From positions 467,077 through 531,076 of the forward strand of contig NMRA01000304.1 in NCBI GenBank assembly GCA_002633005.1: a stretch of DNA of 64,000 nt, read 5' to 3'. Below the pieces are notes generated by a model. It had not been told where the DNA came from and made no database searches. It worked only from the letters and a program-made list of their open reading frames with translations. Positions 1-64,000 of the stretch are shown here, piece by piece; position 1 is the stretch's first letter; each line of letters opens with the position of its first letter. The stretch comes from Phoronis australis (Eukaryota > Animalia > Phoronida). Position numbers and translations under genes: made by a program.

Positions 1-490
1 GGAAGTTCTTCTGAGGGGTTTTATGGCCAGTCACAACCTCATTTAGGTGTTTTTGTGGTGTCCAGTTGTTGTCTGTGTTGGAGGTTGTTGTTAGACAAAA
101 CTTAGGCACTGTGTTTATGATTGCATAGACAAAACCCAGACCTTATGTTGCCTGTGTTATCTGTTAGATTTTTTTGAGTTGTCAGTTCATGTTGCAAAAT
201 TGGATTTGTGGCAAAAAATGTTCTCGACCATTGTTAACAGTTTAAAATTCGGTCAACTCATAATCATGGTTTTGTGCTTTTACTTTGTGAATCCTTACTG
301 GGGTTTTACCTGTACTGAAACTGTTTAGTCTTAAGGTAGCCGAGGTGGAAGTTACCATAGCAATTGCAAGCACAAGTGAAGTTCAGTTTGATTAATTGCT
401 TTTTAGGAAGTGGATTTTAGCCACTAAGGGTGTATGAAAACTGGCTTAGGGGGCTGAGCACATTCTGTAAATTTTTGTTTTTATTTCCAG

Positions 491-601
491 ATAATGCCCT
501 ATACTGCCATCTTCAGTGACATCAGTAATTTAAATAGAACGATTAGCAAGATCTGGATCAGCAAGCTTTCCAGCTATGGTTGTTACAGTCGAGTCTCTGA
601 G
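491..601 (+). CDS. Aminopeptidase P exon ([37 protein letters not shown])
   Basis: ttatttccAG acceptor, GTattt donor, 111 nt, phase 0/0. Resembles the PY..I...KVWVS...SYA segment of XPNPEP proteins. Confidence 0.8.
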
Positions 602-3600
602 GTATTTTATATTGTGTTCAAACAGTAATTTTGACACGATGTTAAGTGACATGGCAGTGTCTGCCAACTGATGCTTTAGTCTAACTTGCTCGACCATATA
701 CATTGACAAGACAACAACTGAAGTTTAATTAAATTGTTAATGAAATCTCGTGTCCTCGAAAATCAGCGAAATTTGAATTTGTTGTTATACATGATTCACA
801 GTTTTAAGGCAAGGTCTCACCAATTTCAGTCAAAAATAATTGGCAAAATTGCACTTTTCCATTTTTCAACGTATTTTAACAATTTTTCAAGATATTGCCT
901 GTTGGTAGCTATGGTACAGAATTTGGATATGACAAGCATAATTCTGGTACTGTGTATCATTTGTGAAAAAATTAAATTTCAACTGTTTGCCTTATTGCAT
1001 GCTGAATTCAGGTGAGATTTTACCCTGACTGCCCTCTAGTGGAAGGTTTGGTGTTTTGGTTTTACTATCTCTGAGTGATGTTTATTGGGCCATCCAATCG
1101 CCACCACATCATTTTTGACCCACCCCTTTGTTGTGTAAAATGGTTGAAGCCAGAGCAGTCCATTAGTGGGCAACCTTTTGCATTTTGAAAGGAAGATCAA
1201 CTCTATCAGTATACATGTTTGTGTTCAAATTGACTAGTTGTCAATTCAGTTAAGTATCTAATTTTCGTTTGGTGTTCCTTCCGGGTGTTTGCTACCACTG
1301 CAATGAAGGTAGTCAAATTTCGATGAAATCTGTAGGTGATATTTTCAGGAAACCACTTTGTACGTGCACAGTATCAAAGAATGCCTCACAGATGCAATAG
1401 CGTTTAACTAAGATGATCAATTTGAACTGTTATTACACCCGTTTGTGTTCAGACAGGCAGTTGATATGGATTAAGATGATTCTGGTTTAATTTGCATGAG
1501 TTTACATATATGGGAACTTAATTGACAGAACGGGGTCAATTTAAACCTTGTCAAATTTCATAGGCTCTGGGTGCAAATCTAATATTAGTAACTGAATGAT
1601 TGAATGTTAAATTTTTAAATCTTTTCTTTTCCTTTAAAGTGTTAGATGCCTTGGACTGTGAAAATATCCACCTGGATTTAAATTGGCTTTATTTGTTGTT
1701 GTTTGTGTTCATGTGGAGAATTTCTGGCTTACACTGGTTACCTCTCTGATTTCCTAAGCCCCAGACAACTTTTATGATCCCTATTCAGCACGCCCTTTGT
1801 ATTGATGCAGATCTGAGTTAATGAAGTAGAAAGGTAATAGCTAGCACTACTTTCTTAACAATGGTGGTCCTTATTACACCTGAATTGTTTTTCACTGGCA
1901 TTTGCACAGAGTTAAAGCCTGCAATGTGGAGAGCAGTTTTAACTGGGTACATGTTAAATATTACAAAAAGACTAAACAGTTAATTTGCATTGATGTTGAC
2001 AAAGGGACACTTCCCAAAGAAACATTGGTTTTAAATATGTTACATATCTGTTTTCATTACTTTATTTTAATACTCCTGTCTACTTGCTTTTTTTCTCACG
2101 GGTTAGGGTTGCTATCTTTTCATTTTGTGTTTAAACGAAGCATCAAAACAACTTAGAAGTTGTGAACCCATCCCTGATATTTCCAGATTACAGCTACACC
2201 AAGCATGTCACAGCAAACAAAACTCTTCGTGCCATTACTTCAAGTTCAATCTTTATCAGAACTCAAATCATAAAATATATACAAATGTGCAAATATGGTG
2301 ATAGCCAAACTGAAGATTTGGAACCTCTTGACAATTTTGGTTGCAGTAACTACATAACTATTCTAGCTTTTTCTCAGTAATAAAAAATGAAATCACAGCT
2401 CTTGCCCACCAACCAACCTCACCCACTGCTTACATTCTCTCGTCCACTTAAAAGCTTAAGCCATCTATAATAGTTGCCTTCACAGGTGTTCCATAACAAC
2501 TACAAGCTAACTATCGAAACTGGCGCATTTCCGCGAATAGCAGTTTTCCAGTTAGTGTACTACTCCTGAAGTAAAGTAGTTCGGCATGCACCCGGCCATA
2601 AGCGATGTTTTAAAAATTATTGACATCTACATGTCGTGAACACATCCACTAAAACAAGAAACTGTAGGAACACCGCATTTATCCACCTTCACTCTTATCA
2701 GGCTTCTATTGTGAGTCAGCATGCGTGAATAATTGGCTGATAAGCCACCTCTGGAACTACTTTGGGCTGAATGGATGACCAGGCCATAAAATGATAATTA
2801 GCCAAGACCAGTTATTATAATGCAACAAAGAACAAGTAATAATGTCTTGCATCACCTAGCCTTGGTGGAAAGCTGTATACTGTATTGGCTCAAACAAACG
2901 CNCTCTTCGTGCCATTACTTCAAGTTCAATCTTTATCAGAACTCAAATCATAAAATATATACAAATGTGCAAATATGGTGATAGCCAAACTGAAGATTTG
3001 GAACCTCTTGACAATTTTGGTTGCAGTAACTACATAACTATTCTAGCTTTTTCTCAGTAATAAAAAATGAAATCACAGCTCTTGCCCACCAACCAACCTC
3101 ACCCACTGCTTACATTCTCTCGTCCACTTAAAAGCTTAAGCCATCTATAATAGTTGCCTTCACAGGTGTTCCATAACAACTACAAGCTAACTATCGAAAC
3201 TGGCGCATTTCCGCGAATAGCAGTTTTCCAGTTAGTGTACTACTCCTGAAGTAAAGTAGTTCGGCATGCACTCGGCCATAAGAGCTGTTTTAAAAATTAT
3301 TGATATCTAATTTAGTCACTGTGTGTTGTTCATAGATGTTTCAATGTAGCTTAGTTGTATATTAAAAGAATAATCCACGTGATATTGTTAACTCTGATCA
3401 TCGAGTACATCAATACGCACATTTGTTTAATCATACCTAATGTTTGTAGCTTTTAGCTTAAATTGATTTTTAAAATTCGAAAACCAAACTTGGTTGTTTT
3501 TTTTTCCATCTGAATACAGCTGTGGTATTTGTTTTTAATAACTGTTGGTTAATGCATTTTGAAAATTCGCCAGTATGTACAGGCAGAGGTGTTTACTACA

Positions 3601-6600
3601 GTTTATGGTTGAGTAATTACACTTAATTGGGTCTTGCTTGCACCGGACAATGCAGTCATCGCAACTGAGTACGATTCTGGCGTCACGCTCACTTTGAACC
3701 CTGTAAAAGCCGCTCAGAAGGACGAGCGTTGAAAAGTCACGCATATCTTTAGAAATGTGTGACTTATGTGTAAGCGTATTCTTCACGGCATGTACATATT
3801 TGTTTTATATGAATGTGAAAAATCTAATTTAACTGCAAAAATTCTCTCATTTTGATGTAGTGATTTGCAACCATAGGTGAAAGCAATTATTGAAAATGAC
3901 TAGATGATACATAATTTGTGCAATTCTTCTCAGGACAAACTCGTGTCTAGCTACTCTCCTATTGCCTTGATGAAGGCGATGAAAAACTCCGTAGAGAGAC
4001 AAGGAATGGCAAACAGTCACGTAAGTGTCTGTTACACATCCGTGATGCTTTACTTGTGCTGTTTTAGAAAATTCCGTTTGTCATTTTTCACTTCTTTTAT
4101 ATACCATGATCTGTGATAAGTTTTGAAATGTTTCGACTCGAAGGAAGATGGCTGTTCAGTTTTGATGTGTAGTTTTAAAGCGAACGCTTTATTATTCTAA
4201 AGGTGTGCGCTGTTGTGCTCTTATGTACAAAAAGTTCAAAATAGGTTAAAGTCAGTTTTTATGGTTTCCATCACAAAATGATGGTGTTACTTCTTTTTTG
4301 GCCTTAAATAGCCTGCGCTAAAAAAGTGTCTTATATTTTTATAATATTTCATTTCTAAAGCAAATTTATAAATGTATTTGTTTGGTATTTGTTTTGCACC
4401 AGGATATTTACTGAAAAATTACAGTAATTTTTCTATTGTTTAAGGCCTGCCACTTTTTCGTATAAATTGTTAATTAGTTACAAAGCATTGTGTTAAGACT
4501 TTTTAGTCTTTATGAAATCCCATACAAGTTGTTACAGTTTTCTCGACTATCATTTTGCTTTCATTTTAAAACTCTATTTTGTCATAGCCTATGATGCTTA
4601 AGCGAACAGTTAAAAAACAATTCCTAATATTGTTTTGAAAAGCACTGATTAAAGGATACTACCAGTAAATGTTTTAGGCGAGTCAGACTAATCATTTCTA
4701 TGATGTTCCGATGTTTTTTAAATTTCTACACCTAACCTCAATGAATGAATAACAATAATCGTGCTGTTTTTCTCCAAGGGAGTTGAAACACTTTACAAAA
4801 AGAGCCATAACAGATTGTTTGTGACAATATGATCGTGGTTTTGTTTTTTTAGGTACGCGACGCAGTTGCCTTGATCACTTTCATGGCATTTTTGGAAAAG
4901 GAGATTGAAAGTGGAAAACGATACACAGAGATGTCTGCAGCTGCTAAACTGAAGGAATACAGAAGGTAAGACTTACTTTACGACAGCATCAACAGCAGCA
5001 GCAGCAGCAGCTGCAGCAGCTGCAGCAGCACAAGTTAAGGTTGTGTAAGAAACTAGGAAAATGTCCAAATTTGGTAATTGTGGAACATCACATCTCAGAT
5101 TCATATGAAACTTTCACAACGTAGGGTTTATGCACTGTTTTCTAAATTGCTGTAAGTCACCTTTAAAATGTTTCACTTTTTCCTGGGGTTGTACAAAGAA
5201 GACTCAAAAGTTGCATAAAATGAAAACAGAATATTTTAGAAAACTCAGGTAACAGCATTTTCGAGATTGCATCTTGAATGTTTATAACAAGTGAAATTCG
5301 TATATGTCATTGATGTTTTGCTATGAGTGTACCCATCTTGTTTGTTAAAATTTATTTAAAAGACATTGTCACATGACCTAATGAGTGACAGATAGACAAC
5401 AGATAAACATTTAAGTCTATGTGCTTTCTACTTTCACAGACTTAATTTGGTCAAATGCACTGACTTGTTTAATTAGGTAATACATGATCTTAAAGCAATA
5501 CTCTAAAATTGTGAAGAAAGAAACAACCAAAATCAGGTTTAAGAGGTCCCTTGCTAACAAACTACAGGTAAATGTTTTTAGATTTTCCAGCAATGATGTT
5601 TGATGATAGAAATCAAAATAGGATGGGTGGGGGAGGTGCAGCTGAGATCAGGCGTGGGGAGGTGGAAACTGAGGGCTGGGTCAAGAAAGAAAGATGAGAA
5701 CTGGAAAGTTTTTGAACACCTGCAATAATGTGGATTGTGGATCATGACCACACAGGTGTCACAACCAGTGCACAGGGAACATATACTACATCCATGTTGC
5801 AGTCATACAGAAATGGCAGAGTGGTGCGTGTATGCTAAACCCAACCAGCTCATAAGGCAATTTTATTATGATAGATGGTCCCGAGTAACTTAAGCTCAAC
5901 CACTTGGGACTGTTAAAATTCCTTAACAAACAATAAAATCAGTTGGTCATCCATATGATTTCACACTTTAATGATATCTCAAACCTTATTCATGAAAATT
6001 GACCGTTTTTATAATATTTCACATGTCAAGCAACATGCCTTATCTTCATCCTCGGGGAACTTCAAGTGCGAAATATATAGCATGTATCAAGAAAAAAAGA
6101 TTTAGCGCAACCACCTTCAAATTTGTTTACCACTTCTCCGGGGTCAAAGGTTACAGAGTTGTCACTCAAAATCGAATCTCCTGGCGCCAGGCCTAGAGCA
6201 GTTCTATATGTACCCTTAGTCCTTTCATTCACCAAGTCACCATAATACTGAGTCAACGAGGTATATATAGCTTGGAAAGATGCCATGGAAAACGAAGATA
6301 AAGCATTCATCAATCTCAAAAACACTGTTAGGGTTTTCTTTTCAAATACCTAGTTTTTGCACACCGTAAAACAGATGAATAAGCTACTATTTTTTACAAA
6401 AATATGTTGCGTTCTGCGAGTTAAGTTGGCGTAGAAACAAAACTAATTGAGTAACCGAAAATTCGAATGTTTTTGAGGTAAATTATGAAGTTTTCATTAA
6501 AATGGGCTTTAATTCTTTAAAATCGACCGATGGGTTATTTTGCTATGAATGTACCTTTCTTGAAGATGAAATTTTGACTCAAAAAGGTGGTAACGTAATA

Positions 6601-9600
6601 ATTAAATAAAACATAGTTTTATAATCTATGATCATTTATCTTTCAAAATATTTATACTTTTGCTAGTTGACACAGCCGGTTTTTTGATAATTATACAAGA
6701 CAGAATGAATAAATGACTATATAAGGTTTGAGATAACCTTAAGCTCACAGTGACAATAACTTAATAGTGGCCTAACACAATCAAAACATTTTGTTTTCAT
6801 TTTTCTGTCTTTTGATACACTCAAATCAGTAATTAAAAACAGCATGTCCAGGTGTGATGGTCCATAAAGTCACCATCCTTGAATTTTGGCTATTTTGCAT
6901 TGCTGGTCTGTATTTGTGATAAGTTTTCTTGCATGTGATGTTTTCCATACCGTAGCAAACAGGCTAACAACATGGGACTGAGTTTTCCCTCCATTTCTTC
7001 TGTTGGTTCCAACGGGGCCATCATTCACTACAAACCGACGAAAGAGACCGATAGAGAACTGACCACAAAGGATATGTACTTGCTGGACTCTGGTGGACAG
7101 TACTTGTAAGTGGTGGTCAAGATATGTTGAGATTTGGCAGAATGAATTTTCATAGCAGGCACCGTTAAATAGTGTAGGGAATTATGCTCAGATTTGTTAG
7201 GCGTTTGGACTTTTGTAGCCATGAAAGTGAGATCTTGCAACTGAAGTTTCCATTAGTTCTGGATTCCAATTTACAAAACTCATTGAAAGTTCAAAACTTG
7301 TAGCCATTAATTTTGAACATTAAGGTGCTTTTAATGTCTTTCATTTTGTGAATGCTTAAAAATGCCTAAACTTATGTCTGAAAATGTCAAAAAATTAAAG
7401 TATCTAAATTTGTTTTAAAATTTGTTTATTTATTATTTTATTTGCTCTCTGGAGTTGAATCTTATTTATTTCATAATTCCTTGAATTCATTGTATTTTGT
7501 TGTTTTCCATGTTGGTCGGAGGTGTATTGAATTATTTCTCGTACCTCCTGGAAACCAGAAATGATAAATTTTAATGAAATAAATCAAATCAAGTAGCATT
7601 TCCTTTTTAAGTGCTGAAAGTCATACTGGCCTCTTTAGATACAGTAAGATTAACAGAAGTCAAACATACACGTGGAAGAATCTCATAAGTTTCAGACAAA
7701 GCATAATTGCCAAAACTGCATTTTTTCAATTTTCAACTGCTTCTAACGTTGTGAAAGCCCAAAAGTGTTTAAAATATTGTCTGTTGGTAGCTTTAGTCAG
7801 GAACTTGAATACGGCTTAATGGTACTGTGTATCATTCATGAAAAAACGAGACCACAGTTTCACCTGTCTCCCTAGTATGGCATTGTGTCTTTTAAGACAT
7901 AAAAATTGGTGTGACTTTACCGTAAGTCATTTTTATTGGGAAAAATACCGCTGTTTTGCAGTACGGTTGTTCCACTTTGTGCACTCAATCCTTCGGATGA
8001 GTTGGATACTCATGTGAGATCTCTCAGTGCGGTAGGACCTGACTTATGCGAATTTTACTGTATTTGATTGCTGACGCATTGAAGCTTGACTTTCAATTAT
8101 TTTCAGCTGTACAGTAAAAATCTGGCTCACATTATGATGGCCAGGAGAAATTTCGTTTTCTTGTTTTCTTTTCCATGAAAGTTATTTACCACCTAATTAA
8201 CTGTATTCCATCTTCCATCTTCCTAGTGAAAATATATGCTGCAACCAGCAGATAATATTTTCATAAACTGTGCACATCTGTAACAACGCTAAAAGGCTTT
8301 GAAAATGAGAAATGGGTAATATTGGCAGATATCGGTGAGATGTTATTGTAACATAGCTTTTGAGAAAAAATTTTATACAGACATTATGGACTAAATTGTT
8401 TGTTGTAATACCTGACGAAATTGGTTGTTTCTCGTTATTCTTTTGCAAAATGATTGTACTTCAGGTCAAAAACTTAATTCTGTTTGAGCATTGTATCTAC
8501 AGTCTTTGCGATACTTTCACAGTGACATTGTTCTTACTTATGCAGGGATGGAACGACAGATGTGACGAGAACTTTTCATTTTGGCACACCCACAGACTTT
8601 GAAAAGGTATGCTCTGATTGTACAGGATGGGATGAAAATCTAGCAGAATCGAGCGTTTTTGAGAATCGAATGTCATCTTGAGCATTCATAATTACATTGC
8701 ACTTACTGCGAAGTCGGTGGCAAGTTTTCTCCTGTGTCGATTGGCCCGAGTTTTGCTCACTATGATTGGGTACAATCAGACGTGGCTTGCATCAGCACTT
8801 CAGGTTTTGAACCCGAATTCTTAGCAAGAGACATTTAATATGCTGTCCAGTGTTAAGTTTTAAATTCGCACTTTCACAGATGGGACAAAGTTATCTTTGC
8901 CTTCGTCTTGAGGAAATACATTCCAGCAACTTTGAATGAAAAAATAAACATCCAACTCTGAGAGGAGTTTCATTAATTTGAAGAGTGAAAGTCGCAGAAC
9001 TAGCACAATGGGTTCTTCTTGTAAAACTGCTTTCTGGAGAAACTTGACATCACAGATGTTTACTTTGTTTAATTAAATTAAGCACAACACCTGATTCATA
9101 CAGAAATTGTGTAACTCCAACCAGCTCTTTTGGCCTCAGGAGAAAACTTGACTACGGAATATGATTTTCTTTATTTTTTTGTATGGTTCTGAAATGTTCA
9201 TACTATAAATTTGAATACAGAAATTGATAAACATAATGTGATGAGTAATCGTAAAGTCATTAACCATTCCCTAGACACAATTTTTAGTTGTAACTGTCAC
9301 CCATGGAACAGTTTAGCCAAATACAAGTAATTTAGTTCATTTTAAAAATTCCATCCACCATAAGCTTCGAGTACTTCTTTAATTTTCCAATTCTCTTTAG
9401 GAAGCCTATACCCTCGTTCTTATGGGCTCAATAGATCTTGCCAGGGCTGTTTGGCCTGAAGGAGTTTATGGTAAGGTCTTGTTTGGCTGTACTTTGTCAT
9501 GATCCCGGTGTGTGTTTCACTATGACTCCATTCTTTTGCACAAAAAGATGCGTGCCAAAATTGTTACTTTTTTACTTTTCAAAAGCTGTCTACCTTCCTG

Positions 9601-12600
9601 TAAATAATGGAAACTATCAAATGTTGTTTTAGGACACCTACACAGTACAACCTTAATGCATGTAGTAAACTAAAATGTTATTAATTTTTATTTCGTGGAG
9701 ACATTTGACAAAATAAATTTCACTAGTCAGCAAAGTTTTGTGCTAGGAATTAACTGTTAGTGATGTTAATAAACGGACCTTCAGAGGGGTTTCAGGTCAT
9801 TATCTTATCATTGTGTCTGAAAACCAACGATTTATTACATAACCACTGATACTTCTGTCCTATGATTGGCTGAAACACAGTTATTATTTTTTGTAGGAAA
9901 TATGCTAGATTCTAACTGTTGATCTCTTCACTGTTACTGCAGGTCGTGCCATAGATGCCTTTGCACGTGGTCCGTTATGGAGGGCTGGATTGGACTATAG
10001 GCACGGGACAGGGCACGGTATTGGTCACTTTCTCAGTGTTCATGAAGGTAAGCGAGGCTAAACTTAGTAAATTAGTTAAGGTATGAGGTTAAACTGAAAG
10101 TTAGTTGAGTGTTAAGGAGCACATTGATAATAGTTCTTGTCATTTAAACTCATGACTGGGTGTTTAATTCATCATTAACAGTGGTCAGGATGCAAATTGG
10201 GAAAATATTTTATGACGAGAAATGTGTTTTCTCATAATTTAAGGTCAGTGTCTACCTTTGTTACTAAACATTTGATTTTTTTAAAATAACTTTTGAACTA
10301 TTAACAGTAGACTCATAAAACTATATATTTTTAAAATCATTGAGTATCACACAATGATTTATCTTACTGTGTGCATGAAAATAATATTCTGACATTTGTG
10401 ATCACGCGGCTACATTTTTTCTGAAGAATTACATTTTTCATGGAGATGGCCTTATTTTCCATAAACATTTTTGCTCAAAACTTGTAAATTCTGTTTCTTT
10501 GTTCTATTAGGTACAAAATAATGTCTGGGATTTTCTTTTAAGGCCTCTTAGTCCAAGAAATCTGCTGTCAAAAATCAAGACTTCAACATTTTTGAAAAAG
10601 CGAAAGTCTTGATTTTTTACCTCAGATTTCTGAGGCTCAATGCCTTAAGAAATCCCAGACAGTGTTTTGCAGCTAATAAAACAACGAAACAGAATTTGCA
10701 AGTTTTGAGGACAAAAACGAATTTGTGGAAAAATCGTCGAGCTCCGTGAAAAATTGTAATTTTTTACGGAAGTGCAATCATGTGATAACAAACTTTTGAA
10801 CATGTTTTCATGCACAAAATAAGATTCTCTGATTTTTTAAAATCCCTACTATATTTTTAAAAAAATGTAGTTTTATAGGTTGAGTATTAATAGTTGAAAG
10901 CTATTTTAAAAAATCTGTGGTAACGAAGGTAGCCAGTGACCTTAATGGAATGGCTATAAAGTTTACCTGTTGAAACGCTTGATCTGCCTATGGTAATTCT
11001 TCGCTTATTTCGATCAAAAACTTCCAAAAGTGTCATTTTTGAATTTTTCAAAGGCCTGTTACTTTGTTACGAATAATTGAAACTTCACTTCAACGTTGAT
11101 TTATGATATCTACCCAGTACAAACTATGCTATTATTTTCGGTGGCCCGAAAGTATCATCGCTATTTTAGTTTATTAATTTTTTTATTTTTCCTTTTCCAC
11201 CTAGGAAGAAATATTTCAACCCAGGTGGAAACTATTTTCACCCGGGTGGAAATTATTTCAACCTAGGTGGAAATTATTTTCACCCGGGTGGAAACTATTT
11301 CAACTTTGTGGAAATTATTTTCACCGGGGTGGAAATTATTTCAACCTAGGTGGAAATTATTTTCACCTGGGTGGAAACTTTTTCAATCTAGGTGGAAATT
11401 ATTTTCACCCGGCTGGAAATTATTTTCACCTGGGTGAAAATGTTATACATCCGGGCACCTATTTTCAGCTGTGTTGTGATTGGATGAAGTCTTGTATGTG
11501 AAGGTCGATTGGGCCAGCCATTTTCTTCAACAAAGTTCAGATTAGGTTGCAATGTCGGCGCCTTATCTGCCTCTTGGATTTGCCGAGGACTTTAACAGAG
11601 ACAGTGTGATTACATATTACTCTTAGTTCCAAAACAACTCTCTGAATAAAGTTGCCGGATTTCAGCAACGAACCCAAGCCATTAACAAATATAGTGTATG
11701 GTGTAGAACGTTGAGAAATTTCCGATAAATAAATGACATATTATTGTTGTTGTCCAAAACCCTCACCCTCCCCGTGCTGACAGGTTTCAAAGGCTTAAAG
11801 TTACACAACTAGCAACAAAAAGCACAGATAGTATTATAAATATCCCACAAATGGTAAAAGACGTATGGTGAATCACATTGTATGGATTCACAAGAGGATA
11901 CAAATTTTGGTAAATAACCAGCATGATTAATTAATTATACACCAGTCTTAAAAATTACTTAACATTGTTTCTAATTAGAGTATAATTGTCAACAGTGTCA
12001 GAAATGTCACTAACCAATAGTGTAATACAACACATAATTTCTCATTAAAATACGTATTTGTGTATGACCATTGCAATGACAATCACCTTCAGTAACCAGC
12101 GTATAACAGTACAAAGTATTCAAGATTAAATGATACTGTAAGGTACAGTCCAGATAAAGTAAAAAAATTCCAAATTAGTAACTTTCCATGAAATACTTAC
12201 AGCTCTGGTCCCTGTGGTCTCCAAACATGAACTAGCACTCGGGTGTGAAACTAGTTGCGCAGTAGAACCTTTCCTATTAACGTCCTCTTTTTCCTTGATT
12301 CGCTTGTTATGTGAAGTTGAAGACGGAGGTATCTTATAGCTGAATAGTTTGACAGATCATCGATATTTAAGGGATTGCCAAAGTTTGTCCTTAATAGTTT
12401 GCATATGTCCAGGTTAACCTAAAGTGGGCCAGCACACTGAACTCAAGACTGTTTAAAATTAATTTTGTGTTGATGACAGAAACCAAACAACTTAAAGGGA
12501 CTCAAATTGATAATTGTCGAAATTAATTGCTAAAAAGGAAACCTTTCGGGGTCAAGCGAAATTTCTTGCACAGATTGTCCTGTATATGTCTGCAAACATG

Positions 12601-15600
12601 TGGTGGCAGAATGATCTAACCGATTAACATGAATAAACAAAACAAAACAAAACAGAGCATTGTTTTAGAGTGCTACAAAAGGGTGTGCAGCTATGGCTTG
12701 ACACGTGACTTGTTCCTAGCGCAAGTAGATGACGCCACGTTAACCAAACGACGTACAAGCATGAAAATAATTTCCACCCGGGTGAAAATAATTTCCACCT
12801 AGGAATAATTTCCACCTAGGCTGAAATAGTTTCCACCCGGGTGAAAATTATTTCCACCTAGGTTGAAATAGTTTCCACCTGGGTGAAAATAAATTCCACC
12901 CGGGTGAAAATAATTTTCACCTAGGTTGAAATAATTTCCACCCAGGTGAAAATAGTTTCCACCCAGGTGAAAATAATTTCCACCTAGGTTGAAATAGTTT
13001 CCACCCAGGTGAAAATAATTTCTACCCAGGTGAAAATAATTTCCACCCAGGTGAAAATAATTTCCAACTAGGTTGAAATAGTTTCCACCCGGGTGAAAAT
13101 ATTTTCCACCCAGGTGAAAATAATTTTCACCTAGGTTGAAATAGTTTCCACCCAGGTGAAAATAGTTTCCACCCAGGTGAAAATAGTTCCCACCTAGGTT
13201 GAATTATTTCCACCTAGGTGGAAAATGAAAAATGAAAAAATAATTAAACTAAAGTAACGATGATACTTTCGGGCCACCATAAGTATTAGACTATTTTTTT
13301 CTTCGTTTTATAATTGTGGAGAAATTTGACTAAATAGAATTTCACTTGTAAGTCATATTGCGTGCTAAATAAGGGACGAATTACCGTACGTTAGATTTTA
13401 ATCAAGTAAGCCCCGACGACTTTTTTCATATGTTATGATAATAGTTAACTGTGTTGTTCAATTTTCAGTCGATAACTAACTTTCGTGCTGCTTCAGTTCT
13501 CCGTGCATGATTTAAATCTTACACACGACTGGATAAATCTGGTATTCCTTTATCACTGACGTAAGGTTGTGAGTAATCAGTTTTGAAAATCTGTGCCCTC
13601 AGCTAATAGTCCGCAAATGAATTAATATTCCACTAAAAGATTATATCTTCTGAAAAAAGAATGTGCAAAACATTTTGATTTGGTCTTTATGCCAGTATCA
13701 CATTGATTTGGTCACTTGAGCATGTCTCTTTTGTAAAATTTAGCAAAATACAATCATCACTTTTACCAGATAACAAAACAGTTATATAACTCGAACAATT
13801 TTATGCGCCCATTTATAGGTATGCGGGTGCACTGTGGCGTCATTTATCTCTATCCGACGTCTGCTACTTTATGGACAAAATCCCTTGATGGGTGTTTGTG
13901 AAATTTTGCAGACAATTGCTCCTATCATGAATGGGATGGCACGGGTGAATTTTCAGGCAGATTTGACTATTGCTGTGCCTCCTAGTGGCAATTTCATTTT
14001 TTTACATGAGCCCGTATATCTATATCTACTGAGTTACTTGACGGGTGTTCGTGAAATTTGGTAAATAGGTTTCAGTTAAAGAGACAACACTACACCTTCC
14101 TGTATTGGCAACATTATCTGTGGCCCGCAGTGGCCGTTTTTATTATTTTTGCATGCCTTTATCATCTGCCTCTGTCTGCCAAACCAATCGTATAAAAGAA
14201 TCATTGTAAACGTTGACAGATGTTTTCAGTCCTATCAAAATGAACATGGCTGACATTGATTTTCCGTTGGGTCCATCTACTGTGGCGCCCCCTGTGCCTG
14301 ATCTACCAAGTTCCATGTTGTATCTTTGGACAGTCTGTGCGTTTCAATTGAAAAGATCATGGCTGGCATTGATTTTGGACTGTTAGACTGAACTGAGGTG
14401 TTCCGTAGCGGCAATTTAGGCTTCTGCATAATTATAGCTCCTGCGGGGGCTGCCGGGATGTTCATGAAGTTTGGCTGTGAGGAAGAGACACCTGACTTCC
14501 GTAATTGTTTCAGACGGATTCAGCTTATATTACACCTGGCTTTTTATTATTACTATTATTATGTCTGTTTTTGTCGTCTGTCTCCTCATCTCCCTTACAA
14601 AAATGAACTTAAGTTTTCATCGAAAAACTTAAGTTTTTGGTCTGAAAAACTTAAGTTTTCATTCCCGAAAACTTAAGTTTTTGGCGAAAACTTAAGTATT
14701 TTGGAACAAGTTTTTTGGAACGAACTTAAGTTTTCATAACTTAAGTTTTTCAAAAACTTAAGTTCTGAAAACTTAAGTTTTTCAAAAACTTAAGTTCGTT
14801 CCAAAAAACTTGTTCCAAAAAACTTAAGTTTTTGGAAAACTTAAGTTTCAGAAACTTAAGTTTTTGAAAAACTTAAGNAATTATAGCTCCTGGCTGCCGG
14901 GATGTTCATGAAGTTTGGCTGTGAGGAAGAGACACCTGACTTCCGTAATTGTTTCAGACGGATTCAGCTTATATTACACCTGGCTTTTTATTATTACTAT
15001 TATTATGTCTGTTTTTGTCGTCTGTCTCCTCATCTTCCAAACTGCTCGAGTATCACCATGAAAAGTAGCGTGTGCTTTCTTACTGACAATATTGTTTTCG
15101 GATAAATTTGACTGTGATAATTTTTTCAGGTTGCTTTGATATCTACTAACATTTTTGATTGATATTCATCATGTTTGACATATATGTTCATATTGAGGAG
15201 AGCAAAGTTGGTGTTCTCCCTCTAGTGGGAATATTTAAAATTATCATCCCTTGGATCTGTGCTGTTGCAATGCACACTGGTGACGCTCAGCATTTCTCTT
15301 GTTCAACTCTGTTGCCTTATAGTATTGGCCTCTGTGAAAAACGGTGGTCACAGGCAGCAACTTGTTTGGCTTGCATATAAATCTTGGACGTATGTGATGT
15401 ATAAAATTATACCATTTCTACAGTTTCGTGATCAGTGACAACCCCTTTATACATCTGCAGGTCCAGCACGTATTCGTATTGGCTACCGTCCAAATGAACA
15501 GCCTATCCACGTTGGCATGTTTTTCTCTGATGGTGGGTGATGTCAATGCACACAAACTATTTGCATGTCTAGCAAGCTTCTGTAGGCACTGCAGTCTGAC

Positions 15601-18600
15601 CTGTTGTAGCATTGCATCTAGTCATCCCAAGTTGCAATTAACCTGTCTGTGTGCTCTACTTCATCACATTCAAACACCAAAACAACAGAGCTTAAAGTAG
15701 CCTCAGTTGAGAGTCACAGTAAATGGTTTTACCAAAACATATTGGGTGTGCAAAATGAAATCTGTGTGCAAAATGAGTGGAGATTTAGCATACTCCGAAT
15801 AAAACTCCATTAAACCATGTCAGGGAAAGATGCAAATCATCTTTCACCATTGAGAATATGCCTGCAGGCAGCGGCTCTACCTGAACTTATTGTGGCCAAT
15901 GACAAACAAGTTACCAACAACCAAATGCGAAAAATAACAAAAGACACAAAAGCAATTAGCACCAACACCTCGTGCCCATTCTGCAACTGTGTTACCCTGC
16001 AAGTTATAGTTATTAGTTTCTCTCCTCACTCGGCCTGGTTTGGTTTGTTTAAATTTTGTTTGTCGTTAGGTCCTTCCTCTATTGGTCAAGGTTATTCACC
16101 AAGCCAAGAGCCTTTGCTGGTTGGAATGTTTCTGTCAGATGGTGGGTATGATCCTTGTGGTCTCGTGGAGAATAAGCTGTCTGAGGAAAGTTGAGATCAA
16201 ATTGAACTGCTTTTGGGTTTGGAGCTTGAACATTGTCCTGCTCCATCCAGACTGCCAAGAAGTGGTGAAATTTGGCTGACTTCATTAAGTACAAATTAAG
16301 GCCACTGTGTAAAAATGCTTCATAGTTCTTATCTGGAAAAATTTAAGGTGGATGGAGAAAAGGGTCGGTCAACTTAACTGAGTTAACTTTCTCCACGAGA
16401 CGCGCGTAGCTTTATTAATGCCTTCCCACATTGAACTTACTCTCTGATGGCTTCTATGAAGGATATTTATAAAAGCTATGCAGCCATTGGTCTCTGCTCA
16501 CACCGTGGGAAAGACATGTTCAGCCAGTTGGCTCTGGCGTGTCTATGTCTGATGAGGTGGCACTCCTAATACTCTGTGCGCTTGCTCACGACACTGACTT
16601 TGTGTGTATAACTTACCCCTACATGCACTTATTTAAAGCCATAGACAACGCCATAGGTGAGTCACCATCAATATAAGTTAATAATTAGTACGGGAGCACT
16701 CAAATGATGCAGAAATTTGATTGGCAGTGGAAGCGTTTTACAGATATGGCCAGAAAATTGAGATTTTCAAGTTAATTTCATTTTCGATTTCAGCATAATA
16801 TAAGTACAGGACACTCAGTTTTGTGTGTATGAAAATGCTGACGTGTTGCAAAAAATGCTCAAAGACAAGGTTACTGAAGTGTGACTGCATATTGCACTTC
16901 AACAGTTACTTTTACTCTAAATAACCCGTGCTATTTAGGATCTGAATTGCATCAACTACTCATTTGTTTACCTTAATTGCCGTCCACACAGAGACGTACT
17001 CTAGAACAAGTTTATCCTGGAACGAGTTGTCTCTAAGTTTTGGGAGCAGAGTGAGTGTCTGGACACTACTTAAACTATAGTACAACTTACCCGACTTGTG
17101 GCAACTTACTCCTTACCTTACCCAGGTACTGTGGCAATAAATATGTACAAAAACGTGAATTGAGTTGAAGTATGATTATACCTGTTGCGTGGCGAAGACC
17201 TTTTTGTTGTGTTTGGCTTTAATGATTTCCCTTTCTGCACTGGCCTATTCAGCTTTTACTGCATTTAAGTACTCAGCCTCACGATTACTCATGTAGTATT
17301 CTTCAATTGGAGTTTCAATTTACTCAAAGGCCCTGTCTACATCGGCACCAAGGCTGGCAAAATCGTTGATCAGCCTAGCCTGCACGTAGGCATATTTCTG
17401 TCTGATGGTAAGTTGTGCGACATGCTTCTCTGCGATGCTGAAAACCGGTAGGTACATTAATGTATAGACCTGTTACAAGTGATTGACACCAATGCGCTAT
17501 TTGCCTGGATTACCAATAAAAAATCACTGGTTTCAAGTTAGGTGTTGGGGGCGAGCAACCTGACCAGAACAAGTAAATACTTGGGAGATGCAAGAAGTAA
17601 ATGAAAAAACACAGGTTCGGTATAAAAAACTTGCATTGATCACAGCTTTGCGACTCGTGTTAACTTGGTAGACTAGGACACAAAAGTGGGACTCAAAATG
17701 AGTGATTTCTTTCTCACTTTTTACGAAAGAGATAAAGTATTATGTCAGTATCGTTACTGCTACTGCCGTCGGACAATATTTTGAAAAATTTCAGGCAGTC
17801 AAAACAATAGTAGAAGCTACTGAAAAATGAAAAAGGGCAACTTTGGTAATTATTTTTGTCCAAAAGTGTAAAATTTTACAGTGAGTGTATGAATTTTGCC
17901 AGGTGGTGGATCAATTTTCAGTAGACATGCATTCACAAAGGTGTATGGGAACTTTCAAGAAACTAAAACCAAATGTGGAAGTTAAAAAGTGAACTTTCGG
18001 AAATTGGGAGTGGTAATTACTATATCCAGCCAAACTTGAGACTTCAGTAATGCAGACAATTTCATTCACAACAAGACATTTTTAAATGTCATGTTAAAAC
18101 ATGACCGTTTTGAAATCTATATTTTTGCGTTAAATCGAGTATCAATTACATTTGTATGCATTTTCTGATTTCCTGTGATAGCTAATTGCTTGTTTGGTCT
18201 TGACTGGTATCTTTCGCTATTATGCATAATTTCTGGTTGCTAGACGCATAAATTTGGGTTTTCTTAAGAACGTGCAAATTAGGTAGCTCTGTTCACTCCA
18301 CATAGAATATTGTGTGAATTAAGCTGTCAAAATATTGGTAGGTAGAGACACTTATTGGTTGCTTATCTGCACCAAAGCATCAATTGCTGGACGTAGTTAA
18401 CGTGGGTTATGAGATTGTTAGAAACCCTTGGGCAGTGAAAAATTGACAATTTGGCAATTATGCTTGTCCAAAATCGGTGACTACGGTAATTCTACAGTAA
18501 CAGCAATGTTTGTTTAAAAGTAGCAACAGCTTTGAAGATATTTTGAAAGATTCTCAGCTTAGTCATGAGTTGGTTAGTCTTGAGACTGGAGCCATTTCAA

Positions 18601-21358
18601 GATAGTCATTGGTGCAAAAGCATTGCTTCTACTAGGGTGATTTGTAATGAGTAATATCTTGAAATCCGGCTGTAGTTTACTGTTTTTTCAATAACTGTTG
18701 CAGCAGTTTCCATTGTACAATTTCTGTTTCTTTTCTCTTGCCAGAGCCCGGTTATTACGAGGACGGAAAGTTTGGAGTCCGCCTGGAGACCATAGTAGAA
18801 GTGGTGAAAGATAACACTAAGGTGCAGTCAGACAATTGATGTGTAAATTTTCATGTCTGCTAAAATTCCACTCGTCCTCTTTTATCACAGAAATTAACTT
18901 AGAAAGTTCAGAAGTTAATCAAGCATTTTTGTGCCCCCACAGACTTCTTGATATCTCAAAAACTTCTGGTTGGATTTTGATGAAATTTGGCACAAGGGTG
19001 TAGGCCGTCACTAGAAGGGTTCGATTCATGCTACTTTTCAATCTGCCTCGCCCCCCCCCTTGGGTCAGAGCGGCATAGCTTTGTCTGTATTTTTGGGGAA
19101 GAGCATTTCCGGGTGATATCTAGAGGATGGATCGGCAGATTTCAGTGAAACTTGACACAAAGGTTTGTAGTATCAATGCGCCTGCATGTTTAAATCGTCA
19201 GACGGATTTGATTACTGCAGCACCTCCTATTGGCCATTTTGTTTTCAGTGAGGGACTTTTCAAATTGTTTGGGGAAGCGCATTTCCGGATGATATCTAGA
19301 GAACCGATTAGCGAATTCCAACAAAACTCAAGACTGTTATATGATGATGTGCCACTATCATTTGATTTTCGGTCAGTTTCGACCACTGCAGTGCCTCCTA
19401 GTGACCATTTTGTATGAGCGTTTCCATATGATATGTGGAGAACCGAGTGAAGGATTTCAATGAAAGTTGACACAGAGGTTTGTGATAAGAATACGTCAGC
19501 ACCATTAAATTTTCAAGCAGATTCGACCACTGCAGCACCTCCTTGTGGTCATTTTGTTTTCAACATGGGCATTTCAAATGTTGCTTTGGGGGAAGAGCAT
19601 TTCCGGTTGATATCTAGAGAACTGATAGGTGGATTCCAATGAAACTGACGCAGAGTTAGGTATATGATGAGATTGCACTTGAACACCATTTGATTTTCGT
19701 CTGGATTCGACTACTGCAGTGCCTCCTACTGGCCATTTTGTGTGAGCGTTTCTGGATGATATGAAGAGAACTGAGGGAAGGATTTCAATGAAAGTTCATA
19801 GAGACGTAATTGTTTGGACAGTGCAACGGCACCATTAAGTTTCCGGGTGGATTTGACCACACACAACATCGCCATTTTGTTTTCGACCTGGGCTTTTGAA
19901 GTTTTGTTTGGGGGAAGAGCATTTTCGGATGATATCTGAGGAACCAATAAGTTCGTCCCAGATTGCACTGCAACAAGAATCTCACTGTATTTACCCACAA
20001 TGATGCCCTAAACACTCCTCGCGCACATTTGCTACATTGTTTTGCGTGCTATTTGTTGTCTGATCCAATACAAGTTTTTCTCGATTGCATTACTCTATTC
20101 GTCCTTCCAATGCCAATGAAGTATTATGGCTGTGCTGTGGGCTGCAAATCCAACATGAGAAAGCTTGATAAACTCACTGGACAAATAAATACCCATGGAT
20201 GCGGGATGTGAAATTCTTCACCTTCCCAACATCAATGATGCTCTTTCTGTATTTTGGTGCTAATAGTTTCTGCCTGCAGTTATGGTGGGTTCCTGAATGT
20301 GCTTTATCCTTACGAAATAATCATTCTAGTGCTTACAACATATTTATACTTTGTGAAGCCATGGGTGATGAAATAGGCAAAAAAGTCCATTGACTTGGCT
20401 GCATCTGAAGTATTGTAAATGGCAGGACAGATTTCTAAAGAAATAATGAATAAATAAAATATAAAGCTATGGTACAGTGTACTTGATTAAAATATTTCCG
20501 ACTTTGCGAAGCAAAATGACTTCTTCTGCAAGGGGGACGAGGCTGTCAAGGAAGCCAGTTAAGTACAAATATTTTAAGCAAACATGACAGATTTCTGTTT
20601 AATAAATATACTGTCTGAATTATGACAATTTACAGTCATTCATTTGTTCAAATTTTGCTGTTATATTTCAGTACCGCTTTGACAATATGACGTATATGAC
20701 GTTTAATGCCATCACTCTAGTTCCATTTGAGCCCAAGCTCATTAATCTAGAAATGCTGGACAGGAAGCAGGTAGGTGGTCAGTGTGAAGCAGGTATGTAG
20801 TCACCATGATGCAGGTATGAGTGGTCAGCATGAAGCAGGTATGTGGCCAGCGTGAAGTAGGTGTGTGGTCAATGTGAAGCAGGTATGAGTGATCAGCATG
20901 ACACGAGATACAAGGCCAGTGGCCTAAATTCATTAGCCTTATTTGTTGATTAAATGACAACATGTTTACTTCAAGTTGTTTAAAAACAAATAATTGTCAA
21001 GTCTTGGGCTTATTTGCGTCAATTTGCAATTGTTACGGACCTGACACGTTCCTCTGCTCAGTGAATGCGTGTATGATTTACGAATCTTCAAGTCAACATG
21101 TCATTGCCTTTGTGGTATACCTTAAAAGAGTAATTACCTCCCTTGTATTTTTGTCTCTAGCGTTCTTGGCTTAATGCTTATCACAAGAAATGTCGTGATG
21201 TAATCGGGCCACTGTTAACTGGTGATGCCAAGGAATGGCTGAACAAGAGGACGAAACCTGTAAATATTGACCCGAATATCTCCAGTTCCTCCAACTCTGT
21301 GAAGACTACTATTGGTCTGTTCTGCCTGTGTTTTGTTTTGTGTTTTTACAAGAACTGA
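491..21358 (+). CDS. XPNPEP2: Xaa-Pro aminopeptidase (aminopeptidase P, peptidase M24B), membrane/GPI-type; 5' exons lie upstream of the window. join(491..601,3934..4020,4853..4965,6956..7105,8546..8606,9401..9470,9943..10047,[15461..15532|16070..16141|17330..17407],18745..18821,20672..20770,21161..21358)
   Basis: All exons are bounded by AG/GT with consistent phases. Translation gives aminopeptidase P motifs: [101 protein letters not shown]. The hydrophobic C-tail resembles XPNPEP2; exact orthology (XPNPEP1 vs 2) is not established. Confidence 0.95.
3934..4020 (+). CDS. Aminopeptidase P exon ([29 protein letters not shown])
   Basis: ttcttctcAG acceptor, GTAAGT donor, 87 nt. KAxKN motif precedes the catalytic domain. 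Confidence 0.92.
4853..4965 (+). CDS. Aminopeptidase P exon ([37 protein letters not shown])
   Basis: Poly-T then AG acceptor, GTAAGA donor, phase 0/2. Confidence 0.95.
4984..5031 (+). repeat. Imperfect (CAG)n microsatellite, intronic
   Basis: cagcatcaacagcagcagcagcagcagctgcagcagctgcagcagca, just after the donor at 4965. Confidence 0.85.
5972..6738. mobile_element. Non-autonomous DNA transposon with TTAA target duplication (Kolobok/piggyBac-like)
   Basis: TIR core TATCTCAAACCTTAT / ATAAGGTTTGAGATA; TTAA at 5968-5971 and 6739-6742. Confidence 0.65.
6956..7105 (+). CDS. Aminopeptidase P exon ([49 protein letters not shown])
   Basis: cgTAG acceptor, GTAAGT donor, phase 2/2. Contains the first metal-ligand Asp (DSG). 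Confidence 0.96.
8546..8606 (+). CDS. Aminopeptidase P exon ([20 protein letters not shown])
   Basis: tgCAG acceptor, GTATGC donor. TTDVTRT metal-ligand motif. Confidence 0.96.
9401..9470 (+). CDS. Aminopeptidase P exon ([24 protein letters not shown])
   Basis: ttctctttAG acceptor, GTAAGG donor, phase 0/1. Confidence 0.95.
9943..10047 (+). CDS. Aminopeptidase P exon ([34 protein letters not shown])
   Basis: tgCAG acceptor, GTAAGC donor, phase 1/1. HGTGHG..VHE active-site motif. Confidence 0.97.
10243..10941. mobile_element. Near-palindromic MITE with TTAA target duplication and GG...CC termini (Kolobok-like)
   Basis: ttaa|GGTCAGTGTCTACCTTTGTTAC ... GTAACGAAGGTAGCCAGTGACC|ttaa. Arms stay complementary toward a centre near 10590. 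Confidence 0.8.
11137..13281. mobile_element. Foldback-type non-autonomous DNA transposon, IS3EU-like, with long TIRs built from 20-21 bp tandem units
   Basis: Termini ttcGGTGGCCCGAAAGTATCATCG / CGATGATACTTTCGGGCCACCata. 6-bp flanks ATTATT/AGTATT. Arrays of AAATAATTTCCACCCAGGTGA-type units at about 11200-11445 and, inverted, about 12760-13225. Confidence 0.8.
13799..14430 (+). mobile_element. Degenerate Helentron-associated (HINE/DINE-1-like) repeat
   Basis: Starts TTTTATGCGCCCA; carries GTGCCTCCTAGTGGC core units related to 27781-28555 and 50926-52520. Right boundary approximate. Confidence 0.55.
14593..14877. repeat. AACTTAAGTT-rich palindromic array, probably the end of a TE, cut by the N at 14878
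   Basis: 14 CTTAAG copies with internal inversion symmetry around 14755-14775. Absent from the duplicated flank after the N. Confidence 0.75.
15461..15532 (+). CDS. Aminopeptidase P alternative exon A ([24 protein letters not shown])
   Basis: ctgCAG acceptor, GTGGGT donor, 72 nt, phase 1/1. Fills the gap between VHE and EPGYY. Confidence 0.9.
16070..16141 (+). CDS. Aminopeptidase P alternative exon B ([24 protein letters not shown])
   Basis: gtTAG acceptor, GTGGGT donor, 72 nt, phase 1/1. Paralogous to exon A (GP..I..GY.P...P..VGMF.SD). Confidence 0.88.
17330..17407 (+). CDS. Aminopeptidase P alternative exon C ([26 protein letters not shown])
   Basis: caAAG acceptor, GTAAGT donor, 78 nt, phase 1/1. 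Paralogous to exons A and B. Confidence 0.82.
18745..18821 (+). CDS. Aminopeptidase P exon ([26 protein letters not shown])
   Basis: Long pyrimidine tract plus CAG, GTGCAG donor. Holds both metal-ligand Glu residues. Confidence 0.96.
18926..20030 (+). mobile_element. Helentron-associated (HINE-like) repeat with about 150-bp tandem core units
   Basis: Starts TTTTTGTGCCCCCAC; recurrent ACTGCAG(T/C)(G/A)CCTCCTA.TGGCCATTTTG and TTTGGGGAAGAGCATTTCCGG.TGATATCTAGAG units. Boundaries approximate. Confidence 0.6.
20109..20230 (+). pseudogene. THAP-domain-like N-terminal remnant, probably from a transposon
   Basis: [18 protein letters not shown]..., then after a frameshift VKFFTFP, matching the CxxxC..N...FFxFP start of THAP zinc fingers. 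No continuation. Confidence 0.45.
20672..20770 (+). CDS. Aminopeptidase P exon ([33 protein letters not shown])
   Basis: tttCAG acceptor, GTAGGT donor, 99 nt. Confidence 0.93.
20764..20901 (+). repeat. 22-24 bp minisatellite (6 units) that tandemly repeats the exon donor site
   Basis: Unit GAAGCAG|GTATGTGGTCAGCAT; the first unit overlaps the exon end at 20770. Confidence 0.9.
21161..21358 (+). CDS. Aminopeptidase P last coding exon ([17 protein letters not shown]...[25 protein letters not shown])
   Basis: ctcTAG acceptor, WLNxYH..CRDVIG motif, TGA at 21356-21358. Confidence 0.93.
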   Translation, partial: RSWLNAYHKKCRDVIGPLLTGDAKEWLNKRTKPVNIDPNISSSSNSVKTTIGLFCLCFVLCFYKN

Positions 21359-21975
21359 GATGCCTTTTATGGCTTCTTTCTCATTTTAGTAGTTCTTCTA
21401 GTCGTTCCTAGTTGCAGATTTTCAAACATGCAACTTCTGTTCAAGTGTACAAATTTTCAAAGCTTTATATTATATCCAAGTTGTTAGACTCCTTATGATA
21501 TTAATGAAATTTCTTAGGTAATACATTGATTTGCTTTTAAACTCAAGTTGTAATATGAATTGATTTTTGGATGTTTTACTTGCATGGTTACTTGTATATG
21601 TTTTTTCTACTTTTAATGAAATTTATTGATATTAATATTTTAATTTGTTATTGAATTAAACAAAATGCCAGTTTAAAGTTTGAAGTACTATGATGTGAAT
21701 TGTTTAAATAACTTAACAATGTGCCAAGTTTTAAAATTTGAAATGTTAGGTAGTGAATCACTTAAATAGCAATCAGCATTTTGTAAAGAATGGATTATAA
21801 TAAGTATCACGCTGAAAGTATGTTTCTCTATAAGTGAGTGTTTCACAAAAACGTGGTAATGTAACTAATTAATTTCCAATATCCAAGTAATAACTTTGTA
21901 TGAATGATGCTTAACTGTTGACGTGCATGATATAGCTTTTGTTCAAGGTACTTGGCTGTATTAATGGGATGAAGC

Positions 21976-21981
21976 AATAAA
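21976..21981 (+). promoter_or_regulatory. Candidate polyadenylation signal of the aminopeptidase P gene
   Basis: AATAAA about 620 nt after the stop, following a U-rich 3' UTR. Confidence 0.45.
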
Positions 21982-22722
21982 GATGGTGTCATTACAAGGG
22001 GGACATCTCATTTAATTAAGGCTACTTAAAGTTAAGGAGGACCTTATCCAGTACCCTATGTATTTTTCCAAATATCTGCAAAACTATAGATTTTAACACA
22101 GGAAAAGTATGTATTTCTAAATGTGCAAAGACTGAAGAATTTGATGTAAGACTTTGTAGCAGTCTACCATTAACTGGGTCGAGTGACCATTTATTTTGTA
22201 GGAAAAAATTTACATCAAGAGGAAAACAATGGTATCTGATGACCGAATTCATTGATAAAAATATCCATGATGAAATCTCAACACTAGTTTTCTAAACTAT
22301 CATTGTGTTCTCATTTTAATTAGTCAACTTTTGATTCTTTAAAATAGAAAATCTTAAATCCTATCTTTGATAGCTCCTGGTGCAAAAGTGCAATTGCTAA
22401 CAGCGTTTTGGAGAGCAGCTCATAATGCATGGTGTCTGAAGGATTTGCCATATATCCGATCAACCAATTTTGCGATGATGTTCCGAAATTTGCCACATTT
22501 GGACATTTTTCTAGGGTCCTGTATAAATTTATTAGAACATTTTTCTCTTTATGTAAAATTTTCCAGAAATCAAAGAAGTAAAAGCCAGCAGATTGCCGAC
22601 CTCCTCCACGATCAGATCGGCTCCATTACGACATCGATAACAGGTCATGCTCATTGAGAGCGGGTCATGACTCGTGCTTCCCTCGTTAGGGCTAACGTTT
22701 GGCATCATCTTTGATAGTAACA

Positions 22723-25700
22723 TCACCGGGGTAACGCTTTAGGGCTAGTGATACCATGTTTAACCCCCTTCCTCCATACAGCAACGGGGACTATCAGTTG
22801 ACTAACTTTCCGAACTTCTCCGTGACAATCCGGTAAGTCAACAGCTGATGGTTTTAAGCATAGCACGGTAATGTCAGCTTCCCGACCGACGCCCAAAGAT
22901 CCAATTTTTTCGGAAACACCGAAGGCTTTGGCCGGATTGCTTGTAGCTGTTTTGATGACTTCGTTTAACGGCATTCCCAGATGTAGCAACTTTGACATAA
23001 CTGTAGGAAGATCGTATGCGGGGCCATTGACATTACCGGTGTGAAGGTCTGAGCCCGCAAGATCACACCAGAAATTCTCTTTGGCGCACTGCTCGGCAAC
23101 AGCCCAGCTAAAGGAACCTTCTCCGTGCCCTACGTCAAAAAAGATTCCTCGTTTCTTAGCCTCTAGAACTTCAGGAAATAGTGAGCCTGATTGGGGATTG
23201 ATGATGGAACCATCGTTTCCGTGTAGCGCGTGAGTGTAAATGTCGCCTTGGCGCAGACTACCGGGGCACGACATCGATTGACCTGAAATAGAGTTAGTGG
23301 TTTATAATCTGTTTTGTGGGAAACTGACCGAAGTTGAGGTCGATATTAAGGTGACACAAACTTGTTACATTACATATACCGGTAATTGCATGACTACAGG
23401 CCAATGTCACGACGTAGCAAAATGACGAGAAAGATTGCCCTCCAATAAAATAACAGTTTGGTAAAATGCCAGGTAGACATTGGAAACAAAGGAGACTAAA
23501 AGAAGTTTCAAGTACAGTAAAATAAGGATGGCTAACAAAAGTGTAAGACTAGCACACGGGAGGCTTGGGTGAATAAGGTCCATTCATCCCAAGTCAAGTA
23601 CATATGCCATTTTACATGCACCCACGTATCTGCCGACAAGCGTTGATTTTTCAAACAAATGCCTAGGCCACCATGATTTGATTTTCTCCTAAATTTGGCA
23701 TTTTGTGCGTGTCAGTTGTACGAATTTTGTCAGCAGGGTCGTCTTCTGTGCCCGGCCCGAGCACAGCAGTGCATTGCGACCTCTGCCAACGCCGCGGCAA
23801 CTGCTCCATAGTAATGAAATAGGTAGGGGGTTACAACTAATCCAGTCTGCGATTACCAGTTAACACTAGAAACCTACTGTACGCAGTTTGGGACTTCCCC
23901 TGACAGTTCTCTAAAACTAAATTCTGTGTAAACCTCGTAAACCCTCTGCCAAATGTTGGAACACATTTTGAAAACTCCTGCTAAACTGACAAGCATGACC
24001 TACGCGACACTGAAAGGAAAGACCATGCCACCCATTTAGAAACATGGTACTTATTCTGTTGAACATTGGTTAGTGTCTTAGTTGATTCCTATTTTATCAG
24101 CGCCAGTTGAGACGCCAATGGTGCATTAACAGGGGACAGAAAGAGTGGTTGGAAGCACGAAAACAGGGTTTAACATCTTTTTAAGGAACAAAAATGTTTG
24201 GAAACCGTAATGCATACCTTTCAAAATGCAATGAAGGAAAGGGATATGACGCGCATTTGGCCTGAACTATGCATTCGGAAATGGAGTCCAGAGTAACAAT
24301 TAACAAGGGTGCGTCCCTTAGACCCGAGACACTAGCAAAGCACTTAAGACGAGAAATTTCTGCTTAAGCCTATGGAACAGCGAATTCTATCCCATAATTT
24401 AAAAAGGCTACTAAACCTTGTTTTGATGATTTCAACCAATCCCCGTTTTGTCACCAGCTAATGCATCATTGCCGTCAATCTTCCAAGTTAAATACAGGAA
24501 TCGGCTAAAACTCGCAATCCCTATGTCACAAACTGAACACTATGGTTCTTATAGTGAGTGGTCTTTTCCCACAGTTGCCGTGTAGGCCTAATTCGCTAAA
24601 AGCGTATCTCACGCTTGCCCGTGTTGCAGATCTTGAAAGGAGTTTTCAAATTTTGCTCCAAACATTTGAAGGTTACTCGACGGGAAAGTCTTTTTTAATA
24701 TCTGTCAATAGGCCAAAACTGGGTTTGGTATCCTTTTAACACTGCAAACTCACTGCCGCTAAGGGGTACCTTTCGCTGGTTCCCACGTGCCTATAGCCAG
24801 AGCGTGCTGGCTACCGACCACCTAGCGGCACGCAGGGAACCAGCGAGAGGGGTACCACCGAGGTACTAAGCTTCAGAGCATACTCTCTAAATACTTTCAC
24901 TCACGACGTTATTATAATCTAATTGCCTTTCCAAGAGTTTGTTTGGCGTGTACAGAACGCATTATATAAGCAATGCGTTACGTTATCATATCGAGCAAAT
25001 TGTCTTAACTTCAACTTTTCTTTATTTTGCCAACAACCCAAGTACGTACTCTCTATCCAATTTACCGGAATCGTTGAAAGCGTATGGTGAGTCATCAGTG
25101 GCAGCTGACACCGGGTGGCGACACTGAGCGCTCTCCTGAAAATACTCAGAACAATTAACGAAGCAACTCGTCGAGCACCGATAAAGGGAATATGTTGTAA
25201 TTCATCTTTGACAAAAACGCGCGTTACTTTCCCGATCTGTGACTGTGCTTTGGTCATTATTAAACAAGAGCAACGCGGAGCGTGGAAATGCGCCCACGAA
25301 TGCATCGCAAATGGTGTGTTTTTAGGGTTGTTTATTTGTGTCATAAAAATGGCCACTAGATGGCGCAAGAACCTACAATCCATCCGGAAACGGGAACATG
25401 TCATTGCTTCTGTCGCAGAATGTGTTATTGTGTTTTTGGTTCATTACTTGTTTAGTTTAGTCACCGTATTACATCACTTACTGTTGTTGTTTACTACCAC
25501 TTTCTCCGCATGCAGAAGATGAGTAATACTTCCTTTCCCAGAACTGTTTATCATCAGCATAGTGCATCCTTTATTTGTTCATTAATTTCATTGGTTAATT
25601 CGTGTTTCTCAGGTCTCTATATATATCACTTTCACCATATTTTAAGTAGTATCAGTAGCTTCAGTAGTATGAGTTGATTAGTAGTTTGTTCTCCGCATTG

Positions 25701-28700
25701 AGAGTTGTTCTCATCATTNTGATGGAACTATCGTTTCCGTGTAGCGCGTGAGTGTAAATGTCGCCTTGGCGCAGACTACCGGGGCACGACATCGATTGAC
25801 CTGAAATATAGAGTTAGTGGTTTATAATCTTGTTTGTGGGAAACTGACCGAAGTTGAGGTCGATGAGTAAGTTGACACAAACTTATTACATTACGTATAC
25901 CGGTAATTGCATGACTACAGGCCAATGTCACGACGTGGCAAAATGACGAGAAAGGATTGCCCTCCAACAAAATACAGTTTGATAAAATGCCAGGTAGACA
26001 GTGGAAACAAAGGAGATTAAAAAGAGGTTTCAAGTACAGTAGAATAAGGATGGCTAACAAAAGTGTAAGACTAGCACACGGGAGGCTTGGGTGATAAGGT
26101 CCATTCATCCCAAGTCAAGTACATGCCATTTTAATTAACCACATGCACCCACGTACTGATCTGCCGACAAGCGTTGATTTTTCAAACAAATGCCTAGGCC
26201 TCCATGATTTGATTTTTCTCCTAAATTTGGCATTTTGTGCATGTCAGTTGTGGTCTTCTGCGCCCGGCCCGGGCACAGCAGTGCACTGCGGCCTCAGCCA
26301 ACGCGGCAACTGCTCTATGGTAATGAAATAGGTAGGAGGTTACAACTAATTCAGTCTGCGATTACCAGTTAACACTGGCTAGAAACCTACTGTACGCAGT
26401 TTGGGACTTCCCCTGGCAGTTCTCTAAAACAAAATTCTGCCAAATGTTGGAACACATTTTGAAAACTCCTGCTAAACTGACAAGCATGACCTACGCGACA
26501 CTGAAAGGAAAGACCATGCCACCCATTTAGAAACATGGTATTTATTCTGTTGAACATTGGTTAGCGTCTTAGTCGATTCCTATTTTATCACCCAGGTGAG
26601 ACGCCAATGGTGCATTAACAGTGGACAGAAAGAGTGGTTGGAAGCACGAAAACAGGGTTTAACATCTTTTTAAGGAACAAAAATGTTTGGACACCGTAAT
26701 GCATACCTTTCAAAATGCAATGAAGGAAAGGGATATGACTCGCATTTGGCCTGAACCATGCATTCGGAAATGGAGTCCAGAGTAACAATTAACAAGGGTG
26801 CGTCCCTTAGACCCAAGACACTAGCAAAGCACTTAAGATGAGAAATTTCTGCTTACGCCTGTGGAACAGCGAATTCTATCCCATAAGTTAAAAAGGCTAC
26901 TAAACCTTGTTTTGATGATTTCAACCAATCCCCGTTTTGTCACCAGCTAATGCATCATTGCCGTCAATCTTCCAAGTTAAATGCAGGAATCGGCTAAAAC
27001 TCGCAATCCCTATGTCACAAACTGAACACTATGGTTCTTATAGTGAGTGGTCTTTTCCCACAGTTGCCGTGTAGGCCTAATTCGCTAAAAGCGTATTTCA
27101 CGCTTGCCCGTGTTGCAGATCTTGACAGGAGTTTTCAATTTTTGCTCCAAACATTTGAAGGTTACTGGACGGGAAAGTCTTTCTAAATAGCTGTCAATAG
27201 GCCAAAACTGGGTTTGGTATCCTTTTAACACTGCAACCTCACGGCCGCTAAGGGGTACCTTTCGCTGGTTCCCACGTACTTATAGCCAGAGCGTGCTGGC
27301 TACCGACCACCTAGCGGCACGCAGGGAACCAGCGAGAGGGGTACCACCGAGGTACTAAGCTTCCGAGCATACTCTCTAAACACTTTCACTCACGAGATAA
27401 TTATAATCTAATTGCCTTTCCAGGAGTTTGTTCTGTGTGTACAGAACGCACCCCTATATACGCCCATATATAAGCAAAAAACGTGTTTGCGTTACGTTAT
27501 CATATCGAGCAAATTGTCTTAACTTCGACTTTTCTTTATTTTGCCAACAACCCAAGTACGTACTCTCTATCCAATTTACCGGAATCGTTGAAAGCGTATG
27601 GTGAGTCATCAGTGGCAGCTGACACCGGGTGGCGACACTGAGCGCTCTCCTGAAAATATTCAGAACAATTAACGGCGCAACTCGTCAAGCACCGATAAAG
27701 CAAGGGAATATGTTGTAGTTCATCTTTGACAAAAACGCGCGTTACTTTCCCGATCTGCGACTGCGCCTTGGTCATTATTAAACAAGAGCAACGCGGAGCG
27801 TTGAAATGCGCCCACGAATGCATCGCAAATGGTGTGCTTAGTTTTAGGGTTGTTTATTTGTACCATAAAAATGGCCACTAGATGGCGCAAGAACCTACAA
27901 TCCATCCGGAAACGGGAACATGTCATTGCTTCTTTGATAGAAAGCTATACACCAAATTTCACAGAAATCCGTCACGGAACTTCAGAGAAACGAAGGAAAA
28001 GAGAATAAAATGAAATTACCACTAGGGGGCACACTGTTCATTGGATCCGCCTGAAAGTCGTCATTGTCTGTTGTTAGCTTCATTTAAATACATTTACAAA
28101 TTATATTTAATAAAGATCCTGCAGTACTGGAGGTTCAGGAGATACAGCTATGGGCATAAAACAAAACAAAACTACCCCTAGGAGACGCCACAGTAGTCAA
28201 AGTTGATATCGTGGCGCAAACTAGGTCGAATCCATCTGAAAACGGATAGATAGCATCACCTCACTAACAGAAGCCTGTACACCAAATTTTATGAAAATAC
28301 GTTGAGGACCCTTGAAGATACAGGGGTAAACGTAAAAAAACTAAAATTGCCACTAGGGGCACACCGGTAGTTGGATCCGTCCAAAACTTCGCTCATGTCG
28401 TCCGATCCATAAAAGGAACACGTGCAAAATTTCATGAACATACGTCAACCGGTTTTGGAGATAGAGCATCGGACGGAGGCGAACGGACGGAAGGACGGAC
28501 ACAGATGACCGTACGGCATAATGCGTCCACATATAAATATGTGGGCGCATAAAAATTGCCTATCACGAACTTCGGTGAAAGGCGAGGACTTTTTCACCCT
28601 CTACCAATCTTAGGACTCGATCCTACTGTAGTCTGGCGTTCCAGCCACCAGCACCCACTAGGGACTAGTATAAATCCAAAGTGTGTGTAAATACAGTAGC

Positions 28701-31700
28701 TTGGCCTCTTGTTGTCCATAAACACTCGGTCAAAACTACATATTAGGCATGTTGATTAGGATAAAGAAAATAGCAAATTATATTTATTGTCTGCGTTTTT
28801 GGATGCGGTACTTTCCTAGATATCCATACTCTAGCTCTAAAAGAAGGTCACCTGATGGCAGTCGAAATGGGTCGGGGTCATTTTTTTCTTTAAACAGTAA
28901 GGTGAAAGTTCAAAATCAGTGGGACAAAGAGTAATTAGAACCAACTGTGCTAAAATTTGACTTTACATTTCTAAATACCCCACGCATGTGCTTGCATAAT
29001 TTACATGTATGTACGCCATTTTCAAGTGCATACAACTGAGGCGCATCGGTTGGTGTTCCGCACGCCATCACTCAGATTGCCCGGGCATCTTATATGGACC
29101 TACGTGTAATTCAAATACCTGTATGCCTCTTCCTCAAACTGTCCGTCGTTCGTTACCCCAGTTGACAACCTTATTTTAATGCCTACTACCATGTCTCTGT
29201 TTTTCTCTACACAAGCCACGGCCCGCTTTTCGTCCAGTTGCTTGATACTGTCACATTCACCATAACCTGAACCGAATAAGAAGCACTTTTTACGAAGCCG
29301 TATGTATAAAAGCGAGTAAAAACTGCTGAGCCGTCAAAGAAACTAACTTTTGAGTTTGACCATTTACCCCTATGAAACTGATCTCAGTATGTTCCTAACT
29401 CAGATGATAACCGATTTCTGGTCTAGTTGCCGGAATTGAAGAAATGACACTTCGTAATTACTTAAGGTCACGCCGTGAAAAGCTAAGTGCTACTGGTCTC
29501 GAGTAATACCGAATAACCAGCGTTTCTCAAGCACAGAAATCATCTGTCTTGACGAAAAAATGAGTTGAAACCAATTTCATATCCGTATCCGGTCTAATCA
29601 AACGTTTTTAGGAAGTCACGCGGGCGGTTTTAATGCACTCAGGAACTTACGGTAGCTTAATTGAAACTGTAAACTACAGTATTTCTTTGTCCTTGTTTTA
29701 TACTAATTTTACCAAGAACAGTACGATCAGACCCAAATCGTGGGGCCCAGGTAAATGTATACTAAGCGCTGTTTAGGTAATATGACCACTATATTGGGGC
29801 ATCTCGTTTCAGTTGACGGGATAACATGTTCGCAACATTTTTCCACGCCTCACTGAAAAACACATATTTATCCACAGTCAAAAATTGAATCGTGAGATAA
29901 AGCAACACTTTGTTTTTCAATATTATACCAGGCTGGGAATGAAACTCTGTTTGGCTCATCAGCCGCTCCTCTTGTATTATATAACTTTGAAGTTGATCAT
30001 TTTCGTTTTTGAACCTCTCACGTAGTGCACAGCATAACTTTTAATTACAATTGACTCGCTGCCGCAGTATACTGATAAAACACATAATTTTTGTTTTGCA
30101 GTTTAATTTTAACCACACAGCAACATACCCATGTTGGAACATCCAGCCGCCGCCAGGCCATGGGCTGCAACATGGAGTAAGCACAGCACACGGGTCTTGG
30201 ACTGTTCAGCTATGAAATGCCTCAAGCCAGGAAACGTAGAAGCACCTGAGAATGCATAATAGGACATCACAACGAACATTAATTATAATGTTTTCCAGTT
30301 AAAACGTATCATACTAGCCTACTCTTTTTGACAATGAAAAGAAAATTTATACTTCAGAGTTATCGAGTCGGCCGACATAAAGAATTTTCTGTTTATACTT
30401 CGTAAAACGAATGTGAACAAGAGTCAAAATTTCTTCCCGATGATACGCATTCGATATGTACGGTAGCCCAAAGATGACATCGGGCTTTTCTTTTTTAATT
30501 ATCTCAGAATCTCGAGATCCCGACTTAATTATCTCGGGATTTCGAGAACCTGAGATAAGTAAAAAAGAAACGAGCGGGCGATGTTATCTTTGGTCTACCG
30601 TAAATATGACAATTTTTCGAAACAAATTCAACTCCACAATTCGTGAAGAATTTTATTCTTCAATAGAATTTCTGATCATGCACCAACGGTATTGGAAACC
30701 CTGATTGTTTGCCAGAGTTTTCTGCATCAGAGAAGCTCATGTTTAGGTACGCTCAGTAGGTGCATACTAAGAAATGTTTCCGTCGATACACCCTATTGTA
30801 TATTCTTCACTTCCAGCTATACGGATTCGCCCCGGGTTTGTCCACAGAAAAATCCGTATTAAGCCCGTATGCTTTTATCAAATGACATAGAGTCTATACC
30901 TACAATATTGCTCAACTGTTGTTCTTCACTTTTAGACAGAGGCGCAGTGGCTTGTCTTAATCGTCTTTTTGTTTTTCCCCATTGTCAACGTCTAACATTT
31001 TGTATCGGGTAGGTCAAATTTTTGCTTTTATTCTAACTCAAGGTATGTGCCTATTTTTGCCTGATAGAGTACATTATCATTCGGTTGATGTGGTGCTCGT
31101 TCCGTAGACGCAAGGCGGCACTCTAAAAATACACGATCACACAAATTTTCACGAAATATCGGCATGCATTACTAGCCATCGGCATCTGATCACAACTCAG
31201 CCAAGAGCATGCCGAACTCCTCGGGTATTTTCGTAACCAAAATTGAAACTATAAAAATACCCGAGGATCCACGGCTGCTTCGGAACATCCGGAAACCTCG
31301 GATATTTCCGTAGCTTCAAAATCGGAACACCAAGGATATTTTCGCAGCCTTAAATTTCCAATGAGAAATGCGCCATAGTAACCCTGAGTTAACAGTAGGC
31401 CTACACGACAAGGGACGAAGGTTTAGGTACAGTCGCGTACGGCGACTTTTGCTCGGAGACCTATTAGTGAAGTAAAGAGTGTAACTGTCCTATTTTTGAT
31501 AACCCCGCATAAACTGAACAATGTAACGACAGCGTTTTAGAGAATAATGAATAAAACGCAATGAGTTTCGTAAGAATGAATGTAATAAGTCATTTCTGAG
31601 ATATGATGTTCCAAAGATAACCAAGTTTGGACACTGCTTGAGCGTCTACCGAATGTACCTGCGCTTCCACAGTCAACAATGGTTGTAACACCTCTGCTTA

Positions 31701-31953
31701 GGCAATCTCGGTCTGGATTGATGCCCAGCGGTGTTGCGTATTCGTAGCAATGGACATGGGAGTCGATTAAACCCGGAGTCACAATGTATCCGTCTGCATC
31801 GAATACCTCTACAGCATGTGCTGGCGAAATCTCCCTCTCCACTGCGGTTATCACACCATCTTTAACAGCGATGTCCAGGATTTCATCAACATTGTTAGCT
31901 GGATCAATCACTCGCCCGTGTTTTAAAAGAATATCGCATGCCGAGCCCGCCAT
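22723..31953 (-). CDS. Metal-dependent amidohydrolase/deacetylase copy 1 (COG3964, Atu3266/EF0837-type, dihydroorotase-like), 401 aa. complement(join(22723..23282,27564..27649,29119..29266,30129..30245,31659..31953))
   Basis: Five GT-AG exons give a continuous frame. Motifs: GRVIDPAN, PGLIDSHVH (HxH), GVTTIVDCGSAG, GIKIR (carboxylated Lys position), LMTHH, GDIYTH, FDVGHGEGSF, GSDLH, SNPAKAFG, GREADI. A second near-identical copy of exon 4 lies at 25050..25135 (probable haplotype overlap). Confidence 0.92.
24765..24856. repeat. Small hairpin element (mini-MITE-like); second copy at about 27253-27344
   Basis: GGTACC..TCGCTGGTTCCC ... GGGAACCAGCGA..GGTACC with an inner TAGCCAG/CTGGCTA stem. Confidence 0.6.
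25411..25718 (+). mobile_element. Possible 5' part of an LTR, cut by the N at 25719
   Basis: Begins TGT exactly where the two duplicate copies diverge; TATATATA near 25618; absent from the other copy. Confidence 0.4.
27781..28555 (-). mobile_element. Helentron-associated (HINE/DINE-1-like) element in amidohydrolase copy 1 intron 3
   Basis: On the minus strand: TTTTTATGCGCCCAC subterminal IR with nearby inverted copy, (CCGT)n microsatellite, core repeats, then GTGGGCGCAT, stem-loop CAACGCTCCGCGTTG and CTCTTGTT end. Confidence 0.7.
30459..30602. mobile_element. 144-bp IS3EU-like MITE
   Basis: TIR TACGGTAG.CCAAAGAT.ACATCG; 6-bp flanks GATATG/AATATG. The paralogous intron has the empty site (single AATATG near 38758). 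Confidence 0.8.
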
Positions 31954-32418
31954 TGACTCGGGCTATACCGAATAGATTTCAGTGTACGGCGGTGCTCCGC
32001 GGCGAGATATTAGCTACTGTTGGCCTGCGTCCAGAACTACATACCGTGTTTGTCCTACACATACTCCGTAATCAATGATATCGTATGTGACCCCAACTAA
32101 TCTTGAGGGCCTAAACGGCAAAATGATGATTGTTGACTAAGACCCGGTTTTGTACGACCTACATTTCACAGCTGCTGTCGTAACATGGATTGTGGGAGTG
32201 GGCGTGCACCGGGAATCGTGCGCATCTTGGACTATCTATGGGGCGCATAGACTTGTCGCATCGACCGGGCTCGTGGGATTAGTCAGATACATCCTCGCTG
32301 GTTCCGTGCGTTTCTGATTGGCTGGTCGAATTGTCAACAAGTAGCGCTTTACGTAAACAAGCTGGCACGACTGATGGAGGAAGTGTAAATGTGAATACTA
32401 TAGTTTGTGGTCTGTTGT

Positions 32419-32708
32419 CAGTGGCGGATTTAGGGGGGGGGACCATTCCCCCCTAAAATTCTACCAGATACCATTTTGGAGTTCGATCGGGCGACTAGCA
32501 CGTGCGCGCAACCAGGGGGCTCGGGGGTGAATAAACAATGCATAGGCCCTGAACAAAGCCCCGTTTTTTTTAGTCAACAGGTCCACAAACCTCAAAAAGT
32601 CGAGACATCTGCATCCCCACATTGTAGGCTGGGGCGCGTGCATCTGCCGAAATTCTGGTTATTCCTGTGCCCTGCCCCCCCCCACTCAAAATCCTGGATC
32701 CGCCCCTG
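32419..32708. mobile_element. CAG...CTG MITE with 5-bp TSD (GTTGT)
   Basis: CAGTGGCGGATTTAGG ... CCTGGATCCGCCCCTG. Relatives at 38106-38275, about 41980-42130 and about 57183-57280. Confidence 0.75.
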
Positions 32709-33936
32709 GTTGTACAGACAAACCAATGCTTAATATTGGGATATGTTCAACATGTTCAAAAAATATGAATCGGAAAGTTGTGGTTGTGCCTTTTCGGAGT
32801 GTATTTTTCTACTGTCGCTGACTTTTGCTTACGTTGCGGCCCTGTATTCACACAGTATTTAGATATCACACCGGTTAAATCGGCCAGCGGCATATTAAAC
32901 ATTACTGCAGAAACGAAATATTTGCAGTAGTAGATAGAAAACTTGGTTTGCAAAGTTGTTGACAGAATTCGCCATTTTCTTTTTTTTGTTGTAAAATTAA
33001 CCAATGACTGCGGGGGTGATAAAACGTGTGCTGCTGAATGACACCTGCGTGTCTTCTAACCCCTAGTGGACACTCAGGGAACCAGTGAGTGATACTAGTG
33101 GAGTTGGCGTTGTTATTATGATGCCATCATATTGGAAAGTGTGACACAGGACAAAAATAGCGGAAAACACCGAGAATTTTACGGCTTCAGTCAGGAAATT
33201 GTAATGCGATTTGATTTTTTTGATATTTTTACTTGCACGGTTACTTGTACGTTTTTTATACTTATAAAGTGGCACGGAATGCGAAAACTTGTTAAAATAC
33301 CTTTTAAACAGATTTTGTTTGATCAACTTCTTGTCTGAGGATGCTTACGCGAGAATATTGCAAGAATTTTTTTTAAAAATCGTCAGATTCACTATTTTTG
33401 AAACACTGACGAAATAAAAACTTTCATCTGAATACAGTTTTCAAGTTATCCGCCTTTAATAAAATGTAAACGCCCATGCACTCAAAGTAGTCAGACTAGT
33501 TGCTGTTAGAAATCGCCATTGTTTGTTTTGTTTACATGAAAGGTCAAAGGTCACATTTTCCATATAAGGGAAATGTGCCACAATTATGCATAGAACAATT
33601 CCATGGTTTGTCTTGACACACTAAATTAGGGGAGGGTCTTTGCCATGTGAGAGAAAGTCGACGAAGTGACGAGCTGCTGACAGATCGTTTTCTTTTGAAA
33701 TTGGAAACTAAAGTTAAAAGTTTTTGACATCAACAAAAATTCAAAATCTTTACGAACAAACCGTGAAAATACCTGATGAACCGTTCGACTTCTGCAATTT
33801 AGTATGTTTTTCATGTTCTATATACCGCTTGAATGAAACTTGTTAAAAAAAAACAGTGCAGGTGGCCTGATGTCATTTGCGGTGCATCAGACGTGCGCAG
33901 ACCTCATGGTTGGGCCCATTGCACAAAACACCTGAG

Positions 33937-34191
33937 CTAAAGAACGAGAGCCCCATTATGGTTCTTCGTGAAGGAAGTTTTCAAGTCTGCCAGTCTCCAT
34001 GTAACAGTGCCATACAGTAGGTTGCTTCTTAGCTTATACAAAGTTGGGCAAGACTCTACCATGTATTTTGGAGATTCTACGTCAGTGCCATACTCGGGAC
34101 ACATTGGGCTCCCCACATGCCCAGTAATGTGTCTGTGTCGGGCTAGGTTACAGTGGCCCGTCAAAATTTGAATGACGTGTCTTATGCCCAA
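33937..34191 (-). mobile_element. 3' fragment of a non-LTR retrotransposon ORF2 (degenerate C-terminal zinc finger)
   Basis: ILTGHCNLARHRHITGHVGSPMCPEYGTDVESPKYMVESCP matches the LTGH..L..H...G...SP.C..CG...E...H....CP pattern of I/R1/LOA-type LINEs, with two ligands decayed to Tyr. Confidence 0.75.
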
Positions 34192-34748
34192 TGAAATTTG
34201 TTCATATTAGTTGTGATTTTGATTTGTTATAGAATTAAAGAAAATGCCAGTTTAAAGTTTGATGCGAGTTTTAATATTTGAAATTTTAGGACAATTACTT
34301 ATCATCACTTTGGAAAGTATTATGCCGACAATACTTTTCAGCACAAGTGGGTGTTTCATAAATATTTGGTAATTCAACTAATTAATTTTCGAAGTAATTT
34401 GCATAATCGCAATGCAGTATCCAAGTAATAAATTAGTATGAACAATGCTGTTGATAGTTGAGTGTTGAAAAAACGTCTGTTCAAGTTACATAACTGATAT
34501 ATTGTGATAAAGCAATAGACCAAAAGCTGGTGAATTTACAAGGGTGGTCATCTCGTTCATCTAATGTTCTTTAATAAAAGCTTCTTAATGGTACATGCAT
34601 TTTTTTCTCTTTGTGTAAAATTTGCCAGGAATTAAACTAGTAAAAGCGTGCAGATTGCCGACGCCCTTCACGATCGGATCGGCCCCATTGCGACACTACT
34701 AGCAGGTCATGCATGAGAAGTCATGACTTGTGCTTCGAAGGAAGATAA

Positions 34749-37700
34749 TCACCGGGGTAACGTTTTAGGGCTAGTGATACCATGTTTAACCCCCTTCCTC
34801 CATACAGCAACGGGGACTATCAGTTGACTAACTTTCCGAACTTCTCCGTGACAATCTGGTAAGTCAACAGCTGATGGTTTTAAGCATAGCACGGTGATGT
34901 CAGCTTCCCTACCAACGCCCAAAGATCCAATTTTTTCGGAAACACCGAAGGCTTTGGCCGGATTGCTGGTAGCTGTTTTGATGACATCATTTAACGGCAT
35001 TCCCAGGTGTAACAACTTTGACATTACCGTTGGAAGATCGTAGGCGGGACCATGGACATTACCGGTGTGAAGGTCTGAGCCCGCAAGATCACACCAGAAA
35101 TTCTCTTTGGCGCATTGCTCGGCAACAGCCCAGCTAAAGGAACTTTCTCCGTGCCCTACGTCAAAAAAGATCCCTCGTTTCTGAGCCTCTAGAACTTCCG
35201 GAAAGAGCGAGCCTGATTCGGGATTTACGATGCAACTATCGTATCCGTGTAGCGCGTGAGTGTAAATGTCGCCTTGGCGCAGACTACCGGGGCATGACAT
35301 CGATTGACCTGAAAACAGAGCGTGTATTTTATAGTCTGGCTGTTCAGTAGGAAAGGATATTAAGGTCGTTAGTAAGTTGACAAAAAATTACCACATGAGT
35401 AGAATTGACTAGAGGCCAATGTCACAATGTGTACAAAGACGAGAAAGGATATAACCGCTAATAAAGTAACAATTCGCTAACATTAATCATGTAGCTACCT
35501 ATAGAGTCCCCGTAGTAACTAGAAAGTCTTGGAAGTATATGATTTTTGTGGCAGCATGTGTTTTTAGTCAACATGAAGTTAAATATGTGTCGTTTTTGTA
35601 AAGGACAATTCAAGCTTTACACCGCACGGGTCTAAATACGCCCACATAAGGCAAAGACGTGTTTGCGTTATGTTATCTTATTTTCAAGCGAGTTGTCTTT
35701 ACTTCATCCCTTCTCTATTTCGCCAGCAATTCAAATACGCACCCTCTATCCAATTTACTGGAATCGTTGAAATGGAATGGTGAGCCATTAATGGCAGCTG
35801 ACACCGGGTAGCGACGCTGAGCGCTCTCCTGAAAATGTTCAGAACGATTAAAACCAACACTCCGTCACTCACTGATGAAGGGTAAGTGTTGTAATTCATC
35901 TTTGAGAAAGCGCGTGTTGAGAATAAAAGTCACTTCCCGACGACAGTGGTTTAAAAAAATCATGCAGGTGGTCCGATACACTCTTTCACAGCGCTACGAA
36001 ACTAGTATAGGTGGCGCTGTGTCAGAGGGTAGGGGTCCGATACCCGAATAGCATTTGACGTGCGCAAGCCAAATAGTTCGGGCACATTGCACATTGCACA
36101 GAACACCTGATTTAAAACTCCATGAGAATTCTCTTATCTAAATATAATCATTAGGCTCTTCCAGAGAGAGGTTGCAGAAGTCCGGTACCCAAGTTGGCCA
36201 CGGATGCTAGGTATTTGAACCAAAATACATAAGTCTAGGTAGTGTCCACAACCACTACATGCTTCCGCTTGTCCGGTCATTTCACTTAACCTTCTACCCA
36301 GAAGGATCAGTGATTTCCCAGAGCAAGTCTGGTCATCTCACTTTCACTTCTGGCCAAGCACGGTAGTATCTAGTGATTCCTCAGAACAAATGTCCAAAAC
36401 ACTAGATGTTGCTTCCACGCACTGCGTAGTAGGTTATAAAATCCCTAAAATGAGGGTAAAAGACGACAAACGTGCAGACAAACGCTCGTAGCCAACCACC
36501 CTCAGACGTGATTGTGGTTATCAAAAAGTTGCCTACTCACGAACTTTGTCGAATGACTTTTTACCCACTGCCAATCTGTAGGCACAGTCCAACTGACTAG
36601 TCACGTTCCAGCCACCAGGACGGAGTCTACTAGGGACTAGTCTAAATCCTAAGTGTGGATAGTAACAGTGGCTTGGACTCTTGTTCTCCATAAAACAATC
36701 GGTCAAAATTAAATGTAAAGCCAAAGAAAGTAGCCGGTTCTGATTCTGATCTGTTGTTTTGTATGCGATATTTTTCTAGTTGCCCATACTTTCAAAAGCA
36801 AAATCACCTGATGCCCACTTAAATGGTCGAGGTCCTTTTTCTTTAGTGAGGCGCAACTTTCAAAATGAGCCTGGCGCAGACTAGCTAGAACCAGTTGTGC
36901 TAATTTTTGGCCTTAGGCCTACTTGGATTTTTCAATGCCCACGATACGTATCGTTGGCCAAAGAAGGTGATCGTTACGCACCTATATTACTTGCGTAATG
37001 AACTTAATTCTTGTTAGAGGCGTAACGCAAACAATAATTACTTTACGCTGGAAATAATTACTCTACGCCTATATAGCAAGAACTAAAATTTGCGCACGCA
37101 ATTTACGTGCGTAACGTTTACACATTTGGCCAACGATACACGCTTGTATGTTTGCTATTTACAAATCCAAACAATTGGCTTTGAGAACGTAGTGACCTTG
37201 GGTGTTACCAGGGATGGGCCGCTCATGTTATACGGGGCTATGATGTGCAATTCAAGTCAAATACCTGTATGCCTCTTCCTCAAATTGTCCGTCGTTCATT
37301 ACGTCAGCTGACAACCTTATTTTGATGCCTACTATCATGTCTCTGTTTTTCTCTACACAAGCCACGGCCCGATTTTCGTCCAGTTGCTTGATACTGTCAC
37401 ACTCACCATAACCTGAACCGAACATTGGAAACCTTTTAAAGCGAGGATAACCCCACGTTCTTTTGATTTAGACCACTTGCCGCTATAAAGCTGATCTCAA
37501 GTTGTTTGTAAGCCAGATAGATAAGTGATTTCTATGCTTTTAAGGAAACGACACTCAGTGAGATCATGCTCGGTGCTTGCAATGACCCACCGGGATTAGC
37601 CAACTTGTCGACCCTGGTCTCGAGTAATACCGAATATCCAGTGTTTTCCAAGCACAGAAATTACCTCTATATTGACTAAGAAACAAATTGAAACCAATTA

Positions 37701-40700
37701 CATATTTGTTAATGAACAAAACCAAAAATTAGTTTTTAGGAAGGTAAGTGGGTCGTATTAATACGCATAGGTATTTACGGTAGTTTAATTGAAGGGTGTT
37801 ACTACAGGCTTTCATTATGTTGTTTTATGTTAACTTCGTTAAGAACAGTAAAATAGGAACCTAATCGTGGAGCACATGAAAAGGTATACTAAGGGCTGTT
37901 TGGGTAATATGATTATTACCTTGGGACACACCGTTTCACACATTGGCGAGTGTCGGATGTTTTGACATTAATTTTGCGGCGGGTGGAAAATTTGAATAAT
38001 TAGATGAGGCAACACTTCTTGTTTTCCAATGTTATACTATAATATGCTCAGGCTGAAGCTCATTTTGACTCATCAAGCGCTTCATCCTTATATTATGTTA
38101 CTTTGCAGTGGCGAATTTAGGGGAGGGGGCAAGGAGGCCATGCCCCGGCCCTAAGGTTCTTACAGGTTCCATTTGGCAGTTTGGGGGTGCCAATGTCTGA
38201 CGAGCAAAATCCTGGCTAATATTGTGCCGTGGCCCTCCTCTCCCTAACTCCCGGCAAATCCTGGATCTGCCCCTGCTTTAAAGTTGGTCATTTTTCGACC
38301 TCAGTCTCATGTAAAACTCAATAATATAAATTGAATTAACAAAACAAAACAAAACAAAACAAAAATCGTTCTGCATTTTGATAGTTTTAACCACACAGCA
38401 ACATACCCGTCATGTCGGAACATCCAGCCGCCGCCAGGCCATGGGCTGCAATATGGAGTAAGCACAGCACACGGGTCTTCGACTGTTCAGCTATGAAATG
38501 CCTCAAGCCAGGAAACGTAGAAGCACCTGAGAATGCATAATAGGACATCACAACGAACATTAATTATAATGTTTTCTAGTTAAAACGTATCGTGCCAGCC
38601 TACTCTTTTTGACTGTACAAAATATACATTTTATAATCAAGTTATCGAGTCACTTAGAAATGTACTTTAAATGAAGATTTTTCTGTTTTTACTTCATAAA
38701 ACGAGTTTTAACATGAGTCGCAATTTCGTTAAAACTGCTTGCTGATGACGAACCTTCAATATGACATTTTTTTCTTTTCGAAATAAGTTTAACTTCAAAA
38801 TTCATGCGCAATTTTAAAATTTCTGATCGTACACCTACGAGACTTGGGTGTTGGAGACCTTGCTTGTATGCCAGAGTTTTCTGCAGCAGAAAAGTACTCA
38901 TTACGCCCAGTGGGCGCATCATAGTATTAGCAAACACACTTTGGGCGTTTATTTGGGAAAAATATCCACGGTCAAGTCCTAAACCTTTCCAAATTTTATA
39001 GGAAATGTTTGCTCGATGAAGACTTTCCGGGCTTAGTAATGCTTACCCGAGCGACTTGGTGCCGGAGATGATGCTATTCATCGCTCAGTGTGCTTCATGC
39101 TTTTTATCGTGATTTCACTTTGTTGGAGTTATATTTTGAATGGATAAACGTTGAAAGGGTGGGGTTTGGGGGCACCGAGTACCCTCCCTTATAGGGGCTT
39201 ATTCAAAATCCTTCGGTGACATCCAAGTTTCTTTAACCCGTGCCTTATAGACATAATTCACGCGGCGGACATCAAAATCCAAAGCGAGGCTCAGTGCGAT
39301 TATGTGTGCTGTGTTGCCTTGAACATTTTTCATTTTCTAACAATTTCCATGCTATTTTCTCTGCTTCAATTATGCAGAGTAGACGGTTTGCTTATACTTG
39401 CTTAATCATTCAATAATCTTGGTAATGGTGTCTTTCTGTACCCTGTTTATTATGGATGTCTTAATGGAGGAAGCACTTAAACTTATTTCTCATATATGCA
39501 CTTGCTATACACAACAAGCTGTCAGAATGCGCAAGTACTTGTGCAAATTGGTCACAGTTTGTCTGGCACAACTCACTTTGAAATAAAACTTCTGTGTAGC
39601 AGTAAATGACTTTGTAACATCGCAATTGCAGTAAAAGGTATTATTTTATTATTACCGGGGTGTTTAAATTGCAAGGACTAGCATGAACCTGTTAAACTGT
39701 TAAAAATGTGATTTTGGAATACTTTGGGGATTAACATTTACCCTGAGTTATAGTTTGAGTTCAATGCCCAGGACTTTGTATTGATGTCATTGACTTCATA
39801 TGGAATGGTCAATAGTCATATAACATTAATTTATTAGTCTGAAGTAGACTTATTATATACAGAATAAGTGGAAAACTTTTCTTGGTAACATTTTTGTTGT
39901 TCCGGTTGGGGGTGTATGTTCCCTCGAACCACATACATTATCCCTGATAATTATTGGTATGTAGGCAAAATCAAATTTATTGTTATTTATGTTGCAGTTA
40001 TTTCAAAACGTTAGTAGTGTAGAAGTGCTAGGTATCTGTATTATTTTATGTTTTGACATGTATTGTATAATGCATTATAAACATTGTTTTCATATAATTC
40101 ATCAACTGTGAGTTAAAATTACAATGATTGTAATGTCTTTTGAACTGATGTGTTACAAAGTTGGGATAAAAAATATTATACCACAATATTAGCCTCAAAT
40201 GGCAGATACAACCGTGTAATAACCCATAAAGTGAGATAAAATTTTGGCGGGAAACCGAGGCCGGATTCGAACCCGGGCCTCAAGCGCCTGTTCAGCAAAG
40301 GGCATTGCACCGACATTTATACGCTATGAAAAATAAAACGCATAATTTCCATAAAAACGATATTTTAATTCACTGAAATTTTTCTCTCGTGTTCTCTCAC
40401 TTGTAAATCACCGATCTCCAATTTGAATGCGGGTATCGTGTCGTCGGTATCCTTTGACTTAAGCATTATACTCAGTTACTATTGGTAACCTACTTTAGCA
40501 GACGATATTTTCCCGGTCGAAGCTTAGCGTGATAAAATGTGTAGTAAGCTATAATAGTTGCTAAACCTTAATTTATAGATTCACTTTATTTCTATTTTGT
40601 TTAAATTTTCAATTTGTTTTGAGTATAAGCACTATTTGACAAAAATAGCTCGGCTTTTCTTAAAAGGTCACGACCTCCGACCCCGGGCCTCTGACATAGA

Positions 40701-43695
40701 AAGTAGTTACAAAGCCGTGGAGAGTCAGAAAAGGTAAATCGATTCATTGCAATGTTTCTGTTTAGTATGTGGTATAAATAGATTATTACATGTTCTCAGC
40801 CGTTATCCCCCTTATCTAGAGCCCCTCGCCATGTAATAATCTATATATATTAATCTACATGCTCTTATTTATCATTATTCTTCCTTTATTATGTAATGAG
40901 TATTGTTTATTATTGAAATTTATTTTATTCTGTGCCTTTCAGCAACAAAAACTATTATACAAATATTACGTAATATATGATAAAATATAATGCTAAAATA
41001 TTATATGAATTATTGTTATATTTATTTGATTCTATTGCTATAGTTACAAAACCATGCGAAAATGTTTTTCAATTGAATTCAGGGGGTTGCTTTCATACTA
41101 GTCTTAACCCTGGCAAAGTCTCTGCTAATTGCAGTTAAATATTATCATAATTAATCATTATCATAATTGCATAAACTTCCACGTAAATGCAAATGATGTT
41201 TTCTCAAGATTGATATTGTATTGTATTGCTATGCATACAAATGGATCTAAAAAATTTTATTATTCATTTGAATGGTGTTTGCTTTCATTCTTGTGTTATA
41301 GCACCACAATAATTATCGTATTTGCCATAACATCACCAAAAATTATGTTTTCCTCAAGTAAATTATAAATATAATTCATCAAAATTGGTTTTATGCCTAA
41401 AAACTTGTCTTTATTCAAGTTAATTACAATCTTCACCACAGGCTCAGACCTGCTTTGAGTGTCTATGAATGCAACTTGGGCTCCAGCTAATAGGTGTCGC
41501 TGTTCCAAAATGTGTGACTAGGCAAATTACACTAGGACGGCCATCTAGGGATGTAGTATCTTTGTCGTGACGAGTTGAAGATATATTCGACAGTGGTGGC
41601 TCATCGAATTTTGCTGTCTCGTGCAATTAGTCACATCTGGTTTAATTTGTTGATCAAAAATATTAGCTCCAAGCATAGCCTAGGCCCTGGTGAGGTAGGC
41701 ACTACCGGGACTAACAGTTGATTTGTCATTGATCTAAAAGAATCATTGATGTTATTAAATACTATATTTTTATTAAGATAAAAAACCAGGCTCGCACTTG
41801 AAAATGAAAGTCATTTAACCTCCATTTCTGCTTTCTGTAATAATTGTGTCTATTTCATGTGTCATATTTTTCAAATATCAATCTGGACCAAGTTGAATTT
41901 TAAAATTAAAACACCTAATTCCTTCGTTCAAAGCATGACCTCGTTTTAGAGCTCAATTTCAGTTAACTGGAAAGAACTAAGTGGCAGATTTAGAGGGGGG
42001 CCAAGGGGGCCATGGCACCCCTAAAATTCTCCCAGATTCCATTTGGCAGTTCAGGGGCTCGAATGTCTGACGGGCAAAATCCTGGCTAATACTCTGCCCT
42101 GCCTCCCACCCCCCAACTCAAAATCCTAGAATCCTCTTGGAACTAGCATAGTTATCATGTTTCTTCAGGGTCCTCGTTCATATCCGCGGGGAAAGGTGCC
42201 TGTGCCTTCTGAGAGGGGAATTTTTCGCTAAGTGAGGTGAAAAATCTACCTGCCGATCACCCAATAGCACCCCCGCCCTCAGTGTTGCAAGCTCTCATAG
42301 GCTCTGTCTCAAGTAGCATTTTATCCTTTTTCAAGTTGTCACCTCTGTGGTTACAGGTGATTTGAACCGTCGGAGAAAAATTTTCAATAAATAGGGGAAT
42401 TTTTTAGCCTCGTGGGAGGAATTTCGCGTGATTTTTTAATATTTTTGAGAGGGGAATAGGGCCCATATTCGGCCCCAAAATCGAGGGATTGAAGGCCCTG
42501 TCTTTTTTGGAAAGAAAATGCATCCCGTTTCAACCCGTAGTCATGAAAACAGCCTGGCGGGCCGAAGGTTCTATGATGCTCGGCAACCGAGATGCGACAA
42601 AATAAATTATGAGCCAACTTTTCGAAAGAAACATTTATAAATTTTACACGCGACATATTTTCCTTTGTCGCGGCGTATGGCAAAGACCCAACGCTTCCGG
42701 ATCTCAACGTCCTTAGGGATCGTAAAACAGACAGTTGAGTGTCCGTATTTTTTCTAGCCGTTCGAGCAACGCGGAGTATAATTATGCAGATAAGACAACA
42801 GAGCTATCGTAGCGAGCCTCGTTTTGGAACGCGCCTCCTGTCTGGGTCTTGCTCATCGCCCGGCTTAAACGTTTCATTTTGCCTATCACGGTCAAGTCAA
42901 CACTTCTTATATAAGACCCAATTGACCTATTGTATTTAGCCAAACATCTCTCAAAATCATGGACTTAAGCTTGGTTAAACTGTATATTTTCTAAAAGTAG
43001 AAGCCGGATTTTATACCAATCTGTCATTTGTTAGTGAAATGAAAATGTTTTAGTAAAATTTAGCAAAAAAGGTATGTTCCTAACAAAACGACGGTATCAG
43101 TAGCATGACCAAATTTCATAACTATGACATCAATGTTCAAGAAGAAAATCTCATAAACGCTGTTATAGTTTTGTTAATCATCATTTCATTTTCGTTTTAA
43201 GCAACTTTTGGGTTTGTTTAGAAAAATCGTTAAAAGTCCTATTTTTAATAAACCCTCAAGCAAAAGTGGAACATTTAAAAAACAGCGTTTAGAGAATAGT
43301 TAATAAAGCATAGTTTCTGATCAGCTATTTTTGAGTTACGACCTTCCAAAGTTAAATTTGGACATTACAGTTTAGGGCCCTACAAAGAATTTGAATATAC
43401 CTGCGCTTCCACAGTCAACAATGGTTGTAACACCTCTGCTTAGGCAATCTCGGTCTGGATTGATGCCCAGTGGTGTTGCGTATTCGTAGCAATGGACATG
43501 GGAGTCAATCAAACCCGGAGTCACAATGTATCCGTCTGCATCGAATACCTCTACAGCATGTGCAGGCGAAATCTCCCTCTCCACTGCGGTTATCACACCA
43601 TCTTTAACAGCGATGTCCAGGATTTCATCAACATTGTTAGCTGGGTCAATCACTCGCCCGTGTTTTAAGAGAACGTCGTATGCCGAACCCGCCAT
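34749..43695 (-). CDS. Metal-dependent amidohydrolase/deacetylase copy 2, 402 aa. complement(join(34749..35308,35743..35828,37265..37412,38407..38526,43401..43695))
   Basis: Same five-exon structure and phases as copy 1, intact frame, all metal-ligand motifs kept. Exon 2 is one codon longer. Introns are diverged with different TE insertions, so this is a true paralog. Confidence 0.92.
36949..37138. mobile_element. Small MITE in amidohydrolase copy 2 intron 3
   Basis: TIR TATCGTTGGCCAAA / TTTGGCCAACGATA; internal TTACGC repeats; not present in the copy 1 intron. Confidence 0.6.
38106..38275. mobile_element. CAG...CTG MITE with 5-bp TSD (CTTTG/CTTTA)
   Basis: CAGTGGCGAATTTAGG ... CCTGGATCTGCCCCTG. 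Empty site CTTTG near 29985 in copy 1. Confidence 0.75.
40777..40855. repeat. Internally deleted palindromic mini-element
   Basis: ATAGATTATTACATG ... CATGTAATAATCTAT; a related single end lies at about 52565-52646. Confidence 0.55.
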
Positions 43696-43801
43696 TGAAA
43701 GGAGAAATGGTATGTTAGCCTGTTAACTCGACAAAGCAGGCGACTATCTGATACTTGGTCACGGGGTCAGTCTTAGTGTAATGTAGCTTTAGTCAGTAGA
43801 G

Positions 43802-44135
43802 TATGGAAAGCCAAAGCGGACATATATTTTCTATGCAAGATTTAAAAACAGGCCAAATCATTATTTTTACTTTGCAGGACCAAAAATACATACCGCAAAA
43901 CCTGGATTTTCGTCCCGTTCTTGCGAGAATTAAGAACAGTACAAAACAAGATTTTCGCTCTGCAAGATTAAAAAAAACTCAAGACCGAAATTTCTCATGT
44001 CACTGACCGAAAATTTATCACATCAGATTTTATAATTTATCATGTCAGGACCAAAATTTAACACGCCAAGACCCAAAATTTAATGTCAGGACTAGTGAAA
44101 ATTTATCACGCCAGAAAATGTTCATGTCGGGAACT
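43802..44135 (+). mobile_element. One end of an IS3EU-like element with degenerate subterminal repeats, just upstream of amidohydrolase copy 2
   Basis: Begins TATGGAAAGCC; repeated AAAATTT.TCA(C/T)G(C/T)CA(G/A)GAC units. Partner end not found. Confidence 0.45.
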
Positions 44136-44616
44136 AAAAACCACGTGTGGGCATCGAGTGCCGGTAAACGTATAGTAAGCGACTGTGCAGTAAAAGTATA
44201 AGTATAAGGAATCGTTTTACTGTTTTCTTTGAAGCCCCAGTGTGTAAAAATACTTTTGCTGAATTCATGGATTTAGTCTGATCTTATAGTTTCGGCAGTC
44301 GCAAGCCACGAAAAGGTCAAAGTTTTTCAACGCCAACCACTCCCCAATCAATCGCAAATGAGAAGCCATGATCCTTTCGCAGTGCTAACCCTCGTAGTCA
44401 GGCAGGTTTTCTCAAAGACTTTTAGCCTTAGCCTGATTTCATGAAACAGGCTAAGCCACATGTAGTGGACTGGTTCTTAGCCAAAAGACAAATTTTAAAG
44501 ACAATTGTCTCTTCTACAAACAGCCCCCCCCCAGGTGTACAGCGTTCTTAGAAGAATGCCGCTTCCAATGCCCACGCGACGATTAACAGTGCCGTAGGCT
44601 TAAGTCCTGTTTAGTA

Positions 44617-45908
44617 TACTACATAAGTTAACACGGAACAGCTGACACGGGACGAGATGATCGGGCACAAGTATGTGTGTAAACAGAATTGACACGGAGC
44701 AAAATTGATACCACGGTGAGAATTTATGACACCCGTTTGTGCTGTGGTAGAGCAAGTTGCGCCCGATCATCTTACTCGTGTCAACTATACGTCTAAACGT
44801 GAAACTGGTGCAAGGTGGAAGGGATCATCTCTATTGCGCTTTCCCCAAAACGCACATATATCATATATACAGGTGATCATTTCTGCGCAATTATTGCGAT
44901 TTGGCTGTCAGTTGTTCAGTGCCTCTTTCAACTTAAACCCTGACTACCATTTATTTTGCCAGGAAATCGGTCAGAATATTACACACAGTTAACTCACTAA
45001 GCTGTGTTCAATTCAAATGCGGGCCTACTGATGAAAGCTGATCAAAAAATCATTGAATCAAAACTCAGTGTCACGAATTATGTATACTGGGGGGACTAGA
45101 ACCACCATCACAACAACCACTGAAGAACAACAATATGCATAATCATAATGATTTGTCACTAACGCAATTTTGCATCTTTGCGCATGATCATATACTTTCC
45201 TGCCTACAACTTCCATCTTGCCGCCGTTTCTGAGTCGTGTGTGTAAACGGCCGCTTGACACCGCCGTGTCAGTTGCGCAGAGTCAAAAGTTAATGTCTAA
45301 ACGCCGGATACTTTGGACTGGCAGCACAGAGTACCTAGCATAGATGAACATGGCACCAATATTTGACCACAGTGGAGCACTTAAATCCCCTTTAGACATC
45401 AACTTTTGACACGGCGCAACTGCCAGTGACCCGGGGCAAGATGATCGGTGTCAAGCGGCCGTTCATACATACAACTCAGAAACAGTGGCAAGGCGGAAGT
45501 TGTAGGCAGGAATGTGGAGTGCTCATGCTCTAAGATGCAAATTGCACTGAGGAGTCACAGTTCATTATTATTATTGTTGTTGTTTTTATTGTTATGGTGC
45601 TTCCAAGTGTACGTAATTCGTGACATTGAGTTTTGCTTCAATGATCTTTTAATCAGCTGAGTAACGCTTTAATCAGTAGGCCCAGTGTATATAACCAAGC
45701 ATTTGAACTGAACCCATTAGTATTGATTGTTAAGTTTGTGCAATATTCTGATTTTTTCATACAAAATAAATGGTGGTCAGGGTTAAAGTTCGAAGACAAG
45801 GCATTGAACAGCTGTCTGGCAAATCGTAACTTAATTGGGCGAAAATGATTACCTTTATACATGAATATATATACATATATATACATACATATACATGTAT
45901 ATATATAC

Positions 45909-45953
<45 letters not shown>

Positions 45954-46204
45954 CACATATATGTGCATTTTTGCGCAAGCGCAATAGAGATGATCCCTTA
46001 CGCCTGATCCTAGTTTCGCGTTTAGACATACCAACAGTTGACGCTGAGCAAGATGATTGGGTGCAAGTTGCTCCACCTCACAAACGGGTGACAAAAGTTG
46101 TCACCGTTGTGTCACTTTGCTCCGTGTTAGCCCTGTTTACACACATACTTGGGCTTGATCATCTTGTTCCGTGTCAGCTGATCCGTGTCAACTTTTTTGC
46201 AGTG
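44617..46204. mobile_element. About 1.6-kb palindromic foldback element with CACT-like termini (EnSpm/CACTA-like)
   Basis: Arm 44617-45302 is the diverged reverse complement of 45391-46204. Ends ta|TACTACA / TGCAGTG|ta. Repeated GACACGG motifs. Confidence 0.75.
45857..45962 (+). repeat. (TA)n/(TACA)n microsatellite inside the right foldback arm
   Basis: Direct reading; it produces the spurious YIYIYI ORFs in the track. Confidence 0.95.
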
Positions 46205-46959
46205 TAAACGGCACTTTAGAGTGCACTCCAGGTTGTCGTCCGATGTCTGCACTCTGGGTGGGGCTAATGTAGTAGATGACGTGGGATCCGAGTTCAGACA
46301 ACTGACAGTCCTTATGAACAGCGCTGATCAAATCAAGCAGAAAATGCAAACTTCAAGTCCGTGAATAGCAGAATGTTTAATTGTTGTGAACATATGCAGG
46401 GTATGTAGGTGTACAAGTCAACAGCTACTACACCTACCATGAGTGACATTAGAAAATTCAAAAATCAAATTGTCTCAATATCTTGACACGTTTTTCCTAA
46501 GCCATGTATTGCGCATTAATAAACGCTTCAACTTTATAACAACACATTTCATTTCACTGCAGTCTTCATCCAGTATTATAAAAGATCGGTATTTATTGTC
46601 AACTTGTCAACATTAGTATGAAAGGCCCTTATGAGTGTTCACAGTCCAAATCAATCCTTTGTTGGCCCACCTACAGCTCATTAGTCAACACAACCTAGTC
46701 TATTGTGTGAGGCCATCTTACTACGGGCTCATTAACTCAGACAGCTCAAACTATCAATGACTGATTGTATATGGACCCAAATAAACCTATAGTCATGTAA
46801 TAATTGATAGTGAACGAACACTATAGTTGTGATGACCACATTGTCCCACGCATGGGAGAAAAGCCCAATTAAGTGTAATTACCCGAACCCTAAGCTGTAG
46901 TACAAACATCTGTGCCTGTACATAATGGCGAATTTTCAAAATGCATTAACGATTAAGTT

Positions 46960-47740
46960 TCGTTAAAGACAAACACCACGGTGGTAGTCAGCTGGAAAAA
47001 AACAACAAAGTAAGGTTTTCGATTTTTAAAAATCGATGAACTAATAAGCTAAAAACTACAAACATTGGGTAAAATTGAAGTCTTCAATTTGGCTATCACC
47101 ATATTTGGAATTTGGTGTATAAACTTTATGACTTGAGTTTTAATAAAAACTAAACTTAAACTGATGACACGTGTTGTTTTGTTTGCTGAGAAATGTCTAG
47201 TGTAGCTGCCTGGAATCTGAAAAGTTCAGGGATGGGTTCACAATGAACTTAACTAATTAAGTTTCGTTGGCAATCAAAATCTACCACTGTTTTGGTACTT
47301 CAAGTTTAAGAATAAAATAAAGAGATATCAAATAGCTCGTTCCTGATAAGAGAAAAATGTAGACAGGAGCATTAAAAATGAAATATCAAAAAGTTTAAAA
47401 CATATTTAAAACTATCTTTCCTTTGAGAAGTAGCCCATGGTCAAGTTAAAAACAAATTAACTTTTATGTCGTTTTGTGATATTTAATACAAGATAAAACT
47501 ACTCTACAGAGCTGCAATCCTTAAACACTCTCAGCTGCAACTCCACTATTGCCAGAGGAACTCCAACTTGGATAAAATAACAAGCATCATTTTTGAGACA
47601 GCAGTGCTAGCTATTACCTGTCCACTTCATTAGCTCAGATGTACATCAATACACAGCTGAATAGGCATCATAGATGTTGTCTGGGGCTAAGGGAATCTGA
47701 ACAGTGACCAGTGTAAGCAAGAAATTCTCCACATGAACTC
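46960..47740 (-). repeat. Old dispersed repeat, inverted relative of segments in 1690-3540
   Basis: Colinear reverse-complement similarity: about 47580-47740 to 1705-1865, 47075-47243 to 2160-2340, 46960-47066 to 3440-3540. Confidence 0.7.
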
Positions 47741-48055
47741 ATCAACTGTAGCAGCCAAGGATTACTTTTCATTTTAAAATCATTTGAAAATGGAGACAAA
47801 AAGCAAAATATTTTGTATTTGATAGTGATTTTATTTTGGTTTTAAGACTGTTTCACTTTCAAATTTTCTTAATTGTTTTATATCTGATATTTTCACGAAC
47901 ACCTGTTTTTTTCAATATTTTCCATTTTAAACACAAAATAGTTTCAAATTGTTTTCTAAGATTTTCTATTTGAAAATACTTTACTTTTCAAATAAATTTC
48001 TTTTTCTTTAAAAATATACCGGGGTATTGTTTTCTCAGCAATGAAATTAAAGTTT

Positions 48056-48267
48056 GCTATTGGATGTTGGATGTCAACAAACTAACCAACTATCTATCCC
48101 TTTGTATAGCTTCATGATTTGACCACCAGGTGAGGCAGCTATTGGATGTTGCATGTTAACCACCTAACCAACTGTCTGTCCCTTTGTATAGCTTCATGAT
48201 TTGACCACCAGGTGGGGCAGCTATTTGATGTTGGATGTCAACCAACTAATCAACTATCTGTCCCTTT
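48056..48267 (+). repeat. 82-bp tandem repeat, about 2.6 copies
   Basis: Units start at 48056, 48138 and 48220 (GCTATTGGATGTTG...TTTGACCACCAGGTG.GGCA). Confidence 0.9.
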
Positions 48268-50925
48268 ATCAAGGTATGTTGGAAGTTAACCAACCACAAG
48301 GTGGCGTGTGCTTGGCTGTCATCCAAGTAAGGTGTACACCTAATTAGTTGGTTGACATCCATGTAAGATTCTGACATAATTGAAATTGCTCTCCGGAAAA
48401 GTCCTGCCATCATTCATGTCTGTAACTCAACATGCCCAAAAACAACTACTTTTCACTGGTGGATTCTTTATAGATGGTAATTAATCATTGCCACACTGTT
48501 AATTCTTACTTTGACAAAGACACAATTTTTCGAAAAGTTGATTTTAAATTTCAAAAAATCACCCTGGTTTTGTGAATTTTCGCCAACAGCCAGGGCTAAT
48601 CACCTTCAGCAGCCAATCACCTTACAGTTTATCGTTTTTCCCTGATCAGTGAATGTGGCTGCTTCCAAGGACAGCTATGTTGTTAATTTCGATTCTGTTC
48701 CTATATCGTCTGGTCTGCACAAATTCACCAATGTTTATGACATAATCAGGCTTTGTTCTTTTTGGTAGCATGAGCAGTTAGAACATGACTCAAGCTACTG
48801 TTTGCCTGTGTAGAACAACGACTGAACGGAGTAGCAGATCACCCAGTCTTCTGCCAGTTAAAAACAAGATGACCAGCGATATACTTTGAATGTAGATTTC
48901 CGCTGTTCTTTTTAATGTGAAGTAGTTATTCGCTAAATATAAATAGACCTTGTGTTCGCCTATTTTTTATCTTGCTTACTCACGTCGTGCTGTGGTGTTC
49001 AAGCACGCTCTGCCTGTGTCAACTAAACATGAAAACCTAACATAACTCCAATGTAGATTGAAACTATCTGGAAATAGAGAAGATAAATAACCCTGAGAGG
49101 CGAGGAACGCGATCCTAGCTCAACCGCAACTTTAAGAGTTTTTTTTTTTTCGTGAAAACCATAAAAATCTTATTTTTGATTTCCCCTCCTGCAAAAGTGT
49201 TGATAAAATATAAGCATATGTGCACTTCATCTTTGGCGCTCGTTGTTTCATTGCATCTAAACAAAATGGCGGACTCACTCCCTTCTATTGGAGACCCGGA
49301 GTTTTTAATTTCAGGGTACCAATTTCAACTGCTGCCACTAGAGACTGCCAACTATTAGAATTTAGAATTTGGAAACACGGTTTTTGTTAGAGGCTTTACT
49401 TTACAAGCCCATGGGTGCTTTTAGTTTCCAGAGATTACTTAAAAATTCAACGTTCCTGAATATAAAGCCGTGGGCTTTTTCGAAAATAAGACCATATCGT
49501 TTAAAGGGTATAAGGCAAGCCATTTTTCTTATTTTCTACCAATCAACACTGACCATAAACGTACATGGTTTTGGACTTGGCAGCCGGAGGGGTTACATGA
49601 CGTATTTTTTGCCTGAATATAGTGGTAGGAAAATTTGCCCCCCCCCCCCNCCCCCCCCCCCATCGCCGCCGATTTTCCGAAGAATCCCCGTTTTGCATGT
49701 CTTTCCTTATATGTATGTAGTCAAGTGGGTGTTGGTTGCAAAATCTAACGGAGGTCCAGTAATTATCCATCGACATATTCAATCACATTTTTTTCTCCAT
49801 AACAAATGACTTCAATCGGTTATAAACCATGTCTTTGTGTCTAAAACAACATTCTTCATATGCACATACGCTTTCAAAACGACATCGTTATCTTTTTGTC
49901 ATATGTCAGAAGTGAAATTGGTTACAATAAGTCATCTAAACAAATCCAATGTCACCTTTTCAGTATCTTGAAATTTCGGTTTCAGGGGTGAAACGTTCAC
50001 GCCGCGACCTGAAACGTATTATATTATTGAGCCTGATGCAAAGGTCCTATAGTTACAGTGTTCAGTATTGCTCACGCAAATTTCATTTTTACTGTCGCTC
50101 CTTTTTTCAACCGAGGTTCTGATTCTTTTATATTAGACCCCTTTAGATGTCGTTATGTGTAAACTTAAAAGTCAGTGTCCGTATGCTTTTATCGACATTC
50201 ATTTTAGATAGTTACGGATAACCTTTCGATCTGCCTTCCCTTATTGGCTACACACCTTGAAAGTCCCGGATGGCATCATCTGTCGTCATCAATTCTAATT
50301 GTACTCGGCTCATTATCAATCTCAAACGATTTCTGAGCATATTGATAATAAAAATCATTAAAAATCACAAAAGAAAACATTTTTCTGTTTTTATTTGCGA
50401 TTAGGGTATAAACGTGAGCACGTTAGCCACCCGGACTATATGTGATACCTCTTCTCCGTAAAGTTTTTATGGCAAAGTCATGTTACATACAAACAACACA
50501 CATCGCGATCACTGAAGCTATCAGCGCTCGTTATATGTGGTGTTGTCAAGCTATTAAAGTTTTAAGTGGGTATTATTCTCTTTTAATTTTCCTTATGGTA
50601 ATGAAGTAAAGTAGCCGGTCATTTAGTAAACACCACCCTCATTGCTTAGTGTCAAGCTTATAAACGGTTCTAGCCAATGAAAAGCAAGGTCACATGCAAA
50701 GAGCACCTTCTTATGTGTCTGCTTCCAAGGAAGCCAATAGATTATATTAGCTGCCCATGAGACTAAACGACACTGATCTATTCTGGCTCATGACCTTGAG
50801 TAACTTATCAACACAGGCTGACCCTCCCAATAAAGACACAGACTGGTCCCCTCTCAACAATAATTCAATTTTAAACTTTTAACTTTATGTCAATACCCAC
50901 TGTGTTATAACAGCAATACATATAG

Positions 50926-52520
50926 AAGAGCAACGCAGAGCGTCGAAATGCGCCCACGAATGCATGGCAAATGGTGTGCTTTTAGGGTTATTTATTTGTA
51001 TCATAAAAATGGCCACTAGATGGCGCAAAAACGTACAATCCATCCAAAAACGGGAACATGCCATATTTCATAAACATCCGCTGCCAAGGAACTTCGAAGA
51101 AACAAAAGAAAACAGAACAAAATGAAATTGCCACTTGTGGACACAGAATCCGTTCCATCCGCCTGAAAGTCGTCGTCTGTTATCTTCATATAAATTCACT
51201 TTCTAAATTTAATAAAGATCCTGCAGTGGGTTTAGGAGATACAGCTATGGGTGCAAAACAAAACAAAACTACCACTAGGAGGCGCCACAGTAGTCAGTCG
51301 CCATCATCAAACGTCCTCTTCACACTGGAAACATATACGCCAATTTTCAAAACCATCCCTAGAATGATTTGGTTGATCGAGGGGTGGACGCCAAAACAAG
51401 ATGGTAAACGTAAAAAACTAAAATTGCCACTAGGGGGCACACCAGTAATTAGATCTGTCTGAAAGTCGTCGTCGTCCATTGTCAACATCATATAAATACA
51501 CTTGCTAAATTAAATAAAGATCGTGCAAACGTTTAATAGATACAGCCATGAGCGCAAAAAAAAGAAAGCTGCCACTAGGAGGCACCACAGTAGTCGAACT
51601 CAGAAAATCGTCGTCAGCCGGCCACTTCATAGTAAAAACAAACGTGCAAATTTTCGCAATTATCCTGAAAGCAGTTTGGTTGATAGACGAGTAGACGCCA
51701 AAAAACACTCGAAAACAGAAAAATGGCCACTAGGTGGCGCAAACTAGGTCGAATCCATTTGAAAACGGATAGATAGTGTCACCTCGTTAACAGGATGCCT
51801 GTATGCCAAATTTTATGAAAATACGTTGAGGACCTTTGAACATACAGAGGTAAACGTAAAAAATAAAATTGCCACTAGGTGGCACACCAGTGGTCAGGTC
51901 CGTCTGAAAGTCGTCGTCCTCCGTTGTTAACATCACATAAATACACTTACTAAATTTAGTAAAGATTCTGCGAACGGTTTAGGAGATACAGCCATAGGCG
52001 CAAAAACAAACTGCCACTAGGAGGCGCCAGAGTAGTCGAAGTCGTCGAAAAATCATCGTCAGCCGTCCACTCCATAGTAAGAACATTCATGCCAATTTTC
52101 ACAATCATGCTTTGAGCGGTTTGGCTGATAGAGGGGTGGACGCAAAAAAACAGACTCGAAAACAGTAAAAATGGCCACTAGGTGGCGCAAACTACGTCAA
52201 ATCTATCTGAAAACGGAAGGATAGCATCATCTCACTAATAGGTGCCTATATACCAAAATTTATGAAAATCCGTTCAGAACTTTTGAAGATACAGAGGTAA
52301 ACGTAGAAAACTAAAATTGCCGCTCGGGGGGCACACCGGTAGTCGGATCCGTCCCAAAGTTTGCTCATGCAGTCTCATCCACGAAAGGAACACAAACGTC
52401 AAGGCGTTTTGGAGATAGATCAGCGGACGCCAGACGGACGGACGCCGGACGCCGGACGAACGGACGGACGGACGGAGATGACGGCATAATGCCTCCACAT
52501 AGAAATATGTGGGCACATAA
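50926..52520 (-). mobile_element. Apparently full-length Helentron-associated (HINE-like) element with about ten 150-bp core units
   Basis: Same ends as 27781-28555; (GGAC)n at about 52425-52475; CCACTAG(G/A)NGGC recurs about every 150 bp. Confidence 0.75.
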
Positions 52521-53398
52521 TGATTCGCAGGACAATAGTAAGTATTGTCAGACTAAAACCTAACGCCCCTCGGGTGATAATTCTCCAAAATCCACTCGGG
52601 CTCTAGATAACGGGAGATAACGACTCCGCCATGTAATAATCTATATTTGTACATTTTTTGTAAAAAATTTAAAAAAAATTGCTGATATTACTACAAGCTA
52701 AGCAGCATATGCAATAAATCAAAAGTAAATTTACGCCAGAAATTCCGTTGAAGAATAAAACTTCGAAATAATGCACGTTTTGCGCTAAAAACTAATCCAA
52801 AAAGAATTTATGCTCCTTTCTACAAAAAAAAACTGCTTTGCATAAATGCATGTAATAAATATTCATATCCGCTGTCAGGGCAACCCTTTATTGGATTTTG
52901 TAAAATGACGCTTTGTGTGCTCCGGGGGTGGAGAATCCGCGTCAACCAGAGGGGGGACAGCGTGAATAGTGTGTATGGAGCAAAGGCACGACGTGTATTT
53001 AAAATGCATACTTGATGTTTCTAAAATGTTCAGACTACAGGTGTGAGTAAACGACTTGCTTTGTTGCGTTTTTTGCAAGAAACACTTGTTAGTATTCTCT
53101 ACTATACATTCTTAGCTTGATTGTGTGCAACCCTCTTACGGTGATGTGGGAAGAAACTGTGCTAAGTGTTCCCCCAGCCACTTACACTAAACCAAAACGC
53201 CGTGAGTTATCATATAAAAATATTTTTATATAACAACGATCGTTTTAATTACATAAACAAGGAACGTGTGCTGAATCATACATGACAATGAACAGCTCAG
53301 CATAAATCTAACAATACTTAAACTTCAAAAACAGCCAGAACAAAAAACATTTAAGTTAATTATGGTACAGTCCGTTTCTATCAAATACAGACGACTCT

Positions 53399-54181
53399 TC
53401 ATTCGTCATTCTCAGTCACTTCTACGTTCTTTTCGTTCTTTTCCTCTTCTTCATTGACATTTACTTCAACGGGCATCACTTTGGGGACTTTCACTTCTAA
53501 CATACCGTCTTTAGTAAATTTCGAAGAAATCCGCTCAACGTCCACATCTGACGGCAAACGAATCCGCTGAAATGTTTCCCTGTAACCGTGCTCGTCGTCT
53601 TCTTTGGCGTGAATTTCCACAGCCTTGGCTCTAACTTTCACGTCTATATCGTCAGTAGAAAATGTCGGCAGCGGCACTTTTAAAACTTTGTCCGTTCCCT
53701 CGTCGATAAATGACTGAACATCGGTTTTAAAATGTTCACTTTCCCGGGGTCCTTTTCCCGCTACTTGTTTCAAAGGTGCGTATATGGTTAGCGTGCCGTC
53801 TTTCTCTGCGTACGATGTTTTCACATTTTGGTCGTCAACGTCGTTGGGCAGTTGAATTTTTCTTTTAAACTCTCGACGATCCATGTTGTCCTCGTCTCCC
53901 TCTTCATGAGTAGCGCTGACAATCACAGAACCAGCTTGTGTTTTCACAAGGATTTCTTCAGGCGAATAGCCGGGCATAAACAACCTCTGGGACCAAGACT
54001 TACGTCGAGCGGGCTTTCTCGAGAGCTTAGAGACACTGTCGGTGATCCAGGGCAACCAGAAATCTTCAATGTAGTCAAAAAAGCCCTCGCCGGATTCTTC
54101 AGTCATTGGGAAGAGAAACTTCGTCCTCTTCACTTGTGGCTCACAGAGAAATGGTCGTCGTTGTGCTAAAACTAGCGTCAT
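53399..54181 (-). CDS. Small heat-shock protein (HSP20 family) with two alpha-crystallin domains, 260 aa, intronless
   Basis: ACD1: MPGYSPEEILVK...ATHEE...RREFKRKIQLPNDVD...DGTLTIYAP. ACD2: LPTFSTDDIDVKV...RIRLPSDVDVERISSKFTKDGMLEVKVP. Followed by an acidic tail. Confidence 0.93.
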   Translation of the reverse strand: MTLVLAQRRPFLCEPQVKRTKFLFPMTEESGEGFFDYIEDFWLPWITDSVSKLSRKPARRKSWSQRLFMPGYSPEEILVKTQAGSVIVSATHEEGDEDNMDRREFKRKIQLPNDVDDQNVKTSYAEKDGTLTIYAPLKQVAGKGPRESEHFKTDVQSFIDEGTDKVLKVPLPTFSTDDIDVKVRAKAVEIHAKEDDEHGYRETFQRIRLPSDVDVERISSKFTKDGMLEVKVPKVMPVEVNVNEEEEKNEKNVEVTENDE

Positions 54182-54724
54182 CCTGTTTTCCCTTCCGATC
54201 GATGTTTCAAGTAACAGCTGAAAACCGAGGTTTAAATGTTCTTAATATCAACTTCGTCTCACCTTTGCGACGATTCTGCATGTTTCACTCAGATTCTGTG
54301 CTTATATGGGGATCGGCAAGCGATCTAGAAACTGGTCGAATGTTCGCGAACGCCGGCCTTACCCAACCCTGTAATGTTCTGGAAAACACAGAAGGGAATC
54401 CCACTGTCACGTGGCAGTGTAAAGACCAATGAGATAAGACGTCAACAGAGGGCAGCATTTTCGATGACCTGTCTGACATAATGACGTAGTGCGGAATTCC
54501 CTTCCGTGTTTTCCAGAACATTCGGGAGCTCGGTAGAAAGTTTGCGAATATTCGACCGGTTTCTGGAACTGTTACCGATTACTATATAAGCATAGTGTCT
54601 GTGTGAAGCATGTAGTATCGCGACAAGCAAGTGTCGACGTTTATAGTGTCACGAAACGAAACAATTTTTCAGTACCACTTTCACTAGACGGCAGTGTACA
54701 CTCGACTTGAAAGCGGAACAAAGA
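54182..54724. promoter_or_regulatory. Bidirectional heat-shock promoter with multiple HSEs and two TATA-like boxes
   Basis: Perfect 3-unit HSEs cGAAtgTTCgcGAAc (54337-54351) and tTTCcaGAAcaTTCg (54510-54524). Further nGAAn arrays at 54376-54385, 54535-54554, 54560-54569. TATA-like ctTATAtg (54301-54308, minus gene) and cTATATAAg (54582-54590, plus gene). Central CACGTG (54408), CCAAT (54426), TGACGT (54482). Confidence 0.88.
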
Positions 54725-55498
54725 ATGACACTCATTTTACAACGACAACCATTTTTTTGTGGGACACTTGTGAAGAGGCCTAAGTTTCTCTTCCAGACGA
54801 CTAAAGAATTCGACGAGAGTTGTTTTGAAGGCTCAGTGGAATTGCTGTGGCCTTGGATCAATGACTGTGACTCTAGACTCGCGAGAAAGAACGCCCGCAG
54901 TAACTCGTGGTCTTGGAGTTTGTTTATGCCCGGCTATTCGCCTGAGGAAATCCATGTGAAAACACAAGATGGTTCTGTGATTGTCAGCGCAACGCACGAG
55001 GAAGATGATGGGGTCAACATGGATCGCAGAGAATTTAAAAGAACAATTCGCCTACCTGACGATGTCGACTCACAAAGTGTGAAAACTTCTTACGCAGACA
55101 AAAATGGCACGTTAACTATACACGCACCTGTGAAACGCGTAGAAAACCAACTCGGGGAAAACGGACATTTTGCACATTTGCAGTCATTTATCGATGAAGG
55201 AAATGACAAGGTCTTAAAAATGACGCTGCCGGGATTCTCTCCTGGTGATATTGACGTGAAAGTTAAAGACAGTATGCTGGAAATTCACGCAAAGCAAGGC
55301 GACGACCATGGTTACAGGGAAACATTTAATCGGATTCGTCTGCCGTCAGATGTCGACGTTGAGCGGATTTCTTCGAAATGTACTAAAGACGGTGTGCTGA
55401 AGGTGAAAGCCCCCAAAGTGATACCCGTTGAACTGCAAATTAATAGTGAGGAGAAAAAGAACGAATACAATACTGAGGAGACTTCAAATGACGACTGA
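54725..55498 (+). CDS. Small heat-shock protein (HSP20 family) with two alpha-crystallin domains, 257 aa, intronless; paralog of the upstream gene
   Basis: ATG at 54725 (MTLILQRQPF) aligns with MTLVLAQRRPF of the paralog; the track start at 54707 is a TTG. Two ACDs, IPV (IXI/V-type) motif and acidic tail. Confidence 0.93.
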   Translation: MTLILQRQPFFCGTLVKRPKFLFQTTKEFDESCFEGSVELLWPWINDCDSRLARKNARSNSWSWSLFMPGYSPEEIHVKTQDGSVIVSATHEEDDGVNMDRREFKRTIRLPDDVDSQSVKTSYADKNGTLTIHAPVKRVENQLGENGHFAHLQSFIDEGNDKVLKMTLPGFSPGDIDVKVKDSMLEIHAKQGDDHGYRETFNRIRLPSDVDVERISSKCTKDGVLKVKAPKVIPVELQINSEEKKNEYNTEETSNDD

Positions 55499-58400
55499 CT
55501 GCCTCTGGCCGTTAACATCAATACCAAAATTTATCATTATCATTATTATTACGGTATTATTATTATTACGTCTTCTTGAGTCACTGATGGTTTCGATGTT
55601 CTTGTCGATAACAGAGATAAAATCCTATCAAGCGACAGTTAAAGGTCTCATTCGATTTTTGGTTTTATCCAGCTAAACAAGGACAATGCGTCTTTAATAT
55701 TTACAATGTCTGTGTAGTAAGAAACACTGAGTGTTCTGTTTTTGGTTCGGTGGTATAATTCCAAAAATTAGGTCGGCTTTTGAAATTTTTCAGATTTGTC
55801 ACACACCCAGAGTTAACGTTGTCAGATTTATTCAACGAGATGAGTTTCCACCCGCGGAAGAGTTTCTTTGCAACGAACTCTAGGGAGGAACGGCGATTGG
55901 GCTGGTCCCGTTTTGGCTCCCCTCCTCCTTCGTGGTTACGCCAGTGCTACGTAGGCATTTGTATAGATTATATGATGACGGTTGTGCCATATGCCGCGTC
56001 AACTGCATGTTTTGGTGTTAGATTCATGCTAAACCTGTTTACTTAAACGCACCTATTTGTTCATAAAGTATAACCAATGAATTAAAATGTAAATGTTTTC
56101 ACTCATGGTGTTGTACCTTTAGTATTTGGTCACTTGGCTGCTTCATCACGAGGCTTCATCACTCTTTCCCGCATGCCGGGCGAGACTTGCATAAAACCCG
56201 GGGTGAGTTCCATAGACGCAAGAACCCCGCGAAAGAAGCAAGTATGATTACGTGCTTCGTTTGTAAATACATGGCGATGTCTAGCGAAGTCTCGAATTTT
56301 TGCGAGTTTCTTACGTATGCTGGGAACACACACCCGATCGGTCATCGAATGGGCTATTGTGTAACACATTTGGGCGCGTGATGCTGATATAGAATTAATT
56401 TCAACCTCGTGAAAACGTGACTCCAACGGTAGCAAATCAAGTTTGAGATGACCTTGGGTCACTTTTCACTGTGTCTAAATTTAACTTTCACCGTGTCTAA
56501 ATTTAACGGTGAATAATTTTCATTATAGCCCCCCTCCCCTCCTCTCTCGTGCACGATCAACGAAAAACAAGAATACCGTTTTGGGGGCTGCGCGGACGTT
56601 TTCCCATCGAAAACTAAACTGAGGTTGTTCTCCCCAATGATATGATAGATCCTCCAGTGTTCAACCCGTAGAAAATGAACTTGCCACTGATGAAAACTTG
56701 TCAGCTAGTTCAAAGTGTGCCTATATATGGGGGATGAGTAATTTTTCAACGGTTTTGTATGTTAGATCAACTATTTAATCAAAATATTGCAACACGTTTT
56801 TAGTTTCCCCTCGTTATCGTTGTTGTTCGGGCGATGTCTTTCTTGAGGTACGTTCTTTTCCGGTCGTCATCTTCCTTGGCTTAGGTCTCGTTCACGTCGT
56901 CGTCATCGGCGTTTGTCGCGTCACAGTCTTAAGACGGCGGTGTCTGTGGAAGGGTGGCGCTAGCAAGGAACCCATGGGGAAGACCGAAGCAAACGTTGGA
57001 GGAGATACGTTTTGACAGGGGGAGGACGGGCGGCAACGTTGTCTCGCATAGTTCCGCAGTGGCGTTGTCCCACGTGTTACATGTACGTCGAATTATAGTT
57101 TTTGCATTCCTCATATCGCTTTCAGTTATCCAGTGAAGGAAAAGTCCCTGATTATGCATACATTAAATTAGCCGTCACATGTCAGGGGCGGATCCAGGAT
57201 TTTTAGTTAGGGGACGGGCCGCGGCTGAGTATTATCCAGAATTTTGCCCGTCAGACATTCACACCCCCAAACTGCCACTTTCTTATGATAGGAGCACTTA
57301 GAATGCACCCTATAGTATGTACGGAAATGGATGTCTGTATCATCCGGGAACCTTACATGGGGGCCAAAATTTGAGCTACTGAGTTAAATAACGACCAAAG
57401 CAGATTTAAAATGAGCAATCGTGCCACACTGAGCATCTATGACAGACAAACTGCACTCTAGAAATTTCCCGTCAGAAACAAAAAATGATCCCCCAAAACT
57501 GAGGTAGATCAAACAGTCGATGTACAACAAAAAATAATTCCGTATGATATAGTACACAGCCCTGGTCACAATGGTCTATGGATAGACAACATGCACTCTG
57601 GGTTGGATCTACCAGAAAATCACCTCCGGAATTCTCTTACTCAAGGTATGGACCAAAATTGATTTAAAATTAACTATCATGCCACACTGAGTACCAATTA
57701 ACCCATGAGACAAAAATTACAAACTAGAAAGAGCCCAGATGAGACGAAAAATGGCCTTCAATAATTGAGTTTTTTCAACGTTCGAGGCAAGTACACAAAA
57801 ACATGACTCAGTATACATGCCTTGGCCACTAGCCTTTGCCAAAAGTATGCTGGGTTGGGTCCATTCGAGATCCCAAAAACTACTTAATGCTTGTGAAATT
57901 TACAGCTAAATTAGACAAACGACACAGCGCAGATAAGGCTGGTTGACAGGCCTAGAAGACGTCAAATGCTTTGTTCAGCAATGGCAACCCTGTCTTGGGT
58001 CAATAGATGGCGTTATAAGTCTGAACGACAAATGCTTCAGACATTTCGGTTTCGTACGATGTATCGATGCAACAAAAAAAGAAGACAGTGTGCCTGATAA
58101 GATACAAAATGTTTTAGTTTATTTTTAGTTCCCAAAGTATATTACATAAACCACTTGGCAATTGGGATATCGTTTAATTACTTAGTTGATTTCACGGAAA
58201 GGGGGATTGCCGTTGCTGAAGCTTTTTCTGGGACAATGTTATCACTCGCAGCGGAGAAGGGGTGTCGTTTCGCCCTCTCAAGCAAAAGTGAGCGCATCGA
58301 CCAATTAATGGCGTAAAAATCCAATACTAACGACCAGGAGAAAACACGCAATGTTTTCAAATTAGGCTGTGTTGTGAAACGAAGTTTAATCGACATAAAA

Positions 58401-59155
58401 TCAATAGCACACGCGTTTATATGTCGCAATCAATATACTAGCATAAGCCAGTTGAGTCGTATGTTGTTCACTTGCACGTGTCAGGCTTGTATGTCATCTA
58501 TGATGTGTCGTGGTTTTGTTAGCATTGACACCACAACATTCTTGCTCAGAATTCAAACGTACTGATCTCCACTAAAAGGTCTGAGTACACATCTTCAAAA
58601 TCTAGAGGTTCTTCTAGTTGACTTCATTGTAAGCATGTTATTTCAACTGATAATTTTTGATGGATTGTGACAGTAACATGACACTCCTGCTCAATGGCAA
58701 CTCATTACCTGCAGAAGGAAATGTCAGCCTGCAGAAAAACTGTACGACGGAACTTTCCCTTTAAGATTGCTGTCTTTCATTTCTTATAATGACTATTTTA
58801 GGGAAAGCAGCTAGTTCAACTTTTCTTCACAGCTTACGAAACAAAAACTTTCGAGATTGTCATGAAATAGCTCGCTGATACTGAACAAGGGAAATTGTTT
58901 CATTTAAGGTTCGCGCACCAGCAAACCAGCCTCCCATTCAGTAACGCAAGGACCTCGCTAAAAAGCAAGACTTCGAGAGATTACGCGAGACATTGCAGTT
59001 TATTTTGAATGAGAACACGCGATTTTGATTAGATTTTAGTTAAGTCCCAAAGTAAGCCCTAGCGTTACGAACGCGCCAGTATTCGTTGATCAGGACACGG
59101 TGCTATATATGGCTCGATAAGTAGCCCTGGTGCGCGTCCCTTAAACACAAGAACC

Positions 59156-59294
59156 CATGGGCGGCGGACCATAGGGGGCTGGGGGGNGGGGGCTATCATC
59201 AGTGCTACGCCGGACATGGTCTGTAGGCGGTGCACCACAGGGGGGAGCTGAGGGGCTTTAGCTCCCCCCACTTTTCAATGCTGCGCCGCCCATG
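59156..59294. mobile_element. CAT...ATG MITE with 5-bp TSD (GAACC); contains an N
   Basis: gaacc|CATGGGCGGCG ... CGCCGCCCATG|gaacc. Confidence 0.7.
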
Positions 59295-59532
59295 GAACCT
59301 CGAGGAACACACAAGATCTCACAAGATTCATGGACGGTTTTCGAGAAATAATGTCATTATCACAGAGAGAAGCATGTGATCACAAAAGTGCCGGTGTACA
59401 GAATGAAGTTTCTGTGGTCGTGTGTAGCCTTCATGTGAAACAATTTTTCATTTTGTTCAGTTTTCGACAGAAAGAAACTAGGGGACAAATCTAGTGATGC
59501 TTGTGCTCTGCCAAACAAAGCCCAGTGAAAAC

Positions 59533-59966
59533 TGTACGTGCTGTACGTGACCTTGGAATCCTGCTTATCTCAAGATTAAGCGGAAGTTAGTGTTGCTCGG
59601 CGAACTTGCAATACGCGAGGCAACTTCATAAGTTCACTCAAATAATCACATTCATGTTCATAAAAATGTACACTGCTCTAAATCAAGTTACGTTAGAATA
59701 AAAAATGTCAATTTTAAGCAACCTTATCAACTACGAGCGACCAGTTTCACCAAATAATAATCGATTTAGCCATTCAGCTATTCCTCCGGTTCAGCGACAC
59801 AAGTTAGGGTAAAGGAGAAAATGGTTGATCACGAGGCCAATAATTACAAAAAGTCTTTCCACCTAACAAAAATTTCACCTTCTTGCCTTAAAGAATATTC
59901 ATTTCCAAGTTCACGCATACATGATCTTGAGATTAAGCAGGATTCCTAGTTCACGCACAGCATACG
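59533..59966. repeat. Inverted repeat pair, probably a decayed MITE
   Basis: GCTGTACGTGACCTTGGAATCCTGCTTATCTCAAGAT (about 59540-59576) vs ATCTTGAGATTAAGCAGGATTCCTAGTTCACGCACAGC (about 59924-59961). Confidence 0.6.
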
Positions 59967-62900
59967 TGCTGTGCGTAGGCTTCGCGAGATTACCGCATTC
60001 TGTGGTTAAGTGTGGCCCATAGAACAGATGTCTATGGCCTGGCCTAAGTTGGTCACGTCTATTGCAAGGTCGTGTTTTAATAAACCCAATCAAAACACTG
60101 ATTGTTTACGTTTCATAGCTTCACTAGTTAACCGAATTTTTGGGATTTGAGATTTGGACGTATGTCCTGAGACAAGTCCAGTGTAATTGAAAACGTAAAA
60201 TAGACAGACAATCGGTAGACGGAAGTCACTGGCACTTTAAGATTTTGTGGTTCCTCGCAAAAGTATATGTTCTACCAAAATATCCACGAGCAATTAAGCG
60301 CCGAGGTGGAAATAACGTGCAGCACATGCAGCGTCGTATAATATTGCGCCTGGCGGCAAATATACTTGTACAGAACGTATCGAAACTTTCAAAGCACTAC
60401 CTCAGCGCCCAGCTGCGCTGCTTCAAGGTAATTAGGGTTAAGACGACATCGTGAATAATTAACGAGGCTCTCGTGATGGATAACGTGAAGCATATCTCCT
60501 AATTAGACTCCTGTCTATGCAATTTGTTCTCTTCAGCTGACATTCGCTAGTTAAAAGTTTTCGGAGTTGCCTGTCGCAACTGACTAATGAATTCACTGGA
60601 ATCAAGAACATGACTTGGGGGAAGATCGAGTTTCCAAGCTTAGACTCTCGGTTTATGCAGGTCGAAATAGAAACCAGAATAGTAGATATATAAATACAAC
60701 AGGACAAGAAAATTATATAAAGTAGTGACAGCCGGTTTCAGCATGTTAGGTACTATCTCAGCAACAACAGCTACATGTAAGTGTCCACTTAAGTTCTTAT
60801 TTCCGAGGTCAAAAGCATAGAGTAGGTTTATAATGCCTACCATGCACACGCGTGTATGGCGTAAAATTAAAATATTAATTAGAATACAAAATCAATATAA
60901 CAAATATGACTCAATTAGTTACGCATTCATGCTTGATACAGTGCCAGGGAACTGTAATTAGTAACCCAAAATAGTATAAATTACTACAATGGATAGTATT
61001 TGCAACAGCACGGCGAGTTTATTTTGGACGCAAGCAGGCAACAATACCAAAACGAGGCCATAGAAACGTCCTTCAAAACAGGTTTTTGATTCAGTCTACA
61101 TGCAACGAATTCTTAGTTGACAAGAGACAAAACTTAGTCGTGAATAGGAATTTTGCGTGCCTTTCTCTCGCCGATCTGAATAATGCCACCAATGTTGATG
61201 GAGTCAAATCAAACGCTTCTCAACGGTGCCCTGAAATGTTCAAAACTCTCGTTTGCGCTCCTTTCTCTCGACGAACTGAAATGAATGATGCCGTCAAAGT
61301 TGATCAGTGAAACCAAACGCTCCTCAGACATTGCTTCCCGTGTGACCTTAGTCATTGTAGAACCCTCAGAAGTTTTAAATTTTAATTAAAAAGTTTTTAA
61401 AAAAATCGCCTGCGGTCAGCAATGACAGACTAAAATCACCCTCAGTTTGCTGAAAAATCTCTCGCAGTCTACCCCTGAAATGCGCCAGTAAACTGATTGT
61501 AACGTATCATAAGTGACATAGTATTATTTTCAAATTATGAATATTTTCTATGACTTCCCAGACACCTGAGTGTTTCCAATTTATTAATTTAATATTCTTG
61601 ATCAAACCGCGTATTCCTTTAAGGTTTCGTTAAACGCGAGTTACACCTCGCGCCTGAAGCCGAAGGACAGAGTTTAATTAAATCGTGAAAATTTTGTACG
61701 GCTTTATTCACGCCATTATCATTTATCGTTTCACCTGATATGTTTAGGTTGACAAACTGACATAATGAAATGCAGGTGGATGACATGCTCTGTGTAAGCA
61801 ATTCTTTAAAATTTATTTTTATCAATCACTCTACTAAGTTAAGAAGGATTTCGTTGACCATTCACCACAGCTGAATTTAAGTATTTAAATTGGCAATCCA
61901 AGCGGATTGCATTAACAGTGGGATGTTGCTACGATTTGACGAGTCACATACACGCCTTACTATCTGAACACAGTACATTTTGCAAACATTACCAAGTACT
62001 TATGTTGATCCATGCCCCCGAACCTCATTTCTTTTACGTCATCTTTTGCGGATACATTTTTGTAAGAACATTTTCGTTAAAAATGTGTAGGCTATATCTA
62101 TCAGAGTTGGTTCTGTAAGTTGACCTATTCCACCGGTAGATCTGGGACGGTGGCGAGGCGGAGGACACAACAGCTTCCAAAGGACAGACGTTACCAATGG
62201 GCCCATATCGTCGTCGTTTTTTGTTCATGCCCGAGACTTGAGGGAGACTTTTGACCCTCTAAAACCGTTTATGCTTTGTTGTGCCCAACTGAGAAAGTCT
62301 TATTTCTCAGCATACTGTTAGACCGATCACAAGCCTTTAATTATGTTGATCGGATGTTCCAGGAAAAACAGTCTCGTTCTCTAGTTGATGAACCACCGGT
62401 GGTGTCTACCATGACCTACAGATATCAACTAGTTTCTTGATGTCTGCGTAGTTTTGACTCCAACAGACTAAAAACATTTTCTTTCAACACTTGACTATTC
62501 CCAGCTCCCACACACGAAAATCACTATAATGGCGACCCGAAACCTATACAATTTTCCAAATCGAGTATTCTGACGACTTGGAACAGGTTTACACAATAAG
62601 TACCGCAACTTTAACTCTCAGATATTTTGGTAACTAAGACCCCAGAACTCCAGGCATGAACAATGGTCAGTCACCAATTACAAATCGAACTCACTTCACA
62701 CAAGGGTATTGGATGCGTTTTACGCGAGTGAAAAGTCTGTAAATGGGTAACATGCTTCTTTTAACACATTCTTCTGACTGTGATAAATAATCCCTGAAAA
62801 CGAGGACTTTTGGAACTTAGAATATTGTAAATATCTACTTGTTCAGATTGAAGCTACCATCGAAACAATGCTAAGCGCACGCAGTGGTTTAACAAAAAGT

Positions 62901-63386
62901 ACCCTCTGACACTGGTACCCACGTCTGGGTTCAAATCAACAACCAGATTCATGACAAGGGATTTGAACAATGGTGGCCACAACTGACGCGACAGAATTCT
63001 TTCTCACTTGCTTATAAACAATGTTATTTATTGAATGACCTTTGTTGGTCTCGCTGCATCAACGTCCTGGTCACAAAAAATCAATGGTCGTGTGCAATAT
63101 GTGAAACAATACGTACGCAGTCACCGACCATACACAACCAGCAAACATCAAGACAACGCTTCGAATAGTGGGCTACAAGGAATCAACTGTCACTTTCCAC
63201 AGTTCCGGCGAAACAAAGACGTGATACGTACATGTCAATTAAAGTCATATGATCCGTTTGTAGACGTTTTAAAAACATCGTGAATCTGCATAAAAACCAT
63301 TGAAACATACTCTAGTGGAATAATTGGGTGAGTAAGACAACAAGCCGGTTTTATGCTTAGGCGGACGACTATAGGGTTTCGGAGTG

Positions 63387-63979
63387 TATAATACCACAAG
63401 GTATGACACTCGGGACTAGAAATTCCATGGGTTCTTTGATTCAGCCATCCATATCAAACTCATAACTCAATAAATTTACACAATTCAAAACAGGGGTTCA
63501 ACAAACCATGAGAAATTGTTCTTTCTTAATGATGCCATTCACGGTGTTCTGCTCCAGCGAGTTCGCAAAAAAATTCACTGTCAAAGCACAAAAATGTTCC
63601 CAAAAAGCCCAAACGCACTTTGTTGGTTTGAGGTCAAGGACGGTACGGAAATTGCCGGTTTGTTGCGTAAAGTCACGATGTTGATAACGCCGTCCATCCG
63701 TAATTCATTAGTAATTTCCGTACCACCCTTGACCTCGAACCGACAAAGTGCAAAGTGTATTAGGGCTTTTTGGGAACATTTTTGTGCTTTGACAGCGTAT
63801 TTCTTGTGAATTCGCTGGAGCACGACACCATGAATTTTATTATAAGAAAGAACAATTTCTCATGGTTTGTTGAACCCCTGTTTTATGTCAATTTATTGAG
63901 TTATGTGTTTGATATGGACAGTGTAATCGAAGCACCCGTGGAATTTCTAGTCCCGAGTGTCATACCTTGTAGTATTATA
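63387..63979. mobile_element. About 590-bp palindromic MITE with TA ends
   Basis: TATAATACCACAAGGTATGACACTCGGGACTAGAAATTCCA / TGGAATTTCTAGTCCCGAGTGTCATACCTTGTAGTATTATA; arms complementary to about 63655/63712. Confidence 0.85.
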
Positions 63980-64000
63980 TGTAGTGTATTGGGGAAGCGA

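Follow-up and report, generated by a model that had tools for sequence, protein, structure and literature searches.

Tandem alternative exons for the active-site segment of an aminopeptidase P in Phoronis australis, and recurrence of the segment swap in gene models of other animals

Enzymes whose activity is retuned by a switch between tandem exons are already known as a kind, but they are rare and few have been tied to a defined residue. In C. elegans coq-2, the mutually exclusive duplicated exons 6a and 6e alter active-site residues, and the substrate switch has been proven by genetics (PMC8659336). In ACOX1, separate origins of a homologous exon pair have been reported in chordates, echinoderms and molluscs (PMC8373072); XPNPEP1 and XPNPEP2 are named neither in the text of that paper nor in the one supplement searched. 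The choice between human ATE1 exons 7a and 7b involves two competing RNA pairings that are conserved and tested (bioRxiv 10.1101/2020.06.04.134791). On the enzymatic side, an Arg near the active site binds the C-terminal carboxylate and sets substrate length in E. coli prolidase PepQ (Arg370), PepP (Arg371) and P. furiosus prolidase (Arg295) (PMC4213023). No printed description of an exon swap in aminopeptidase P was found in the literature searched, in line with a sequence-only reading of the locus described here, which was aware of none.

The locus lies in a 64,000-nucleotide stretch of Phoronis australis DNA (contig NMRA01000304.1, positions 467,077 to 531,076; hereafter the window). Judged from its sequence, the gene likely encodes a three-domain M24B aminopeptidase P that is likely GPI-anchored. 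The part of it that lies in the window begins at about residue 316 of a homologue 705 residues long, and homologues have PF01321 and PF16189 N-terminal to the catalytic domain. The five metal ligands (Asp, Asp, His, Glu, Glu) and three active-site His, matched to 3CTZ via homologues, are all encoded by shared exons (Table 1). By eye, the C-terminal tail resembles a GPI signal, with a Ser-rich spacer followed by a short hydrophobic stretch. In a tree built without vertebrate XPNPEP2, the gene clusters with invertebrate forms that have a tail, separately from the cytosolic clade (support 0.94), and a quick tree places it weakly beside lophotrochozoans (support 0.53).

Table 1. Exons of the aminopeptidase P gene and candidate regulatory elements in the window.
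Feature	Position	Strand	Remarks
Most 5' exon found	491..601	+	gene start upstream of window
Constitutive exon	3934..4020	+	
Constitutive exon	4853..4965	+	
Constitutive exon	6956..7105	+	AIIHY His and first metal Asp (LLDSG)
Constitutive exon	8546..8606	+	second metal Asp (GTTD)
Constitutive exon	9401..9470	+	loose read ends at 9942 match exon
Constitutive exon	9943..10047	+	HGTGH and VHE (metal and substrate His); 3CTZ 468-499, E 9e-11; RNA reads
Alternative exon A	15461..15532	+	72 nt, phase 1-1; Arg at segment position 4 (GPAR type)
Candidate regulatory stem, 5' arm	15894..15925	+	intronic; predicted to pair with B pyrimidine tract and acceptor
Candidate regulatory stem, 3' arm	16038..16073	+	exon B acceptor region
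Alternative exon B	16070..16141	+	72 nt, phase 1-1; Ser at segment position 4
Alternative exon C	17330..17407	+	78 nt, phase 1-1; Tyr at segment position 4; AAG acceptor, GTAAGT donor
Constitutive exon	18745..18821	+	both metal-ligand Glu (EPG, RLE), shared by every isoform; RNA reads
Constitutive exon	20672..20770	+	RNA reads
Last coding exon	21161..21358	+	Peptidase_M24_C (PF16188, E 4e-11), Ser-rich spacer, short hydrophobic tail

Between an exon that ends in VHE, with the substrate His, and one that starts with EPGYY, with the metal Glu of EPG, the sequence-only reading had claimed three tandem exons, and our examination agreed with it on flanks, coordinates, lengths, AG/GT ends, phases and open frames. 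A, B and C each encode the segment between these two residues. They are homologous, adjacent and of equal phase, with compatible lengths and intact splice sites, the features by which tandem-duplicated mutually exclusive exons are recognized. Their likeness is not due to chance. When 118 open phase-1 candidates of 54-102 nt between 10048 and 18744 were scored against the three peptides, nothing but A, B, C and splice variants overlapping them exceeded 4. When 665 candidate exons from the whole plus strand of the window were scored against 169 distinct homologous loops of other species, A reached 87.9, B 69.4 and C 40.0, the best unrelated candidate scoring 21.2. We found within the window neither a fourth copy of the segment exon nor duplicates of other exons of the gene. 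The fractions of synonymous and non-synonymous differences were 0.61/0.30 for A-B, 0.81/0.34 for A-C and 0.83/0.33 for B-C, values near saturation over 19-23 codons, and the 40-nt flanks of the copies are only 18-28% identical, which is the random level. The synonymous fraction is the larger in every pair, as purifying selection on the copies would predict. Exon C had also been called Lys-rich, wrongly, as it holds only 2 Lys and its basic residues are balanced by as many acidic ones. The splice sites had been described as canonical, which is true of the AG/GT ends, but the acceptor of C is weak: among 12 acceptors compared it is the sole one with A at -3 and the poorest in pyrimidines (11/20), while its donor is consensus.

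Junctions were counted, as had been proposed, in four RNA runs from two studies: three raw-read runs of one study (X1, X2 and X3, about 18-19% of each read) and one contig run (X4). Joint 10047>15461, into A, was covered by 24, 16 and 49 reads in X1, X2 and X3 (total 89), and 10047>16070, into B, by 27, 20 and 59 (total 106). The outgoing joints 15532>18745 and 16141>18745 were covered by 27, 13 and 55 reads (total 95) and by 35, 21 and 74 (total 130), respectively. A and B are thus each joined in mRNA to identical upstream and downstream exons. Neither an A-B co-inclusion joint nor a total-skipping joint occurs among the 15 of 30 joints listed, and the A and B outgoing total of 225 balances that of the next constitutive junction (57, 38 and 127; total 222); co-inclusion and skipping are rare among the joints listed, with low-level events possible in the remainder. 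Splicing takes in either A or B, at a ratio of about 44:56. The X4 contigs form an A/B bubble with a depth of 67.1 at A and 79.9 at B. X1-X3 showed no difference in the A:B ratio (chi-square p 0.89) and X4 was similar, so no regulation was seen. As no exon C junction was found among the 15 of 30 joints listed, C is rare or silent there; its bin showed depth at intron level, and in X4 a depth of 0 with no contig over it. Of the proposal that mutually exclusive splicing yields three isoenzymes from one gene, the part concerning A and B is borne out by junction reads, while the third form is putative.

The copies all have lengths divisible by three and are separated by introns of 537 and 1188 nt, so exclusivity would be enforced neither by the decay of frameshifted mRNA nor by steric hindrance. 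Compared with the U12 consensus, the sites are GT-AG, which discards U12/U2 incompatibility as the cause, and a distant branch point was rejected because the AG-free zones span only 15-51 nt. A predicted stem hiding the B acceptor may belong to an active switch. This was the one strong stem predicted among 10 acceptors screened; no rival pairing arm was found at the A acceptor, and the predicted folding of the 201-nt stem region is no stronger than that of shuffled versions (z -0.9). Elsewhere, a candidate docking site at 17196-17228 is predicted to pair with 16611-16660 at -23.9 kcal/mol, but we make no claim for it.

In solved homologues, the segment loop faces the prime-side subsites (PMC13100289 and PMC4404410). 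Our alignment equates position 4 of the segment with human Gly503 and Plasmodium Ser658, and position 7 with human Tyr506 and Plasmodium Pro661. In Plasmodium APP, the position-4 equivalent lines S2' and the position-7 equivalent touches P4' (S4'), while Ser658 makes no direct ligand contact, at 6.3 Å (PMC13100289). In C. elegans APP, the last two residues of apstatin aim at the exposed loop 505-509, which corresponds to segment positions 8-12; these loop residues were left unmodelled in the complex, and the apstatin contact table contains no segment residue (PMC4404410). A flipping of Arg505 onto apstatin (PMC10377022) was set aside because the primary paper left 505-509 unmodelled. In a homologue model, the segment forms a strand-loop-strand that varies most in an exposed loop of 15 residues, and position 4 falls on the short strand directly after the substrate His. 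With position 4 in the lining of S2' and position 7 in contact with P4', the exon swap likely tunes preference for substrate length or charge. On sequence grounds, P. furiosus Arg295 would map to segment position 3 ± 1, given the match range and an assumed gap pattern.

The device is wider than had been claimed. RefSeq isoforms differing only in the VHE-EPG segment occur in the gene models of 14 other species of molluscs, echinoderms and a brachiopod, the carriers being snails, a clam, a lamp shell, sea urchins, sea stars, a brittle star and a sea cucumber. Examples are the sets of Lingula anatina (XP_013414157/59/60), Asterias amurensis (XP_071800485-8), Patiria miniata (XP_038048036-9), Strongylocentrotus purpuratus (XP_030850914/5), Babylonia areolata (XP_076445428/9) and Mya arenaria (XP_052807404/5). 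The swap was seen in 12 of 27 clusters checked and not in the other 15, including that of Liolophura, the closest relative by identity. Fifteen isoform sets are identical upstream and downstream of the segment, and natural isoforms that are alike except over a stretch of 13-28 residues exist in at least three phyla besides that of the window's animal. Amphioxus probably carries the swap as well, judging from its predicted isoforms. An Arg4 form is paired with non-Arg forms in 13 of the 14 named non-chordate species, and the Lingula set (Arg/Tyr/Ser) matches that of the window; the Amphiura and amphioxus sets have no Arg4 form. Two segment copies stand in tandem in the Nucella and Elysia predictions. 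In an exon tree built without three 13-residue exons, bootstraps were 98 for a caenogastropod Phe type, 93 for an urchin Ser type and 95 for a sea star Asn type, but 33-48 for cross-phylum grouping of non-Arg exons.

We consider it fairly probable that this gene carries three old tandem copies of one exon, of which A or B is spliced in singly and C is likely a rarer third option, and that the resulting isoenzymes would share one metal centre and differ in their prime-side (S2'-S4') pockets. Arg4 of A would extend towards the carboxylate at the C-terminus of short Xaa-Pro peptides, or would prefer acidic residues at that site; Ser4 of B would open the S2' pocket and Tyr4 of C would line it hydrophobically, admitting longer or bulkier peptides. 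The segment duplication may have arisen several times independently. We offer tentatively, as a rather long guess, that a splice switch at one exon, toggling a single Arg next to the active site, evolved independently in molluscs, brachiopods, echinoderms and the window's animal and shifts the cell-surface enzyme between an oligopeptide trimmer and a prolidase-like finisher of extracellular Xaa-Pro di- and tripeptides.

That only A and B function, C being a decaying duplicate out of use, seems unlikely to us, although it would fit the lack of a C junction among the joints listed from four runs and two studies, an acceptor that is the weakest of 12, and the lowest similarity to homologous loops (40 against 69 and 88). 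However, C has kept an open frame and a consensus donor, 7 of the 11 residues that it has in common with B are encoded by different codons between flanks at random identity, and loops of the GPVY or GPPY type are present in Mya and Lingula as well as in a bivalve-like transcript. The sampling also weighs against decay, given the portion of the three runs read and the half of the joints listed. The near 1:1 ratio of A to B could suggest that faulty assembly has put two alleles, or two separate copies of the gene, in tandem, but this is scarcely credible: A and B have 12 of 23 residues in common yet unrelated flanks, both occur in all four runs joined to the same flanking exons, stranded pre-mRNA depth is unbroken across the introns in X1-X3, and the same layout recurs in many independent assemblies.

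Exclusive splicing could also be real while the loop swap mainly alters another trait, such as inhibitor or partner binding, closure of domain I, stability or pH optimum. The exposure of the variable loop, unmodelled in the C. elegans complex, the lack of direct contact at position 4 in Plasmodium APP and the 13-residue versions in three sea stars, which resemble large structural or activity switches, would agree with this. We nevertheless hold it to be rather unlikely, since in 13 of 14 species the recurring change affects position 4, on the strand that follows the substrate His, and position 7 contacts P4' in Plasmodium APP. There is only a slim chance that the copies are near-neutral, the exon duplicating easily, either copy working and the choice being stochastic. 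The constant A:B ratio is compatible with this, as are the duplication of further exons of the gene in Argopecten, Mya and amphioxus and the small differences within some sets (2 residues between Patiria X1 and X2, 4 in amphioxus); against it, lineage-specific second exons have been kept across species as distinct types (bootstraps of 98, 93 and 95) and the Arg/non-Arg contrast recurs across phyla.

If the preferred reading of exclusive, substrate-tuning exons holds, natural isoforms with an Arg/non-Arg contrast at an S2'-lining position would provide ready controlled experiments on substrate length in M24B enzymes (aminopeptidase P versus prolidase), as well as a clear case for the study of repeated evolution of one splice switch. 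They may also bear on the digestion of proline-rich protein or the clearance of peptide signals in marine invertebrates. The fold, metal ligands and active-site His of the window gene are those of human XPNPEP1 (3CTZ), C. elegans APP-1 (4S2R/4S2T), Plasmodium APP (5JQK) and the membrane form XPNPEP2. However, each solved aminopeptidase P has a single loop with Gly or Ser at position 4, whereas the window gene has a GPI-like tail and lies outside the cytosolic clade. The RefSeq 'xaa-Pro aminopeptidase 1-like' sets resemble it in being identical outside the VHE-EPG segment, with 2-4 alternatives and usually one Arg4 form, but they are automatic gene models with lineage-specific exon sequences, and their non-Arg copies have no supported cross-phylum orthology. 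PepQ, PepP and P. furiosus prolidase also have an Arg near the active site, in two-domain enzymes. As for ATE1 exons 7a/7b, RNA pairing is proposed for a one-of-two choice, here with a single predicted stem. ACOX1 is likewise an enzyme with homologous tandem exons, but a peroxisomal oxidase with two copies that is present in human. As in coq-2 6a/6e, duplicated exons are swapped at an active site, in another enzyme family and with a substrate switch that we infer.

Exons A, B and C were found at the positions that the sequence-only reading had assigned to them, bounded by AG and GT, in phase 1-1 and free of stops, between an exon ending in VHE, which matches human XPNPEP1 residues 468-499 (E 9e-11), and a first downstream exon beginning EPGYY. 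Among 118 open phase-1 candidates in this 8.7-kb gap, mutual resemblance was confined to the three copies and variants overlapping them. When 665 candidates were scored by their match to 169 different loops of homologues in other organisms, A, B and C reached 87.9, 69.4 and 40.0, and the best unrelated candidate 21.2. With any one copy alone, the frame is open as far as the stop ending the last exon. Ten constitutive exons of this aminopeptidase P gene lie within the window, and its 5′ end falls outside. Because the last exon carries, after PF16188, a Ser-rich spacer and then a short hydrophobic tail, the product is likely GPI-anchored; a quick gene tree built without the segment grouped it with invertebrate forms that have such a tail and separated it from cytosolic XPNPEP1 (0.94), and did not resolve its phylum. 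Its intronic tandem repeats (units of 21, 17-44, 328 and 22 nt) drew many partly matching RNA reads.

Features of the window
Feature	Position	Strand	Remark
Constitutive exons, aminopeptidase P	491-21358		ten
Upstream exon	9943-10047		ends VHE
Tandem repeat	11194-11441		intronic
Tandem repeat	12762-13226		intronic
Tandem repeat	14606-14877		intronic
Exon A	15461-15532		72 nt
Predicted pairing partner	15894-15925		exon B acceptor
Exon B	16070-16141		72 nt
Exon C	17330-17407		78 nt
Downstream exon	18745-18821		begins EPGYY
Tandem repeat	19138-19796		intronic
Tandem repeat	20764-20901		intronic
Amidohydrolase gene pair	22723-43722	-	PF01979/PF07969
C-terminal exons	22723-23301, 34749-35387	-	amidohydrolases
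N-terminal exons	31537-31962, 43372-43722	-	amidohydrolases
Small heat-shock-like gene	53399-54241	-	two HSP20 stretches
Small heat-shock-like gene	54647-55498	+	similar to the preceding, by eye

The two amidohydrolase genes are tandem, near-identical and intron-bearing, and lie tail-to-tail with the aminopeptidase P gene; the heat-shock-like genes are single-exon and head-to-head, about 400 nt apart.

We mapped RNA to 9800-21500 from one study's three stranded runs (about 18-19% of them) and, as contigs, from a fourth run. Reads joining the upstream exon to A numbered 24/16/49 in the three runs and to B 27/20/59, those joining A to the downstream exon 27/13/55 and B 35/21/74, and the next constitutive junction had 57/38/127. 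In the fourth run, A and B occurred on separate 124-nt contigs joined to identical flanks. Since A and B together (225 reads) account for the downstream flow (222), and no A-B or skipping joint occurs among the 15 of 30 joints listed, A and B are mutually exclusive. They are used at about 44:56, with no difference in ratio found among samples (p 0.89). The proposal that all three copies are spliced in this way is supported for A and B. Exon C has no joint among those same 15, intron-level depth and no contig, and is rare or silent in the sampled RNA. Of the 12 acceptors checked, that of C alone reads AAG. The frame of exon C is still open and its donor still matches the consensus, the codons of the residues shared by B and C differ at 7 of 11, each of the three pairs has a higher fraction of synonymous than of non-synonymous differences, and the intron flanks of the copies show random-level identity, which suggests, from few codons, that the copies are under selection.

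The usual passive mechanisms of exclusivity are inapplicable, since all three lengths are multiples of three, the introns between copies measure 537 and 1188 nt, all splice sites are GT-AG and the AG-free zones are short. Of 10 acceptors screened, only that of exon B had a partner beating all 40 shuffles, predicted to pair with its pyrimidine tract and AG. After post hoc refinement this stem, a candidate regulatory element, reached -30.3 kcal/mol (0 of 300 shuffles, two schemes); the whole 201-nt region around it has a z of -0.9. No rival pairing arm was found at the exon A acceptor.

All metal ligands lie in exons common to every isoform. A predicted structure (mean pLDDT 91; TM 0.86 to 3CTZ) for a homologue whose loop is A-like shows the segment as a short strand (positions 1-5), then a loop of 15 residues, then a strand running into the metal Glu. 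By alignment, with offsets inferred from published ligand numbers, position 4 corresponds to human Gly503 and Plasmodium Ser658, position 7 to Tyr506 and Pro661, and positions 8-12 to C. elegans 505-509. According to PMC13100289, Ser658/Gly503 is the sole S2′ difference, the Ser658 C-beta lies 6.3 A from the P2′ ring without direct contact, and Pro661 contacts P4′. PMC4404410 directs the last two residues of apstatin at loop 505-509, unmodelled in that structure, and its contact list includes no segment residue; an Arg505 flip onto apstatin (PMC10377022) conflicts with this and was set aside. In bacterial prolidase/aminopeptidase P, a near-site Arg is described as binding the substrate carboxylate and setting length (PMC4213023). 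An Arg at position 4 would be long enough to reach the P1′-P2′ end and would give a preference for short or acidic substrates; with Ser or Tyr there, the pocket would be open or hydrophobic.

We examined 27 clusters of homologous proteins, picked from three homologue searches by isoform labels or several members. Isoforms differed in the segment alone in 12: Babylonia, Littorina, Pomacea, Mya and Lingula (three versions); two species of Lytechinus, and Strongylocentrotus; Asterias (two species, up to four versions), Patiria (four) and Acanthaster (three); Apostichopus and Amphiura. These are automatic gene models known here from proteins; the isoforms of a set are assigned to one locus because they are identical outside the segment and have near-consecutive accessions. 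Identity up- and downstream of the segment was confirmed in every one of 15 sets tested; one of these is an amphioxus hybrid pair, taken from the search list, that differs at four residues. No swap was seen in 15 of the 27 (two Dreissena, Athalia, Bacillus rossius, Petrolisthes, two single-member Logan clusters, Liolophura, Tubulanus, Argopecten, Biomphalaria, Mercenaria, Ptychodera, Acropora, Argiope), where absence from annotation need not mean absence from the genome; of all matches, the window gene is closest to that of Liolophura (215/343 identical). Nucella and Elysia predictions string two segment copies together. In 13 of 14 named species, position 4 is Arg in one version and Phe, Tyr, Ser, Asn or Val in the rest; no such Arg form occurs in the Amphiura isoforms or the amphioxus pair. 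The A/B/C set has Arg, Ser and Tyr, a trio identical in Lingula. In the exon tree, second exons specific to a lineage are well supported (bootstrap 93-98) and groups of them that cross phyla are not (33-48); this favours, without proof, repeated and independent duplication of the segment exon.

Several homologues are peculiar. P0331, P0339 and P0344 (Asterias, Patiria, Acanthaster) have a common 13-residue segment version, 11 residues below the usual and without the GP start, which may widen the pocket greatly or inactivate the enzyme. The P0160 model (Sinanodonta) fuses VHE straight to EPG with no segment, and P0128 (Petrolisthes) has 14 additional residues after it; both are probably prediction errors at a small exon. 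P0341, in the Apostichopus cluster, is recorded as a Salmonella sp. protein of 145 residues and has an echinoderm-type loop; it is likely a mislabelled or contaminant record. Other segments, too, are swapped between same-length isoforms: residues 516-534 in Argopecten (P0148/P0295/P0296), 438-475 in Mya (P0134/P0302), spanning the exon with the AIIHY His, about 186-280 in Branchiostoma (P0230/P0231 and P0223/P0220/P0221), the first 19 residues in Mercenaria (P0179 set) and 99-114 in Amphiura (P0261/P0333). The gene family seems to be a hotspot of tandem exon duplication.

The switch in aminopeptidase P is real, already implicit in RefSeq gene models and, as far as searched, undescribed: no description occurs among the literature matches listed, subscription papers lying mostly outside the search, and no XPNPEP gene is named in the text of PMC8373072 or the one supplement searched. 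Such exons near functional sites are a known trend (bioRxiv 10.1101/292813); what adds interest here is that the swap recurs in several phyla and that it sets Arg against non-Arg at position 4. The exon B stem resembles half of the ATE1 arrangement, the segment swap works like that of coq-2 exons 6a/6e (PMC8659336), and ACOX1 offers a parallel case, reported to have arisen separately in chordates, echinoderms and molluscs (PMC8373072).
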